Origin: Malacoraja senta
Lineage: Eukaryota
DNA: 64,000 nt
Assembly: GCA_038087875.1 (NCBI GenBank)
Contig: CM075977.1
Span: 84,506,001-84,570,000, forward strand
Reading direction: 5' to 3'
Shown: positions 1 through 64,000 of the stretch, piece after piece
How positions within the stretch are numbered: the first letter of the stretch is position 1
Layout of the letters: every line of letters starts with the position of its first letter
Made by a program: the position numbers and the translations under genes
The notes under the pieces: generated by a model
The model's database searches: none
Seen by the model: the letters and a program-made list of their open reading frames with translations, nothing else
What the model was told of the DNA's origin: nothing

Positions 1-1428
1 CTGTCCTACACTTGAAATTAAGATGATTGCCTTGCAGGAGACAAGCCGTCTACTCAAACAACTGAGTATTAATTGTCATACATCAAACCGGAAATTTTTA
101 TTTAAAAATATTTCACACCATTGAGATGGGGAATGCCGGAAGCTTCCACACCAAACTTATGTTGTCACTTGGTACATAAAGCATAGTCAACGACGGCACA
201 CTGACTTGTCTCTCAACAAATCAACATTGGTGTATTCAGGAGAGTCAGCTCTCACAACACTGGTGTTGCCCATAGTGACAGGGCACTCTGTGCTGAGGCA
301 GTTACCATGCTCAGTTCCCAGATGACACTCACGCTAACTGAAACTGAATGAAGTTCTTCCAGATGCAGAGTGTGCTCCATCTCCCAAAGCGCAATATGTC
401 CCCCTGCCATGTGACAGAGGCAGATCTTGCACTCGGCCACAGGTGCCAGACATACCCACTGCCGTGGTCCCCGAGTCCAGTACTGGTGCAGGCTTGAGCG
501 GACAGCATCTCCTCTCCTACACTGCCCACTGCCTTGGGATGCACTGGTAGATTCCTTGTGGAGTCCATGCACACTTCCCAGCTCTCAAGATGGGAACAAT
601 CACAATCACAATAATACTTTATTAGCCAAGTATGTTTTGCAACATACGAGGAATTTCATTTGCCAAGTCAGTCATACAAATAAAAAGCAACAGAATACAC
701 AAAACACATTTTAACATAAACATCCAGCACAGAGACTCCTCCACATTCTTCACTGTGATGGAAGGCGAAAAAAAGTTAAATCTCTTCCTCTTGCCCGCTG
801 ACCTGGCATCAGGTTAAACCTGGCTCAAGTATCGCCACTGCAATGAAAATCATGGGGAGAAATGACCACTAGGAGAGTAGCAAGCACACCTTTCTCTTTG
901 TTGTAACACTATTAGTTTAAATGTACATCATTGCTTTTTAGTACTTGGAGTTCAGTCGTTTTAGTTTAAAATGATATTTTGTTCTTAAACTTTACTTTTG
1001 CTAATAGCTCCCAGATGCACTTGACCACTGTGAATGTCAAAAGAAATGTACAGTCATTTTCTTTCAGCAACAGGTTTGCCAGCTGGTAACTCCTGGGGCA
1101 AGGCTCCACCTGCTGTCGGGCTGAACAGCCAGTTGCACAGGTTCTGCTCTGCACTGAGCTTGCCTGATCAGCTGGCAGTGCCCAGGACCAGCGTAGGTGG
1201 AAGAAGCAATCTGGCCTGAAGCACACAGCCTGTGATGCTGAAGCCACAGACATTCTCCCCACGTTTCAGCTCCGTGGTTTTGAGCAAAATATGGGCAGAT
1301 TAAAAGGCTGCTGAATCTATGCGTCTTTCCTCCATTCTCCTGGGAAATACTTGTTTGCTGATCTCACCATGAGAATTTTAATCTTATTCCTATACATAAC
1401 AACTCTCCTTTATTTCTGTTATCTGTAG

Positions 1429-1503
1429 TTATTTTAGTAGAGATAAAGGAATGAGAAATCAAGGGAAACTGAAGAACAAGAACAGCCATCTCCACCCCTT
1501 CAG
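1429..1503 (+). CDS. SULF1: SULF1 internal exon (hydrophilic domain end), (S)YFSRDKGMRNQGKLKNKNSHLHPF(R); 75 bp, phase 2-2
   Basis: Acceptor ttatctgtag ends at 1428 and donor gtaggt starts at 1504. The translation resembles the vertebrate SULF1 segment ...KLKSHLHPFK, and the phase joins the next exon (ag+g = Arg). Confidence 0.88.
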
Positions 1504-1989
1504 GTAGGTGGGTCTCTGTTGCAGGCCTAGCCTGAGCAGAGATTGTGGACTCGAGGTACAGGACTGGTCGCAGTCTCACTGACTGGTGGCAAGTGCCCTC
1601 GTGCTCTGCTGGTTATCAGTTATTCACATTAGAAAACGTCAACTTTTCTCAAACAAGGGGTAATTGTTCAAAAATTAATTTAAAATAAATTATATTATTG
1701 TTGTTCCCTCTTGGAGCTTCTATTAAAGCAGTGCCCTTGACAAGTGAATGAAACCATTTTCTTTTGCCGACAACAAGTAATGTTAAGGTTATTTTTGTCC
1801 ACTTCTAATGCCATCAAATCCATACCACTTCTTCACAGAAGAACAGCCCCAACCCAAAATATTGCCTGTCCATTCCCTCCACAGATGCTGCCTTGCCTAC
1901 TGAGTTCCTCCAGCACTTTGTGTTTCGCAAGAGTAATCCCTTCTACTTATTCCTTTGTAGCACTAAACTATTCTCACATGCACATCATT

Positions 1990-2182
1990 TCCCCTTTGCC
2001 ACTTACCACTCTGCAGTAATTCACAGTAGCCATTTAGCTAACCTGCATGTCTTTGAGCACCTACAGAAACACATCTAGTCACACGGAGAACATGCAAACT
2101 CTACACAGACAGCACCCAACATCAGGATTGGACATGGGTCTCTGGAGTTGTGAGGAAGCAGCTTTAATTCTGCACCATTGTG
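1990..2182 (-). mobile_element. Degenerate tRNA-derived V-SINE (HE1-like)
   Basis: The reverse complement resembles the tRNA head and V-domain (gtttgcatgttctcc) of the full copy at 15967. Confidence 0.65.
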
Positions 2183-2240
2183 TCATCTACAAGTGTGAAA
2201 ACGCAACTACAAAGTAATCTTCAGTCCTACCCATACCCAG

Positions 2241-2438
2241 AAGGCTGGAGTAACTCCACGGGGCAGGCAGCTTTTCTGGAGAGAAGGAGTAGGTGATGTT
2301 TTGGGTCTAGACCCTTCTTTAGACCCGAATCGTCACCCATTCCTTCTCTCCAGAGATGCTGCCTGTCCCGCTGAGTTACTCCAGCTTTTTGTGTCTATCT
2401 TCGGTTTAAACTAGCATCTGCAGTTCCTTCCTACACAT
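2241..2438. mobile_element. Short Penelope-terminal-repeat-derived hairpin element with 13-bp TSD
   Basis: TSD tacccatacccag at 2228-2240 and 2439-2451; inverted arms gctggagtaactc...gagttactccagc. Confidence 0.8.
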
Positions 2439-2515
2439 TACCCATACCCAGCATTGTTCTGCAGGGATACTTCTCTTTGCAAAATTTGTAAGGGTTTTAT
2501 GTGAGAAATTTTGAC

Positions 2516-2640
2516 GGGCGGGAGAGTTGCACAGCTGATGGAGCTGCTGCCTCCCCGTGCCAGAGACCAAGATTCGATCCTGACCTTGGACGCTGCCTGA
2601 GTGGAGTTTGCACGTTCTCCTTGTGACCACGGGGCTTTCC
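2516..2640 (+). mobile_element. V-SINE 5' fragment
   Basis: B-box-like gattcgatcc followed by gagtttgcacgttctcc. Confidence 0.6.
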
Positions 2641-3039
2641 TATGTGGACAGATAAAGGGAGTTAATGTTTCAGGGTGAAGACCTTTCAACACAAACTTCT
2701 GATGGCAGCTCACACATCTAAAACATTAACTGACGTGACTGCAGTTTCTTTTGCTTTTGTGATGAAGCCTGGAGTACAAGGAATCTACAGAAATAGTTCA
2801 AAGCCTTCAAGAGTCCTGATCCTCTGATGTGCCTGCTGTTCCATGATGCCATCAATCAGGCCAATCAAGAAAAATAGCTTAAGAACATTTGTAAAGAAAA
2901 CCTAAAATCAGAGGTTTCAGAACCAATATCATGCGTAATGCTCAAAATGGCATCTTTTGATGAGGTGGGAATGCTGCTCTAACAGTGTTGTCCAAGATAT
3001 CTACACCTCCACTCATAATCCCATGCTCATTCTCTGCAG

Positions 3040-3212
3040 GGAAGTCGCTCAGGAGGTGGACAACAAGCTCCAACTGTTCAAAGAAAACCGGAGGAAGAAG
3101 AAAGACCGTAAAATAAAGAAGCGGATGAGGAAGGGGGATAGTTGCAGCCTGCCTGGCCTCACCTGCTTCACACACAATAATGAGCACTGGCAGACACCGC
3201 CCTACTGGAACT
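3040..3212 (+). CDS. SULF1: SULF1 exon, [57 protein letters not shown]
   Basis: Acceptor tctctgcag ends at 3039 and donor gtaagc starts at 3213. It carries the basic cluster and the [15 protein letters not shown] motif typical of SULF1/2. Confidence 0.96.
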
Positions 3213-3913
3213 GTAAGCAGAGTTTGTTTCTGTAGAGTACACCTTTAGCATCGCGGTGGAGAACATCCCCCACTCCCCTGTATCTGGTGCAATGATAGTG
3301 TTGTCCAGGATTAGACTAGCTTTCTGTACTTAAACATCCACATCGCTTTAGAACGACACCACACTATATTAATCAGGGCTACAGCTTTACGCAAACTACT
3401 GGGACAGAGAATCACTGGCACTTCAAACTGACCACACAATATGGCCAATCCGATGTGTGATTAAAGAAATGGTTTCTTCGATGAAGCTTGTAAGTCGATT
3501 TACCTTTACATAGCAGCAGCTTGTTGTTACATAGAATAGTGCAGCGCAGGAACAGGCCCTTCAGCCCACAATGGTTGTGCCAAAATGCTGGCCACCTTTT
3601 CACTTCTCATGCAAAAACCAAACTCCCACTAGTAAATACTGCACCAATGTTCACCGTAAAATGGAAGCATTACATGTTAGTTGGTTGTTGGTACTGGGAT
3701 AGAATGTTTTGTGAACCGATTCATTATTTTTTGTAGATTCAGATATACATAAAGATATTCAGATATTCATATGAATTATAAAGTAATAGCATGACACAAC
3801 CTTCCTTGGTTCAACACAGAGGGCAAAGGAAATGTATATCAGGAAAGGTGACCACCCTGTTCATCTTTTCTCTGCCAACGTCTTGCTGCAGCAATCCAAA
3901 TCCAGTCCCATTA

Positions 3914-4465
3914 CATAGAAACATAGGAAACCTGTCCTAGGTGATGCATTAGAAAGCTCTCCCTGTTCCAAGATCCAAACTGGGAACATTTATAACTTAT
4001 AGACAATAGACAATAGGTGCAGGAGGAGGCCATTTGGCCCTTCGAGCCAGCACCGCCATTCATTATGATCATGGCTGATCATCCACAATCAGTAACCCAC
4101 TCCTGCCTTCTCCCCATACCCCTTGATTCGGCTCGCCCCTAGAGCTCTATCTAACTCTCTTTTAAATTCATCCAGTGAATTGGCCTCTACTGCCTTCTGT
4201 GGCAGAGAATTCCACAAATTCATAACTCTGGGTGAAAAGTTTTTTCTCAGCCCAGTTTTAAATGTCCTCCCCTTTATTCTTAGACTGTGGCCCCTGGTTC
4301 TGGACTCCCCCAACACTGGGAACATTTTTTCCTGCATCTAGCTTATCCAGTCCTTTTATAATTGTATATGTTTCTATAAGATCTCCTCTCATCCTTCTGA
4401 ATCCCCTCTCATCCTTCTAAAATCCCCTCTCATCTTTCTAAAATATCCTCTCATCCTTCTAAAAT
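3914..4465 (-). mobile_element. CR1-clade LINE 3' fragment with (ctattgt)n tail, an extra ~70-bp 3' segment and a tandem ~21-bp repeat at the 5' truncation
   Basis: ORF 4089-4337 gives ...ESRTRGHSLRIKG...RVMNLWNSLPQKAVEA...FKRELD, a CR1 ORF2 C-terminus. Confidence 0.9.
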
Positions 4466-5962
4466 GACTTTGGATTCTTCCGTTTACCCAAATATCTGAT
4501 GCTTCTTATGTTTCTTTACTCTTCCCTTAAAGCTGTCAAGGTCTCTGTTCCAATCCAACAAACATTTATCAATGCAAAGATTCCAATATAATTAAAAGCC
4601 TCCGGCAGAGTACTTTGAGACATAATAAAAGTTGATTCGATACCATAGAAGATATTAAATGAGGTGACCAAAGATAAGTCAAAGGGATAATTCTAACTTT
4701 TCCTCCTTAGAGAGAATGGGAGAGAGATGGCGGCCTTTGTAGATTGGGATGTTAGAGCTTAGGGGTTTGTCAATTTGGGCCATGGCCTTCAATGGTGAAA
4801 CGATTAATATCAGCTATGTTCTGGATGGGGGGGGGGGGGGTGAGGAAGGTAGAACTTGAGGAGAGAGATACTCGAGGGTTGGACAGCGGAGATTATGAAG
4901 AAAGGGAAAGGCCAGGGGTGATTTCAAACCAAAGATGACAATCTTAAAGTTGTAGCTTTGCCTAAGTGATTGAGACTTTGGCAATTACCCATCACCCTTC
5001 TCCTTTCCCATGGTAAGCTACATCTATGGCCTACAATCTTTACCTGATTTCCTCTGGTTCCCTCCCATCATACGCTACCAGAAGACACAACAGTACACTA
5101 ATATAATCTGCTCTGCGGTGGTGCTTGCCTCTCTGGATACTGGGGAATTGCCACATTCACCACCTGATCAGAACCAGAGCTCTCCTACTCCCTGGACTAG
5201 TCGATGACAAATTCAACCATTGTCTGTTCCTTTCAGCCCTGGAACTTTCTGCTTCAAAAGTTATCCGGCAATTATGTGCTGAGGAGCATATGCAACTCAC
5301 ACTCTCCAATTAGATTTGATATGATTTAGATCATATCAGAGCAGTCTCTTTACTGTGCAGGTAGAATGTCACAATCATACATTATTGTTGTCAAATGTAA
5401 CACCTTGGAAAAGAAAGTCTTGATATTCCTCAGTGCCAGGATTTCCTAAGCTGGCAACTAGAGATACCTTGAATGGATTGGCTACATTGGGCATGTTCTT
5501 CTGAAATTCAATTCTATCTCTTTCAATGGAATTGGATTTCAGAAGCAGAGTTCAACAATATGCATAGAAAAGAGGACATATTCTAATGCTGTGGCTTTTA
5601 TAAATGAGCAAAAATACGATTTGCAAACTTTTACATGAAGACTTGATTCTTTTAGTTCAGCCTTTATGGTTAAACTTTATGTCCATTTGAGTCAGATATG
5701 CTCAGTTAATTTCATCAGTCCATTATATCGTAAATTCAGATAAAAGACCAAAATAATAAGGGCACATGTTAATGAAATTACGCGTTAATTTTTGATTTTC
5801 AAAATAGTTCATATTTTGAGATTCTATGTCTTTGCACAACAGGACATTTCTCTTTTTGAACTTGCTGGAAATAATATATAACTATGTAGGGAGCAGAAAA
5901 ATAGGTGTTAGTGGATCAAGCACCCATTACATGCCTCAATGGAAAGGAAAGGATGTGGAGGG

Positions 5963-6105
5963 ACACAAAATGCTGGCGTAACGTCTTCAGTCTGAAGAAG
6001 GGTCGTGGATCCTTCTCTCCAGAGATGCTGTCTGTCCTGCTGAGTTACTCCAGCATTTTGTATCTATCTTCGATGTAAACCAACATCTGCAGTTCCTTCC
6101 CATGC
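5963..6105. mobile_element. Short Penelope-derived hairpin element with 14-bp TSD
   Basis: TSD aaggatgtggaggg at 5949-5962 and 6106-6119. Confidence 0.8.
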
Positions 6106-6230
6106 AAGGATGTGGAGGGTCGATATATTTCACCTATTTTCTGCTTTGTTCACTTACCAGTTGGAATGCATTCAGAAATAATGCGTTCTTCAGAGAATAA
6201 CATGACAAACACTGTGCTCTCTCATTACAG

Positions 6231-6373
6231 TGGGTTCTTTCTGTGCATGTACAAGTTCTAACAATAACACGTATTGGTGTTTGCGGACCATCAATGAGAC
6301 TCACAACATCCTATTCTGTGAATTTGCCACCGGCTTTCTTGAATATTTCGACATGAACAATGATCCATATCAA
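6231..6373 (+). CDS. SULF1: SULF1 exon, [48 protein letters not shown]
   Basis: Acceptor ctcattacag and donor gtaagg; highly conserved C-terminal sulfatase segment; phase 1 in, phase 0 out. Confidence 0.97.
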
Positions 6374-7718
6374 GTAAGGAGATTTTATTTTTGTTATCAA
6401 CAATTAAAAATTGTATTAATAATAAGACAATGCAGTTGATGGAAGCCATTGATTGTGTTTATTACTTATAATACCTAGATTTATAGTCCTGATTGTTCCA
6501 TTGCTTTAAGAGAAGACATGAGGGAAGGTGACATTTGCAGCTAACAGTTATTTTGGCAATGAACGTGCCCTAAATTATATTTAATATATCAACAACTTGA
6601 TGGTGCCTAAACACAGTTCTAAGCATCTCATGCAATGGTTGTAGATAGTGGAAAGGGACACCAAAGGGATGGTTAAGAACTCTTGTCATCCATAAAAGTT
6701 AAGGCATGTAGTAGGTTTTTGGACTGGGGCAGAAAATACCTGGTGGAGCAGTAACCATAGAACCTGCAGCTGCTTGAAGGGGTAAATACAACACTGGGAG
6801 AGAAGCGGGGAGTGCAAGTGGGGAAAGACCAGGGAAGTATCTTTAAGCATAAGCAGCATTCATGTGTGTGCTTTTTAAACTGTGATTCTACTGGTTGATC
6901 ATGTGGCACACTAACATTGCAGTAATGTCACATAATCACAGACAGTCTGAAATGTTCAGTCTGCATCAGAACTTCAACGTGTTGAATGTAGTAATATTCT
7001 GCCTAACTAATTAACCATTACTGCTTTGTATGTGTGTCTCAGTGCATTCTTGAGGGTCTTTAAAATTTACACAGAGGATGGTGGTCCATGTGGAATTATT
7101 GAAGAACATTGATAGGTCTCACTGGGCAACTTTCATGCTGTAGCATAAAACTGATTTTTAGCAGTGTTTTCATGCAATCACTTGCATGACAGCTCTTTGG
7201 TCCAAAGCCTTTGCATGTACCGACTAAGTGTACAGCTTAGGAAACCGTAAGGAAAGTGCCATGTTCCGCCATGTCACCATTGTGAGGAAGAACAACATGG
7301 CTGCCTTGGCTGGTTATATTAGGAGCATGCTGTGCTTGTATGCACAGTGCTGCACAATGGGCAGCAGGTACAATTGCCAATCAATGCAAAGATGGGCAGA
7401 ACATGACAGATGAGGAACAAAATCTGTTCCATTGTCATTATAACGAGTTGTCGCGTGAGCAGGCTGGAGCACTCAGTTCATTACTAATTTCTGAGAGGCA
7501 AACGGACATCCAGATAATGAAAATAATTTAGAGAAGAGCTATTATGAACAGAGCACTTCAAAACTAAGGGCCATTGCCAGGAACAAGCCCTTAGGTCAGC
7601 CTCACTCACCTACAGCATGTACAATAATGGGGCATAAACTTACTGCTCAGCGTACTAGAAAATTGTCACTCCCCTTTTTATAAAAGTGTCTGGCTACAAT
7701 ATAAAAAGGATTAGAAGC

Positions 7719-8844
7719 GCATTTCCTCAAGATGTGCGGTATCCAACATACTTGCAATCCACATTTTGAGCGTTGGTATTGGTGTATTTTTCCAAAATTT
7801 CAATATTAATTTTTTTGCTATTATTAAACCATAATTAAAAATTGACTTTTCAGATGAGCTCAATTTGTTCCCGTCTTCCATTACCCCAAATATAATCAAT
7901 TCATTATTGGGTTCCATTTTTGTCTTAAATAATTTTGTAAATATTTCGAAAATATCACTCCAAAATCCATGAAGTTTTATACAAGAAACAAAAGAGTGTG
8001 TTATAGTTGCGTCTTAGGTTAAACATTTATCGCAAATGGGCGATATATTTGGATAAAATTTATTTAATCTTGTTTTTGCGTAATATAATCTATGTAAAAT
8101 TTTAAATTGGATTAGGTTATGTCTTGCGTTAATCGAACACTTGTGAATGTATGTCAAATACTTTTCCCATGTAGCCTTCGTAATTTTTATCAATAATTCC
8201 CGTTCCCACTCTTCTCTAATTACCTCGGTCACAGGTAAATCTATATTTAAGATACTATTATATAAATATGATATTAATTTTTGTGTATCAGCTTTTATAT
8301 TCATTACTTCTTCTAGTAAATCAGGAGTTATTTTTTGATATCCCTGTATGTATGTCTTCAAAAAATTACAAATCTGAAAATATTTAAAATAATGAGTGTT
8401 TTTCAGTTTAAATGTTAATTGTAATTCCTCCTAATAGATAAATTTGACCAATTCATAACGAGTTGGTCTCCATTTGTTGTATTTTTGGAAACATATGGTG
8501 CAAAACAGGTGTAAAAGCTAATCCGTGACTGCGGATGGTCAAGATTATAAATGATCTCCTTCTATTTTCTTTTCTTCTCTTCTCTTCTTTTATTCTCTTT
8601 CTTCTATTTTCTATGTCTCAACTTTCTTTTTTCATTCTTTATTTTTCTTTTTCACACACTATATATCTCACATTTTTCTATTTTTCATTACCTAACTTTT
8701 TTCTTTTTCTTCTTTATTTCAAAAACATTTTTAAATAAGAAGCTGTACATAAAAGGTATTATGAAAATATGATTGTATACAATTGTACTTACTTCTAATA
8801 AAATTAAAATATTTTAAAAAAAATTTAAAAAAATAAAAAATTTA
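7719..8844 (+). mobile_element. L1-clade LINE 3' fragment with 5' inversion (inverted part ~7719-8424, forward part ~8425-8844), A-rich tail and 16-bp TSD
   Basis: Minus-strand ORF2 C-terminal peptides (QFKILHRLY...CDKC...HSFVSC, AHLEEMRF) continue on the + strand as FLLIDKFDQFITSWSPF. TSD aaaaaggattagaagc at 7703-7718 and 8845-8860. Confidence 0.88.
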
Positions 8845-9479
8845 AAAAAGGATTAGAAGCATCTGATTATGACTTCAAATGTTCCAACAAATTTTATTTT
8901 GCTAACCATAGGTTACTGTTGTTATCCCAAACAAAGCAAGTAAACAGTTTTCTTGCAATGGTTGGTTACTCCTGACTATTACATACCTCATGCCTAATGC
9001 TATCCGATCCTATCCGAAACGTCGCCCATTCCTTCTCTCCAGAGATGCTGCCTCACCCGCTGAGTTACTCCAGCATTTTGTGTCCGGCTTTGGTTCTAAA
9101 ATGTCAGTTTTCTGCAGTTAAATGAAATAATTACTGAGTATTCATATGCATATGGTATGAATTTTGGCTACATACGTTTCTCTCAAAATAATTGGTGTCG
9201 TTGCTCTGTGACCCACCTGAAGTACCCCTGCTCATGTGGCAACTCATTATAGTGATAATGGAACAGATTTTGTTCCTCATCTGTCAAATTCTGCCCATCG
9301 TTCAATATCTGTCCATCGAGATAAAGTACACCCCCCTCCCACCCACCCCGCTCTCATAAAGATAAACACAACCATCCTTGGTTCTGGCATGGTATTCATG
9401 ACAATATTGTAATGTGTCTCATTCTTGCAGCCCCTGGTGAAAAGGGAAACTGAATTCTGTTTTGGTTTTCTGGTTTCAG

Positions 9480-9603
9480 CTGACAAATACAATTCACATG
9501 GTTGACCGGGAAATACTTAATCAGTTGCACATACAGCTAATGGAATTAAGAAGTTGCCAAGGACACAAGCAATGCACTCCACGGACCAAGGGGGCAGAAA
9601 CAG
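9480..9603 (+). CDS. SULF1: SULF1 exon, [41 protein letters not shown](G/E); 124 bp, ends in phase 1
   Basis: Acceptor tggtttcag and donor gtaaca; contains the [16 protein letters not shown] motif. Not shown in the ORF track; translated by hand. Confidence 0.95.
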
Positions 9604-10640
9604 GTAACACTTGTAATTCACAGATAGCACACTGATTTGTTCTAAGCTCCCTTCACAGGGAGCCTTCACCTCGCAGTGTGAAATTAATCATAAAACTAAA
9701 TTAATTCCTGGTGTTGTCCTCATATGTCAATTTTCCTGAATGGTATCTTTGCATCAGTGAAATTTAATTAATCCCCTCGTTTTTCCTCATTTTTACCAGA
9801 CAAAATCCTCATGGGAATCTGAAATATTTCTAATGGACTAAAACACTGCAGCACACTTTATTCAAAAGCCCCATAAAGATTATATTTTGACAAAGGTGAT
9901 CCTATCTTGAGAGTCCAATGTAGAACACAATGTCACATGGAACTTGACAGAACAGAACACAATTGGACACACACGATTACTTGTTTTTTTAAACCTGCTG
10001 GTCCACTTTATGTTTTCCTGTCAGATATAAAAAATTACACATTTTCTGCTTTCATTTTCAAAAATATTTAATTCTTGCTGTACATCTCAGTATCTAAATG
10101 TTGATAGTTATTAACAGTGGGAAAAGTATAATTACAGACATTTAACTGCAAGGGAGCAGTCATCTAAATGTCACTTTTTAAATCAGTTAAAAGAACACAG
10201 AAGCTTTCGATTGACATTGACACTTTTGATTTGGGATAATTCATGAAAGCCTTTGTTTTTTGCCCTGAAGCAGCCGGCAAATCCAGACTAATAATCCCAA
10301 TGTTCAGTTTGTATTTTCTATGATTGCAGAGCCTTGAAATCAGATTGATTTTAAAAAAATAAGTGGTCAACGTATTTTCTGCAACTAATTTAATGAAGAA
10401 TTTCATTAAATTCATTTAGCTCTCCTTTTCAACAAGAATGTGTCATATTTTTAAATTGCCCAAGTGTGTAGGCGAATGATAGAAACTGGCTTTTGTTGGT
10501 TGGGGTTTGTTGAAAATGCGAGCAAATACAATGGGATTCATGTAGGATTACTGTAAAAGGGTGATTGACGATCAACGTGGAATCAGTGAGCCGAAATGGG
10601 TTTCTCTCCATGACTCTTGTGGAAATTATATAAAGTGTAA

Positions 10641-11387
10641 AGGGCCTGTCCCACTAACGTGACTTTTCAGCGACTGTCTTCGACCTTCAAGCTCGAGGGC
10701 ACTCACCTGAAAAACCTCGAGCTGGATCGACCGTCAGCAATGAAACCGCGAGCTGGATCGACCAACCGCACACACACGCACAAACACATCGCAAAGGCGG
10801 GGGCCAGGGAAAGCGGGGGAGCGCTGTCTGAAATTCACATGGTGCAAAGCCAAGGTGACACCCGCGATGAACAGGAAGGTAAAGGATGGCTGGCACAGTT
10901 ACTGTAAGTCCTTTAGAGAACGTGGAGAGGGGAGAGAAGGGGGGAGAAGGGGGAGAAGGGGGGGAGAAGGAATGGAGACACTTTTTAAGAATCCAGACAA
11001 CTTATAATAAAGTTTAGCGGGCATTTAAATTACCGGTCGGTTTTCCTTGGTTCTGAAAACTCCAATGAGCCAATTAAAATGCTCGGTCAGCAAAGGAGAT
11101 TGCCTACGGTTGCCCTCGACTGCCTATAACTACATAGCGACCCCACTCCACTGCACTACGAGTTCAAAAGAACAATGCCGAACAATTTTTACTTGCGGAA
11201 AAATTTTCGGCATGCTGTAAAATTTTCCTCGACCAAACTGAGGCCGCGAGTAGGAGGAAACTTCCCTCGAGCATGAAGGAGAATTACAGTGACCTCCTAG
11301 GACCACGTGTCGACCATGCTGTGAGTTTGAGTCGAGCGCAAATTCGTCTAAACTCGCAAATTAGGTTGCCGCAGTGGGACAGGCCCT
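10641..11387. mobile_element. Non-autonomous PIF/Harbinger DNA transposon (MITE)
   Basis: Perfect 15-bp TIRs agggcctgtcccact (10641-10655) and agtgggacaggccct (11373-11387), TAA on both flanks; CpG-rich interior. Confidence 0.88.
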
Positions 11388-11840
11388 TAAGAAAGTGAAA
11401 CAGTGCAATAATATATACAGTTATTTGGTAGCATCAAGCTCACCCTATTGTTGAAACAGGTTAAAATGAGGCACACATGTGATGTCAAGGAGGTAATTTT
11501 GACATTTGATCACACAAGATTGGTAATGGAAAACTGCTCACCCATTTTATAGCTTTCCCAATGTTTATTTTTATTGAAGCCACTGGGAATATGGTCAGGA
11601 GTGATTGATACGAGCTGCCGTTTTTCTATCAGCCCTTTTACACATTCATTCAAAGTCAAAATTTACCAACATAGTCTTGTATATGATTTCACTGCTGATA
11701 AAGTATATACAACAGCTTATTTTCTAAACTGATCTAGTTTACAATGAAACAAGGTGGCAGTTGTTCTCCCTTTTAGTTTGGATATACAAGCCATGTTCTC
11801 CTGGTTATTTCTCATGTCAAAGGTTACTTTTCCTTTCTAT

Positions 11841-12130
11841 TTTAACCACAATCCATTTTTCCTCAGGTAATGCATGGACAGATACAATGTGAATAATTTT
11901 ACTGTTCTAAAATCATTAACATAAATTACTCTTGTATTTTCCTAATCAGGAAATAAAGATGGAGGAAGCTTTGATCAGCACAGGTATCCATACTTTTTAT
12001 TCTCTTCAACAACTTTCATTCCGTCTAATTGCATGAGCTGGCCCATTGAAGCTTCGTTTACTTTGATTGTATGTTCCATCCAGCATTCTTTGATGCATGA
12101 TAGCTCATTCTTTAACAAATAACAACTAAT
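11841..12130 (+). promoter_or_regulatory. Cluster of splicing-regulatory motifs around the SULF1 microexon (RBFOX TGCATG x3, QKI-type ACTAAT/CTAAT)
   Basis: TGCATG at 11871, 12030 and 12094; ACTAAT at 12125 (also 12490); CTAAT inside the acceptor at 11942. Confidence 0.6.
11950..11983 (+). CDS. SULF1: SULF1 34-nt penultimate microexon, (G)NKDGGSFDQH(R); frame-shifting cassette
   Basis: Acceptor ttttcctaatcag and donor gtatcc; resembles SULF1 GNKDGGSYDLHR; phase 1 in, phase 2 out. Confidence 0.92.
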
Positions 12131-13536
12131 TCTTATTTCAGACCATCTGTTTTTATTCAACTCTACTCTTTGGGATCCACAAGAGTCCTAATAATTCGCT
12201 TTCGTTGTGATCCCAGCTCAGTTGTTGCTCCTTGAAGGTGAAAGTAATTTCAGAGTGAAGAGAAATGGACTGATTCCTACCATTCCCTCCATCTCTTTCA
12301 AACACATATGTCCATATAAATGTACGCACACACATTTTACACTTGCACGCTAACACAGTCCCATGATTGCTTGAAAACTGAACCGTGTTCATATGTTGTA
12401 CCCCATATTGGAACCAAATCACCTAGAGAATATTAACAAACTTTAAGCACAAATTATGTTCAAAGCAAATCCAAATCTGTGGTCTTTACACTAATTTAAA
12501 AACCATTCAGTTTGAAACCATGAAATTGTCCCTGGTCCTGGATGGAATATTATTATTGTTCAAATTTACCAATGTCGAAGATAAGTTTTGAGTATGAATT
12601 AGACTTGTGGTTCTTTTCTAAGTTACTTTTCCAACCTTTTATCGCTTTGCAACTGGTAAGCTTCACATTCACTTTCTATCTGGCAGATAGCTTCTAAACT
12701 CTAATATGAATTTACTAAATTGCATTAACCAATAAAAGCACAAACTTCCACTCGTGGCGTAGAATTTGACAGAATATCTATCGGCAGTACCTACACAATA
12801 CTTGATGGTGCTGCTCAGGGAAGAGAGGAAGTGTTTCCACTGACTACTCAACCACATGTCACATGTTCCTCTCCCAGTTTCCAGAGTATGGAATCAGAAA
12901 CAGCTTAACTAACCCGCACTCTAAGCTCCAAAATTGTGTGTAGCACAGTGTAGCACAAGGGGAAGAAAATAAGGGGGGAAACTATTAAATAGACAACTAG
13001 AAATTCCAGTAATGTGGTCCTTATACTCAATGACACTTGGAGGAAGTGAGTGCAAATAGGTGGAAATAATAAAGCATTTAATAAATTAATTAAATTATCC
13101 TATCATATACTGCAAAGAATCACACTACAATAGGTATATTTTATTTGAGATAATCTAACATATAAATATATTTATGTAGACTCAGAAAATGAATAATGTA
13201 CCAAGATAACCTTAATCTTAGAATCTAATTGTTTGATCTTTGCCTCTTTTTATTCCTGCTACCTGGTTGCCAGGCTACAGCAGCATCGAAAGTGGCCAAA
13301 GTTGAGGAGGCCGAGCTTCAAGTCCTTGTGAGTGAACAAAAGCTATTCTTTAGTAACCAGTAGGGAAGCGATCACTGTCGCAACTTAACTCTTGAGTTTT
13401 TAATTCACGTGCATCCCCAAATCAATGTTGTAGTTGTGTAACACTTCTATTTCCACTTCTTCTTCCTGAAAATGTACCAGCAGCAAAATATTTATTATTT
13501 CCTTATAATTGCCGAAGAACCACTCAGAAGTGATGG

Positions 13537-13742
13537 TAGACAAAAATGCTGGAGAAACTCAGCGGGTGAGGCAGCATCTATGGAGCGAAGGAAAGAGGCA
13601 ACCCTTCTTCTAACCCGAAACTGGGTTTCGACCCGAAACGTTGCCTATTTCCTTCGCTCCATAGATGCTGCCTCACCCGCTGAGTTTCTCCAGCATTTTT
13701 GTCTACCTTCGATTTTTCCAGCATCTGCAGTTCCTTCTTAAA
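13537..13742. mobile_element. Penelope-derived near-perfect hairpin element with ~16-bp TSD
   Basis: Arms gtagacaaaaatgctggagaaactcagcgggtgaggcagcatctatggagcgaaggaaa and its reverse complement. TSD cactcagaagtga(t/c)gg at 13521-13536 and 13743-13758. Confidence 0.85.
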
Positions 13743-14379
13743 CACTCAGAAGTGACGGTGGCTGTGATTTTGCAGCTGTGGTTGCAAGGAATTGATTCCT
13801 TCTGGTATTATTGGGGTATAAAACAATGACATCTCTGTTAACACACACATCAATGGTATGCTTTCAGGGTGCTTTCAAATGGACATTGCTGTGGCAACGC
13901 ATAAAAGATTTGGTGGTGTTGTGTCTCTTACTACTGTTTTATCATTCTCAAAGAATGATAAGGTGGGATGAGCGAGAACATGGCTCCTGTTGGAGAAATG
14001 GGATGACTGTAGAGAAGGATGTGCTAGTTCAGTCCTGGACTTCTTCAAGTCTTCCCACAGAACAATCTAATAACTGGAGACAAAAGCCTTTTAATGAGGA
14101 GTTTGAGTTTAGTTAGTTGTCACATGTACCTAGGTACAGTGAAAAGCTCTTGAAGCGTGCTAACCAGTCCAATGACTAATGGCTATTCTTCAATATCCCC
14201 CTGCCATTTATTGCAAAATAACCATGGCAAAACTCTTTATTATCTTTCCTTGCTGACTTAATTTGGGGAATAGAATGCATTAGTATGTTGCAAAGCATCC
14301 TTAGCTAATAAATTAGGTATGAGTATGAGTATTGAGCAGGTGACAACTAAAATAAATTTACAGACAACAAGCAGTCAGC

Positions 14380-15285
14380 ACCAGGCTCGCACCAGGGTCT
14401 CTGCCATACCCCACAACACTGCTCTCTCTCCCCATCCCCCCACTCACAACAAGGGCAGAGTCCCCCTAGTCCTCACCTTTCACCCCACCAGCCGTCACAT
14501 ACAACAAGTGATCCTCCGTCAGTTTCGCCACCTCCAACGTGACCCCACCACTCGCCACATCTTCCCATCTCCCCCCATGTCTGCCTTCTGCAAAGACCGC
14601 TCCCTCCGTAACTCCCTTGTCAATTCTTCCCTTCCCTCCCATACCACCCTCTCCCCTGGTACTTTCCCTTGCAACTGCAAGAGATGCAACACTTGTCCCT
14701 TCACCTCCCCCCTCGACTCCATTCAAGGACCCAAGCAGTCGTTCCAGGTGTGACAGAGGTTCACCTGCATCTCCTCCAACCTCATCTATTGCATCCGCTG
14801 CTCTAGATGCCAGCTGATCTACATCGGTGAGACCAAGCGGAGGCTTGGCGATCGTTTCGCCGAACACCTCCGGTCGGTCCGCAATAACCAACTTGACCTC
14901 CCGGTTTCTCAGCACTTCAACTCCCCCTCCCATTCCGTATCTGACCTCTCTGTCCTGGGTCTCCTCCATGGCCACAGCGAGCAACACCGTAAATTGGAGG
15001 AAATGCACCTCATATTCCGCTTGGGCAGTCTACATCCTGGGGGCTTGAACATTGAATTCTCCCAATTCTGCTAGCCCTTGCTGTCCCCTCCCCTTCATCA
15101 GCCCTCTGGTTGTCTCCTCCCCTCCCCCAGCCCTCGGGCTCCTCCTCCGCCTTTTTCCTTTTTTCCTTTCTTCTCCCCACCCCCTATCAGTCTGAAGAAG
15201 GGTTTCGGCCCGAAACTTTGCCTATTTCCTTCGCTCCATAGATGCTGCTGCACCCGCTGAGTTTCTCCAGCATTTTTGTGTACCT
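14380..15285 (+). mobile_element. Penelope-like element 3' fragment: GIY-YIG endonuclease plus terminal repeat with hammerhead-like core
   Basis: Translation gives RVPLVLTFHP...CNCKRCNTC...NLIYCIRCSRCQLIYIGETKRRLGDRFAEH...HFNSPSH. There is an in-frame TGA at 14751, and ctgaagaagggtttcggcccgaaa at ~15192. Confidence 0.9.
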
Positions 15286-15966
15286 ACCAGTCCTTAGCAC
15301 ACATCAGTTTTGCTCTTTGCTGTTATATCTGCTAGTTTCACATGTATTGATCAAGTTATTGTAGACTAATGGTCATGTCCACATACACGTGTACTGTTTA
15401 CCTCCTGATTACAGTAGGGGCCTGTTCCTGTAAACTATTTGTGACCTGGACAGTTTGCAAGTTGGAAATGCATCGAGAACCATTCCCACATGGTAGACAA
15501 TGTCTGCAGTCCCAAAATAGCTGGGAGGGACCTGACCCATATTTCGCCATTGTCCTGATATTACACTGCCCTGATATGACCATTCAAGATGTTAAAGTTG
15601 TTTCCCCTGAGGTATTAGCAGAGGTATTAGCCCATTAGTTCCAATTTGGCATCCCACAGAATAATTTCATATATTAATATGTTAGGATTATTGTAATTTG
15701 TAAATGGATTCTGCCCACTCTTCTCACCAACCTGACCTCAAGGACCCTCGTAGCTCTGTCTGAGTTACATGGATTCAAGTTTCACTCCAGGCCCTGTAGC
15801 AAAGAATCCAGAACACATCTGCCTTACCAACAGGATGAGATGAGATATGTGCTATTGAGTAAATGTAAAATATTTCTGAAAACCACCTGAAAGAAAATCT
15901 GAGTAGTGAGTTTGTTGGCCATGCCTTAAACTGAAGGTGTACTGAAACATGCAATCCGGTTATTTA

Positions 15967-16277
15967 GGGCAGCACAGTGGTGCAGCAGTAGAGCTGTTGC
16001 CTCACAGTGCCAGAGACCCAGGTTCGATCCTGACCTCGGGTGCTGTTTGTGAGGCGTTTGTATGTTCTCCCTGTGACTGCATGGGTTTCTTCGGATGCTC
16101 TGTTTTCCTCCCATATTCCTAAGACGTGCAGGTCTGTAGGTTAATTGGCTTCTGTACATTGCCATGAGTGCGTACGGCATAGAACTAGTGAATGGGTGAT
16201 CTAAGGTCAGTGTGGACTCGGTGGGGCAAAGGGCCTGTTTCCACACTGTATTTCTAAACTAAACTAAACTAAACTAA
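15967..16277 (+). mobile_element. Full-length tRNA-derived V-SINE (HE1-like) with CR1-type 3' end and (ctaaa)n tail
   Basis: A-box tggtgcagcagtag, B-box ggttcgatcc, V-domain, then gggcctgtttcc...ctaaactaaact. Confidence 0.85.
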
Positions 16278-17234
16278 TTCCATTAATGCTTATGGGTGTT
16301 TGAGCTTGTTCTTATAAATTCCTGTGAGATTCCCTGTGGGGTGAAGTTTGTGATGTTCTGCAGGTCTGTGCATTGTATAAGAAACCTTGTAAGCACACAA
16401 GACATTTCATGTATTCTCTTTCATATCAGAACATTCCAGATGCACAGTCCCTAATTGTTCATCTGGGGATCATTCACTTGGATGGTTGTCCATGATTTGA
16501 ATAATCACAGGCAGTCCATCCTCATTTTGCCAAGATCTCCTTGACAGCCCCACCAACAATCTGCAGTTTCAAAACATATTGGTCTATTTTAGCAGCAACA
16601 TTTAGGAGTTAAATGAAAATAATTGACAGACCTGCCCATATCCTTCCTGCATTTCCAATATCATTATCTATCCTTTCACAGTATGTTCATCTTCCTGTCG
16701 GCACTCAGTGGAAAGATAGCATTGATCGTTGTTTAATGGAGATTGTACAGTACATACAGCAGATGAACCAAAGTGATCAGTTCTGGGCTTGTCTATTGCA
16801 CTGGTGACAATGCTAGAGCATAAATCACTTCATGTCAGTAAATAACAGCTCATTCTGCCAATGGATTGACATCATTCTCATGCATTGTCCATTTCACTAA
16901 TTAAACTTTTCTTTAGCATGTAGGTTCATCGAGTTGCTGCTACTGCATGGCTTTTCTGTTTATCCTGCACATTTAACGATGAGTCGTCTTTCGCTGCCTT
17001 TTCCCTAAGGAGAAACCATTTCATCCAGCTAGAAGATCATTTGCCGCCTCACCTCGTGTTAATTTTCTTCAGATTTGCTTTGATTTTTAGCTCTAACTTT
17101 CTCACGGGCTGCGCAGTTTATCTAACAGGATCTCACAGATTGCCATATACTTCATTTCTACTTCCCTGGCTAGTAACATGGTTTTCTTAGATTGCCATTG
17201 TGATATATTATATTTATAACAGATATTGTAAGTA

Positions 17235-17735
17235 TTACATGGATAGGACCGCTTTGGAGGGATATGGACCAAATGTGGGAAGGTGGGACTAGTGTAGCTG
17301 GGGCAAGTTGGGCCGAAGGACCTGTTTCCACACTATCGCTGTATGACTCTATGACTCTGCTATACAAATAGTGGTTGAAGAAATTGCATGGGATTAATTT
17401 TGAATTTTGGGCAGGAGTAAGGATATTTATTCATGGGCACCCATTTGTGCATTTGAGACAATCTCATTCAATCCCGGTGGCTAGTTGCTGGGCTTTGCCG
17501 AACATCCTAGTGCAGTTTGGTAGATTCAAAGTTGAATCAAGGCAGCCCTCCGGGAGGTAGATCACCTTGGGTTGTAGGGATGGGAAGAGGCAGTGATCAA
17601 AGAACAGCAACAACCTATGAGGAGAAGCCAGGAGATGGGGTTGAGGTGGAAAATTACATCAGCCATGATCGAATGGCAGAGCAGACTCGATTAGCCGAAT
17701 GGCCTAATCCTGCTCCTATGTCTTATGGTCTTATT
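17235..17735 (+). mobile_element. Two short CR1 3'-end fragments (~17235-17357 and ~17615-17735)
   Basis: gagggatatggaccaaatg...gggccgaaggacctgtttcc...(ctatgact)n; and atcagccatgatcgaatggcagagcagactcg...cctgctcctatgtcttatgg. Confidence 0.7.
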
Positions 17736-18066
17736 GTAATGAGCTATGGAAGAGCAGTTCTATTTTGCAGTCCACAAAAGTAATTTGATACCTATCTTCA
17801 CTAACCTCATCAATTCGCAACTTTGGGCTTTGGTTAACCCTCTCCAAGTGAAGTGCCACACCATATTTGGCCACATTACAAGACCATTACTACTCTATTA
17901 AGGCAAGGCAGCAGCAATTAATATAGTTCCCAATTAGTTTAAAATATGAGGGGAGCTTTCCAATGTAATTTTTTTTGAGAATGTATTTTTTTGATAATTA
18001 ATGTAACTTAAAAGCTGTGCATTAAACTGGTATTGTGAGATCCCTCCTATCAACTCCGTTTTTTAT

Positions 18067-19024
18067 GGCGGACTCACAAAAATTAATATCATATTTATAT
18101 AATAGTATTCTTAACAGAGAATTGCCATCAACAGAGGCAATTAGAGAAGACTGGGAAAAAGAATTAATGACAAAAATTTCTAAAGAAACATGGGAAAGGT
18201 ATTTGATATATATACATAAATGTTCTATTAACGCTAGACACAATTTAATTCAATTTAAAATATTACATAGATTATATAATTCAAAAGTTAGGTTGAATAC
18301 ATTTTATTCAAATATTTCTCCCATCTGTGATAAATGTCTTTCTCAAAACGCCAATATCACACATTCATTCGTTTCTTGCACAAAACCTCATGGATTTTGG
18401 TTTGATATATTTGATATATTCACTAGTTTATTTAAGATAAAAATGGAACATTGAAATTATTATCTTTTGAGTAATAGATGGGAACAAATTAAATATATCC
18501 CAAATTTCATTTTTTAATTATGGTTTAATAACAGCAAAAAAACTCATACTTAAATTTTGGAAAAATGCTACTATGCCAACACTCAAATGTGGATTGGTAA
18601 TATGTTGGAAACTGCCCACTTGGAAGAAATGAGACTCCTCCTAATAGACAAACAAGACCAATTCTTAACGAGTTGGGCTCCATTTATTGACCTTTTGGAT
18701 TCATGTGGTGCAACAGTATCGTAAAATTAAAAATTCTGGATTTGGGCGAATAATGATCAAGAATATAAAAAAGCATTGACTTGTGGCGAGGGAGAATCTC
18801 CTTTCTGCTTCACTTTCTTACTTATTTATTTTCTTTACTTCACATTCACTAGACTTTTCTTTACTCTTTACTACTTCTTTCTTTCTCATTTCTTTCTAAA
18901 AAAAAAGGGAAGTTGTACAAAGAATGTTATAATAACTTTGGGAACCTGTAAAAAGGTACCATCAAAATGTAATGTACGTACTTCTAATAAATAAAATATT
19001 TAAAAAATAAAAAATAAAAAAAAC
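18067..19024 (+). mobile_element. L1-clade LINE 3' fragment, same family as 7719-8844, not inverted
   Basis: ORF 18035-18454 is near-identical in protein to the other copy; aataaa plus A-rich tail; probable TSD ctcc(g/a)ttttttat at 18054-18066 and 19025-19037. Confidence 0.88.
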
Positions 19025-20559
19025 CTCCATTTTTTATTTCCATTGCATTCAAAGTGCTGGATTTGATTTCTGGACATTGGTTGCAATGGAAATGAAAAAT
19101 GGAGTTGAGAAGAAGAATCCCACAATGCCAGTTCAATGCCCTTTTTAAAAAAAAATTAATGAAGGCTCGACATGTTATCTACACAGTTTATAATTTTAAT
19201 GCTGAAACAAATGCTGCAAAGCAGCTACCTGACCTCTTCTTGACCTCGCTCTCTTTTCATGGTTTAAGAAGAGATCGGCTATGGTTTGCCTCAACTCTGA
19301 TTTTGTCTCTATTTTCCTAAAAGCACAGTTTGTCTCTTTAGCCTGTAATGATATTTTTTTTATCTTGGTCAAGCTTGACAATATGTCTTCTGATTTCAGT
19401 TTTGTTTATCAGGTATGGTTTTGACATTGTTGTTTCTATAAAATCTGGTAATAAATACATGTCAAAAAGAATTCTAATGGAAATGAAAATCAAGGAATTT
19501 CCATAAAAATTATAAAGCTTATTTAAACTCCACTGGTGAAAAATCAAATGCATTCTTTTCCCCAAATCAGGCAGTTCAATCCCTGTGTTTCCCTGGCACA
19601 GTCTGATCCAATACACTCCCAGCCAGTGCTCCATTCTACCCCTGTAAACATAAGCTAATCCCAATTTCCCCAACCTGTGACATAACCTGCAGCAAGCCCA
19701 TTTGTTCCATCACCTGCACTCACCGACCTACACCAGCTCCCAGTTATGCAACACGATGATTTTAAAATCCTTATCCTTCGTTTCGCTCCCTACAAACCCT
19801 TGCCTCTTCCTTCTCTCTCTTAACTCATTCATCCATTTCTGGAAACCTGCATCAGTATTACGGTATGTGTCAGGATGTCAAATCCTGTGACAAATATGGG
19901 TTGTTTTATTGCATTCTAGGTACTATACAAACACAAGTTCTTGTGGTTGATAAAGCTCTTGTGGAGTGATTGTTAACAGCAAGAGGAAAGCTTCAACTTC
20001 CAGATTGACCACTCTATATACATTCAAAGGAAAGGATGAGATTCCTGATAGATCCCTACATTATATTCCTTTATGCCAAAGATTTGAGAAAGTAAACAAA
20101 GTAAAATGCTGCAGATGTTGGAAATAGTCAAAGTTTGTGAAGAAGGAAACAAAGTTAAGTTTGTATATATGTGATCTTTCGCTGGAATTGAAGACAGCAG
20201 CGATTAACATCTTATAAACCAACAAGGAGCTGGGGAAATGGTGCAGGCAGATGTGAGGTGGTTTGGAGAGTGTTGAGGAAGGCAGTGTGAGCATGGAGTG
20301 ATCTGTGCTTGGACAGTGAGCAAGAGTGATTGAATCATAATATGGCAGAAAAAAACTGTTTGTGGCAAAGAAGATGCAAACAAGACAATCTTGGGGATGA
20401 GCTAAATAGAATCCCAGTTTGGGGATAGAATAGAGCTGTACAAGTAACATACGTTTTGCAGAGATCAAGTATAAAGACAATTGAGGTAATTTATTTAGCT
20501 TTCCTGACATTCAACCCAGACATAGACTTTGAATGCTAATCAAAATGAAACTCTGGGTG

Positions 20560-20832
20560 GTGGAATCGAGAACTAGACGACATAGGTGAGAGGGAAAATA
20601 TTTAATTGGAACCTGAGGAACAACTTTCTCACACAGAGAGTGGAAGGTATATGGAGCAAGCTGTCAGAGGGAGTTGTTGAGGTAGGTACAATAATAGCAC
20701 TTAAAAGATATTTGAACAGGTACATGGTTGGGAAGCTTTAGAGGGATATGGGCAAAAAGTAGGCAAATGAGACTAGTTTCGATAGGGTATATTGGTTGGC
20801 ATGGACGGGTTGGGCCATATGTATGACTCTAG
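20560..20832 (+). mobile_element. Degenerate CR1 3' fragment
   Basis: gaatcgagaactaga...acacagagagtgg...gagggatatggg...gggttgggcc. Confidence 0.7.
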
Positions 20833-22728
20833 GAATGATGTCTAGGTCCTGCTGCATGCAGGCATTGACTGATTAAGCTGCTGAGGAATTGCCGATGAAA
20901 TTGAACTTTGTAGAATTGTTAGTGAACTTCCACACATCTGACCTTACGATAAAAAGAAAGTCATTGATGGAGTAATGAATGATCCTTGGGCTTTGGATAC
21001 CTCCCTGAGGAACTCCTGCAGTGATATGCTGAGGTTGGGATGCCCTTCAACAATCATAACCATCAACCTTGGTGCAGGTACAACTCCCTTTCATCCCCAG
21101 TCCGTTAAACCAGAATTCCTTGATGCCACATTTAGTCAAGTGTTGTCTTAATGTTAAAGACAATCACTGTCACCTCACATCTGGAATTCAGCTCTTTGAT
21201 TTACATTTTGACCAGGCAGTGGTAAGGTCTTTATAAAGTGCTTCTGGCAAAGTGCAGAAGGTTATTGGTGATGAAGTGCCGCTTGATAGCACTGTAAAGA
21301 ACACCTTCCATCCTCTTGTTGGTGGTTGACAGTTGACTAGGCGGTTAGTTCAGCTTTTCTATTGGATTTGTTTTGCTTTTAGAAAAACGGGATATTCCTG
21401 AGTAATTTTTTTGTTGGGTAGAGGAGGGTTAGTAATTGTACTGAAATCGTTTGACTCGAGATGTTGTTAACACTAAATTGCACTGGGATGTTATATGATC
21501 CAAAATCCTATGCTGTGTCCAGTACTCTCAACTATTTCTTAATGAAGATTATAATTTCCTAATATCACGTGGCATGATCAAGTTGACTGGGTAATGTGAT
21601 CTGTGGTTGTGAGGTCTCCTGAGGAAGCTGAGATGGATTATTCAAGCATCTACTTGCCAATTCTGTCTGAACGTGCAAGCTATTCCTCCATCGTTGTCTT
21701 TGACACTCACTTGCTGGCCCCCATTTCTTCGGGATGGAGATATTCTTGAAGCCTCCTCTCCCCCACCATTAACCTTTAATTGTGCTCTACCTTACACCAC
21801 CAGAAGTGACAGGTCTGCAGAGCTTTGGCCTGATCCATTGGTTATAACTTCACTTGACTCTCTCTAATGCATGCTATTTCTGCTGCTTAACAAGCATGCA
21901 TTCCAATCCCACCAGGTTGCTCCTGTCTCCACATTTAAGGGAAAGACTGAAACCAAATATTCAGAAGAGTAGAATGCAAAGGTGTTAGAGCTACTGATTG
22001 GGGAAGGACATGCTGTTACCCATATCTTAAGCAATGCCATTGACAACATGAGGATAATGGGTATTACAATCTGGAAGTAGATGCTAAATGTCAATTCTGA
22101 GATATTGTATGTATTAAATAAGACATTTGTGTTAAACTGGAGATGTTTTTTGTTGAACTAAACTTTCTGTCAAATATGTATTAAACAGGGACAAGGAAAT
22201 AAATAAAATAAAGTAAAGGTGTATATATATTTATCGACATGTGTGAGCAGAGGCATCATTGCATGTGTGAGCAAGAAATAATATGGATATTATCCTAAAA
22301 TAATATGATCATTAATGTCGTTTTTTTTGTAAAACGTATCTGATTTCACGGTAATCTAATATTAAGGGCAGTAATAAAGTGGATTTTTTTTTTAATAACA
22401 ACGTGGTTGCTGTAAAATCAAAATGGTCACATATTTGACATTTCCTTTACAGAATCTGCTTTTGACATTTGTGACTTTGTTTTATTAATCATTTCTCTCT
22501 GAGCATTCTTCTAGTGTCTCATGTTGGGGTGTGTGCTTTCAATCTGCTTCTGCTGTGCAACTTTGTTAATGGCTTTTTGTAGTGAGATGTGCTGTCTCTA
22601 ATTTTGCTTTGAATAACCAGCTGATAGTGGAGCAGATGCATGTCTGCACACAAGCACAGTGCTTCAGCAACTATGGATGGTCGACGTACGTGAAAATAAA
22701 CTATTTCAATCTTTGTTTCTGCCTGCAG

Positions 22729-22759
22729 AGGACAGCTATGGGATGGATGGGAAGGTTAA
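22729..22759 (+). CDS. SULF1: SULF1 terminal exon, canonical frame (R)GQLWDGWEG*
   Basis: Acceptor tttctgcctgcag ends at 22728; canonical SULF1 C-terminus GQLWDGWEG; TAA at 22757-22759. Confidence 0.95.
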
Positions 22760-23630
22760 TCCACTTAAACTGCCAAACTTAACGGAAAATATCAACTGGG
22801 GAGAACTTGAAAATTTGTACAGTGTGGATGAAAGCTTGTTTGAACACAGGCATAATTATAGCCTTAGCCTTGGTGACTGGACTAATTACTGGAAGGATGT
22901 AGATAGAATGTTTGCACTGCTTAAGACTTTTTCTGGACACATTAAAACTTCTGAGGCCATTGCGCTAAATAAGGGCGGGACTCTTGATTTGAGCATTGAC
23001 ACCACAGCACTGGACATGGCACCAACTCCATTGCCTATTTTTGGAAATGTGTTCTCTACTGAGCCCGAGGATGAATCTAGTGGCACGACTGTATGGGAGG
23101 CAACAGAAGCACAACCTGTTGTACTTGCTGACTCTGATGGTACAAATATGAGCACAACCATTACAAGTGGTGAGCGTCCACAGGAGGAAGCAATAAACAA
23201 CAATCATATACCCGATAAGCATTTATCAAACACTGAATGGTGGCAACATAATCGGACAAAACAGTTGACAAAGGAATGGGGGGAGCTGGAATATGACCAC
23301 GGTTTCAGTGGAAATGGACTGGTGGAAATGGAAACCAGAAATAGCTTCTTTCTTCAGCAAAGTGCCACATTTCCGTCACCCAGCATCCAGAATGAAGTGG
23401 AGGAGAAGGAGGACATATTTGAAGGCAAAACATATCTTCCTGTTGGCTCTATGAGCCACCTTTATTCCAGAGCTTTCACTGTTCCTCGAGAAACCAGCGA
23501 CAACGAGAAATTGGCAAACGTCCAGCTTCAGGAAGAGCCTGAGAACAGTGGCGAAGGAGGACAAGAGAGCTTCAGTACAGAAGGCAGTGCCTTGCCCCCT
23601 CAATCCTTTCATCAACTCACAGCCCATTGA
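22729..23630 (+). CDS. SULF1: SULF1 terminal exon, alternative frame: 300-aa C-terminal tail EDSYGMDGKVNPLKLP...HQLTAH*, used if the 34-nt exon is skipped
   Basis: Longest ORF in the window (part of track ORF 22659-23630), non-repetitive. The phase-1 G at 9603 plus AG at 22729-22730 gives GAG (Glu) exactly in this frame. AATAAA follows the stop. Confidence 0.78.
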
Positions 23631-23663
23631 TTATTTATTTGGAGGTCAACCATAATCTTTCAT

Positions 23664-23669
23664 AATAAA
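23664..23669 (+). terminator. Candidate SULF1 polyadenylation signal AATAAA (a further ATTAAA lies at 24957-24962)
   Basis: Hexamer about 34 nt after the long-frame stop, followed by U-rich sequence; no transcript evidence. Confidence 0.4.
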
Positions 23670-25129
23670 AGTTTTATTTGATGAGGTCAAAACAAAGCAC
23701 ATTCCATTTCCATAGGAGGTATATTTCATAGCAGCCTGGCGATTGTCAGAATATCACTCACATTATTAATATCATCCGGAATGAGGGAACAAGCTGATAT
23801 TCTTCTTAGCAATGTAATATTTTGCAGTCATCTGTATAACTATGTATTTAAATATTCAGTGTTGTGTCTGGAATAGACATGTCCTAAAGTCCTGTGAAAC
23901 ATTCTTGAAACCTCCATTGGCTGTTCAGTATGTACTTGCTTTAGCTTGTACTTTATTTTTGCCAGGATCTGTGACCAGTCCATTCCAAAAAGCTCTCAAC
24001 ATCCACCTTTTACATGACAGATGTTGAGTACTGTCAGTGTTTTCCTCTCAGTAAATATATTGCACTTTCAAAATTCTTCACAAAACATTTACAAATATGG
24101 ATGTATTAACAGTGCAGAGCATTGGTTCAGTGAGTTTCCAGCTGGTGATTTCAGTTGTAATGTGTAAAGGAAATCTTATTCTGTGTTCTTCATGCTGTAA
24201 CTTGCTCTCACTTATCAATTGTTTCACCTAAAAATATTTAGCATTGTCCTTATTTTTTGTCTTAGTGTCTTTTTTTTTTTTACCTTGGCCTGTATTGAAT
24301 TTCTTCTTTAATGAAGGAACAATATGAAGCCAATGTATTGTATTTTGTTTCAAGTTATAACTTGTTCTCATTATTTCCCACAGAATCTTAAAGGGGTATA
24401 ATCTTTGTGAAAAATTTGTGCTGATCTGTCTTTTTTAGAAACAAAAATGAGGAGGAACAGCGGTCACTTTTACCTAGACAGCGTTGAGTGCAACGGTCAT
24501 AATGATGCACTTTCAATGAGATTTACATTACCATGTGACAGATGGATTACTAGAAAGTTTTGTGTAATTTCCATGAATATGGTGCTCCTTTAAGATTGAA
24601 ACGTAGGCAAAATTGCTTACAATGTACTTGATGTGTAACTGTTTTGATAAATCTGTTTATAGTTTGAATGGCTCGTTTAGCACGATCCTTAGATTCAGTT
24701 GCATGAAGTTTATATAATCTGTGTAGGTTTTTACAGTGGTCACAGATGTTTCTTTTTTTAAATGGTGGTAATGCCACACATTACCAAGCCAATGTAATCA
24801 ATGTGCATAGGTTGGAGACATCAGACTAGTGAAATTCATGCTATGTTCTTTAAAAGATAAAATTTGTAGCAGTGTTTTATTTTTGTCTGTAATTTACACT
24901 GGCCATATTATTTACTGGTAATTACCTGTTGCTTGTTTCTGGATAAACATGCAGTGATTAAACCACAATGCTTAAACTTGCAGTGAGAATGTAAGTGTTA
25001 TTATTGATACAGAGTACCTTCACCAACCTCAAAATTGAATTAAAACACCATGAAGTTAACAACAGTGTATGTTTGATTATAGTTGCCCTGTCATAGCTAA
25101 AGACTTGGTTACTATGTGCAAGAAGATAT

Positions 25130-26260
25130 GCTGAAAACATTTGGACCGACCCCCTGCAAAACACTACTAGTCACCGGCAGCCAACTAGAAATGGCCCCCT
25201 TTATTCCCACTCTTTGCCTTCTGCCAGTCAGCCAATCTTCTATCCATTCTAGTACCTTGCCTCTAATACCAAGGGCTCCTATCTTGTTTAGCAACCTCAT
25301 GTGCGGCATTTAATCAGCCCTTTGAAATTACAAATAAACAACATAGATGACTCTCCTTCGTCTATCCTGTTTGTTAGTTCCTCGAAGAATTCCAACAGAT
25401 TTTGTCAGGCATGATCTCCCCTTCCCAAAACCATGCTGTCTCCGGCCTATTTTATAATATGCTTCCAAGTACCCCAAACCCCCATCCTTAATAATGGACT
25501 CTAAAATGTTACCAATCACTGAAGGCAAACTAAGCAGTTTATAATTTCCTTTCTTTTGCCTCACTCCCTTCAACCATCTACTTGTGACACCACTTTCTGA
25601 CAACTATGTACTTGTACTCCTGCATCCCTCTGCTCCACCACACTCACCAGGGTCCTACTATTCACTGTGAAGCTCCTCCTTGGGTTTGACTTTCCAAAAT
25701 ATAACAGCTCACACTTATCTGAGCTAAATTCCATTTGCCATTCCTTGGCCCACTTGCCCAGCTGATCAAGATTCTGCTGTGATTCTTGATAACCATCCTC
25801 ACTGTCTGATACCACCTATTTTAGTGCAAACTTACTAATAATGCCTTGTACATTCTCATCCAGATCATTGATATGATAGCAAACAGCAATGGGCCCATCA
25901 ATCTCTGAGGCACACCAATGGTTAAAGGCCTCCAACCTTCCACCACCACCCTCAGTCTCCTGCCATGACGTCAATTCTATTTCCAGTTAGCCAGCTCTCC
26001 CTGGATCCCATGCGATCTAACCTTTCAGAGCAGCCAAGCAAAACCTTATCAAAGGCCTTGAAGTCCATATGGACTATGCCCATGGCCCTGCCCTCATCGA
26101 CCTTCTTGGTTACATCTTCAAAGAATTCAGTTAAATTCTGAAATAATATCATCCACGCACAAAACCATGCTGACTCCCATATCAACCCCTGCCTACCTAA
26201 TGTAGATATATCTTATCCCTCAGATTCCTCTCCAGTAACTTTCCTTCGGCAGATGTAAGG
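25130..26260 (-). mobile_element. Degenerate CR1 RT fragments (at least two pieces)
   Basis: Minus-strand peptides GIRGKVLEWIEDWLTGRRQRV, QHGFGKGRSCLT, KWAKEWQMEF and DFKAFDKV. Confidence 0.85.
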
Positions 26261-29200
26261 CTTACCTGCCTACAATTTCCTTGTTGCTTTCTTTGTAGCA
26301 ATTCTTAAATAGAGGCACAACGTTAGATAATAGCCCTATTAAATACATATAAATGGAATTTACAATCCTTCCTCAATTCGATAAGAATTAGAAAATGCAT
26401 CATTTACAAAAAATATTGACTTCACTTAAGGCACTCATTCAAATCACTACAGCATTTGCACCAAATCACTGCAGCATTTGCACCTACAGCACACATAATT
26501 AAAAATATTTGTATGTGTGCATTAAAATATGAACCCAATCATTTAAGAGCCAATGATTCACTTGCATGCAGTGGTTTAAGTTCTACCAGTTTTAAATGTT
26601 AACCCATTAACTTTATTAGGCAAGGAGAAAATTTGCCAAAGCTGGTAGTAAAATTTAAAAAACATAATAAGGCCCAGAAATGTTTCATTATCAGGAATGG
26701 TGCATTAAATAGCGTGTCTGTGACATTCCACGGCAAATTTTCCCCAAGGCTGGAAAATTTGGATTGAGCAAAGCAGGTTGGTCACATTTCTGGGTGATAT
26801 GTCATTTGCATGGCAGAGCCTCAGGAGATGGGGCTCACAGGGGGAGGGATGATCACCCATTATCCACTGGCTGAAGAGCGAGACTTCAAGTGTTAAGTCA
26901 GTGAAATATGGAATGATTGTTGTAGGGGTTGACCTCACATAGCGGAATGATGGAAGGGTGGGGTTTGGTGGCCTAAAATACAGTATCATTTAGGACAGAG
27001 GTACCTAGAGCAGTTCACAACATCAGACTCCATGGGGTGTTCCCTGCTTGGTCAGGCTGTCTATAATTTACAATGAAGCATGCCTGACACGTATGTTGTT
27101 GAAAGCCACTGGTCAGTCAGTAGACAGCCACAACAATGTTTTAGTGTACCAGGCACATTGAGAATCTGGAAGGCAAATTGCAAACTTCCCAGTTTCAATA
27201 AACAAAAAGATTCCTCTTCTAAAGTCGATCACCAAGAACTGCTCAGAAGGCTTGTTTGCATTAATAGCAAGAAAGGATGGGGGTGTAACGTTGATACTGG
27301 ATCACTATTTTCTTGGTGGTAAAGCCTACCATTTTGCCAAAATGCCTTAGTCTGTCTGTCTGCTACAGATTTTAACTGAGCTTGTACATTTTTGCAGTAT
27401 TTGCTGATTTAATCCCTACACTTTTTTTTTACCACATGCAATATTTACAAAATGAAGGTCCAAAATGAAGAACCTACCCTGCTTTACAACATTCTCTCAC
27501 TAGCTATTATCATGCCATTGCTTTGGTCATTTGCCTAGATGGATTTGTGATGCCAGTGTGGGATTTGGTGGGTCAGTCTGGGAGCTTGTGCAATGAAACT
27601 CCTAACCAGAGTTAGACAATTGAGTGAGAAGGTTCAAGTACCAGTTGCATACATTGGTGTACTGGAGAACAACTATGCCTATTATTTCCCAGCAGATGAC
27701 ACTGCCTGTTAGTAATGGCAATTCAGAAAATGAATCTGCACATTTTGTCAACCTTTATGGTGTAATTGACTTGGATCTTGAGGATAGTTACACTACATCT
27801 GCAAAATCGACCAAATTAATTGGAATGAGAACCAAGCCATTACTAATATTCTCCCCATGTCCCAAGTAATTGAAAGTATCTATTTTGGGTGGTTAGGAGA
27901 CTATGTCATCAATATTGAACTTCATAACAATGTGAAGTCTGAATTGTCATAACAGTCTGAAGAAGGGACCCAACCCGAGACCTCGTCTATCCATTCCCTC
28001 CACAGATGCTGCCTGATTCGCTGAGTTACTCCAGCAATTTTGCATTTTTCTCGAGATTCCAGCATCTGCAATTAATCGTGTCTTTCTAACAAAATTAATT
28101 GACAGAGACCTCCAATGTTTAAATGTACAGAGTCACTGCAGAAATCTGGAACTATTGTCAATTTTATTTTGAACTGATGCCTTCTTTAAATTTGAAGTCA
28201 ACAGAAAATAAATGAATTGAGTGAACTTAATTTTATTTAATAGACATTTCTCACTATAAATGCCCTGTAGGTTTTATGCAAAGTCCTCGTGGTGTATGAA
28301 ACCCCAATGGTTGCTAATCACCTCTCTCAAGTCCTGATATAAAAATTGGCAATGTCAGAATGCGATCCCCCAGAATCAGTTAAAAATCAATAATTTTGAA
28401 AATGATTGTTTTACAAGGTTGCTAATATTTAAATCTCTACTGTAACCCCATGCTTATGCACCAATATTTATATGACTTTCTGAAAACAGATTTAAAAGTG
28501 AATTGCATTCCATTCATTTTACTTCCTGCTTTGCCGTGATAATTTTTTCAATCTGATTGCTTAATCGGGTTATTTGTTGCCATCACTCGCTAAACACCAC
28601 GGATCGAAATGGATGGTATTAAATTCAAGGTCACATAAATGTATGGGAAGCTACTTCTCTCGAGTCTTCTGAGCCAAGCTAATCAGTTCCGGTAATGTTA
28701 GCTAAAGGTTAAATATGGACCAGTAAACCCTGCTGCTTGTCTATAAAATCATGCCACAAGATTTTTGAGAGTTGTACCTTCTCCGTGAACTGCTAGAAGT
28801 CAAAAACTAGAAGAAGCTTGTCTTATAAATATAGCATCAATGTTTCCAGGTATATTCAGATTCAGATTCAATAGTATGTTAATCATACATCAAATACAAC
28901 ACATCGTGTCCCCAAGTTTTCAACTGCATATTTCCATTCGAACAAATCAAACATGGACTATATTATGTCATCTGCATGGACTTTTATTATTGACAGTGTA
29001 TCAAGCATTTATTGTAAACAGGTTGTTAACAATCATAATGATTACTGGCATTCCTGATAAAAAAGAAAGCATTTCACGGCTTCACAATACTGTCATTATT
29101 ACTACATCTGAAATAAATACAAATGACCAATTATTTAGAAAACTCAAATATTGACTACAGTATGTTCCAAAAACAAAAGGACCTCAAATGACCAGTCACT

Positions 29201-31819
29201 TCTTGCTTCTTTGTTTATCACACGCAACCCCGTATACATCCAATACAATTGATGCAATAGTTTATAAATACAGTTTAGAAAAGTACAGGTCGACTCCTGT
29301 TTCCATTGAAAGTTCTCATCTATGGATGGAGGAGATGGCCTCTGCTGCTAGAGGTATCAGATTGGTTAAAAATTCCTACTCCGAAAATCACGTAGGAATT
29401 TAATTTACCTGCACTCAATGAAACTTACTTTCATCCATGTAGTCGCTGAGGCTTGAAGAGTGTGCTTGAGTAGCTGGTCTTAGCCAGCAGTACATATACT
29501 ACAGTGTTTGGACTGAGGACACCAGGTTCCAAGTTCAGGTTGCTGTACGGAGATCCTGACGGAAATGTTAAGTGTGTCAGGATGGGGTTGGCCTCAGCCT
29601 CGGAGGCCCTGCTGGTTGAGCAACTTGCCATAGTTCCCTGTCAATACCCATTCATCCAAGGAGATACCTGAGAGGAGCAAGCGCTCATCAAATCTCAGCA
29701 AGGATTCCACACCTTCTGTGTGGAAGGATAAGCATAATGTCATCAGAGACAATCTGGCAAGAACAAATATGTAACCAGAAAAATAACTACTGTAGAATTG
29801 CTGGCAGAGTTAATCCTACATATATAATGCAGCCCATGGCCATTGGCCAAGTTTCTTTCTGTAAATGATTACAACTCTTTTTCTTGTCAGACCATGTTCC
29901 TCTAAATCACAGCCATAAATGTAGCCCAACTGAATGTCAAATGGCCATGTGAAGAACAGGATAACTTGTATTAATAGTCAGCTGAAGGAATCAGTTGTCT
30001 TCAGCTGCCCTTTTACCGTAGTCCCAACTGCTCAACCTTTTAGTTAGATCCTGATATCAAATGTAGATTTCCACCAAATTCAGTGTTTTATCAAAATGCA
30101 ACCCATCACTCTTTAAATATGGATAAATACACGGCAGTAACCCAATGGATTTCTGTGAATTTTAGGTCAGTCATTTGCCTCCACACACACAGTATAAATA
30201 CAACAGCATTAGGATTTGCAATTAAGTGTAGTTATGCCATCGCATTTTGATTATTTGATTTTGAAATACAGTTTTTATACACAATGAATATAAAGTGAAG
30301 GATCAAATAGTTTAAATCTGATGAGAGTAAAATGTAAGATATATGTCCATTATTACATATAGCCTGACCATCAGGCTATGTGGACAGAAACACACACTCA
30401 AACCCATCTTTGTAGACGAGAGCAATGAGAAAGGAAATGTATAAATAGAAGATTCATAGCCACATAAGTTCAGAGTACAAAGCTGCAATTATATAGCAAT
30501 ATGGTAGAAATCTGTCCTCAATCTTTTGTCTCAATGCATTATATTTTACTCTATATCTGAAATTTGTCTGAGTTGTTAATTTCAATAGAAGCAGATTCTG
30601 AAGCAGCACAACGCACAGATGCTACAGTATTGCATGACTAATCCAAACAACTGAGTACAAATGGCAATGTCAAGACGTCTTTGCAATCGGAGTAGAACTG
30701 TTTGCCAAAGCCCCCCTTATCCCCCCCCCCCCCCCCCAAAAAATTAGATCTGACTATCCTCTACAGTACCTACCGGTAAGATCTAAACTGCACAAATATG
30801 AAAAGTATCTCCAGCTTTTAGAATCTATGCCGACATGAACATATTAGTTAAATACTCGAATGCAAAGTACATCAATGAATTTGAGTGAGTTTGTGTGATC
30901 AAGTAAAATCTGTGCAAAAGTGCAGACAACCTATCAAGATGCAAAGCAGGTTTAAGATGTGCATATACCTGGAACAGTGATAAATAAGCAGGAAATATTG
31001 AGTTTGTCTCAGTTATATTGTACATAATAACAAAAGGTTTGCGATTATAAAATAAAACATTGCAAATATATCACATTTCAATCCAATTGTTTTTTCAGCT
31101 ATTAAGTGCAATATGTGTTCTTATCAAATACTATTCTATTTGCTCTGTGTTCAAGTTAAAAATCAAGTCATTATTGATAAGTCGCAAAACCCTACAAAGT
31201 ACTTAAATATGTTCACCAATACTTCAATGAAGTAGCTGGAAAGGAGGTCAAACATAGCTGTCCCTGCATTTCGACATTACAGTTTCATTCTCATACATGA
31301 AAAACAAATCACTTAATTTCAGCAATTGCTTTTAATACAATTGAAAGACTTTTTAAAGGTATCTTGAGTATGTTGTGTTTTCAGTGTAAGTGAATAAAAC
31401 CACTCCTCATCCTGATCTAAATTTAGCAATTGATTTTGCAAAACTAGCTGATGAAAGCTTACTATGCCCCTGTGACATTCTTTACTTAAAGAAGCTAAAC
31501 GATTTAAAGTCAGCACCTTGACATCTATGTTGAAGTGTATCTACTAACATAACCAATGTTTAATACTAACCCTAGGAATTAAGGCTAGTGTTTGGACGGA
31601 GGATAGTGAATAATCCACCAGGCTCCAAGTTCAAGTTGCTGTTATTAAAAACATCCTGTCATGTAATATTAAAAATGTATATTAGAAACTGAAAGTATGA
31701 TTTCACATTTTTTTATGTGAGGAAACAGATTTCATGATAAAAGTTGTGACAGACTTGTTCTTGTTTTTCAACTTGTTACAACATGAATTGTATTAAAATG
31801 CATTATCACATTATGTCAC

Positions 31820-32330
31820 ACTGTGGTGTGGTACAGCTTGTGGAGACACTGCCTTGCGGCGCCAGTGACATGGGTTCAAACTTGACCTGGGGTTTACGCA
31901 TTCTCCCTGTGACTGCGTGGATTCCCCCCCCCCCCCCCCCCCCGGGCGCTCCGGTTTCAACCCAGATACTGAAGACGTGCAAATTGGTAGATTAATTGGC
32001 CACTGTGAATTGCCTCCAGTATGTAGCTGAGTGGTAGAATCTGGTGGGGTTGTTGATGAGAATAATTGCTTTGCTGGTTAGGGCACTGGAGTGAGAGAAG
32101 TGCCTACCCTGTATTGTCTATTTTTCAGCACAACCGGGTCTTCTGCAGGAGGCTACAAACAAATGGGGGATGATATCATGTTTGTTGACAACAGGCGTAA
32201 ATGGCTCCCTGAAAATGACTTTGTTTGGAGCTTTATGGGAATTTCCAGTTGTAAAGTTTGTGTAAATGGGAGGTTGATGCTTGGCACAGACTTTGTGAGC
32301 TGAAAGGATTGTTTCCGCGGTGCTCTAAGC
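31820..32330 (+). mobile_element. Degenerate, interrupted V-SINE
   Basis: tRNA-like head ggtggtacagcttg...gggttcaaa, V-domain, and 3' end at ~32255-32330. Confidence 0.6.
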
Positions 32331-32946
32331 TTAAAAAATAATTTAAGGTGACAAAAATATTGGCAAACATTTTATGAAATCAGTGTCATTTAGTTGAGCT
32401 GAGTAAATACCTCATGATTGGTGTGAAAATATTCTGGTAAATGTATTACTGATGGAACTATGAGACTAATTAGTCTTTATTTAATACATGTGGGGAAGGC
32501 GTTAAAATTCAATGCACAAAACGCAAAAAATGTTGTTTCTGTGAAGCATAAATTAAAATAAAATCAGAAAATGCTGGAAATGCTCAGCAAGTCAAGTAGC
32601 ATCCATGTACAGAAAACCAGATGCTACATCTCAGCTCAGAACCGTCTCTATATTATGCATACGTTGGGCCCTTGGGCTTATTTCCATGTTTTATAACTCT
32701 AAAGCTCCATTGGAACTATCTCTCTCCCTCCAGATGCTGCTGGATCTGCTGAATATTTCCAGCACCTGTTGTTACTTTAGAATTAAATACAGCTCTTTCA
32801 TAGATACAGAATGGACACATCAGGGATCAACATCTGATCTTATTGTGTTGAGTCCATTTTTGGTCTCCTGTGATCCCTGGCATATAAATGAGGGGGTCGA
32901 CACAAAATGCTGGAATAACTCAGCAGCATCTCTGAAGAGAAGGAAT

Positions 32947-32982
32947 GGGTGACGTTTCAGGTCGAGACCCTTCTTCAGACTG
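32947..32982 (-). ncRNA. Minimal type-I hammerhead ribozyme motif within a Penelope-derived repeat
   Basis: Minus strand reads cagt-CTGAAGA-a-gggt-ctcg-acct-GAAA-c-GTC-accc: both core boxes, a stem II tetraloop and a palindromic ACGT stem III. Confidence 0.6.
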
Positions 32983-33609
32983 TAGAAGGATCTCTAAAGT
33001 CATCTAGCTTTCTCAGATATCCAGGGCATACCATTCCCACCCCAGCCTCCATGAACCTTCCACAAGCTTTGTCACCCATACATAAAGTCTGATGCACACG
33101 GAACCTCCCTCTAAGCATCCGGTTATTCTACTGCTCCTGTCTCAGCAATGAACATTTATTATTTACCGCTAATTCAGGTTGTATGTTACATGGCTGAATA
33201 AAACTGCCACCTAGCATCAGGCAACCGAGTGGCCCCATCTGCACATCTCTAATTGCCAATCATTCTGACATCTGCATCACTGCAGATGGAAAAGGCGAGA
33301 GATGTTGAGGCCATCTCTGGTTCTCTCCCTCTTCCTGCTGTTCCACTTTGTCTTTTGCAAAGAGGGAAGGAAGAGATATGAACCGTGAGAGTCACGGACG
33401 GTATTGGCTGTATGAATGATGGGGGCGACAGTGGCTGCACAGTTGAGACGTGAGGAAGTAATGGGCGCATGTTCAAGGTCATTTTGTGCAATGGGGAGAG
33501 GAGGGATGGGAGTAAATTTATGGGCAGAGTAAGAACTATCATAAAAAACCCATTAGGTTGAAGGTTCATGAAACACTGCGCTCACCTTTCCTGGTCTGAT
33601 GCGAACTCA

Positions 33610-33945
33610 AAGGCATAGATAGGATAGATGGTCAGAACCTCTTTTCCCAGAGTGGAATATCAAAGATTATAGCTTTAAGTGAGAAGGAGAAAGTTTAAAA
33701 GAGACTTGTGGAGCAAGTTTTCTTTTACACTGAGAGTGGTGAGTGCTTGGAAGGTGCTGCCAGGGATGGTGGTGGAGGCAGATAGTGGCATTTGAGAGGT
33801 TCCAGATAGGCACGTGGATAAGCTGGGAATGGTGGGATATGGATCATGTGTAGGCAGGTGAGATTAGTTTGTTTTGGCATTATGTTCGGCACGGAGATTA
33901 CGGGCTGAATGGCCTTTTCCTGTCTTGTACTGTTCTATGTTCTTC
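33610..33945 (+). mobile_element. Degenerate CR1 3' fragment
   Basis: ggatagatggtcagaacctc...gagagtggtgagtgcttgga...gggctgaatggcct. Confidence 0.7.
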
Positions 33946-34864
33946 TCGGTATCAAATCCAGTGGCAGGAAACCATGCTGCTGCTGCCCATTCCTGTGATT
34001 AGCTTCAGTCAGGCCTCCTTGGACTTACTGGCAGCCTTCCTTTTCCCAGTGGCAATAATTATCATGCTTCTCTGAGCATTGGACCCTCATCATGAGTTAC
34101 GAGGCATCCTGAGTTCTGCATCCTGCATTTTCTGTGCACCCAACTCCGTAATCCATCAAATGTTATGTCTGCAACTGATGGAGTTGAAACTGAATCATGC
34201 TCCATCTGCTCAATCTTATCGATGGAGAAAACCCAAAAGAAAGAGGTTATTGCAATAGCTTAGTAACAAAGCAACAGATAAACGTGCTGCAGAAACAGGT
34301 GAGTTTGCTGGGTGTCACTGGACCCTTCTGCCTCCATAGCTGTGCAGCAATAACATTCGGCACTCAGTATCAATACGTTGGATTACACACAGTAGTACAG
34401 TGGGGATACACATGCATCAGAGCAGCAATAGCTTAACATTGTACAGTCATTTCCAATTACTTTAACTGGTACTATCCTTTACTTGTCCCATGCTAAATAA
34501 CCAGCTGACATCCTACAGATCACAGTATTTACTGAACAGAAACATAGAGAGATGTTCAAGATACAAGGTCTGTCAGGATCTGAAAGAGACAAGCTAGCAT
34601 TTCAGAACTTGGAAACCTGCAGCTGAAAATTTATTTATCTTTCATCTTCACAGATATGGATAAATCTGTTGTTTTCAACTATCTTTGTTTGTAGTTCTTT
34701 TCACAACCATTCCCAGCAGGGAGTGACAGCAATACTAGTTGTTGCTGCATTGATGTTAATGTTCGAGATGAAAAGCTTAAGTGGATTCTGAGCATAGATG
34801 AAGCTTTTCTGAATTAGGTTATTGCTGCCACCTACTGGTAAACACTCGAACCTCTAGAATCTCA

Positions 34865-35375
34865 TGGGCCTGTCCCACTTAGGCGATTTTTTCAGCGACT
34901 GTCATAGTCGTAACAGGTTGCCGAAAAACCGGCGACTGGACCCTCCCTACGACAATGTCTACAACAACCTACCTCCTAGTCGACGTCAAGCTACGGCAAG
35001 TTACCGACAACTGGCGACCATTAGGACATCCACCTACAACCACACCTACGACAACCTACGTCCACCCGCGACAAGTTACGACAAGGTAAGACAATTCAGT
35101 CGCCGGTACCTGTCGCTGGTTGACGTAGGTTGTCGCCAATGGAAATCACCAAAGTCAGCACCAGCGACAACCTACGTCATCCTAGTGACATAACCTACAT
35201 CAGGCCACAATCGTTGGCGTCAAGCCCACGACAAGCCCACGGGCGCCAACAAGTTTTGGAACATTTCAAAATCCAGCGTCGACCAGAAAAAAGGTACGAC
35301 TCTTTGGGCGATACCCCAGCGACCATGTGGCGACAGCCTAGTTGCCTAAAAAATCGGCTGAGTGGGTCAGGGGCA
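34865..35375. mobile_element. Harbinger-type MITE with internal cgacaacctac-like repeats
   Basis: TIR tgggcctgtcccact with a degenerate partner agtgggtcaggggca; flanks tca and taa. Confidence 0.8.
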
Positions 35376-35744
35376 TAAGTCTCCTGCTCATCCTGTCAGT
35401 GCTGACGGTACAAGCATGTTGATGTTACACCAAACAGAAACAGAAAACGGCATAAGTCTGCAAATTGACGGTCAAAATCTGATTCAATTTTCCAACCTTT
35501 GCAATATTTTTAACTCACTGTTACAAAGTGCTAGAATTTACTGTCTTGCAATATGTCTCACGAGATGTCTCATATAAATATGTATGTTCAAAGGTGCCCA
35601 TTTGCACACAATGTATTAGGCGAAATTGGAAATAGCGGGTTAGATTTTAAACCTGCTGCCTGATTGCTCCTTATGGAAGTCATCATGGTAGCAGGCTGGC
35701 AGATCCTGTTAAGTAGAAAGACCTCAGTTTTACCTCAACACTAT

Positions 35745-35947
35745 CAAGAGAGAGTTAGATAAATATCTTAAAGATAGAGGAGTGAAGGGATATGGGGAGA
35801 AGGCAGGAACGAGTTACTGATTGTGGATGATCAGCCATCGAAGGGCCGAATGGCCTACTCCTGTACCTATTGTCTATAAGTTATAAATGTTCCCAGTTTG
35901 GATCTTGGAACAGGGAGAACTTTCTAACGCATCACCTCAGACAGGTT
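35745..35947 (+). mobile_element. CR1 3' fragment carrying the same extra ~70-bp 3' segment as the copy at 3914-4465
   Basis: gggatatggggagaaggcagg...ctattgtctataagttataaatgttcccagtttggatcttggaacaggg...acaggtt. Confidence 0.8.
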
Positions 35948-35956
35948 AAAACACAA

Positions 35957-35962
35957 TTTATT
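35957..35962 (-). terminator. Candidate proximal SLCO5A1 polyA signal (AATAAA on the minus strand); a distal candidate lies at 28232-28237
   Basis: TTTATT on the plus strand about 415 nt past the stop; hexamer only. Confidence 0.25.
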
Positions 35963-36377
35963 TTATAAAATTGATATGGAAGTTTGTTACCTTGTTTCAA
36001 TTTCATTCAAAAACCATCTTTAAATTGACTCGAGTGTAAATGGGCACTCTAAAATCTTAAAAATGAAGCAGGTTTTCTTAGAATTTTAATCACATTGAGG
36101 TATCCAGCCCTCCAGTGCCAGAGTTCATATGATAATCTGTTTCTTATACTCAGTGGAAGTCACTAGTTAAATTAAAAAGGCACAGGTTTTGTTGTTTACC
36201 TGGAGAAACTTTCCAAAGGGTGCTTTTGCCAAAGAACTAAACTTCAGAACTATCAGGACTTTTTTTGACAACTAAATCTCTACGACAACATATTTATGAA
36301 TTCACCAATAATCAACCATCATATTGTCCATTGTAACTGTGTCCATTACAGTTTCCTGGGATCTTCCAGGGAATGTT

Positions 36378-36757
36378 CTATGCTACATATTGGACTGTTC
36401 CAGACTGTCGTAGATATTCACTGTGTTCAGCTCGTATTTGAAAGGCAGGGCACGATTGAGTCTGTGCATAGTTGTGGTGGGACCCTGGGTTGCTGACCAG
36501 TTCACTGACAGTGCTTATGGGTGAGGCTCTCTGTCTCCACCTTTGCAAATGGTTTTCTTTATGCTTGATTGAGTGCCAGGCAAAGAAGATAAAGATAAAA
36601 CCGGCAAACTTGAGGCCCGCTGCCAGTCCGAAGTAGACAAATCTGAAGGAAGTCACATCATATTCCCAGCAGGAGCCGACGATGCCACAATCCTGTTGCC
36701 AAAGCATGCAAGTTGTGTCAATCACAGCTCCGAAGTAAATTGGAGTTGGAATGTAAG
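36378..36757 (-). CDS. SLCO5A1: SLCO5A1 last coding exon, AYIPTPIYFGAVIDTTCMLWQQDCGIVGSCWEYDVTSFRFVYFGLAAGLKF...GTVQYVA*
   Basis: Acceptor ttgcttccag; OATP TM11-12 region with the PxPIYFGAxIDxxCxxW...GSCWxY motif; TAG at 36378-36380. Confidence 0.95.
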
Positions 36758-37696
36758 CTGGAAGCAACCAAATGGTTATAGTCAAATTAAGAAACTCAGG
36801 TGCAGTATAATTTATTTTTAAGATACCACTTCTATGATGCAAATATTAAACTGGTATGAGCAAAATAGCTATTAAAAGTGGCATCAAAGGGTTTCAATCT
36901 TTCCTGAGATGTTTTAATGGCTCAGAATAAACAACAGTTATACAAGATGTTAATTTGAAGGAAAGACGTTCAACGTAATGTCTGCAGAAATCAGTAAGTT
37001 GCACCCTTTCTAAACTGGAAGAGCTGAATCCTACTGTTTAGTAACTGCTTGCCCACACCACTGTCTTCAATGTTTCAAGATAATTGATATCCAATTTATG
37101 GAATGCAATGTAATTTTCCTGTTGTGAAACAGCATAATGATGTAATTATAACATGATCATTATAATAAATTCAGAAGGGGGTGTCAGATCAGAAGGGACT
37201 TTGCATGCACATTTTATAAGCTTTAATCTTTTGATACAGCATGCCAAAGGAATGCTTCAAAGCATGATTAGTATAAGTATATACATAACCTTGACAATGA
37301 AAGATTCAAACCGCACATTTCATGTATGCAGCGTTATTCTTAGGTTGGGCAATCAAGTGTAATTTTAACTTTGAGGAGGTGGAAGTCACATCCAACTTTT
37401 GCTGCAACAGTACTGGAGTGTCATCAAAACATAAACAGCTGTGGCTTCAGCAAAACAACTGCTGTCTGCAAACCTCAGAATAATTCTTCCACGGCTCTAT
37501 AATTACATTAATTTGTGCCTCACAAAGACATCTCAAAATACTCCACTCAGAAGTGCTTTTGAAGTGCCTGTGCCTGTGCCCGTAAAGTCAGAGAGCAGCA
37601 CTCATCTGAATCATCGTTTGATAGCATTTGGTTAAAGGAGAAACATCGGTCACATTTTGCACTTTATTCCTCTCCAAGCACTGCCATGGAATCTTT

Positions 37697-37860
37697 GTCT
37701 GAAGAAGGGTCTCTGAAGGGTCTCATGGAGTCTGAAGAAGGGTCTCGACCTGAAACGTCACCCATTCCTTCTCTCCAGAGATTCTGCCTGTCCTGCTGAG
37801 TTACTCCAGCTTTTTGTGTCCATCTTCGGTTTAAATCAGCATCTGCTGTTCCTACCTACA
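37697..37860 (+). mobile_element. Short Penelope-derived element with stuttered 5' end and 12-bp TSD
   Basis: TSD catggaatcttt at 37685-37696 and 37861-37872; repeated partial tctgaag(aag)ggtctc heads. Confidence 0.8.
37729..37763 (+). ncRNA. Minimal type-I hammerhead ribozyme motif
   Basis: agt-CTGAAGA-a-gggt-ctcg-acct-GAAA-c-GTC-accc. Confidence 0.6.
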
Positions 37861-38380
37861 CATGGAATCTTTAATCCTCTTTTTGATTTATATTTCCTCC
37901 AGTGGAAGGTTAGCCACAATTTTGTCTCCAAAAAAAAAATGCTATTCTCAAATGATAAATACTAAAATTCATATATAGCTATACATGAACAGGTATCTAA
38001 ATTTAACATTAAATACAGAGCTTAATTCATGCTCCTATTGATCAACCCGCAGAGTTTTTTGTGTCTATCTTCGGTTTAAACCTTCCTACACATATTGATC
38101 AATATTATTCAGCATTAAACTTGCAGGTCTTTATCATGGGGAAAAATACTAAGACCTGGGTCACAAATATATAGCATGTGGAGATGGGGGCTCTGCCAGA
38201 GCCCAGCCTGAGAATGCGGAGCAGAACAACAGACAGCCAACCATGTCATCTCTGGGTGCCCGCTCTACCACCCACCAAATGGAGCTCAGGGCCTGGCAGA
38301 CATTGACGCTGAGACAACAACCTGGCTGCTCAACACCCGGCTTGAGATCTAACTATTCCTTTGGTTTATGTTTCATTCGC

Positions 38381-38428
38381 AAGAAGAAGAAGAAGAAGAA
38401 GAAGAAGAAGAAGAAGAAGAAGAAGAAG
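38381..38428 (+). repeat. (AAG)16 microsatellite
   Basis: Perfect trinucleotide run; it causes the spurious poly-Lys ORF. Confidence 0.95.
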
Positions 38429-38819
38429 CTAACATTAAAAAAAAAAGTGAATGAACTTAGTTCAAATAATTCATTTGATCAATTATTAGCCCATTGATAA
38501 AACATTAATAAAGTCGTTAGTGCTTTCAAGTGGAATTTTATCAAAAACTAAGTCACTACTAAATTGGTGTCCAACCAGGACCAATTGGTGTCAAACTGGT
38601 CCTCATTATTACTTTGATCTCAAAGACATGAGGAGAGAATCACTGCCCTTGACACCAAGGAATCTTGCTAAAATTAATATAGAGCAGGGGGGAATCTCAT
38701 ATGAATTGTAGTTTACCAAGCAAGTGGTTGTTTTAGCCAATCAGGTCAATATGAGAACACTGTTGTAGGACCTGTTCATTGAATGAACTAGGCCTAACCC
38801 TTCTAATTATCAACATAAA

Positions 38820-39900
38820 ATAAATCACAGGATATGGGGAAGGGACAAGAAAGTGGAGTTGAGGTTCATGATCATCCATAATAATATCAAATGGTGGACC
38901 AAGTTTGACCTACCCCCACTCCTATTTCTTATGCTCTTATGCTTCTGGCATGATTCCACATGCAAAATAACCTGGCCAACATCTGCTGATAAGTGTCAAG
39001 TGAGAATCTTGCCCACAACTGCCAGACCATAAATATATGTTTGAACCTCATCTGCCATTACATATAAGCATACAAAATGGAAGAAGGTGTAGGTCGCTTG
39101 GTCCCCCAAGCCTGCTCTGATCATGGTTATTGTGATTATAACCACAAACTCACTTTCCAGTTTACCTATGAAAGCTTTTCAACCCAATGTGTATCAAGAA
39201 TCTGCCACTACATTAACAACATTCTAGTTATCTACACTTAGCTTCTATGACCCTTTGAAGAAGAGAGTTCTAAAGATTTACAACCTTCTGAGAGGACAAA
39301 ATCACCTCTTTATTCAATCTCTTATTTTTAAACAATGACTCTTGTTCAATATTGTTAAATTTTTAAACAATAGTTCCAGATTCTCCCACAACAGGAAGTT
39401 TGCTCTCCACATCCATCCCATCAACATTTCACAAAATCTCATATAATTCCCTGTCTATGTTCTGAATGGATAGATGCCTCGCCTATCAAATCTTTCCTTG
39501 TAGGACAATGCCCTCATGCATGATGCATATAAACATGGCCCAAATTATTTTAGTACATTAAAATCCTTTTTTACATAAGGAGACCAATATGGTACATGTG
39601 TATGAAGGAAGTGCAGATGCTGGTTTAAACCGAAGATAGACGCAAAATGTTGGAGTAATTCAACGGGACAGGAAGCATTTTTTTGTAGAGATGGAATGGG
39701 TGACGTTTCGGGGTGGAGACCATGCTTCAGACTGAGATACTCCAGCAGTTTGTGTCCAACACTGTACATGATGAGCTGGCTGTTTATCAATCTGCTATAT
39801 AACTAAAGCATAACCTCCAAACTTCAGCGTTCAATTCCCCTCACAATAAATAATAACATTCTGTTAACTGTCCGGATTATATACTGTACAATAAAAAATA
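38820..39900. mobile_element. Cluster of old CR1 fragments interrupted by a Penelope-derived element (39599-39763, TSD gtacatg)
   Basis: A CR1 3' end on + (38820-38945) and a minus-strand CR1 (~39060-39900) split by the insert. Confidence 0.6.
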
Positions 39901-40773
39901 TTGCTGAATCTTCTGCCTTCTGCGGTAACAGGCAGTACACTGCGCATTGTCAGAACTTCTGGGATGAAAGTGTCTTTCTTCTTATCACGTCTGGGTTTGT
40001 TACATTTATTGTGAATCCTACTTTATATCCATATATATCCATATATTCCCTTCACCAGAAAGCATTTGTTCATATTTACTCCATCCTTCGATAGCTTAAA
40101 CATTGCTAACATATCACTTCTTAACCAATTCTAATGAAATGTCATTGTCCTGAAACATGAACTGTTTCTCTCTCTACAGATGCTGCCCAAATTCCTGAAT
40201 ATTTCCCACCTTTTTAGTTTTTATTTCAGCTCTCTACTGTCTGCAGCATTTTTCTGTTTCTTTACCCCTTAGACTTTTCTGCTCGAAGGAGAACAACCCC
40301 AGTCTCTCCAATTCCTTCCCCTAACTAAATATAACTAAGCAAAGAAACTGTCAATAAATTCAGAAACAGGCTTGTTGTTCAACATGAATTGTCACTTTGT
40401 CTTCAGTATCTCCTGAATGGAGGGCAGGTGAGAAATTGTGCATGGAATATCACACACTTTTAACAACAATAACTGATCTTTTTCTTGGTTGACTTACTGA
40501 ATGAAAAAGAGTGTGAAAGATGAGCAATCCAGCCAACTTTCCACACTGTCCTACTAATGTGGTTTATCATCCTGGAGCCAAAGTCAGAAAACTATTAAGA
40601 TTGCACAGCATTGTTCTGAAGAGTCCCGGGGGGTGCGATTTCCCAGCTAATATTCGTCCTTCAACCAACAGTCTATCAGATGTATGTGGGACTTTCCAGA
40701 GTGAACATCAGAGCAGGGACTATACTAGAAATGCCATTTGTTGAATCAGACACAATTTGGTTCATCCTGATGT

Positions 40774-41370
40774 AGAAACAAGGAACTGCAGATGGTAGTT
40801 TACACAAAAGGACAGAGTGCTGGAGTCATCCAGCAGGTCAGGCAGCATCTCTGGAGAACATGGGTAGGTGACGTTTTGGGTCAGGACCCTTCTTCAGACT
40901 GGTTGTGGGGGTAAGGGGAAACAAATCTGGAAGAGAGGAGAGGCAGGACAAAGCATGGCAGGTACAGTAATAGATGGACACAGGTGAGGGAGGTTTTAGA
41001 TAGACGGATAGTTGGAACACGGGCCAGATATAAAAACAGAAAGTGTGATACAGGATTGAATAGTTGTGAATTGTGAAACCAGGCATTCCTTCCTCTGATT
41101 CACAATTCACAACTAATCAATTATGTCTCACGCCTTCTGCTGTTATCTCTGGCCTTTGTTCAAACATCTGCCTATCGAACCTCCCCCCCCCCCCCCCCAC
41201 CTATGTCCCCCTATTACCTATCATGCGTAGTCCTGCCTCTCCACTCATACAGCTTTCTTGCCCCCCTCCCCCAAACAGTCTGAAGAAGAGTCTTGACCGG
41301 AAACGTCACCCTATCCATATTCTCCAGAGACACTTCCTGACCCGTTGAATTACTCCAGTTTTTGTGTCCT
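40774..41370. mobile_element. ~600-bp palindromic Penelope-derived element (two terminal-repeat copies head-to-head)
   Basis: Axis near 41085 (tagttgtgaattgtgaa ... ttcacaattcacaacta); both arms carry ctgaagaag..aaacgtcacc; degenerate TSD at 40756-40773 and 41371-41388. Confidence 0.78.
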
Positions 41371-41607
41371 TTTGGACCATCCAGATGTTGTGAAAGGCAC
41401 CATAAAAAATACTCGTTGCCCATCCTCAGTCCTCCGTTGTTCTTTTTCAATATATTGCCGCAGGATTTTTCATTAGATTTTCAACTGTTCATCTATATTT
41501 CTCTCACCCAGAACTAACCACAACTAATTAATCCAAGTTATGATTCATTGAAGCATTGATCCCTGCCTTGCTCTAGCAGAAATCATGCATATTATAAAAT
41601 ACAATAT

Positions 41608-41912
41608 CGGTGGTCAGCGGTAGAGTTGCTGCCTTACAGCGAATGCAGCGCCGGGTTCGATCCCGACTACGGGTGCTGTCTGTATGGAGTTTGTACGTTC
41701 TCCCCATGACCTGCGTGGGTTTTCTCTGAGATCTTCGGTCTCCTCCCACACTCCAAAGACGTACAGGTTTGTAGGTTAATTGGCTTGGTAAATGCAAAAA
41801 TTGTCCCTAGTGGGTGTAGGATAGTGTCAATGTGCGGGGATCGCTGGTCGGCACGGACCCGGTGGGCCGAAGGGCCTGTTTCTGTGCTGTAACTCTAAAC
41901 TAAACTAAACTA
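41608..41912 (+). mobile_element. Young V-SINE (HE1-like), CpG-rich, ending ~19 nt from an SLCO5A1 splice donor
   Basis: B-box gggttcgatcc, V-domain and (ctaaa)n tail. Confidence 0.85.
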
Positions 41913-41932
41913 TTGAAATATTACTTGCTTAC

Positions 41933-41997
41933 CAAGAGTTCGTAAGAGAACAAATTGCATTCCCAGCGCAAAAGGTCTCTCCTGATCATCTACAGAC
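41933..41997 (-). CDS. SLCO5A1: SLCO5A1 exon, (R)SVDDQERPFALGMQFVLLRTL(A); 65 bp
   Basis: Acceptor tttttag and donor gtaagc; phases 2 and 1 match both neighbours; OATP 'ExxFALGxQxxxxRxL' motif. Confidence 0.93.
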
Positions 41998-43669
41998 CTA
42001 AAATAAAGAATTGTTCAAATTAATTTGTCCCATTGTCATGAAAAAAATAATACAGTATATACATGGATTCATTTTCATCTTTGTAATTGTAATCATGCAT
42101 CAGACAATTATAGTGGAGTCGGAAGTACAAAAAAAACCCCTGCTGAGCCCAAATAACCAGAGCCTTCAATGTTATAGGCTCCAACCATAAGTACGCGGTT
42201 GAGTGGCATACAAGGCTGAAGACCAATAAAGGAGATGAACAACACCAGCATTTTTAAACATTCTCCAGGTGAGTGGCCTGGAAAGGACATCCTTGGATCT
42301 CCTTCATGGTCAAGGGATGTGTACAATGGTACTTGTGAGAGCACATCAATTAACAGTGGCATTAACGTACCATGGATGGGTCGGAGCAAATGGTTCCCTT
42401 CCCCAGAAAACAGGACAGAAACTGAAATCCCATTTGTTCCACCCTTTGTGCCTTCCCCACCGTCCTTACTATCTAGATTAGCTTGTTTCTGTTTTTCTCA
42501 GTTCTAATGGAGGGTCACAGATCTGAAACATCAACTGTTTCTCTTTCCACTGATGCTGTCTCGGCTGCTAAGTGGTTGATTGTATTTTTTAATTTTCATT
42601 TCAGCTTTCTAGTGTCTGAAGTTCTCATTTTTAATTGAACCTCTTAGCTGTGCTTTGGGAATAATGTTTAAAATGATCCGGAATCGTATTCGCATCGTCA
42701 TACATATAAGAAGCACTTCCATCACATCTGAACTTTAGGGTATTCATATTGGGAATGTTCCCACTAGGAACTTGAGGGAAGAGAAATTACTATAGATACT
42801 GAATGGTAGAAATGACTACAATTTTTGCTTCCATATTTATTTTGTATATCACTCATTGCTTATAATTATTATGGTATCATTTGGAGGAGTACCAATAAAG
42901 CTATAAATTAAGTTAAAAAAATAATGTTAAGGATAAAATTATGTTTTAATAGTAAGTTAACAAAGTTTTGATTGGCTCAAGTTATTACTTGTGAACAGGT
43001 AATCATATGGCATGCACTGATATATCAGCCTTCCAGACAAACCTATGAAAAGTGATGGGCAGAGAAAGATCAGTAGGTCCCTCAACAGTCACACATCACA
43101 ATGGCTGGAAGATAACAATTACAACTCCTCTTCATGACTCTCCCATGACCCCAAACACTTTACTGCACTAGAACAAAGTTTCTTTACCACTCCCAATGAA
43201 GTTACACCAGCAAAGTAGGAGCACCTTGAGAAGAGTTTCAGACAAAATTTAAAACAGGACAGAGGCCTGCAAATGATAGAAATCCTTGCAACAAATATTC
43301 TTGCAATATCGTTATTCCCTTATCATGTACTGTATCTGTACACAGTGAATGGCCCAATTATAATCATGCGTTGTCTCTCCGCTGACTGGCTAATACGTAA
43401 CAAAAGCTCTTCACTGTACCTCGGTACACGTGACAATAAACTAAACCAAACTAAATCCACTGGGCAAGTCCACAAGCTACTGTCGACCCAATGAATCTCC
43501 ATGATCTATGAATTGTGCTCGGCAAAGCTACAATTTAATTTGTAAATGCAGCCGCACAAATAACATTGATAGTTCAGTTAAGTGCTGAAAGTAAAGACCT
43601 CACATGATTTCACTTTCAAGTGAGCAACTCGAGACCCAGCAGCACAGGAAATTTTTAAAGCAGCTTTAG

Positions 43670-44090
43670 CAATAGGGAGAGGTTGAGCAAGCTAGGACTT
43701 TATTCCTTGGCGTGCAGGTGCTGATAGTTGATTTTACAGAGGTGTACAAAATCATGAGGGGAATAGATGTGTGAATGCAGAGCTTTTTTCCCCCACCATA
43801 GTAGAATCAAGAACTATAAGGCATATGTTTAAAGTGAGAAGGGAAAGATTTAATAAGGACCTGAGATGCAATATTTTCACACAGAGGGTGGTGGATATAT
43901 GGAACAAGTTGCCAGAGGATGTAATTGAGGCAATACTTGAGACAACAGAAGGAAATTGGACCATACTTGGATAGGAAAGGTTTGGACGGATATAAGCCAA
44001 ACGCAGGTAAATGGGACTAGCTTAGATGGGGTTTCTTGGTCAGGAAGGACGAGTTGGGCTGTAGGGTCTGTTTCCGTGCTGTATCATTCT
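43670..44090 (+). mobile_element. CR1 3' fragment
   Basis: ORF 43771 gives ESRTIRHMFKVRRERF...FTQRVVDIWNKLPEDVIEA. Confidence 0.8.
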
Positions 44091-44854
44091 TTTGTCTTCT
44101 CTTTTCCTGATAACTCCTTTTTGCTGATGATTGAAATCACAAACTCCGACTGCAGAGTGCGTGCCATTTACTTTTCCCCCTGTGTCCAATCTTCATGCTC
44201 TGCCACTCGTGCCACAAACTGTCAGACTAGTCCTCATCGTATCTCTCTTTCTGACCTTCCTGCATCATCATCCCTGCCGTAGTTGGCAGTCCAGGAAAAG
44301 GTAAAAAATGCGCAAATCCTGCTTACATTGGAACAACTGCACTGCACTGCACTGCTGATTCTTGTCATGAAGCAAGTCTGACATCTTTACATTTATTCTG
44401 TTCAGCAATGACAGCAGTGGTTCCAATTCTGTTTCTGCTATGGAAAGTACCAGCCAAGTGCATTGAACAGGAAATAGCTTCCATGTGCAAGTCCCTGCAG
44501 GAAATCTTGGACTTCTGAATAAATCCTGCAAGTGGTATGTTTACTGCAAATATTGCCCAGTCTTAGGGTGCTCTTGCTTTACAACATTACAGGTGATAGT
44601 GGATTAATTTGATCTGGACATGTAGACACACAACCTGTCTACACCATTAAAAATGAGGACTGCGATGTTTGACATTTTGTTTTCGAAATTGACATAACTT
44701 GTTATTATTGTTAATAATAATGAGGGTGATATGATCTGGACTATAAATTGCTCTAAAATACTAGGTGACAGCAAATTAAAACTTCATGTACTTTTCTCCA
44801 ACTGCTTGAGCTTGCATGCCTGGTTGGTGCACTTTGGCAACAAGGAGTTCTTAC

Positions 44855-45096
44855 CTGAGTGTTACGATGATAACCGATGGCTGTGCACAAGCTGTAATTA
44901 GTGTGACGATGAAGAGAAATATTAGAAAAGGGATGAGTGTGTTGCATGTGCGCTCACACTTGCCGGACACTGCATACCCATTCTCATTCAGGTATGTTTT
45001 CACAATAACCAGTCGGAGCTGATTTTTCTGCCCTGTTGTAGGCGGGGTTATCACCTGCCGACTTTGAACACAGGTACAGTCAGTGTAGTTCCTCAT
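44855..45096 (-). CDS. SLCO5A1: SLCO5A1 exon, MRNYTDCTCVQSRQ...GKCERTCNTLIPFLIFLFIVTLITACAQPSVIIVTL(R); 242 bp
   Basis: Acceptor ttttgcag and donor gtaaga; end of the Cys-rich extracellular loop plus TM10. Confidence 0.95.
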
Positions 45097-45199
45097 CTGC
45101 AAAACAACACAATTGATATTCAAAAGGAGCATTACCGCTTACTTTTGCTCACTGCAAGAATTCAAGAGTCGGGAAATGAGTAAAGCAATAATTTGGTTC

Positions 45200-45890
45200 G
45201 CATCTGTGGAGGGACTTGAATTAAGATGATTCGGGTCAGGACCCTTCTTCAGACTAAAGCAGTGGTGGGGGTGGGAGAGAGCTGGAAAAGAGAGGTGGGG
45301 CGGGGCAACTTTTGACAAGTATAGGCGGATACAGGTGGGGGGGGGGTTGATTGGTAGATGGGTGGAGTAAGTGATAAAGGCTAGAGAAGGATGCAAAACA
45401 GTGTCAGATAAGGAAAGAAGAGGAAGAGTGAAATATAAAGCTAGAGGGATGGATATCGGTGGAAGGGAACAGTGGGGAAATAAAAGAGGTGGGATAACAA
45501 GGAAATATGGGGCTCAGGGATGGGAGATGAGTGTACATTAGGAGGGCAAATGAGTAGGGTGACTGGGGTGGTGAGAGAAATATGTGCACATCGAGGTGAA
45601 AAGGGCAGGGAAAAAAGTGTGTGGGGGGGGGGGGGGTGTAATGGTGAGTATTACTGGAAATTGAAGAATTCAATGTTCATACTGCTGGGTCATAAGCTAC
45701 CCCACCAGCATATAAGGTGCTGATCTTCCAGTTTGAGTGTGGCCTCACTGTAGCAATGGAGGAGACTAAGGGCAGAAAGGTCAATATGGGAATGGAACGG
45801 GGAGTTAAAATGGTTAGCAACCAGGAGATCCAGCAAGCCTTGGCAGACAAAAGTGGCAAGTGCTCGACAAAATGCTCGTGCAGATACAGG
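45200..45890 (-). mobile_element. Degenerate Penelope-like 3' fragment
   Basis: Minus-strand VANHFNSPFHSHIDLSALSLLHCYSEATLKLEDQHLI; terminal repeat at ~45200-45260. Confidence 0.78.
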
Positions 45891-46329
45891 TGGGGGGGGG
45901 GGGGGGGGGGAGGGGGGGGCAATCTGCTGCATCGAGCTCAACTGTTGCTTTAAATTCCATGAGTCTTCATTTTAGCCAGCAGCATCTCATGTGGAATTCG
46001 ATGGTTGCATTCTGGAATACATGCACAAATCCTAATCACCTCTGAAGAAGTTAGTTCTTCAAAAAAATCTAAATTGTTTGTTGAACCAAACTGACACCCT
46101 CTAATTAGCTTCAGATATCGTCAGATGCTCATACATTCCTTCTTTAATGATAAGTTGTAACAATTTACCACAATTGCTAAAACCAACAAGTCAACCATGT
46201 GCAGTCTTTACCTTTTTGATTTGGGGATTTAGAGTCTACATGGACATTAGTCTACAAGGCCTTTGACAAGGTCCCTTCAGGGGTAGACTGGTCCAGAAGA
46301 CTAGATCACATGGGATCCACAGTAAGTAT

Positions 46330-47093
46330 ATGACGTCAAAAACCATGGCGTGATATTTGACTCAGCACTGAAATTTGACAAACAAGTCAATGCCGTGGTA
46401 AAAGCTAGCTCTTTCAGCTTCGGACGATAGCTAAAATAAAACAATTCCTCCACTTTGATGACCTCGAAAAGATCATCCACACATTTATCTCCTCCCGCCC
46501 TGCAACTCCCTTTACACTGGCATCAGCCAATCTTCCCTGTCCCGCCTGCAACTGGTCCAAAACGCCGCAGCGAGACTCCTGATGGGCACCCGAAAAAGGG
46601 ACCACATCACCCCGATCCTGGCCTCTCCCCACTGGCTCCCTGTGCGGTTCCGTATAAACTTCAAGATCCTCCTCCATGTCTACAAAGCCCTCAATGGGCT
46701 TGCCCCCACCTACATAAAAAGTCTTCTCACCCACCACTCCACCTCCAGGCCCCTCAGATCGGCCGACTTGGGGTTGCTGAATATCCCACGGTCTAGGCAT
46801 AAGCTCAGGGGCGACCGCGCCTTTGCGGTTGCAGCCCCTAGACTGTGGAACAGCATCCCCTTTCCCATCAGAACTGCCCCCTCCATCGACTCTTTTAAGT
46901 CAAGACTAAAGACTTATCTATACTCTCAAGCCTTTCCTGACGTCCTCTAAGTGAGGGCTACATGTATGTATGTATGTAGTTTGTTTTGTTGTGCTATTCT
47001 TATAACAAATGTAAAGCACTTTGGCCAACGAGAGTTGTTTTTTAAATGTGCTATATAAATAAATGTGACTTGACTTGACTTGACTTGACTAGA
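46330..47093 (+). mobile_element. L2-clade LINE 3' fragment with (tgact)n tail
   Basis: ORF 46582-46950 gives DHITPILAS.HWLPVRFRINFKILL...RAFAVAAPRLWNSIP...FKSRLKTYLY, an L2 ORF2 C-terminus. Confidence 0.9.
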
Positions 47094-47216
47094 CTATTGG
47101 ATACAACATTGAATTGATGGTAGGGGCGACAGCGTGGTAGTGGAAAGTTGTTTTACAATTTAGAGGTCTGTGACCACTGGTGTCCTGCAGGGATAAGTGC
47201 CAGGTCTTCTGTTGCT

Positions 47217-47639
47217 CATGGGCGGAAATCCTGGGGGGGGGGGGGGGGGGGGGAATCCCCCCCCATGTTTTGTAATCCGGACTATCAGACGCTTTCTAAG
47301 GGCTGAATCGGCCCGTTTGCGGGGCCTTTCACGCCCGGCGCGGCTTAAATTCAAACTGCTGCATCGAGGCGATCGAGGCTCCCGATGTTGAAGCCCCCGC
47401 CGGCCGATGAAAGGCCCCGTGAACGGGCCGATTCAAGCCCCACGATTCGGGGCGGACGAAGCTGCTGTTGCTGGAATTCGGAGTCGGTCACCAACCAGGT
47501 CAGCTTCCGATGTTACCGTCCACAGGGCCCACGGCCGAAGCCTCACGTGTGTGTACACGTGCGCGTGTGTGTGCGCGCATGCTCACGGCCGCCAAGAAAT
47601 TGTGTCCCCCCCCCCTATGTTTTGATAGCGATTTCCATG
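47217..47639. mobile_element. GC/CpG-rich non-autonomous DNA-transposon-like insert (superfamily uncertain)
   Basis: Left end catgggcggaaatc, right end gatttccatg (partial inverted match); duplicated internal ccccc(c)atgttttg; it interrupts CR1 sequence. Confidence 0.55.
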
Positions 47640-48379
47640 ATTTGGATGATAATGTAGGTGGATGATTTGTAAGATTGCGGATGTCATCAAAATTGATCGT
47701 GTAGTGGTCAGTTACGAAGGTTATCTCAGATTACAAAGTATCTAGCTCAACTGGTCAAGAAGGTAAACGAATAGCAGGTGGAAGGCAGAAGATACCAGGG
47801 CTGGACATACACAGAGAAGAGCAGAGTCCCAACAAGTGTTGTAGAACAGAGAGACCTAGTAGTTAGTTCCTTTAAACTGGTGGCAGGTAGATGGGATGGT
47901 GAAGAAAACTTAATAAATGCTGGCTTTCATCAGTTGGGGCATTAAATACAGGAGCTGGAATGTCATGTTACAGCTGTACAAGACATTGGTGAGACCGCAC
48001 TCAGAGTGCAGTTCTCCTTCACGCCTTCGGAAGAATGTGATTAAGCTGGAGATGATGCAAAAATATTTCAGAAGAACGTTGAGTTTGAGTTATAAGAGGG
48101 ACTGGTTTCCCTGGAGCAAAGGTGGCTGAGGGGTGATGTAGATGAGTCAGTATTAGTTGACCTGATCCACTTCATGTTTTACTGCAGACCTCTGTACACT
48201 CAAACAGTCATCTGGTTGAGTGTCTCATATTATCTAGCCTGCTAGTCCAGCTTCCAGTTAGATTCGTCGTTCAGCTTGAGCTTACAACACCTATGTATTT
48301 GAGCTCTGTGTGTTTTCTAAATTAAACAACTTATACTCATGTACGGATTCTGTGTTATTACACATTCCCATAGGTGACT

Positions 48380-48780
48380 TTATAAAGGTTTATTCTGAGA
48401 GGCATAGAATAAGTGGATGGTCATGGTCTTTTTCACAGGGCAAGGTTTATTACTATAGGGCACAGATTCATGTTGAGAAGAGAACGATTTGAAGGGGACC
48501 TGAGGATCAACCTTTTCACCCAGAGGGTTATAAGGTCATAGGGTCATAAGGAATAGGAGTAGAATTAGGCCAATCGGCGCATCAAGTCTACTCCGCCATT
48601 CAATCATGGCTGATCTATCTCTCCCTCCTAACCCCATTCTCCTGCCTTCTCCCCATAACCTCTGACACCAGGGTTGTGAATATATGGAATGAGTTTCTAG
48701 AGGAGGTGTTTGGTGTAGGTACAATTACAACATTTAGACAGGTACAAGGATAGGAATGGTTTTGTATGGTAGGGGCAAGC
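48380..48780 (+). mobile_element. CR1 3' fragment with a nested opposite-strand CR1 tail (~48530-48669)
   Basis: The host resumes after a duplicated agggtt; the insert ends in a (cttatgacc)-type tail on the minus strand. Confidence 0.7.
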
Positions 48781-49946
48781 AATGTGCCGAGTGTTATGCA
48801 CTACAAAATTAGGCCATAGACTAAAAAATATTTCATTCAACAGATTTGTCAATGAATAGGATAATTAACATCAGATAGGCCCAGGTCTGGATCGTGGTGG
48901 GAGAGAGAGGGTGGAAGGGAGACTCAGCAATACCTAGGACAGTCAAGAATCTGGATCATCACCCAGGGAGTAGAATTGTACAAAGACAAGGGAAGGAGGG
49001 TATTTTTTGGCTGTGATTTTGGCTGGTGATCAGTGGGGAGATTTTGGTGTAAGTGGATGATATTATGGGTGCAGAGTAGTAAGTGGCTGCCAGATTTTGA
49101 TCAGGGCATGTTTGGGCTGGGAGGTCAGGAGGAGGAAAGGGCAAAGGCTGACTGCCAGAAATCCCGAGGAGAATTGGGTGCAACCACCAGAATCAATAGG
49201 GAATTTGACAGGGTTCTGGGGGCAAGGATCAGCCACTGGGCATTTGCAGGAAAGATCAGCTGGGAGACTGGTAAAGGGGGGGAGCCTTCTAGTGGATCAG
49301 GCATCTGGTTGGTGGTCATACAAGGGGAGATTGTGGAAAATATTCACTGACAAATGGGAGGGGGGAAATTATACAAGGTTTAAGATTGGATCTGGGACGG
49401 GTAGGTGATGTAGTAATACTTTGCAACTATAATGTATTTGAAGTAACTTGTTCAGCATGAGTTCTTTGAGTTTGGACCACACAGGTTCAAATTCTGAGAT
49501 ACCATTGGCTGTTTTAAACATTCATCCAAAATGTGCAGTGACCACCTCTGTAGACCACACACTAAGTCATATCAAAAGTGGAAAATATCACAAGGCTACA
49601 ATTGCCTGTGGATCATTGAACCTTGCCCCAAAACTTTGAGAACATTTTTGTTTATAAATATTTATAAGTACGTCAAGCCTCTAAATGGTCTCAAATATTT
49701 GTAATTCAATATGAAGAGCGTCATTCAGAGCACAGAAATTTATTGTCTGAATAATATTTGCAAAATGTGAATTCTATCAGCTGATGTCAGTTTGCAGGAG
49801 AATCTACATGGTGATCACTTTTATCATTGCTACAAAAAAAGTGCAAGAAGCCAACATTACCCCAGCTGGTAGCATAGGTCTGCCCAGCATATTAGAATCT
49901 TGCATTTCATTGCTGTGTAGAAAAAGCTATCAAACCTCACACTCAC

Positions 49947-50106
49947 CCTTGTGCTTTCATTGACGAGGATCGAGCAGCCAGCCAAACAAGGACTGAAGTA
50001 TGTAATCCCATCTGATCCACAGACAGGTTCGTAGTCATGGATTCTGCACCCACAGTTAACATTGCAGTCACCGGTTAGGTTTCTATGCGCCATTGTAAGT
50101 GAAGGG
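49947..50106 (-). CDS. SLCO5A1: SLCO5A1 exon, Kazal-like loop (G)PSLTMAHRNLTGDCNVNCGCRIHDYEPVCGSDGITYFSPCLAGCSILVNESTR; 160 bp
   Basis: Acceptor gttttcag and donor gtgagt; CNxxCxC...PVCGSDGITYFSPCLAGC is the OATP Kazal-type signature. Confidence 0.96.
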
Positions 50107-50394
50107 CTGAAAACACACACAAAAAGAGCTGTTTTTGCCTTGTTTCCACTTCCATACACTCTTGAACGTACATTTGTTATGTCTTGCAGACACAATTTCA
50201 AAAGCAATCAAGAATTATTATTTTTCGATGATGCTGGAGGGGTTTAGGCAGATATGACCGTTCTCCACATTCATCTATTCGTTGGGTTACTGGGTGGCAG
50301 GTAAATTTTGAGAAGACATGGAAAGGATAAAGAAATATAAAGGATTTTCAATAATGTTCATGGAGCAAAAGTTATTTTAAGCTACTTTAATAAT

Positions 50395-50670
50395 GTTACC
50401 TCAATTCAATGTCCATGCGGTTGGGTTGTAGGTTACCCAAGTGAAGTATGATGCACTGTTCATCTAGTTTGTGCTTGGCCTCACGTTGACAGTGAAGGAG
50501 GCCAAGGACAGGCATTAAAATGGCTAGCAAATGGGAAATGCAGATGGCGACAATGGACAAAGTGCAAGTGCTCGGCAAAATGGTCTCCTTGCCTATATTT
50601 GGTCTAACTGAGTGGAGGAGGTCACATTATGAGCACCCATTGCAATAAACAAGGTTGAAGGAGGTGTATT
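50395..50670 (-). mobile_element. Degenerate Penelope GIY-YIG fragment
   Basis: Peptide VLGLLHCQREAKHKLDEQCIILHLGNLQPNRMDIE matches the end of the 14380 element. Confidence 0.7.
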
Positions 50671-51173
50671 ATTTGTTTATAGTTTCCTAAATTTATAACT
50701 AGATCAATCCACTAATGGGGTCAGATTTTCCTTAAAAGAATTAATGTTTTGTTTCAATGAGGGATTCAACATTTGCCAAACTGAAGCCACTTTGCAGAAT
50801 TGCCACCTACAATAACTATTAAAGAAAACCTTGCACTCTGCAAAATACCACCACTTTTTAATATAAATAGAACAAAAATTGTCCAATTACTTTAATCCAT
50901 AATTATCACCAGAAGTGTGTGACTTGTTTCAGTCAGTGGGGTGGAAACGTTTGGTAGTTGTGTGAAACAAGCAAGAGTGGTCAAAGAACTAATTTTTCAC
51001 AGTGCCCAATTTTCTTTTCACTTTAAACCTGAGCTAAATAAATGTGGGTCCTATGTACAAGGCTGCCAATTTACTGTCAACCTTTGGACCAATTTCACTC
51101 TCAAAAGCCATTACAGACAAAACAACATTACAATCATTAAATGGCAAAAAACATAAATTGAGATATTTCTTAC

Positions 51174-51372
51174 CCTGTGGTGTATGGTATATTAATGCCC
51201 CCAAGGTTAATGCTTTCACAGCCAACAATGAAGAGTGTGGAGAAGCACAACAAAGAAACACCACTGCATATCATAGCAAGTTTAGCTGATTCTCGGGCAC
51301 CAAGCTTGAGTTTTTTAATAATGTAGCCCCCTAGGATAATGCCAACACCAGCACTGGGAACAATGACCACAC
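51174..51372 (-). CDS. SLCO5A1: SLCO5A1 exon, (G)VVIVPSAGVGIILGGYIIKKLKLGARESAKLAMICSGVSLLCFSTLFIVGCESINLGGINIPYTT(G); 199 bp
   Basis: Acceptor aattccag and donor gtaaga; OATP TM8-9. Confidence 0.96.
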
Positions 51373-51802
51373 CTGGAATTAAATCACAACAACAATTTAT
51401 AAATGGTTCACTTTACAGGGACCTACACACTAATTCCAAAGTACTGCATATGAATGAAGCAAGTTTTCATTAACGTTATAGTTTACCTTTCAGTTCTATT
51501 TAAAACCTGTATTTTCAATCTATACTCATCAACCGCCCAACGACATTATCAGAACATTATAAAATTCATGCGCTTTGTGCGAAAATTCTGTATGATATTG
51601 ATATTTTTCTCTTTTGTAATTAATCAGCATCTTTAATTGTGCATCGTTTCATTATTATTCTTCAATTAATTCTCTATATCTCAGTAAATTTTACAATCCC
51701 TCACAGCAATGTCATTTAGTTTTATCAGCAGGCAAGACAAATGAATTTACTTATTAGAAATGTTTACAACAATGTTTCCAATGACAATTACAAAGACATT
51801 GA

Positions 51803-52013
51803 GTAGGATGGAACTGCAGATGCTGGTTTACACCAAAGATAGACATAATATGCTGAAGTAACTCAGTGGAACAGGCAGCATCTCTGGATAGGAGGAATGG
51901 GTGACGTTTTGGGTAGTATGAAGAAGGATCTTGACCTGAAACGTCACCCATTCCTTCTATCCAGAGATGCTGCCTGTTCTGCTGAGTTACTCCAGCATTT
52001 TGTGTCTATCTAT
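51803..52013. mobile_element. Penelope-derived hairpin element with 11-bp TSD
   Basis: TSD aaagacattga at 51792-51802 and 52014-52024; arms ..gcagcatctctggataggaggaatgggtgacgttt and aaacgtcacccattccttctatccagagatgctgc.. Confidence 0.82.
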
Positions 52014-53384
52014 AAAGACATTGAACTGTTTAGAGCACCTGAACCTGTTCTTCATGTCCACCTGCCCAATAAACTGTACACTTTTCACCTTCATAGTATC
52101 TACAACAAATCACAAGGGGGTGGGCAGGATGCACATAGGCTTCAAGTTATTGTCTTCACCAAATATGTGATAAATATATATTGTATTTTTATGATAGGAT
52201 TTTCATTCAGATATTAAATTATAATTTCCTATTGATATTATCAGGAAAGTTGAATAGTATTAACTTATTTCTAAATTGATTGCAGAATACGTGTGACTAA
52301 AGAACTGAAATACAGTATCTTTCTTGTTGACCATTTGAGTCAGTGTGAGATCTATGTTGTTTCAAGTTGTATTTATATAGCACTTACATCATTGTTAAAA
52401 TATTTTGAAGTGCCACCCAGATATGTCTCAGAAAATGATTACTGATAAAGGAAGGGAGTGTTTATGAGCTATAACTGCATACTTGTTCTATCTGGGTTAT
52501 ACAACATGGTATCCTCAGGAATGTCTCTGTGGAGAAAAGCCAGCAAAACCCCCCAAGATCTCCTGATAGCTAACATTTCTCAAATACATTCAATTTATCT
52601 TGATTATAGAAAAATACCTAGATGACGTGTCAAATCATTCTGACCAACAAATTTTCTATAAATGTTAAATGTAGTAGTAGCTGGAATAAACGAGAAAACC
52701 GGAAGGAGAAACAGATTGTAAGGGGTCGTTTTAAAATGATAGAAATGTTTTAATTTTAAACCTAAGACATATTGTGGTAATAATTAAACTGAAGGTTCTG
52801 AAGTCACCAGATGAAGCACAAATCCATCCAGTGATCAATTACTACAAATAGGTTTAACAAAAGAAATCTGTTGCATGACTTGAGGACAGGCCAAAATGAT
52901 TTAGAGCCAATTATAATCAAGGATGCAATATGGGCAACGTGACATTCAATAGGTCCAACAATCAAAAACGATTTTAAAAAAATACCAGAATCTACTCCTC
53001 ACCCATATTTTACATCCATCTAGCATACAAAATGTGGGTCAGGTAGCACCTGTGGAGGGGCAACATTTCGGGTTAACCACTTCTGCGACCTGAAACATCA
53101 CCAATCCATGCCCTCCACAGATGTTGCTTGGCCAGCGATGTTCCTCCAGCATTTTGTGTTTTGCTCACGTTTCCAGCATCTTCAGTCTTTAGTGTCTCTG
53201 ATGCTTCTGCCTAATGTTTCATGCTAACCTCAGGATTTTGACTCTGCAGTATGCCCAAGATTTGGACCTCAAACTTGTACAAACAGATCTTACCATGAAT
53301 ATGATTGCAGGGATAAAAGTCTAATAGTCCTGTCATGCCCATAACTTCCAGAGGATACAGCCCTCTAAGAACTACAACATATTT

Positions 53385-53687
53385 ACAGTTATGGCATGGA
53401 AACAGGCCGTTCAGCCAACTGACTCCACGCCGACCATTGATCACCCGTTCACATTGGTTCAGTGTTATCTCACCTTCTCAACAACTGCCTACACTCTGGG
53501 GGCAGGTTACAACAAACAATGAACCTGGAAACCCATATGTCTTTGGGATGTGGGAGGAAACTGGAGCACTCAGAGGAAACCCACGCAGTCACAGAGAAAA
53601 TGTGCAAACTCCTTACGGAAAGCACCCAAAGTCAGGATAGAATCTGTTCTCTGGCGCTGTAAGGTAGTGGCTCTACCCGCCGCCCAT
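53385..53687 (-). mobile_element. V-SINE (HE1-like)
   Basis: Similar to the reverse complement of 15967-16277. Confidence 0.75.
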
Positions 53688-54154
53688 AAACCTGTCTGGA
53701 TTTTATGTTCATCAGCCATGCATTCCATTGACCAAACCCTATGATATCCCTTTTAGATTAGGGGAGATACTAGCAACATTAAATTGTGCACAGGATACTC
53801 TGCACTAGATCTGTAACCACGTGTTACTCAAAATCTATTCTGGTCTTTGGCATGAAAACAATGCTTGTTTGTCCTTCCCTCTTTGGAAGGTCTCAAAATA
53901 CTGCAAAACTCCATTAATTCAGTGTGCATGGAGCTTTAGTGGTGCTGAACTAGCAGATTTTCCAGACTAATGGACGTTTCTCAAATTAATACCCCAACAT
54001 GATTTTTATTTGCTGTTTTTTAATGACTTTCATTGGAGTGCGAGAAATAGAAGTGGACGAGTTTCAAGGCAATGTGGAAACAGCGTCAAGGTGCACCGAT
54101 GCATACAGAGGAACCACTGGACTAAGCTGCCTAAGTGCATTAGCGAGAGCCTTA

Positions 54155-54603
54155 TGGGCCTGTCCCACTTATGCATTGTTTTAGGCAATTACAGGCAACT
54201 AGGCTGTCGCCACATGGTCGCCTGGGTGTCGCCTGTATGGTCGTGAGTAGTCTCCTCAATCGCCCAAAGAGTCGTAGCGTTTTTCTGGTCGCCGCTGGAT
54301 TTTCAACATGTTGAAACATTTTCGGAGACAGTCGGCAACAGTGGGTTTGACGCCAATGAGCATAGCTAAACTTCTCCTGACGCAGGGGCTGTCATAGTTG
54401 TCACCAGGTTAACGTAGGTTGTCGCCAGGTGACGTAGGTTGTCGCCAGGTGCTGACTTTGGGTTTTTTTGGTTGTCAAAGTAATGATTCTATTCCAAATT
54501 TTATGTCGAAGGGGGTCCAGTCGCCGTTTTTTTTTCTCGGCGACCTGCTACGACTATGAGTCGCCGGCAGTCATCTAAAAATAGCCTAAGTGGGACAGGC
54601 CGA
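54155..54603. mobile_element. Harbinger-type MITE, same family as 34865-35375 in the opposite orientation
   Basis: TIR tgggcctgtcccactta and taagtgggacaggccga; flanks tta and taa; internal acgtaggttgtcgcca repeats. Confidence 0.82.
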
Positions 54604-54788
54604 TAAGAATGGTAAAGGGAGCCACGGTAACACAGTTCCTTTAGCTTCCCAAGAGAAATAAACATGGACATGGGAACTTAGAATATTAAAGGAAGCAAGG
54701 GATCATGTGTATAATTTTACTGACTGAAATTTATACCCAATCGCTGGGTAAAGGAACAATTGATATATTGTCTCAGATCAGAATTATC

Positions 54789-55105
54789 TGGGCAGCACGG
54801 TGGAGCAGCGGTAGAGTTGCTGCCTTACAGTGCCAAAGACCTAGGTTCGATCCTGACTATGGGTGCTGTTTGTAAGGAGTTTGTACCTTCTCCCTGTGAC
54901 CGCGCATGTTTTCTCCGGGTGTTCCAGTTTCCTCTCACATTCCAAAGATGTACAGATTTGTAGGTTAATTGGCTTCTGTAAATTGTCCCTAGTGTGTAGG
55001 ATGCAAAACTGGGATAACACAGAACTGGTGTATGGGTGATCATTGGTTGGCAGGGACTCAGTGGGCCATAGGGCCTGTTTCCATGCTGCATCTCAAAACT
55101 CTAAA
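54789..55105 (+). mobile_element. V-SINE (HE1-like)
   Basis: gggcagcacggtggagcagcggtagag...ggttcgatcc...gggcctgtttcc. Confidence 0.85.
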
Positions 55106-55566
55106 TTAATCTGTATATAATCAGCATTTTTTGTTATACAGGAGATCTGTGTTTTGCATCATCTCTCCACGTTGGCATGTTTTTTGTCTGACTGCCTTGA
55201 AATTTGTTCGCAACATTTTTTAATGATGCACGCTAGTTCTATCGCCCACATCCTCAAATTTCATCTTGCTCCACCATACCATTTGAGGAGCCCACACACA
55301 AGAGCAGGGATGTCAAATGGCATGCGGTGTTTGTTTTGAAATCACTTGCATTTAGGCCGAAGCACATTTAACTGAGACTGAGGCACCACTACTTTAGCTG
55401 ATCTGCTGCTTGTAATTCTAAAGTGCCTGTCATCTTCCAGGAAGATTCTCATTTAGGGGGTTTCCTTCATATTTTCACCCACCATCCTCACATCGCATTG
55501 CCAATATCTTTCTGGTCCTTGTTCATGTCTTTGTCTAGTTCCCACATTACTTCACACCTAATCAAA

Positions 55567-56010
55567 TGTAGATACAAGGAACTGCAGATGCTGGTTTACA
55601 AAAAAAGACACTAAGTGCTGGAGTAACACAGTAGGTCAGGCAGCATTTCTGGAAAACATGATTGACACTTCACCTCAGGACCCTTCTTCACATTGATTGT
55701 GGGTGGGTGGGGAAGAAAGCTGGATGAGAGGCCAGGATAATGTCTGGCTAGTTATAGGTGGATGCAGGTGATGGGGGGTTTTAATAGACAGATGGTTGAC
55801 AAAGGCCAGAGATGAAAATACAAAAGACGTGAGGTAGGATAGAAGAGGTGAGAAGGAATATAGTGGAAGGAGAAATGGGCATGAGTCCAGGTGGGGCACA
55901 GGGAAAGGGAGGGGGGGGAAGGAAGGAAAGGTAGTTGGAAGCTTACTTACCTACTTAAAATTGGAGAATTCAACGTTCATACCGTTATGTTGTAAGCTAC
56001 CCTAGCGGTT
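55567..56010 (-). mobile_element. Penelope-like 3' end / terminal repeat
   Basis: Same terminal sequence as the other copies (aaggaactgcagatgctggttt...), with the end of the ORF at ~55955-56010. Confidence 0.7.
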
Positions 56011-56425
56011 GTCCTGCAAGAGTACAAAGGTAAGACCTCTGCTGAGGACTGACCATTCTGCATCCGAAAGTAAGAGGTCAGGATTCACTCATTCTGCCTA
56101 CCCTCATTGCTTCAAACTCACCATGCTGTTAGGTCTCTGATCCTCTGAGCACTGATGTCCCAGGCCATGGCCCACCCATCCCCATCAATGATGCTCCCAA
56201 TGTTCTGATGCCAAACCTGAACCTCTTTCTACCCCTGTCCTCAACAATCGATGACCAACCTGATTTTCTCATTCATGGCCTTGTCCTGGCATGATGTAGC
56301 ACACCTTCCTGACACAGCCGCCATGTAACCCCAACCCCAGTCTTTTCTGTGAACCTCTAATGCAGAAGGAAGCTTCTTCCCCCACAATTGCAGATGGAAG
56401 CTGTTTTCCCCATAATTCCTTTTAG

Positions 56426-56718
56426 AGAGTTTAGTTTAGAGATAAAGCGTGGAAACAGGCCCTCTGGCCCACCCACGCTAACCGGCAATCCCCGTACACA
56501 AGCACTTTCCTGCACACGGGGGACAATTTCCGATTCTTACCGAAGCCAATTAACCCGCAAACCTGTACTTCATTGGGATGTGGGACGAAACCAGAACTCC
56601 CAGAGAAAACCAATGCGGTCATGGGGAGAACGGACAAGCTCTGTACAGACAGCACCCGTAGTCAGGATCAAACCCGTGTCTCTCGTGTAAGGCAGCAACT
56701 CTATCGCTGCGCCACCAT
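56426..56718 (-). mobile_element. V-SINE (HE1-like)
   Basis: The minus strand has the tRNA head, V-domain and ctaaac tail. Confidence 0.82.
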
Positions 56719-58633
56719 GCAGCTTAGTCTTGCATTCCAAAATATCCCCCATAAATTGAATAACAAAAAGATGAATTAGAGGCACTTGTGGGATTGGTCC
56801 AATTTACTGGCTGAGTTGTAAGTAAGTAACCAGTAAGCAAAAGTTGCTCGTCACTTCATTAACTTTGTATATCACAGTGGTTTCAGAGATAATCAACTGA
56901 ACATTCCCACTCAGAAAGTCAGAGAATTGGTTTGAGGACCTCCTACACTATACTGCCAATTTTGAGGGTTCGGTGATATCCTGCAGTGTCACGTCCTTCA
57001 TCAAACTCTAGATATGATCAACAAATTCCTGTTGCATCCAACCATTTGGTGTCTATCACTGCATGCATCTTTTAGGCTCTTGTCAAAGAATGGACAGAAC
57101 TGGTATTTGGCACTGAGCTGAGATACACTCGGTTTGAAGTATACCCGTAGTCTCACCACGTGTTGGTATTGCGAACATCAGCAGATGTACTGCATCAAGC
57201 AAAAGATTTGTATCATAAATGTGCATATTTTTATAACCACATATGCACATAATTGCAAGTGGGATGTACGTCACAGTGTAGATTAATCCTCCAATATTCT
57301 TAAAAAGTGTGCTTTCTCAGTTTAATTTTCTGGTCCCACTTTCTTTGTCCTGTTGCCCTTAGTAACAATGCCCCAACAACTGTTATTACTGTGAAGCTCT
57401 GCCATGTGGTTATCAGGTAACATGAAATGGAAATTGCTCTCTTTGACACCATGCCCAACCTGCAACGAGGTAAAGTGCAGTGGCAGAAATTGAAATTTGC
57501 ACATACCAAATTCCACTAGTGAACACCATGGCCAACAACATTTTCATTAAACATTCTTTCTGGATCGTGTATTTAAAATGGGCTACATGTTCTGTACAGA
57601 TTTTAAAATAGTAGGATGGTCTTGCGGAATGCTGTGTAAAAATGCTGCATTTTGGCCTGGGTGTTTATCTTTATGCTAACAAATCAACAATGATATAATA
57701 CTTTAAAACATGGCCGGAGCACCAAAAGCCACTTCAGGGGAGACTAATTGAACAAGCAATGATACTGAAGCCGAAGCAGCAACAATTTGGGGGTGAGTGA
57801 GGAGAAGACTCAAAGAAGTTGAGGAATTGATTTTAGAGCCCACAGATTAATGAAGATGAATGACAATGGTGAGCCAAAGCTAGTGGAAGTTGCAGAACTG
57901 GCTAGTGTTGAGAGTAGTACAGAGTTCTAGGCTGTACAAACCATAGTGATCGTGAAAGGCAATTTTCTTTTCAAAAGATAAGAGCATTAAAATCAGGCCA
58001 CAATAGACTGAAGACCAACATGGATCAATTGGAACTGTCAAGGATGAGCAGGACTCAGTGGATGTTTCAAATACGAAGCAGAGTTTCTATGAGCTGAAAT
58101 TTAATGATAAGCAGAATGGTTGAGACGAGAGATGAACGAGCCATGGAAGGAGGAAATTTAAATCAAGGTCAAATGAGATGTTTGGATTATAACCAGTCTG
58201 TTTCTACCTAAAATATGTACACTGAGACAGGAGTAAATATTATGGAGGGAAAATTAGAAGCATTTAGTGATGGAGAAAACAGACAGTAGAAAGTCCAGTT
58301 CAAGGTCAAATGGGAGGTTTAGATTATAACATCTCTGGTTCAACCTCAGACGATGATCAGTAAAGAGAAAGAATCTGTGACAAATCTATAAAAATTCGAT
58401 GCATTGCTAAAAATAACAAATGAGGTTGGTATTGTGGACTTCACCAGAACTATCCTCACAAGCTAGACATCTTATAAATACAAGAACAGGAAAACCTAAC
58501 AATAGCTTGCACAAAACTGATGAGCAAATCATATGCTGCGCAAGCTGGAATGTTGCAGCGCCTGCCTAAAGTGTAGGAAATATATTGAACATCATTTTGT
58601 TGATGCACTGATGATATCAAAATAGTTAATAAT

Positions 58634-59573
58634 GAGTACGAAGGAACTGCAGATGCTGGTTTAAGCCGAAGTTATACATAAAAAGCCGGAGTAACTCAGC
58701 GGGTCAGACATTTCGGGTCGAGACCCTTCTTCAGACTGAGAGTCAGGGTAAAGAGAAACGAGAGATGTAGACGGTAATAAAGTGAGATACAGAACAAATG
58801 AATGAATAATATGCAAAAAAGTAACGCTGATAAAGGAAACAGGCCATTGTTAGCTGTGAACTAGGTGAAAACGAGTTACGGACAATGAAACTCAGTGTGA
58901 AGAAGGGTCTCGACCCGAAACTTCACCTATTCCTTCGCTCCCTAGATGCTGCCTCACCCGCTGAGTTTCTCCAGATTTTTGTCTACCTTTGATTTTTCCA
59001 GCATCTGCAGTTCGTTCTTAAATAAAACACAACAAGATGACTTTGAGGCTGGTATGACTTGGGTGGGGGAGGGATGGAGAGAGGGGGGATGCAAGGGTTA
59101 TGTGAAGTTAGACAAATCAAAATTCATACCTCTCTGTTGTAAGTTGCCTAAGCGAAATATGAGGTACTGTTCCTCCAATTTGCAGTTGGCCTCACACTGA
59201 CAATGAAGGAGGCCCAGGACAGACAGGACAGTGTGGGAATGGGAAGGGGAATTAAAGTGTTTGGCAACCGGGAGATCAGGTAGGTCCAGGTGGACTGAGA
59301 GAAGGTGTTCAGCGAAATGATCGCCCAGTCTACATTTGGTCTCGCCGATGTACAAGAGTCCACACCTTGTGAAGGTGGACTCTTATACTTGGGTGAGACC
59401 AAACGCCGTGATATCTCTCTATATAACTGTCTATATCTCTCGTTTCCATTTTCCCCAGAATCTCAGTCTGAAAAAAGATCTCGACCCAAAACGTCACCTA
59501 TTCCTTTTCCGTTCCTCTTCTCTAGAGATGCTGTCTGACCCGCTGAGTTACTACAGCTTTTTGTGTCTATCTT
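58634..59573 (-). mobile_element. Penelope-like element (GIY-YIG fragment) with an inverted terminal repeat, a nested short copy (~58896-59022) and an 11-bp TSD
   Basis: ORF 59098-59355 gives YIGETKCRLGDHFAEH...HFNSPSH; TSD tagttaataat at 58623-58633 and 59574-59584. Confidence 0.85.
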
Positions 59574-60730
59574 TAGTTAATAATTAATACTGTTTATACC
59601 ATCATCTGTAATGATTTAACCTCTTTAACATCAGCTAAAATTATCATTAACTGTGATAATTTGAAAACTTTGTTTCTTTAAATGAATAAGGATTGGGTAT
59701 TGTCACAATATTTCAGTGATAATGAAATTTTAATTTGATAAGCATAACACAACAGATGCTGAAAATTTGAAATAAAAGCAGAAAATGATAGAAGCACTGA
59801 GTATGTCAGGCAACATGTGTGGTAAACAAAAGGTCAATAGCCTTTTCTCAGAATTAGAAATGTTAGAAATCACACGTTTTCACACAAATGTTAGAAATAA
59901 CAGAAGTGGAAGAGGCAGAGAGAACAAATGGAATGTTTGTCATAGGGGTGGAGACTAAGAGAGACTGAATGACACAAATGGTGCTGCCCATATATTTGCA
60001 TCCCCTCTTGTGACCAACAATCTCTGATCACCTTCTCTCAACCAGCACAAGCACTTTGTGTCATTTAGTCTCGATAGGTTTCTCGTCACAGAGGTTTCCC
60101 TCTATAGCTGCTCGACTCGCTGCATTCCTCCAGCAGATTGTTTATTGTTCCAGAATTCTAGTATCTGAAGTCTCTCGTGTTTCCCTTTGGGCTCTCCACC
60201 CTACCCCTTCTGTGCAACTTAAAACACATTTGATTTCTAACATCTCCTAGTTCTGGCTGAAAGTTATTGACCTGAAATGTTAATTCTCTTTCTATCTCCA
60301 CAGTGGTTGCCTGAGTTGCTGAGCAGTTTAACATTTTCTAATTTACTTTACCTCCCAATGCTTCATTTGTCTCTATATGACAGTGCTTCATAAAGCAATC
60401 AGAGGAGAATTATCAAGGAAACTTAAATTAAAGTTTATCAAGGAAACTTAAATCTAAATTTTAGAAAAAAAATAAAACCCTGATATGAATTACAACTGCC
60501 CAAGTCATCTTCGGTGATTATTTCAGAATTGGTACATTACATGCATTTTACATTCAAATGACATCTAACAAGGGAAACAAAATAATTTGTTTCATTCAAT
60601 CACATGTGCAGCATGGATTCATATTTCAGCCCTTTTAACCTGATCCAGAGAGGGGTAAAACTCTCAAACTGTCTCGTAAAATGTTTTGTAAAATAACTTC
60701 ACACCCAAAAGGTTAACATACACATCTTAC

Positions 60731-60895
60731 CAGTGTAAATGCTTGCATTAGATGCTGGGATGCCAAACTGAGATTCAATAAACTTGGGAATGAAGGTAAT
60801 AAAAGCGGTGACGATGGCACTTTCTGCAGTGTATGACAAGCTCACAAACAGGAATGTCATGTTGCTCAAGATCCTGACAGCTGCTTTGGGAATGT
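60731..60895 (-). CDS. SLCO5A1: SLCO5A1 exon, (D)IPKAAVRILSNMTFLFVSLSYTAESAIVTAFITFIPKFIESQFGIPASNASIYT(G); 165 bp; no upstream exon recognised in the window
   Basis: Acceptor tttttatag and donor gtaaga; OATP TM7 and the FxPKFIExQF motif. Confidence 0.96.
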
Positions 60896-63639
60896 CTATA
60901 AAAATGACAAGAGAAACACTTTCACCGTGAATGAAACACATTGGAGAGGAGCACTCAGACACTGAGAAGCTCTGCAACTAATGTAAAGAGGCCCATTGCT
61001 AACTGCAAATGCCAGCATGTGCATTTGTTTGCAAAACAAATAGAAAATGCGAGGAAGGAAATGTATGATCTAATCTCAAAACAAATGGAACATTTGTACT
61101 TTACCATAAAATTCCACGGAAATCCTTTCCAATAGCTACTTAATTCAAACCAACCAAATAACAGGGAATGCACATATGTAACACATTACATAAACCAACT
61201 CTCAGACAGGCTCAGGAAGATAAAGTGAACTAGGAAACTGAAACACATTATTTTGGGCCTTTACAGCATCCACATTATGTGTGTTTTCCAATTAATGCAC
61301 ATTATTGGAGCTTAGAAAAGTAATTAAATCACCCAAGTGTTACAGCTCAGAACAAGGCCATTCAGCCCAAAGACCTAATGCTTGTTCTTTGTAGAGCTAT
61401 GTAGCCCAAAGGCTTGGTCTTTCAGAGCGATTTATTCAGCCCTTTTTCCCCACTCTCCCAAAAGCTCTGAAATATATTTTCCTTCAAAATAATTGCAAAT
61501 TCTCTTTGATTTACTCTGCGTCCACCATCTAGGTAGACTGTGGGTTGATAGAACAGCATCTTGCAATTTCTCTGCACAGCAGGCTCGGAAAACTCATTAT
61601 ATGTGTATTATTGCCCTAACTGTGAATTAACATTTCTAATTGATCAATTTAAATATACTGTTTACAGATGACAGTGTGGTTGCTAGGGCAACATTTGATT
61701 TGGGGCATAGTGTGAAGATAAATAGAAAGCAATTCCCACAGACCAAACATTGAGTTTGGACTTTTACATCAATTGAAGTAGTTGAAGTGGTCCCAGAAAA
61801 ATCATTTGTCATGAGCTGAACAATGCAATCAATCTATAATGTAAATCATAAGGGTATCAACTGTACATTTCACTGATTAGATTAAATTGACAGGTTCAGT
61901 ATTAATAATCAACCATAAATGTAATATAGTCAATTGGAACGTTGGTAATGATTCAAATCAAATTCCTGGCATGTTTGGCATAGTTTCCTTAGACTTGGCA
62001 CTTTTATTTAATGAAAACAATTATAAACAAACTACACATAACAGTTAACATTCCTTTAATATAATATGCAGATACCATGGACATGATGTAGCACACACAC
62101 AAGATACACGTGATGCTTGACCTTTTACGATCATTTGTACTTGTCCTACAGTGCCCTTCTATCGGTGCACTTTCTATTGTTGCTCAAACAGAGATGATTC
62201 TAGGATAAATTAACAACTCTATGTCTGTTCATTGATGTTTTTGATCCAACCAACAACAAACAACTACACTCCATAGGCCAAAAAAGATAAAAGCAGAACA
62301 TTTGGAAAAATTCAGCAAGTTAATCAGGGTTCAAGTTTCAATGACTGTTCATCTCTCTCTACAGAAGCTGCCTCACCTGCTGAAGGCTGCCGGCATTTTC
62401 CATCGTTATTTCAGATATCCAGCTTCTGCAGTTTCTTGTTATTTGAACACATGATAGGAGGCAGTATCTCAGGGATTTTGTTAAAATGTCAAATGTATCC
62501 ATTCTGCACAATCCCATTTCTGCAGCTCCCAGATGATAGTGACTGCTGTCCACAACTTCAACCATACGTATCACTAACCTCCCACTCCTTTGGCTATTAT
62601 GTCTTCTTCGCTATGATGTAGTTCTTGAGTCATTTTGTCCCCCAATATTATTACCATTTCTTTTGCTCTTTGCTCAGGTTACCAGGCTACCTGGTGAAAA
62701 TGGCTCTGCAACATGGTGATGGGACTTTGCATCAAGGGCAGTAGGTTCTCAGTATTTTCAGCCCAGCCAAGTCCCCGTGCTGTTTTCCATCACACCCAAA
62801 CTCTGCTTACCTCCCAGAAATGTAATGTTCCAAACCACATACATATCAGCACAATGCAGCACAAATGTCCAAATTTAAAAAAAATCTGATTATTACAGAA
62901 CTGTGGTACAAAAGAGCAGGAGATATACGTGAAAAAATGCACAAATGTGGAATGTAAATTCCAGACTAAGACAGACTGGTCATATGAGAAGCTAATGCTT
63001 TTTTCGAATACTTACAGAAGACCATTCAGGCCATCAAGTCCAAATTGGTTCTCAGAACACACCCGTTCATTCCATATTCCCATTTATCATCTTGCAGACA
63101 ATATTTTCTCAATGCCATCAGCCCTTCACTACTTTTCCTGCCATCCAGAGGCAAGTTAGCTAAAGTAGCTAAACTACAGTACATCAGTAATCACAGATGT
63201 CAAAATGAAAAAAAAAACATCAATGGTTGAAAGACATTGCTAGGTTATAAATTTAGAAGTACAATAACCACTGCAGAGACCTCTGAGAGACAGACAGTGG
63301 CAACTGCCTCATTTTCATTGCTTGCATAGCACCCAACACCTTGCAGTTGGGAAGAGACCACTCAGTGTAGTCAAAGCCATAACTCAACATCCCCTCTCCC
63401 CATGGGGTTTGAGGGTAAGGTGGAGCTGGGTCTGGAGACCACAACACTGTGAAACCTCTAACACAACACCAACATGCTGGATTGGCTGTGGTCCAGGCCC
63501 ACTGTCTCAACATCCTTCTTGATTCTTAATCTCTAAACCGTGTTTATGGTACTTGGACCCTTTATTACAATGAAAACTTAGGCGCTTCAGTCTAACCCAG
63601 CCATTAACCAGCTTCAGAACTTCAGTGAGATCAATAACC

Positions 63640-63866
63640 CGGTATGGGGGGGAGGCGTCGAGAGAACAAAGAGGGACCCAGCGTGGGGGGCCGCTGAGAA
63701 TGAAGAGGGACCATTGGGTCTAGAGTGAATACTTAGTAACTTTGTTCGTGCCCTATACATGACAACTCTTTGCATACCTTGTGTATGGTATGCATAGTAA
63801 AGAATTTCACTATGACATGTCACATGTCATAATAAAGTATTATTCATTCATTCATTCATTCATTCA
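63640..63866 (+). mobile_element. Retroelement 3' end with (attc)n tail; related tails at ~43310-43455 (+) and ~14100-14170 (-); family not assigned
   Basis: aaagaatttcactatgacatgtcacatgtcataataaagtatt followed by six attc units. Confidence 0.5.
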
Positions 63867-64000
63867 TGGCGTGCACTCTGACAAATTCTTTAACAACTAC
63901 TATTAAATTTGTGTTTACAAAAATTATCTTAAGTGGTATCTTTCTGAGCATCTGGAATAATATTTAGTGATTATAGGTCAGAATTAATATGTTATTTGAC

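Follow-up and report, generated by a model that had tools for sequence, protein, structure and literature searches.

A 34-nt penultimate exon of SULF1 as a probable frame switch between a short and a 300-residue C-terminus

SULF1 is a heparan-sulfate-editing enzyme. Its published splice variants, namely quail QSulf1B and human variants that lack exons (6, 7, 8, 18), are shorter, catalytically impaired forms altered in internal exons, none of which adds a C-terminal extension. Like the long form considered here, they stem from alternative splicing of the same gene, and a functional antagonism has been proposed for them. Our literature search returned only such shorter variants and no paper on a long SULF1 isoform, in keeping with the original prediction that this isoform is functionally uncharacterised. 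Non-triplet cassette exons generating alternative C-termini or dual-coding exons have been surveyed elsewhere (PMC13247117). As in SULF1, the cassettes of that survey are not divisible by three in length and so toggle the downstream frame, neither stop triggers nonsense-mediated decay, and the alternative tails are disordered and contain short linear motifs. SULF1 is absent from the survey and its supplements, and its alternative frame differs from the cases described there in being unusually long (300 codons) and old, since it is also found in the paralogue SULF2. Human SULF2 carries a chondroitin/dermatan sulfate chain on Ser583 in EDQDDKD-GGDFSGTGG, whereas SULF1, assumed to be the canonical form, was reported without chondroitin-sulfate modification (PMC13405426; bioRxiv 10.1101/2021.01.04.425218; PMC10721642). 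This chain, attached at GGDFSGTGG after the acidic cluster, raises the extracellular abundance and the activity of SULF2 (PMC13405426).

The 64-kb stretch of skate DNA analysed here (the window) carries the 3' end of SULF1. Its exon boundaries (3034-3212, 6231-6373, 9480-9603, 11950-11983 and 22729 onward) are matched by three contigs assembled from transcripts of a related skate, L002-L004, which are 97% identical. In the canonical frame the 34-nt microexon encodes NKDGGSFDQH and the first two bases of an Arg codon; as 34 is not a multiple of three, its inclusion or skipping determines the frame in which the last exon is read. That exon begins at 22729 and is preceded by ...ctgcag. When the microexon is included, the tail is GNKDGGSFDQHRGQLWDGWEG followed by TAA (22757-22759), 21 aa in all. 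When 9603 is joined to 22729, the leftover G and the AG at 22729-22730 form GAG (Glu), followed by 299 codons. The original prediction had placed each of these elements correctly, from the G left by 9603 through the 34-nt exon and the start at 22729 to both tails. Its reasoning on decay also stands: both stops lie within the last exon, so neither mRNA is expected to be a target of the junction-dependent pathway. Its description of a dual-frame terminal exon is accurate in that both frames are read, but the overlap is only 31 nt (22729-22759), and the tail beyond 22759 belongs to the 3'UTR of the canonical mRNA. The features are listed in the table below.

Features at the 3' end of SULF1 in the window, with tail residue numbers where motifs are concerned
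Feature	Start	End	Strand	Remarks
SULF1 exon, 124 nt	9480	9603	+	ends in phase 1, one base (G) left over
TGCATG (RBFOX-type) hexamers, three	11871	12099	+	starts 11871, 12030, 12094
Cassette microexon, 34 nt	11950	11983	+	flanks ag/../gt; 5' splice site CAG/gtatcc
Two-frame overlap	22729	22759	+	canonical (R)GQLWDGWEG and stop, TAA 22757-22759; alternative (E)DSYGMDGKVN
Alternative tail	22731	23630	+	299 codons and TGA (23628-23630)
N-module, residues 1-75	22731	22955	+	NW.ELE.LYSV.ES...R.NYSLSLGDWTNYWKDVDRMFALL
NHIP, skate form of NNDIPE motif	23202	23213	+	N158, P161 invariant
FSGNGLVE, (D)FSGNGLTELE motif	23304	23327	+	S193, G196, E199 invariant
EDIFEGKTYLP, EDIFEDQxYLP motif	23409	23441	+	P237 invariant; L236 in at least 90%
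EGSA, EGS[AG] motif	23580	23591	+	S286 invariant; E284, G285 in at least 90%
Proximal AATAAA	23664	23669	+	34 nt past tail stop; candidate signal, relatives' contigs read through
Distal AATAAA	24957	24962	+	about 20 nt before end of longest related transcript contig

We propose, with a probability of roughly 85%, that the 34-nt penultimate exon of SULF1 acts as a frame switch selecting either a short or a 300-residue C-terminus. Inclusion, as seen in most public transcript contigs, would end the protein with GQLWDGWEG and thus with the short, conserved 21-residue C-terminus. Skipping would join 9603 to 22729, move the frame by one base and let the last exon be read for 300 codons; the product, of about 1120-1145 aa, would have the last 21 canonical residues replaced by an acidic, largely disordered tail. 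The three TGCATG hexamers lie 79 nt upstream and 47 and 111 nt downstream of the microexon; at the background of the window (0.42 per kb) about 0.1 would be expected in this interval, against three observed. The AATAAA predicted behind the tail is present at 23664-23669, but transcripts of relatives extend to about 24978, just beyond the AATAAA at 24957, so that at least one other 3' end exists besides the proximal signal, and the latter may be secondary.

As originally claimed, the 300-codon frame entered through the 9603-22729 join and closed by the TGA at 23628-23630 is the longest ORF in the 64 kb. The stop-free stretch to which it belongs spans 337 codons (22617-23627) and the runner-up in six frames only 187, while in 200 sequences simulated from the window with a second-order Markov model the longest open stretch had a mean of 169 codons (sd 21) and never exceeded 258. 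Across the same 897 nt, the other two frames contain 8 and 31 stops.

Both mRNA forms exist in one mammalian lineage. Two shrew-like transcript contigs from related species differ solely by the orthologous 34-nt exon: L001 (4251 nt) has a single 1115-aa ORF spanning the skip junction, and L006 has the same structure apart from the 34 extra nt. The skipping foreseen from the genomic sequence is therefore found in a transcript, L001 carrying the orthologous junction. In the skate lineage, all three assembled contigs (L002-L004) include the 34-nt exon and none has the skip junction; RNA reads placed on the window gave zero depth on the exons. Among public contigs, ORFs of the inclusion form are far commoner than those of the skip form, so that the long form is probably a minor or tissue-restricted isoform.

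Among 1.84 billion representative proteins, phmmer found 38 matches to the tail, and all those examined were SULF1 or SULF2 tails. The tail, of 259-304 aa, is borne by 75 full-length SULF1 models, and the junction ...ET/EDSYG is found in nearly all models checked. Intact tails occur in sharks, rays, coelacanth, bichir, teleosts, amphibians, birds, marsupials and placentals, with an amino-acid identity of 30-40% from sharks to mammals. Conservation of the frame across jawed vertebrates, which had been suggested, is thus upheld by more than 70 SULF1 models ranging from sharks to placentals. The five fragments then given as human all appear verbatim in P0147, an ORF found on 327 public contigs, and near-verbatim in gibbon and macaque models. 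The guess that automated gene models might already include the long form also proved right, as long models of about 1100-1150 aa that share this junction are present in RefSeq and Ensembl for over 70 species. However, calling the tail "hidden" was too strong, because RefSeq already has the long form as Sulf-1 isoform X1 (XP_032875236, 1145 aa) in the sister skate Amblyraja radiata, together with isoform X2 (XP_032875242, 1120 aa). These models agree with the window in gene, junction (...AET/EDSYG) and tail, the window tail being 98% identical to residues 822-1120 of isoform X2. The long form is likewise named Sulf-1 isoform X1 in Bos taurus, Sus scrofa, Macaca (including M. mulatta), Papio, Corvus, Anser and others, and Latimeria has an equivalent model. 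All are automatic predictions from other species, the window's own species being absent from the named records, and no curated or experimentally studied long Sulf-1 was found among these X1/X2 entries. While the RefSeq predictions are already known, the homology with the SULF2 tail, the acidic, cysteine-free and disordered character and the two nearly invariant Ser-Gly/Ala sites described below are new here.

Selection on the tail is moderate, with a ratio of about 0.4-0.5. In the tail frame pN/pS ranged from 0.42 to 0.55, with p down to 1e-8: the comparison of the window with catshark gave 0.43 over 294 codons (Fisher p = 1.8e-8), and mammal and bird pairs gave p from 1e-4 to 1e-8. As the original prediction had anticipated for a coding frame, dN/dS was purifying, at 0.31-0.54 in most pairs, versus about 0.7-1.3 when these alignments were read in either shifted frame. 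Between the window and the related skate, the 902-nt ORF accumulated 13 substitutions and no indels, versus 33 substitutions and six indel events in the 1348 nt of 3'UTR behind it. Together, these sequence comparisons indicate that the tail frame is real coding sequence under purifying selection across jawed vertebrates.

Two alternatives would deny the tail a present function as protein in skates. In the major mRNA the tail region belongs to the 3'UTR, which is long in SULF1, and the neighbouring intron is partly conserved between skate and catshark, so that the conservation of the tail region might reflect regulatory elements or structure in the RNA, the open frame being a by-product. Such a function would not, however, favour synonymous changes over non-synonymous ones in just one frame, exclude indels or hold them to multiples of three, or keep a frame of 260-300 codons open at the identity seen from sharks to mammals; the frame-specific dN/dS, pN/pS and indel results contradict it and make it very improbable. 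Alternatively, the tail could be an ancestral C-terminus whose frame has stayed open although the skate lineage no longer uses it; skipping in skates would then be splicing noise and the RefSeq long models would stem from the predictor's preference for the longest ORF. The lack of the skip junction in L002-L004, the moderate selection and the shortened tail ORFs (58-196 aa) of several contigs, which may represent decay in some lineages, are in line with this. Yet the frame is intact in nine of nine cartilaginous fishes (298-302 aa), the skate-catshark pN/pS is significantly low, and of the indels that separate two skates none falls in the ORF but six fall in the adjoining UTR. An unused frame would not have remained open for roughly 300 million years, and we regard disuse as improbable, though less so than an RNA-level role.

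Other alternatives accept the protein and dispute how it is made. The canonical mRNA, whose form predominates among public transcript contigs, could encode the tail as a separate protein. Its ORF would lie downstream, overlap the stop codon of SULF1 and begin either at an AUG within the 34-nt exon (MEEALISTEDSYG... in skates) or at the Met in DSYGMDGK, and ORF callers do return free-standing tails of 265-308 aa with an AUG start (P0145, P0004, P0005, P0147 and others). The first AUG moves, however, from MEEA... in skates, frogs and teleosts to MIHT or MTYT in birds and mammals; the upstream AUG, which derives from canonical-frame Asp-Gly codons, is missing in contigs starting at MDGK, and frogs and several teleosts have Thr in place of the MDGK Met. 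Conservation begins at the splice junction rather than at an AUG, reinitiation past an 870-codon ORF would be unexpected, and a free-standing tail would have no signal peptide, yet it keeps sequons and Ser-Gly sites that function only in the secretory pathway. As the skip-form mRNA also exists (L001), we consider a separate protein unlikely. Programmed ribosomal frameshifting near GQLWDGWEG is hardly credible: the 31-nt two-frame overlap right before the canonical stop would suit it, but an unsystematic look revealed neither a slippery heptamer nor a stimulatory structure, L001 is a spliced mRNA that encodes the fusion directly, and the model residues upstream of the overlap are those of the skip junction. 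Under the splicing switch, which we prefer, the tail is probably made solely as a fusion behind the SULF1 signal peptide and then secreted, because it lacks both a position-conserved start and its own signal peptide but has conserved sequons.

To characterize the tail, motif conservation was judged on an alignment of 24 SULF1 tails (A1), in which conserved islands stand amid a variable background. The N-module contains the invariant residues R40, W50, N52, K55, V57, D58, F61, A62 and L63, and AlphaFold2 places helices, with low confidence, at residues 23-29 and 47-78. The tail is acidic (49 D+E versus 19 K+R, net charge about -30), cysteine-free (21 of 24 tails) and mostly disordered. AlphaFold2 gave no confident fold, with a pLDDT of 45 for the tail and 31 for the full protein. 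N-glycosylation sequons occur at residue 16 in 18 of 24 tails and at residue 33 in 19, and S-[GA] at residue 193 in 23 and at residue 286 in all 24. The distance from the EGS[AG] motif to the stop is also conserved, at 8-16 residues in 24/24 tails.

FSGNGLVE provides a Ser-Gly site in acidic surroundings and shares its DFSG.G core (Asp-Phe-Ser-Gly-x-Gly) and nearby acidic residues with the chondroitin-sulfate site of the paralogous human enzyme. By this motif resemblance alone, the SULF1 tail could carry a glycosaminoglycan; the SULF2 site, however, sits within the hydrophilic domain of canonical SULF2 rather than in an alternative tail, and the acidic cluster ahead of it (EDQDDKD) is denser than that before FSGNG. 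The likeliest function of the tail, though with a probability below one half, would be that of a regulatory appendage of SULF1. Its net charge, or glycosaminoglycan chains on the two Ser-Gly/Ala sites, might rival heparan sulfate for the basic hydrophilic domain of SULF1 and could alter cell-surface retention, diffusion or activity, an effect modelled on that of the chondroitin sulfate chain in SULF2.

Long Sulf-2 and Sulf-2b models were found in gar (Lepisosteus oculatus Sulf-2 X4, 1050 aa), sturgeon (Acipenser ruthenus Sulf-2-like X2) and teleosts (salmonid, cyprinid and catfish Sulf-2b), in which, as in SULF1, an alternative tail comes after ...RSCKGHKQCNPRTRNLE. Aligning the SULF1 tails (A1) with the SULF2 tails (A3) by hhalign gave a probability of 99.3% (E 9.7e-21, 72 columns), the homologous part being the first ~72 residues of the SULF1 tail and the start of the SULF2 one (W.ELE.LYRLDE...SLEDW.NF..VDRMF.LL). 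This homology suggests that the alternative tail predates the SULF1/SULF2 split. Past the N-module the SULF2 tail is unrelated to that of SULF1: it lacks the NNDIPE, FSGNG, EDIFEDQ.YLP and EGS[AG] motifs and has instead a hydrophobic AIYLTTLATPALLLREAG segment, a Glu-rich run and a C-terminal HCDCSDF.

The last six SULF1 exons lie on the + strand of the window, and they translate to the conserved C-terminal region of the enzyme with its canonical end, ...GNKDGGS.D.HRGQLWDGWEG and stop. According to the original prediction, a 34-nt cassette exon (hereafter the microexon) decides between two reading frames of the last exon, and its coordinates, frames and stops were all confirmed in detail by the window sequence and by the transcripts of relatives. 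Three public transcript contigs from a related skate (L002-L004, 97% nucleotide identity) splice exactly at the exon boundaries tabulated below and run unspliced from 22729 to about 24978. Inclusion of the microexon leads to a protein ending in GNKDGGSFDQHRGQLWDGWEG and stop. Without it, the G at 9603 joins the AG at 22729-30 to form a Glu codon, which is followed by 299 codons up to a TGA; we refer to this product as the long form and to its alternative end as the tail. Since both stops sit in the last exon, and the contigs of relatives show no further splice to about 24978, neither form is expected to be a target of junction-dependent decay. An AATAAA was predicted to follow the tail and is present at 23664, but it is not the sole 3' end signal; it may not be the main one either, because the contigs of relatives pass through it to just beyond a second AATAAA at 24957.

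Features of the SULF1 3' end in the window and conserved elements of the alternative tail (residues are numbered by tail position in the window)
Feature	Coordinates	Strand	Details
SULF1 exon	3034-3212	+	
SULF1 exon	6231-6373	+	
SULF1 exon	9480-9603	+	translated; one base left over at end
34-nt exon	11950-11983	+	length not divisible by 3
Last exon	starts 22729	+	
Canonical stop TAA	22757-22759	+	in last exon
Tail stop TGA	23628-23630	+	in last exon
N-module			~72 residues; NW.GLE.LYSVNES.YE.R.NY.LSL.DWTNY.KDVDRMFALL; R40, W50, N52, K55, V57, D58, F61, A62, L63 invariant
NNDIPE			N158 and P161 invariant
(D)FSGNGLTELE			S193, G196 and E199 invariant
EDIFEDQ.YLP			P237 invariant
EGS[AG]..PLS			S286 invariant; always 8-16 residues ahead of stop

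The tail is conserved across jawed vertebrates, as had been proposed. A phmmer search with the 299 residues against 1.84 billion representative proteins returned 38 hits, and every hit examined was the same tail, attached to SULF1 or SULF2 or standing as a free ORF on transcript contigs. A word-indexed search of full-length proteins only retrieved 75 tail-bearing SULF1 models of about 900-1190 aa, ranging from rays and sharks (Amblyraja, Hypanus, Narcine, Heterodontus, Cetorhinus, Scyliorhinus, Chiloscyllium) through coelacanth, where a 1118-aa form is the only protein listed, bichirs, characiforms, catfishes and axolotl to dozens of birds, several marsupials and placentals (marmoset, owl monkey, macaque, gibbon, lemur, loris, pig, ruminants, shrews, fur seal, kangaroo rat). 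Additional cluster members with the tail include Bos taurus X1, Macaca mulatta X1, Papio X1 and Pongo X2. The junction ...E[TVA]|EDSYGMDGK is identical in nearly all of these models, and the tail measures 259-304 aa. Identity to the tail of the window reaches 98% in the Amblyraja radiata Sulf-1 isoforms X1 (1145 aa) and X2 (1120 aa), which marks the source of the window as closely related to that skate. No murid rodent occurs among the long tail-bearing gene models.

Two groups of shorter sequences were also seen. Mammalian-type tail ORFs of only 58-196 aa are found on unlabelled Logan/ENA contigs (P0011, P0016, P0018, P0027, P0030, P0031), some of them altered at otherwise invariant positions (e.g., KDVDR to RAVYR); this may reflect decay of the tail in certain mammals or simply fragmentary contigs. 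In addition to forms of about 866 and about 1145 aa, RefSeq lists Sulf-1 models of 876-889 aa for many rays and sharks, which suggest that another small exon is used alternatively at a different place in SULF1.

A chance ORF is ruled out by the length of the open frame. The stop-free stretch spans 337 codons and is, as predicted, the longest of the 64 kb (the runner-up in six frames has 187), while second-order Markov simulation of the window (200 runs) gave a mean longest open stretch of 169 codons, with an sd of 21 and a maximum of 258. The window contains no N, and its tail region is interrupted by 8 and 31 stops when read in the other two frames. The tail of the window was compared at the nucleotide level with nine other loci: three related-skate transcripts, the catshark genomic locus and five contigs, four of them mammalian and one from a bird. 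Read in its own frame, the tail gave a Nei-Gojobori dN/dS (a check proposed with the original prediction) of 0.31-0.54 in most pairs (0.18-0.25 in a few of the most diverged pairs, where dS is saturated) versus about 0.7-1.3 when the same alignments were shifted by one or two bases. Across the tail tests pN/pS ranged from 0.42 to 0.55: it was 0.43 for window versus catshark (294 codons; Fisher one-sided p = 1.8e-8), 0.48-0.54 for three mammal-mammal pairs (260-267 codons; p 1e-4 to 6e-7) and 0.55 for bird versus mammal (261 codons; p 1e-8). Comparison of the window with the related skate shows 13 substitutions and no indel in the 902-nt ORF, against 33 substitutions and six indel events in the next 1348 nt of UTR; the 8 non-synonymous and 5 synonymous changes of this pair are too few alone for a ratio test. 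The frame-specific dN/dS and the absence of indels from the skate-skate ORF exclude conservation of the RNA as the explanation and argue for purifying selection on the tail at the protein level. This selection is weaker than that on the enzyme body, as expected for a disordered region with short motifs; two shrew-like transcripts are 90% identical in nucleotides over the enzyme body and 80% over the tail.

A protein-coding frame could still be translated as a separate, free-standing downstream protein, and tail ORFs that begin within the microexon do occur on transcript contigs. We reject this alternative for want of a positionally conserved start codon and because of the secretory-pathway motifs in the tail. 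The first in-frame AUG varies, reading MEEA... in skates, frogs and teleosts and MIHT or MTYT in birds and mammals; some lineages have no AUG before MDGK, and the Met of MDGK is itself Thr in frogs and several teleosts. Conservation instead starts at the splice junction, although the first nine tail residues do not count as independent evidence since the overlapping GQLWDGWEG frame constrains them too. A free-standing protein would lack a signal peptide, yet secretory-pathway features are kept: N-glycosylation sequons occur at residue 16 in 18 of 24 species and at residue 33 in 19, and these, together with two Ser-Gly/Ala sites, are meaningful only in the secretory pathway, which favours fusion to SULF1. 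In the fusion models the SULF1 signal peptide lies upstream of the tail.

Transcripts of one mammalian lineage document both splice forms. L001, a 4251-nt contig from public run SRR33136232 whose sequence is closest to shrew models, holds a single uninterrupted ORF of 1115 aa from the SULF1 signal peptide across the skip junction to the end of the tail. L006, from a related species, is collinear with it apart from 34 extra nucleotides, GAAATAAAGATGGCGGAAGCTATGACCTTCACAG, located exactly at the skip junction, and encodes the canonical protein of 865 aa. Because the two differ by exactly these 34 nt, both mRNA forms exist in at least one (mammalian) lineage. Together with conservation, selection and gene models, this pair supports the original interpretation of the locus as a dual-frame terminal exon encoding a long SULF1 isoform. 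The inclusion form is far commoner in public contigs, with free-standing tail ORFs starting in the microexon on 7 skate contigs and on 327 contigs for P0147, a tail ORF that may be human, and 37 member sequences in the cluster of P0005; for the skip form there are just one or a few, which makes the long form probably a minor or tissue-restricted isoform. Skate transcript contigs contain the inclusion form only (L002-L004), and skipping in this lineage is based on RefSeq models, which are predictions. Reads of related skates mapped on 6150-12100 (one raw RNA run and three contig runs) cover intronic repeats only, with zero depth on exons 6231-6373, 9480-9603 and 11950-11983, and are thus uninformative on skipping. 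In the newt Lissotriton helveticus, Sulf-1 isoform X1 (P0067, 1095 aa) reaches the same tail by another route, skipping the 124-nt orthologue of exon 9480-9603 and reading the 34-nt exon in an alternative frame (...DPYQ|ELKMEEAMICTEDNYG). As 124 and 34 both leave a remainder of 1 on division by 3, either skip produces the same frame shift; the newt model represents either a second natural route or a prediction artefact.

An alignment of 24 SULF1 tails from ray to marmoset has a mean column identity of 37%, with sharp conserved islands (see table), the largest being the N-terminal segment that we call the N-module. The tail of the window is strongly acidic (49 D+E versus 19 K+R) and Ser/Thr-rich, and the tails of 21 of the 24 species contain no cysteine. 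AlphaFold2 run on the tail with the 24-sequence alignment gave a mean pLDDT of 45, with helices only at residues 23-29, 47-78 and 169-184, and we treat the tail as mostly disordered on the basis of this model. Prediction of the 1145-aa Amblyraja isoform with 29 long isoforms was poor even in the sulfatase domain (mean pLDDT 31). The tail matched no Pfam family and its alignment profile no PDB sequence at E up to 1, and two Atlas feature searches returned only low-scoring unrelated clusters, with no convincing neighbour.

Several of the phmmer hits proved to be SULF2-type tails. A directed search showed that gar, sturgeon, pike, salmonids, cyprinids, characiforms, catfishes and bonefish have Sulf-2 or Sulf-2b models (about 870-1080 aa) that extend beyond ...CNPRTRNLE into an alternative tail. 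Profiles of the SULF1 and SULF2 tails align over 72 columns with 42% identity (probability 99.3%, E 9.7e-21). The N-module alone is common to both; beyond it the SULF2 tail differs, with a hydrophobic segment (AIYLTTLATPALLLREAG), a run rich in Glu, and HCDCSDF at the C-terminus. The SULF2-type sequences P0277, P0276, P0266, P0267, P0033 and P0035 share a hydrophobic, possibly helical ALVSSTSQS.SAIYLTTLATPALLLREAGAE.L..ALGL, as well as a poly-Ser and Glu-rich run and a C-terminal H.C.C(S/N)(D/E)F. We know of no described function for the parts of the SULF2 tail beyond the N-module. The simplest reading of this homology would be that an alternative tail with an N-module is older than the SULF1/SULF2 duplication. 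In the single-sequence search, no hit fell outside the jawed vertebrates.

At Ser583, within GGDFSGTGG and behind the acidic cluster EDQDDKD, SULF2 bears a chondroitin/dermatan sulfate chain, while SULF1 was reported to be unmodified unless the SULF2 sequon is grafted in (PMC13405426; bioRxiv 10.1101/2021.01.04.425218; PMC10721642). The chain increases the extracellular abundance and activity of SULF2 (PMC13405426). Like the SULF2 site, the SULF1 tail has an Asp-Phe-Ser-Gly-x-Gly core flanked on either side by acidic residues; close to the end of the tail lies another invariant site, E-G-S-[GA]. S193 stands in (D)FSGNG..E.E in 23 of the 24 tails and S286 in EGS[AG] in all 24, so that Ser-Gly/Ala in an acidic context and fusion to a secreted protein, the sequence features of glycosaminoglycan attachment, are found together. 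On the strength of this core and of the second site we consider a regulatory function the likeliest for the tail, while placing it at clearly less than an even chance; that a glycosaminoglycan is actually attached seems less probable still. As a polyanionic appendage, the tail might compete with heparan sulfate for the hydrophilic domain, which is very basic; alternatively, it might have the same effect as an attachment site for a glycosaminoglycan chain. Either mode would alter cell-surface retention, diffusion and activity. Loss through skipping of the highly conserved canonical 21-residue end may be significant in itself.

Taken together, we give a probability of roughly one in four to the long isoform being a glycosaminoglycan-bearing proteoform of SULF1 and an ancient regulatory module that predates the SULF1/SULF2 duplication. 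A chondroitin or heparan sulfate chain at the FSGNG and/or EGS[AG] serines would then control the spread and activity of the enzyme, and tissue-specific skipping of the 34-nt exon, perhaps controlled by RBFOX, would toggle SULF1 between a cell-bound and a proteoglycan form. If so, the statement that SULF2 is modified by chondroitin sulfate and SULF1 is not holds only for the 871-aa isoform, assumed to be the one expressed.

The existence of the isoform is database knowledge. Contrary to its description as hidden, many species, the sister skate among them, already have the long form in RefSeq and Ensembl, mostly under the name isoform X1, as the original prediction had itself allowed. The description of the isoform as not functionally characterised stands, as no paper describing or testing the long tail was found in the literature covered, and all published SULF1 variants found there are shorter. 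Cassette exons of non-triplet length that switch the C-terminal frame are a known class (PMC13247117), and the SULF1 microexon resembles this class in its non-triplet length, its C-terminal frame switch and the position of both stops in the last exon. SULF1 is not mentioned in the supplements consulted for that survey and for a PhyloCSF study (PMC6886504). Added here are the selection figures, the transcript pair with both forms, the homology to the SULF2 tail and the parallel between DFSG.G and the SULF2 glycosaminoglycan site.

SULF1 and SULF2 are, to our knowledge, the sole extracellular enzymes that edit heparan sulfate after its synthesis. Their editing tunes Wnt, FGF, BMP, Hedgehog and VEGF signalling in development, repair and cancer. 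As far as we know, functional work on SULF1 used the 871-aa form. If it used only this form, a second proteoform was overlooked, one without the conserved last 21 residues and with an acidic tail of 260-300 residues bearing possible glycosaminoglycan sites. This proteoform would have been kept for more than 400 million years, as dated from vertebrate divergence times. It would escape detection with tags or antibodies at the C-terminus and with PCR assays that target the last exon junction, and is a concrete candidate explanation for the context-dependent, contradictory effects of SULF1. That SULF1 could be a proteoglycan like SULF2 is now a specific, testable claim, and its microexon offers a clean and very old case of a reading-frame switch.

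Three RBFOX-type UGCAUG hexamers flank the microexon, 79 nt upstream and 47 and 111 nt downstream, where about 0.1 would be expected from the density in the window. Its 5' splice site, gtatcc, departs from the usual consensus gtaagt/gtragt. Both features fit a regulated exon; QKI-type sites were limited to one. The catshark locus used for comparison, taken with 10 kb of flank and containing 6 kb of gaps, ends short of the microexon. Within the 10.7-kb intron that separates the microexon from the last exon, the blocks 13178-13354, 13747-13910, 15994-16133 and 16886-17017 align to the catshark SULF1 intron and may be conserved splicing or transcriptional regulatory elements; between window and catshark, the first reaches 85% identity over 178 nt, above that of the coding tail (79%). 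An intronic element of ~70 nt at 9014-9084 has enormous depth in RNA reads and contigs from four related-skate runs; these show many variants and loose ends at either side, and the element behaves like a very high-copy transcribed short repeat, SINE-like in character. Coverage of a similar, repeat-like kind occurs at 7543-8935 and 10528-11522. A link between 7718 and 8424 on opposite strands, made by 37 reads of the raw RNA run, suggests an inverted repeat or a hairpin-forming repeat-family transcript rather than SULF1 splicing. Overlapping ORFs of 144 aa (+) and 180 aa (-) occupy both strands at 14274-15008, the most GC-rich part of the intron (GC 0.475) with a strong negative GC skew, which may be a transposon remnant.

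Follow-up and report, generated by a model that had tools for sequence, protein, structure and literature searches.

Which of its two possible C-terminal ends does the extracellular sulfatase SULF1 receive, and do the motifs around one short exon help to choose between them? This question arises from a window of skate DNA, by which we mean the whole stretch of 64 kb analysed here, where a 34-nt penultimate exon is surrounded by copies of UGCAUG. A preliminary description of the window had proposed that these copies, together with QKI-type motifs, make the exon a regulated splicing switch. We examined the exon in transcripts and gene models, the motifs in the window and the flanking introns in five further species. 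The exon proved to be alternative and the RBFOX-type motifs conserved, whereas the QKI sites turned out to be weak.

Gene identity and exon layout

The frame of 299 aa that is opened by skipping the 34-nt exon was compared with 1.8 billion proteins in a profile-free search. It matched a protein of 1120 aa with 98% identity over residues 822-1120, namely the "extracellular sulfatase Sulf-1 isoform X2" of the thorny skate Amblyraja radiata, and the sequence of this isoform carries the skipped junction itself (...PRTKAAET/EDSYGMDGK). Therefore, as judged from this match, the window contains the 3' end of the SULF1 gene of a close skate relative.

Regarding the exon layout (Table 1), six spliced RNA contigs from six runs of related skates were 96-99% identical to the window and aligned with it in blocks at around 1427-1504, 3034-3212, 6231-6373, 9480-9603, 11950-11983 and from 22729 onward. 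At the antepenultimate exon, whose translation gives 41 residues, the contigs align over 9476-9607 and the next block is the 34-nt exon, with the junctions 9603 to 11950 and 11983 to 22729 found in the six contigs. Since all of them contain 11950-11983, this segment is a genuine exon, which the dominant assembled transcript contains in six out of six runs. It is bounded by cctaatcag and gtatcc and lies between the first and the second TGCATG; its length is the same in the six species that we aligned, where 26 of its 34 columns are invariant. The orthologous exons of mouse Sulf1 also measure 124 nt and then 34 nt (PMC7392665).

Table 1. Features of the 3' end of SULF1 in the window, and positions of TGCATG relative to the 34-nt exon in six species (negative values, before the acceptor; positive values, after the donor)
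Feature	Position	Strand	Remarks
SULF1 antepenultimate coding exon	9480..9603	+	124 nt, ends in phase 1, donor gtaaca; from sequence reading
Pyrimidine-rich run ending in AG, 3' splice site look-alike	11853..11866	+	just upstream of the first TGCATG
Upstream UGCAUG	11871..11876	+	79 nt before the acceptor
Likely branch point TTAAC	11916..11920	+	branch A some 31 nt upstream of the exon; inferred by yUnAy match
Polypyrimidine tract and acceptor	11930..11949	+	tcttgtattttcctaatcag; TATTTTCCTA invariant in six species
SULF1 penultimate coding exon	11950..11983	+	34 nt, encodes (G)NKDGGSFDQH(R); from translation
Weak 5' splice site GTATCC	11984..11989	+	only +1 to +3 agree with the consensus; T, C, C at +4 to +6
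Downstream UGCAUG no. 1	12030..12035	+	+47 from the donor; invariant in six species
Downstream UGCAUG no. 2	12094..12099	+	+111 from the donor; invariant in six species
Skate-specific composite resembling a QKI site	12113..12130	+	UAAC 12113-16, UAAC 12120-23, ACUAAU 12125-30; +130 to +147
ACTAAT	12490..12495	+	outside the conserved block
Second cassette exon	13274..13327	+	54 nt, in frame, LQQHRKWPKLRRPSFKS + L
Last exon	22729..24851	+	contigs align over 22726-24851; acceptor 22728/22729; the rest beyond the stops is 3' UTR
TGCATG, skate	-79, +47, +111		
TGCATG, gar	-76, +42, +99		
TGCATG, milkfish	-86, +43, +102		
TGCATG, frog	+55, +121		none upstream (TGCAAG)
TGCATG, bird	-79, +47, +114		
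TGCATG, kangaroo rat	-76, +44, +114		

The models A. radiata X3 and S. canicula X4 contain the second cassette exon. It was absent from all six skate RNA contigs and no GCATG was found near it.

Two ends of the protein

When the exon is included (9603, then 11950-11983, then 22729), the protein receives its canonical end, ...GNKDGGSFDQHRGQLWDGWEG, and the last exon is read as RGQLWDGWEG up to the stop codon at 22757-22759. Skipping (9603 directly to 22729) changes the frame by +1: the codons are read from 22731 as EDSYGMDGKVN... and the frame stays open for 299 codons, to 23627, with its stop at 23628-23630. The 34 nt are not a multiple of three and their skipping opens a frame that extends beyond the normal stop, which is what defines a frameshifting penultimate exon.

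Both outcomes are represented in gene models. The junction ...AET/EDSYGMDGK is found in the X1 and X2 models of A. radiata and in a Rhinoraja model. Furthermore, RefSeq holds long-tail models of around 1050-1250 aa, usually named isoform X1, for dozens of species over a very wide vertebrate range: among the fishes, rays, sharks, sturgeons, gar, bichir, teleosts including zebrafish, and the coelacanth; among the tetrapods, frogs, salamanders, a caecilian, turtles, a gharial, lizards, snakes, more than 30 birds, marsupials and placentals including primates. Short canonical models occur in the same species as the long ones, for instance X3 of A. radiata and X2 to X7 of sharks (863-885 aa in several of them). 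The long form had been described as a "hidden isoform" of this locus. Actually it is not hidden, being annotated in RefSeq across vertebrates (A. radiata Sulf-1 X1/X2 and dozens more), and the mouse event has been listed (PMC7392665).

Regarding RNA, a placental-mammal contig of 4251 nt encodes an uninterrupted long-tail protein of 1115 aa, and this contig can only be a spliced, exon-skipped mRNA. In mouse, the Sulf1 event 124@34@last-exon is marked both as annotated and as supported by RNA-seq, with a PSI below 90 in at least one tissue, and one proteotypic frameshift peptide is reported from brain lysate; primers for RT-PCR of the event are also given (Preussner et al. 2020, PMC7392665). The skipped-frame tail has been kept open from sharks to mammals and teleosts, and such deep conservation supports its being translated. 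Near its beginning the tail has a conserved region, NW..LE.LYSV..S...

Thus the 34-nt exon is truly alternative in vertebrates, both outcomes having been found as RNA or as gene models, and the preliminary description was right to see a frame-switching exon between the 124-nt exon and the last one. In skates, skipping is represented by gene models, all six assembled transcripts including the exon, and in the six skate samples it is at most a minor form.

The UGCAUG cluster in the window

The three TGCATG stand on the forward strand at 11871, upstream of the exon, and at 12030 and 12094, downstream of it, just as first reported. They had also been said to be far denser than chance would allow, and this is correct in one sense only. 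The Poisson probability of at least three TGCATG in a fixed span of 334 nt is 4e-4, and none of 1000 first-order Markov simulations of the window placed three of them at the location of the exon; nevertheless, an equally tight triple appeared somewhere in the 64 kb in 96 of the 1000 simulations (9.6%). The hexamer is not enriched over the window as a whole (54 on both strands vs 57 expected). No other triple in the window is as tight as this one, which spans 223 nt; the runner-up spans 769 nt. Taken in the window alone it is only moderately unusual and, since around 10% of the simulations contain a triple as tight, the cluster is significant only because it is adjacent to the exon. The copies lie on the sense strand within a few hundred nucleotides of the exon, an arrangement that is one criterion for RBFOX-regulated exons. 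The flanks were confirmed to be free of repeats, direct or inverted, between 11500 and 12700.

Conservation of the motifs and splice sites

The orthologous genomic regions came from the frog Ascaphus truei, a bird (a genomic contig; the tail protein it encodes falls into one 90%-identity cluster with a Ficedula albicollis protein), the spotted gar, a kangaroo rat and the milkfish. Both downstream TGCATG are invariant in the six species, at +42 to +55 and at +99 to +121, and the upstream one is found in five of the six at -76 to -86, the frog having lost it. At each locus TGCATG is locally more frequent than in the background of the locus itself (P = 7e-4 to 1e-2). In the six-species alignment of the downstream intron from +7 to +167 only 22.7% of the columns are invariant, and the sole invariant runs of at least 6 nt are the two TGCATG sites. 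When the invariant flags were shuffled, two such runs were obtained in 8e-5 of the trials with six species and in 3e-4 with five. The conserved block ends at about +260.

An alignment of the flanking introns across species had been suggested as one way to check the motifs, and for TGCATG it gives positional conservation in six gnathostome lineages. Judging from these alignments, the motifs have been conserved position by position over roughly 450 million years, as would be expected of (U)GCAUG elements that are functional. The cluster is therefore well supported as a deeply conserved cis-element of the kind that RBFOX proteins bind. Because the copies of bony fish, frog, bird and rodent stand in almost the same positions as those of the skate, the three UGCAUG are very likely real splicing signals that help to choose between the short and the long tail.

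Regarding the splice sites, the donor CAG/gtatcc had been noted as non-consensus, and it is so well beyond the skate: GTATCC is also found in gar, milkfish, frog and bird, and GTATTC in the kangaroo rat. At the putative branch point, the TAA at 11917-11919 is invariant in alignments A2 and A3, with bird and rodent reading CTAAC. The CTAAT that had been pointed out inside the acceptor is present (cctaatcag at 11941-11949, directly before the G at 11950); nevertheless it is shared with gar and milkfish only, since the tetrapods read CCTATATCAG there. The splice-site look-alike at 11853-11866 is aligned as YYYTTTAG in all six species and, if it were used as an acceptor, the skate frame would stop after 8 codons according to our reading of the sequence.

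The trout gene that is a SULF2-like paralogue has a homologous 34-nt exon (13132-13165 of its locus) with a GTATCT donor and no GCATG within 200 nt. Therefore the TGCATG module is not obligatory for such exons, and we make no claim that it predates the split between SULF1 and SULF2.

In that trout gene a pair of GCATG comes after the neighbouring 54-nt exon instead.

Some other readings of the region were tried and rejected. The conserved block had no Rfam match and no repeats, and the fold of 11860-12150 was no more stable than that of shuffled sequence (z = 0.07), so that it was not taken for a structured RNA or a repeat. SRRM4-dependent microexons carry a UGC element after the branch point and before the acceptor. 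An SRRM4-dependent neural microexon was rejected because there is no TGC in 11920-11949 and the exon has 34 nt; neural microexons measure 3-27 nt as far as PMC7935315 describes them. As for the catshark, the 10 kb lying 5' of the tail stop short of the 34-nt exon, a tblastn match at 6817 was spurious, and the locus was not part of the comparison.

A proposed mechanism

We consider that an RBFOX-type UGCAUG module probably governs the choice between the short and the long tail of SULF1. The exon is short and its weak donor, GUAUCC, is conserved, so that auxiliary signals should be needed for its recognition. The UGCAUG at -79, +47 and +111 could be these signals, together making up an ancient intronic module such as RBFOX1, RBFOX2 and RBFOX3 bind. 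In cells rich in RBFOX, the protein bound to the two downstream sites would promote inclusion and thus the short tail; where RBFOX is low, or where it acts through the upstream site, the exon would be skipped and the long tail produced. A STAR-type (QKI-like) UAAY/ACUAAY element beside the second downstream UGCAUG, which is only loosely conserved, might contribute as well. Which protein binds, in which direction it acts and any tissue specificity are what we infer from the motifs and from the rules known for them.

According to these rules, Fox-1 family proteins repress inclusion from upstream sites and enhance it from downstream ones, and UGCAUG is often found in several conserved copies near tissue-regulated exons (Kuroyanagi, PMC2777236, Fig. 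2 for the position rule). The net direction is uncertain at this exon, because opposite effects are predicted for the single upstream site and for the two downstream ones. Within the library that we searched there was no paper linking SULF1 with RBFOX, QKI or UGCAUG, and Sulf1 was not found in the supplements of two Rbfox2 papers.

Alternative explanations

The UGCAUG sites might be constitutive helpers of a weak exon and not a switch. RBFOX2 would then be present in all the cells that express SULF1, which are largely mesenchymal, and skipping would be low-level noise. The six skate contigs, all of them with the exon, agree with this, and so do most of the tail ORFs in bird, frog and newt transcripts, which start at an ATG inside the 34-nt exon and therefore come from inclusion transcripts. 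Nevertheless, if the tail were never used, one would hardly expect its frame to have stayed open from sharks to mammals and teleosts, as it has. Moreover, in one mammalian RNA assembly the path that was assembled is the skipped form, and in mouse there are both a tissue with a PSI below 90 and a frameshift peptide. For these reasons we regard a purely constitutive role as unlikely.

We give less credit to the idea that the hexamers act without RBFOX, either because AUGCAU/UGCAUG pairing loops out the exon or because a different protein or complex binds them. TGCA is self-complementary and the minimum-energy fold of 11860-12150 does pair the upstream copy with the second downstream copy, but this is the fold whose stability equals that of shuffled sequence. 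In addition, the complementary flanks are not the same in all species (frog and bird have CATGCA after the motif; skate, gar and rodent do not), and the frog has retained both downstream sites after losing their upstream partner. As for another factor, UGCAUG is the textbook RBFOX site (PMC2777236). Such an action of the hexamers is therefore rather improbable.

The RBFOX-type reading has also to be set against QKI, or another STAR protein, as the main regulator in the skate, acting through the ACUAAU at 12125 and 12490 and the CUAAU of the acceptor. A QKI response element consists of an ACUAAY core with a UAAY half-site within 1-20 nt. The composite at 12113-12130, UAAC-N3-UAAC-N1-ACUAAU, has this core and half-site arrangement as a sequence match, its three elements lying within 18 nt, and in the bony vertebrates the same downstream intron retains ACUAAU at +63 to +76 in four of the five species (gar, milkfish, frog and bird; it is missing in skate and rodent) and CUAAC at +115 to +133 in all five. 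On the other hand, the two ACTAAT whose coordinates had been given correctly as 12125 and 12490 are no more frequent than expected by chance, and their positions are not conserved. The window contains 55 ACTAAY vs 68.6 expected, if anything a depletion, and a single one falls within 200 nt of the exon (P = 0.19). The skate sites are away from the conserved ACTAAT position; that at 12490 most likely stands there by chance, given its place beyond the conserved block, and tetrapods have CTATAT in place of the acceptor CTAAT. In bony vertebrates, the conserved ACUAAU and CUAAC are themselves around 50 nt apart, beyond the spacing of a bipartite element.

Furthermore, the skate composite occupies the place of the bony-vertebrate CUAAC, with which it shares only the UAAC column (the TAAC is invariant in the three-species alignment), and it is followed by a pyrimidine tract and then AG at 12140-41. 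This combination of CUAAC, pyrimidine tract and AG, which in the skate covers 12125-12141, might just as well be a branch-point-like element or a decoy 3' splice site. Thus a STAR protein as the main regulator seems very improbable, and a STAR contribution to the choice of the exon, as read from these motifs, is possible but weak.

Lastly, a functionless chance grouping of a common hexamer beside an exon, which the simulations and the lack of window-wide enrichment would allow, is hardly credible since it is already contradicted by the position-specific invariance of the sites in six lineages, in an intron otherwise 77% variable.

Comparison with known systems

An RBFOX-type module at this exon resembles those of fibronectin EIIIB and NMHC-B N30 (PMC2777236), where multiple conserved UGCAUG also flank a short, weakly defined alternative exon. 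The SULF1 module differs from them in that it is a candidate known from its sequence, in that one upstream and two downstream sites coexist, and in that its exon shifts the frame and selects the C-terminus, with no peptide being inserted.

As regards the outcome of the splicing, the closest relatives are the splicing-accessible coding 3' UTRs (Preussner et al. 2020, Genome Biol 21:186). The same event is included there for the orthologous gene, with its 124-nt, 34-nt and last exons, mouse Sulf1 being present in Tables S1 and S2 and in the RT-PCR set, and skipping opens a frame of around 270-300 aa that starts with EDSYGMDGK. However, the tails of this class are described there as mostly proline-rich, disordered and destabilising and often lineage-specific, whereas the SULF1 tail is conserved from sharks to mammals. 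The motif search of those authors in neuronally regulated exons gave Pcbp3- and Mbnl1-like motifs, and RBFOX is not named (PMC7392665).

Variants of SULF1 and SULF2 described by the Dhoot laboratory also arise by alternative splicing, in the same gene, and functional consequences have been proposed for them. They include quail Sulf1B and human variants without exons 6, 7, 8 and 18. Nevertheless, these variants remove exons of the catalytic or hydrophilic domain, and none of them concerns the 34-nt penultimate exon or the long tail.

Implications for SULF1

The tail switch itself was already catalogued; what is new here is a well-conserved splicing module of a familiar class in SULF1, placed on an understudied isoform, although the enzyme itself has been studied a great deal. 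In the library searched we found no functional study of long-tail SULF1, an isoform for which predicted models are widespread and which has been observed in mouse.

By remodelling heparan sulfate, SULF1 tunes Wnt, FGF, VEGF and other signalling, and the roles reported for it in development and in cancer are contradictory. The module may represent an ancestral switch of jawed vertebrates, kept nearly base for base, in which RBFOX-type sites (and, in bony vertebrates, a STAR-type element) set the SULF1 tail cell by cell; we would put this at somewhat less than an even chance. If it were true, the choice would lie between a canonical end of 10 residues and a conserved extension of around 270-300 aa. 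There would then be two regulated proteoforms of a heparan-sulfate editing enzyme, of which much of the conflicting SULF1 literature may reflect only one. Independently of this, the case shows that a frame-switching exon can lead into a coding 3' UTR that is ancient and conserved, while the tails described for this class are mostly young and disordered, and the three conserved hexamers, as candidate regulatory sites, offer a direct handle on the choice of the SULF1 tail.

A separate tail ORF and the annotation of SULF1

In the inclusion transcripts, where 11959-11983 is joined to 22729-23627, the tail frame starts at an ATG within the 34-nt exon (MEEALISTEDSYG...), and therefore gene callers report a separate ORF of 304-308 aa, with an overlap of 44 nt at the stop of SULF1. 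Birds, frogs and newts likewise have a separate tail ORF beginning at an ATG in this exon (MIHTEDNYG...). The ATG, which may be incidental, is there because the KDGG/YD codons are conserved. In the annotation of the skate Rhinoraja longicauda, SULF1 was split over two gene models (proteins P0040 and P0193): the N-terminal model has 416 aa and is labelled 'Sulf-1-like', and the 'uncharacterized protein LOC144593037' (572 aa) corresponds to the C-terminal part of SULF1 plus the long tail.

Additional cassette exons

We found two further cassette exons in SULF1 (see table). The 54-nt exon follows the 34-nt exon and precedes the last one; its homologue in SULF2 is the exon QFQRRKWP...KSL. The gene models X3 of A. 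radiata and X4 of S. canicula include it, and it is absent from all six skate RNA contigs. Its inclusion without the 34-nt exon would lead to a stop after 10 codons. The 75-nt exon is the reason why A. radiata X1 has 1145 aa and X2 has 1120 aa; among the six skate RNA contigs, it is skipped in one, L014.

Features of the SULF1 and SULF2-like loci (window positions unless L010, the trout SULF2-like locus, is given)
Feature	Position	Description
75-nt cassette exon	about 1430-1504	25 aa, SYFSRDKGMRNQGKLKNKNSHLHPF; hydrophilic domain
54-nt cassette exon	13274-13327	in frame; encodes LQQHRKWPKLRRPSFKS(L)
3' splice-site look-alike	11853-11866	pyrimidine tract + AG; about 85-95 nt upstream of 34-nt exon
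3' splice-site look-alike	12125-12141	pyrimidine tract + AG; about +150 downstream of 34-nt exon
Interspersed short repeat	2199-2411, 5982-6197, 8912-9118, 13442-13738, 15056-15361
Transposon fragment, last intron	14754-15071	ORF with GIY-YIG domain
Transposon fragment, last intron	18026-18451	ORF with zf-RVT domain
SULF2-like 34-nt exon	L010 13132-13165
SULF2-like 54-nt exon	L010 14733-14786

Intronic elements

Both 3' splice-site look-alikes are conserved, being common to most of the six species, and are possible decoy sites, distant branch-point regions or PTB-type binding sites. The upstream one directly precedes the upstream TGCATG, and the downstream one comes after a CUAAC-type element.

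The SULF1 introns also contain at least five copies of an interspersed short repeat, in both orientations, whose translations share ...LLSRDAA(S/C)PAELLQHFV...; this is probably a SINE. As for the transposon fragments, the GIY-YIG domain is typical of Penelope-like elements and zf-RVT is found at the reverse-transcriptase end of LINEs.

The tail in SULF2

The trout SULF2-like locus (L010 12717-15305) also has a skip-accessible tail, the start of which (MDWSELEPLYRLDEHAY...LEDWDNF...VDRMFTLL) is similar to that of the SULF1 tail, and TGCATG occurs there at +122 and +183 past the 54-nt exon. This suggests that the long tail predates the SULF1/SULF2 duplication.

Follow-up and report, generated by a model that had tools for sequence, protein, structure and literature searches.

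A conserved alternative reading frame in the last exon of SULF1 encodes a long acidic C-terminal tail with an invariant Ser-Gly motif

Within the stretch of Malacoraja senta DNA analysed here (64,000 nucleotides, termed the window), the last exon of SULF1 contains, beyond its short canonical coding end, an alternative coding tail of 300 codons, which very probably is real and maintained by selection. The tail probably also serves as a C-terminus of SULF1 itself rather than as a separate protein, and, judging from the sequence comparisons described below, it has been kept since before the split between sharks and mammals, that is, for more than 400 million years. Taken as a whole, the best explanation is a conserved long SULF1 isoform, produced by using an alternative frame of the last exon, whose tail bears a glycosaminoglycan (GAG) chain; this explanation is given an even chance of being correct, and the more specific proposal that a GAG is attached to Ser193 of the tail is put at somewhat under an even chance. 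SULF1 and its paralogue SULF2 are 6-O-endosulfatases that edit extracellular heparan sulfate and thereby tune Wnt, FGF, BMP, Hedgehog and GDNF signaling.

All of the gene parts considered here lie on the forward strand. A SULF1 exon at 6231..6373, which ends in phase 0 and is matched by spliced cDNA contigs of a related skate (L003-L005), is followed by a 124-nt exon at 9480..9603, which ends in phase 1 and has a donor GT at 9604, and by a 34-nt penultimate microexon at 11950..11983, which in the canonical frame encodes (G)NKDGGSFDQH(R). In the canonical mRNA it is this microexon that sets the frame: the last exon then contributes (R)GQLWDGWEG (22729..22759, with TAA at 22757-22759) and the protein ends in ..GNKDGGSFDQHRGQLWDGWEG. 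Skipping of the microexon puts the last exon into the +1 frame, in which the last 21 residues are swapped for the 300-residue tail (22729..23630; (E)DSYGMDGKVNPL...QSFHQLTAH, with TGA at 23628-23630). Skipping of the 124-nt exon, whose length is 1 modulo 3, likewise gives access to the +1 frame, an arrangement found in the Lissotriton X1 model (P0067); the microexon itself reads EIKMEEALIST in the +1 frame and contains no stop. The earlier note had started the tail at 22760, which is merely the first base past the canonical stop; the tail begins 31 nt upstream, at the acceptor at 22729. Following the tail, the remaining 3'UTR (23631..24978) is noncoding in either isoform; the cDNA contigs extend to 24978, and poly(A) signals occur at 23664-23669 (AATAAA) and again near 24957 and 25039. 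A 19-nt AG..GT-flanked segment at 22660-22678 was also considered as a switching exon and was attributed to chance: it would restore the canonical frame, is unused in the cDNA contigs and, by eye, is not kept in catshark.

The stop-free run to which the tail belongs (22617-23627, 337 codons) exceeds every other run in both ORF listings of the window, and a run of this length has a chance probability of ~1e-8 per start and of ~7e-5 window-wide. Composition was taken from the 299-residue translation of 22731-23627, and on this basis most of the earlier note's description proves accurate: Cys is absent (0 of 299 residues); the tail is strongly acidic (D+E 49 versus K+R 19, pI 4.5); there is no transmembrane stretch (the highest 19-residue Kyte-Doolittle mean is 0.72); five Ser-Gly dipeptides occur, at residues 68, 117, 146, 193 and 273, as do four sequons (NLT16, NYS42, NMS139 and NRT174); and the quoted peptides are all found (PEDESSGT, ELEYDHGFSGNG, QEEPENSGEGG, INWGELENLY...MFALLK and EDIFEGKTYLPV). 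When compared with composition shuffles, the five Ser-Gly dipeptides are only mildly in excess (mean 2.0, P = 0.04), the four sequons are at chance level (mean 3.6, P = 0.50) and the amphipathic moment of the N-terminal block (0.48) is not above that of shuffles (mean maximum 0.45, 95th percentile 0.57). Because these values are near shuffle levels, it is the ORF and its conservation, rather than raw motif counts, that make the observation strong. The description of the tail as mucin-like, moreover, does not hold: in the skate S+T amounts to 55 residues (18%), proline to 5%, and tandem repeats are absent; in the tails of other species S+T ranges from 13 to 21% and proline from 3 to 15%, with a Thr-rich insert in one teleost alone (P0015).

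A HMMER search returned 38 matches to the tail among 1.84 billion representative proteins, including RefSeq Sulf-1 long isoforms from skates, rays, sharks, coelacanth, newt, birds and primates. Among cartilaginous fish the tail, whether as part of a long isoform or as a tail ORF, is carried by Amblyraja, Rhinoraja, Hypanus, Narcine, Heterodontus, Cetorhinus, Scyliorhinus and Chiloscyllium, and elsewhere by Latimeria, Lissotriton, Ascaphus, Falco, Colius, Macaca, Symphalangus, Sorex and Pteropus; in humans it is intact, the ORF being on record as Q9NTJ8. Residues 822-1120 of Amblyraja radiata Sulf-1 isoform X2 match the skate tail at 98% identity. (P0041, which Logan contributes to the Amblyraja cluster, was discarded as a tail relative; it corresponds to the N-terminal sulfatase part.) Neither Pfam, a PDB profile search nor a search for ESM Atlas look-alikes, carried out for the whole tail and for its N-terminal block, revealed a relative outside of SULF tails.

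Selection is evident specifically in the tail frame. Relative to catshark, dN/dS in this frame is 0.36 overall, 0.20 in the N-terminal block and 0.18 in the FSGNG-EDIFE block, whereas the two remaining frames give 0.93 and 0.62. The three indels between the skate and catshark ORFs (of 3, 3 and 6 nt) are all in frame, whereas 17 of the 21 indel runs in the downstream UTR are not multiples of 3; the alignment with a sister skate is free of indels over the ORF and has 17 gapped positions in the UTR. The first codon positions of the ORF are purine-rich, and a frame of about 270-340 codons is open in each sampled lineage, from sharks and teleosts to primates. Together the homologues, the frame-specific dN/dS and the indel phase bear out the proposal that the tail is a genuine C-terminal extension of SULF1; conservation at the RNA level only is rejected on the basis of the latter two.

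These data also weigh on a more skeptical interpretation, namely that the tail arises from splicing noise or belongs to the generic class of destabilising frameshift C-termini, with the ORF persisting through RNA-level constraint on the 3'UTR. Consistent with such an interpretation, the tail is disordered, the canonical isoform dominates the assembled skate mRNAs, and the flanking UTR is likewise alignable between skate and catshark (67-78% identity). Frameshift tails of this type, moreover, generally lower protein stability according to the available part of Preussner 2020 (PMC7392665), a point that counts against a functional long isoform as well. Nevertheless, it is improbable that noise could account for a frame that is open in each lineage sampled (with a frameshift seen once, in a mammalian ORF, P0011, at ETDF|RGQGG, and with relaxation in mouse, whose N-terminal block is degenerate, reading RAVYRAF in place of KDVDRMF), for a dN/dS well under 1 in that frame only, for indels that are in frame within the ORF and out of frame outside of it, and for a proline content of 5%, which is unlike that of the proline-rich generic class.

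Transcript data indicate that the skipped form is produced. A mammalian RNA-derived contig of 4251 nt (L002) spans the entire coding sequence of the skipped isoform (1115 residues), joined as ..GGCCTTGAAGTTG|AGGACAGTTATGG, and RefSeq models for Amblyraja and Rhinoraja likewise have the skipped junction. The assembled mRNAs of the sister skate (L003-L005), on the other hand, include the microexon in three of three cases, for which reason the long isoform is probably the less abundant of the two. Related-skate RNA (four runs) aligned to 6150-12049 gave zero exon depth, conserved exons apparently having been filtered, with ~6% of the raw-read run covered; an abundant repeat at 9014-9084 dominates these alignments. 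The isoform itself is not new: skipping of the mouse Sulf1 exon is already present in Preussner 2020, the available part of which gives the same 34-nt exon (in Table S1), splice-sensitive RT-PCR primers, a 272-residue frameshift tail and a brain mass spectrometry peptide from that tail, SNPRLSLEDWTNYLRAVYR (PMC7392665).

Such fused products need to be weighed against the idea that the ORF encodes a separate protein of ~308 residues without a signal peptide, which would start at a +1-frame ATG within the microexon (MEEALISTEDSYG...) and would make the SULF1 mRNA dual-coding. Gene callers give exactly that ORF when applied to canonical mRNA contigs from skate, frog, bird, mammal and fish, and databases list it both as a hypothetical protein in humans (Q9NTJ8) and as a gene of its own in Ficedula, Gopherus, Pteropus and Rhinoraja. 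Yet the ATG arises incidentally from the codons for the canonical K-D-G-G (AAA GAT GGA), is missing in mouse (K-E-G-G), and lies downstream of an ORF of more than 800 codons, for which a re-initiation route is not known; conservation in the tail frame begins at the splice junction and not at the ATG; the widely kept sequons, such as LPN(F/L)T and NES, suggest secretory passage; and RefSeq and a Logan transcript fuse the tail directly to SULF1. A separate protein is thus very improbable.

The tail comprises four conserved elements: an N-terminal block (termed the N-block), the motif ESSG, the motif (D/E)FSGNG-x-E-x-E, and a part running from EDIFEDQxYLP to EGS(A/G). The N-block (residues 14-65 of the tail, 22770..22925; LPNLTENINWGELENLYSVDESLFEHRHNYSLSLGDWTNYWKDVDRMFALLK) is helix-prone, is common to SULF2 tails, and contains the invariant residues L26, R40, W50, K55, V57, D58 and F61; conservation is highest over the first ~65 residues of the tail, with 94% nucleotide identity to catshark and a dN/dS of 0.20. 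The earlier note envisaged a short folded segment here, of which a highly conserved, helix-prone block is what stands. AlphaFold2, when applied to the tail (27 sequences), predicts helices at 23-29 and 47-80 with a pLDDT of 50-63 and disorder otherwise; with helices of such low confidence, and with no known domain family matched in Pfam, PDB or the Atlas, the N-block does not qualify as an autonomous domain and may instead be a fold-on-binding element. For the full 1120-residue long isoform (16-sequence alignment) the AlphaFold2 model has a mean pLDDT of 30, the sulfatase domain likewise being unresolved.

Conservation of the remaining motifs was counted over 27 aligned tails (22 non-mammalian and 5 mammalian, from sharks to primates and including teleosts). 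The candidate GAG attachment site, Ser193-Gly194 (ELEYDHGFSGNGLVEMETR, 23283..23339, dN/dS 0.18), occurs within (D/E)FSGNG, with Ser-Gly in 27/27 tails and SGxG in 26/27 (Amblyraja has SGNE); in every lineage its 26 flanking positions include 5-8 acidic and 0-3 basic residues, which are scattered and do not form a dense 5-of-7 cluster. The other acidic site, Ser117 within ESSG (TEPEDESSGTTVWE, 23058..23099), retains its Ser-Gly in 21 of the 22 non-mammalian tails and has lost it in all five mammalian ones, and the dipeptides at S68, S146 and S273 are limited, or nearly so, to cartilaginous fish. Hence the expected conservation of Ser-Gly sites is found for S193 and, outside of mammals, for S117, whereas the other three sites of the skate are mostly lineage-specific; none of the four skate sequons is universally conserved in the 27 tails. 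Further along, the acidic motif EEKEDIFEGKTYLPV (23400..23444; consensus EDIFEDQxYLP) has a nearly invariant L236 and P237 and is kept in primates, and the C-terminal motif STEGSALPPQSF (23574..23609) has E284 and G285 conserved in at least 90% of tails and an invariant S286. The latter serine occurs as EGSA in cartilaginous fish and tetrapods and as EGSG in ray-finned fish; that is, the residue following it is Ala, not Gly, in all non-actinopterygians. The long isoform (P0001) possesses sulfatase domains and an N-terminal hydrophobic leader, by eye the SULF1 signal peptide, which would expose the tail to the secretory pathway. The designation of the tail as proteoglycan-like is therefore upheld at the level of motifs only, by the invariant DFSGNG, its acidic context and its closeness to the SULF2 site.

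These features suggest the following mechanism. Skipping of the 34-nt exon or, more rarely, of the 124-nt exon before it would cause the last exon to be read one base out of register; the resulting long isoform, because it retains the SULF1 signal peptide, would carry the tail through the Golgi, where Ser193, and perhaps Ser117 and Ser286, would be xylosylated and would receive a chondroitin/dermatan (or heparan) sulfate chain, as does Ser583 of SULF2. The acidic, GAG-bearing tail would then counter the basic hydrophilic domain, and SULF1 would thereby move from the cell surface into the medium, with its activity altered. Splicing, in other words, would give SULF1 what SULF2 has constitutively. 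In SULF2, a chondroitin/dermatan sulfate (CS/DS) chain is attached at Ser583, within the mapped site GGDFSGTGG; attachment requires the adjacent acidic sequence EDQDDKD at -11 to -5, and the chain raises both release into the medium and activity (El Masri bioRxiv 2021; Takeda-Uchimura Res Sq 2026, PMC13405426). Canonical SULF1 is GAG-free, and the Ser-Gly nonapeptide alone is insufficient for attachment in SULF1, but SULF1 engineered to carry CS has its medium/cell-layer ratio raised 4-8-fold and is more active (El Masri bioRxiv 2021; Takeda-Uchimura Res Sq 2026, PMC13405426). By analogy, the behavior of the engineered protein fits the idea that the tail would alter surface retention; the insufficiency of the nonapeptide speaks against a GAG on the tail, as does the fact that a dense cluster of the EDQDDKD type is not reproduced there. 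Also counting against the proposed long isoform with its GAG are the SGNE of Amblyraja, which shows that the glycine of SGxG is dispensable in one tail, the Ala after Ser286 outside of ray-finned fish, the loss of ESSG in mammals, the degenerate N-block of mouse and the frameshift in P0011.

It is possible, though doubtful, that the tail is a selected SULF1 C-terminus without any GAG, in which the conserved blocks act as short linear motifs for interaction: the helix of the N-block would engage a partner or dock onto SULF1 itself, FSGNGLTELE and EDIFEDQxYLP would serve either as peptide ligands or as a site of tyrosine sulfation or phosphorylation, and the polyanionic disordered chain would by itself mask the basic hydrophilic domain or tune stability. 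In agreement with this, it is the N-block that is most conserved, and it is present in SULF2 tails that lack FSGNG; F192, N195, L197 and E199 are as conserved as the Ser-Gly, which goes beyond what a xylosyltransferase usually demands; the net charge is about -30 without any glycan; and the acidic cluster fails to match the SULF2 requirement. A GAG-free tail does not, however, readily explain why the invariant dipeptide is exactly Ser-Gly, in SGxG, within an acidic, disordered and secreted context and within a hexapeptide close to the proven SULF2 site, nor why ray-finned fish have further GSG/EGSG motifs at the two other sites. In the literature, no glycoproteomic report on a SULF1 tail and no description of a function for the tail were found, and the published SULF1 experiments that were found all used the short cDNA.

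Should the long isoform indeed carry a chain at its SULF2-like site, SULF1 could gain by splicing a SULF2 property, and isoform choice, besides expression level, would decide its range of action; the presence of the CS chain on SULF2 only, where it controls release and activity, is a main reported biochemical difference between the two enzymes. A broader reading, which is tentative and rather unlikely as it stands, is that the last exon of the ancestral vertebrate Sulf gene already encoded two overlapping C-termini and that the long form of SULF1 is a splice-regulated proteoglycan. SULF1 and SULF2 would then descend from one ancestor with a short end (..GQLW(D/E)GWEG) and a long tail opening with the N-block; small frame-switching exons would select between these; and a chain on the invariant DFSGNG serine would set how far SULF1 spreads from its source cell. 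If so, this would constitute an unrecognised layer of control, from sharks to humans, over heparan sulfate 6-O-sulfation and morphogen gradients.

Splicing is known to create or add a Ser-Gly in an acidic context in appican (APP without exon 15) and in CD44 v3, which yields tissue-limited proteoglycans. There, however, an exon is removed or added in frame, whereas in SULF1 a frameshift exposes an entire 300-residue module hidden in the 3'UTR. A closer parallel is provided by the long SULF2 isoforms of ray-finned fish (Sulf-2b X1/X2, gar Sulf-2 X4 and sturgeon Sulf-2-like X2), which likewise use the +1 frame of the last exon, reading EDRFGKDGK over the canonical GQLWEGWEG, and whose tails share with those of SULF1 the N-block of ~70 residues (hhalign 98.8% probability, E 6e-17). 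After the N-block the fish SULF2 tails differ: a hydrophobic block (YLTTLATPALLLREAGAE) is followed by a poly-Glu stretch and by CDCS at the end, and FSGNG, EDIFEDQxYLP and EGSA are absent. The constitutive SULF2 protein, as a paralogue, resembles the long SULF1 isoform in its acceptor hexapeptide (DFSGTG, versus DFSGNG in the tail), which in both cases lies in a disordered acidic stretch, but its site is located in the hydrophilic domain, whereas the SULF1 motif is located in a splice-dependent tail, has a looser acidic context and bears a glycan that is hypothetical. The closest match in genetic organization is to the coding 3'UTRs of Preussner 2020 (PMC7392665), as characterized in the available part of that report, in which a penultimate exon whose length is not a multiple of three precedes a last exon harboring the stop, and skipping extends translation into the 3'UTR without nonsense-mediated decay. 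For this class at least 20 new residues are needed, of which at least 10 lie beyond the canonical stop. In the skate, the 34-nt penultimate exon precedes a last exon that holds the canonical stop, and skipping yields 300 new codons, of which 290 follow that stop; because the new stop is in the same exon, nonsense-mediated decay of the skipped mRNA is not expected. A mammalian contig (L002) shows the skipped junction, and a tail peptide is on record for mouse, whose 272-residue tail is homologous to that of the skate; the available part of the report mentions neither the depth of the tail's conservation nor a role for a glycan (PMC7392665). Members of the class are there described as proline-rich, PxxP-bearing, destabilising and conserved among mammals, whereas the skate SULF1 tail is acidic and proline-poor, with a conserved Ser-Gly and with purifying selection that predates the split between sharks and bony vertebrates; it is a deeply conserved counter-example to the notion that frameshift tails encoded by 3'UTRs are mostly young, proline-rich destabilisers.

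The 3' end of SULF1 lies on the + strand of the window. Exon limits taken from spliced cDNA contigs of a sister skate (L003-L005, ~97% identity), and then checked by eye, define exons at 1427-1504, 3034-3212, 6231-6373 and 9480-9603 (124 nt, ending in ..TKGAET plus one base), a 34-nt microexon encoding (G)NKDGGSFDQH(R) at 11950-11983, and a last exon running from 22729 to at least 24978. Canonical SULF1 ends within this last exon at GQLWDGWEG, with a TAA at 22757-22759; when the microexon is omitted, the reading of this exon shifts one base downstream, to (E)DSYGMDGKVNPLKLPNLTEN..., and continues through 300 open codons to a TGA at 23628-23630. The exon lengths 34 and 124 both equal 1 modulo 3, and the microexon has no stop in the +1 frame, so omission of the 124-nt exon leads into the same tail; the RefSeq model of Lissotriton is an example. 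Because the new stop sits within the last exon, nonsense-mediated decay of the long-isoform mRNA would not be expected under established rules.

Several sequence signals lie near these exons. Three TGCATG (RBFOX-type) words, at 11871, 12030 and 12094, fall within a 224-nt span around the microexon (27 occur on the + strand in 64 kb), which is consistent with regulated inclusion. A 19-nt segment, CAACTATGGATGGTCGACG, at 22660-22678, lies between AG and GTACGT, 51 nt upstream of the last acceptor, and, if spliced in, would also give back the canonical frame (..ATMDGRRGQLWDGWEG, then stop); it is absent from the sister-skate cDNA contigs, by eye is not kept in catshark, and is probably due to chance. 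An AATAAA at 23664-23669, 34 nt past the tail's TGA, may mark a proximal poly(A) site coupled to the long isoform; the assembled mRNAs extend to at least 24978, and further poly(A) signals occur at ~24957 and ~25039, close to their end.

Exhaustive searching with HMMER matched the tail to 38 of 1.84 billion representative proteins, named by exact look-ups and a second search. These include Amblyraja radiata Sulf-1 isoforms X1/X2 (98% identity over the tail), a Rhinoraja longicauda model that shares the ..TKGAET|EDSYG junction, other rays (Hypanus, Narcine), sharks (Heterodontus, Cetorhinus, Scyliorhinus, Chiloscyllium), Latimeria (for which the tail-bearing Sulf-1 is the only model), and Lissotriton, Ascaphus, Falco, Colius, Macaca, Symphalangus, Sorex and Pteropus, along with many additional tail ORFs on RNA-derived contigs. 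In human the ORF is likewise intact and has long been on deposit as the hypothetical protein Q9NTJ8. RefSeq models the long isoform in many species, members of three batoid genera among them, and a 4251-nt contig from a mammalian RNA run encodes a complete 1115-residue skipped isoform, with the junction present and the microexon sequence nowhere. According to Preussner et al. 2020 (PMC7392665), mouse Sulf1 has a listed 34-nt exon with a 272-residue frameshift tail, splice-sensitive RT-PCR primers were designed for that exon, and a tail peptide, SNPRLSLEDWTNYLRAVYR, was reported from mouse brain. Thus the hidden tail as such is already on record, in databases and in that one publication; in the literature that could be searched, no description appears of how deeply it is conserved, of its modular anatomy or of its SULF2-type site. 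In skate the long form is probably a minor isoform, because the assembled mRNAs contain the microexon. RNA from related skates, aligned to this region, matched only repeats, and its zero depth over the exons bears on neither isoform.

Among the repeats, an intronic short element at 9014-9084 is extremely abundant in related-skate RNA runs (summed word depth up to ~6e5) and shows numerous joints and loose ends; it is either strongly expressed or present in very many copies. A 162-codon open frame at 46462-46947 and peptide motifs such as RHPFLLSRDAACPAELLQ, shared among ~2300, 6000, 37800 and 51950, indicate dispersed transposable-element fragments within and downstream of SULF1.

The tail's reading frame itself appears to be under selection. 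At 337 codons, its stop-free run far exceeds any other in the window (P ~1e-8 per start), and base composition by codon position is biased as in coding sequence (G 32% at position 1 versus 18% at position 2). Against catshark genomic sequence (L006), dN/dS is 0.36 overall--0.20 for the N-terminal block (tail residues 14-65), 0.65 for the middle, 0.18 for the FSGNG-EDIFE region and 0.26 for the C-terminal end--versus 0.93 and 0.62, with 8-31 stops, for the other two frames. At the nucleotide level the ORF is 82% identical, its N-terminal block 94% and the downstream UTR 67-78%; the ORF has three indels (3, 3 and 6 nt), whereas in the UTR 17 of 21 indel runs would shift the frame. Compared with the sister skate, 13 substitutions and no indels occur in the ORF, and 33 substitutions and 17 gapped alignment positions in the UTR. 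Conservation at the RNA level alone, which might have kept such an ORF open, cannot explain the frame-specific dN/dS, the phase of the indels or this ORF/UTR contrast. It is highly probable that the tail is a genuine alternative end of the SULF1 protein, maintained by purifying selection throughout the jawed vertebrates.

Translation bore out the composition described in the earlier note: the tail lacks Cys and hydrophobic stretches, has 49 D+E versus 19 K+R and 18% S+T, and contains the peptides quoted there, four sequons and five Ser-Gly dipeptides (tail residues 68, 117, 146, 193 and 273). Compared with shuffled sequences, P is 0.04 for the Ser-Gly count and 0.50 for the sequons, and the amphipathic moment shows no excess; by themselves, these motif counts are weak evidence. 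In an alignment of tails from 27 species, five elements stand out. The N-terminal block has the consensus LPNxTEDxNWQGLEDLYSVNESLYExRxNYxLSLxDWTNYxKDVDRMFALL; seven of its residues are invariant. Of 22 non-mammals, 21 keep an acidic E-(D/E)-S-S-G site, which all five mammals have lost; ray-finned fish have further GSG motifs there. Ser193-Gly194, within (D/E)FSGNG(L)xE(L)E, does not vary (27/27) and has 5-8 acidic and 0-3 basic residues around it. A fourth element is EDIFEDQxYLP, and the Ser of the C-terminal EGS(A/G) is invariant (SG in ray-finned fish, SA elsewhere). Conservation of the Ser-Gly sites thus holds for Ser193 and, outside mammals, for ESSG; the other three skate dipeptides are confined, or nearly so, to cartilaginous fish. 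All 27 tails are acidic (pI 4.2-5.4) and essentially without Cys; their S+T (13-21%) and Pro (3-15%) contents and lack of tandem repeats do not fit the description "mucin-like". The proposed folded start survives as a conserved, helix-prone head: in the AlphaFold2 model from this alignment the tail is disordered (mean pLDDT 46), and residues 23-29 and 47-80 form low-confidence helices (pLDDT 50-63); searches of Pfam, PDB and the Atlas found no relative outside SULF tails. Overall, the tail is an acidic module, predicted to be disordered, in which a helix-prone head and a SULF2-like candidate Ser-Gly acceptor are conserved.

In some mammals selection on the tail may be relaxed. The ORF of one mammalian RNA contig (P0011) loses the frame exactly at ETDF|RGQGG, and the mouse tail, as given in Table S1 of PMC7392665, has a degenerate N-terminal block (RAVYRAF) and VSGNG at the Ser-Gly site. 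Because ESSG is lost, the mouse block is degenerate and one ORF is frameshifted, caution is warranted regarding the tail's role in mammals.

RefSeq SULF2 long isoforms of gar, sturgeon and many teleosts (P0129-P0143) likewise read their last exon in the +1 frame (EDRFGKDGK over GQLWEGWEG), and their first ~70 tail residues are homologous to the SULF1 N-terminal block (hhalign 98.8%, E 6e-17). Hence the overlapping-frame last exon and this block appear, from sequence, to be older than the SULF1/SULF2 duplication. Beyond the N-terminal block the SULF2 tails have diverged: FSGNG is missing, and what follows is a hydrophobic block, a poly-Glu stretch and a terminal CDCS. Fish SULF2 hydrophilic domains have (D/E)FSG(T/M)G.

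SULF2 carries a CS/DS chain on Ser583 within GGDFSGTGG, for which an adjoining EDQDDKD cluster is required, while canonical SULF1 has no chain; when both elements were moved into SULF1, occupancy reached ~30%, the medium/cell-layer ratio rose 4-8-fold and activity increased, but the Ser-Gly nonapeptide alone was insufficient (El Masri et al. 2021; Takeda-Uchimura et al. 2026, PMC13405426). Judging from the motifs, GAG attachment is the likeliest single mechanism for the tail, a reading that we favor tentatively, at a little under even likelihood. The acidic context in the SULF1 tail is looser than that required in SULF2; the main rival, a glycan-free tail acting through interactions or charge masking, is a less probable though substantial possibility. 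For GAG attachment, the tail's invariant DFSGNG differs from the corresponding SULF2 hexapeptide by one residue and lies in an acidic, disordered setting; at the level of motifs, this likeness to SULF2 is the main support both for the earlier note's proteoglycan idea and for its proposed consequence, a change in SULF1 surface retention, diffusion or activity.
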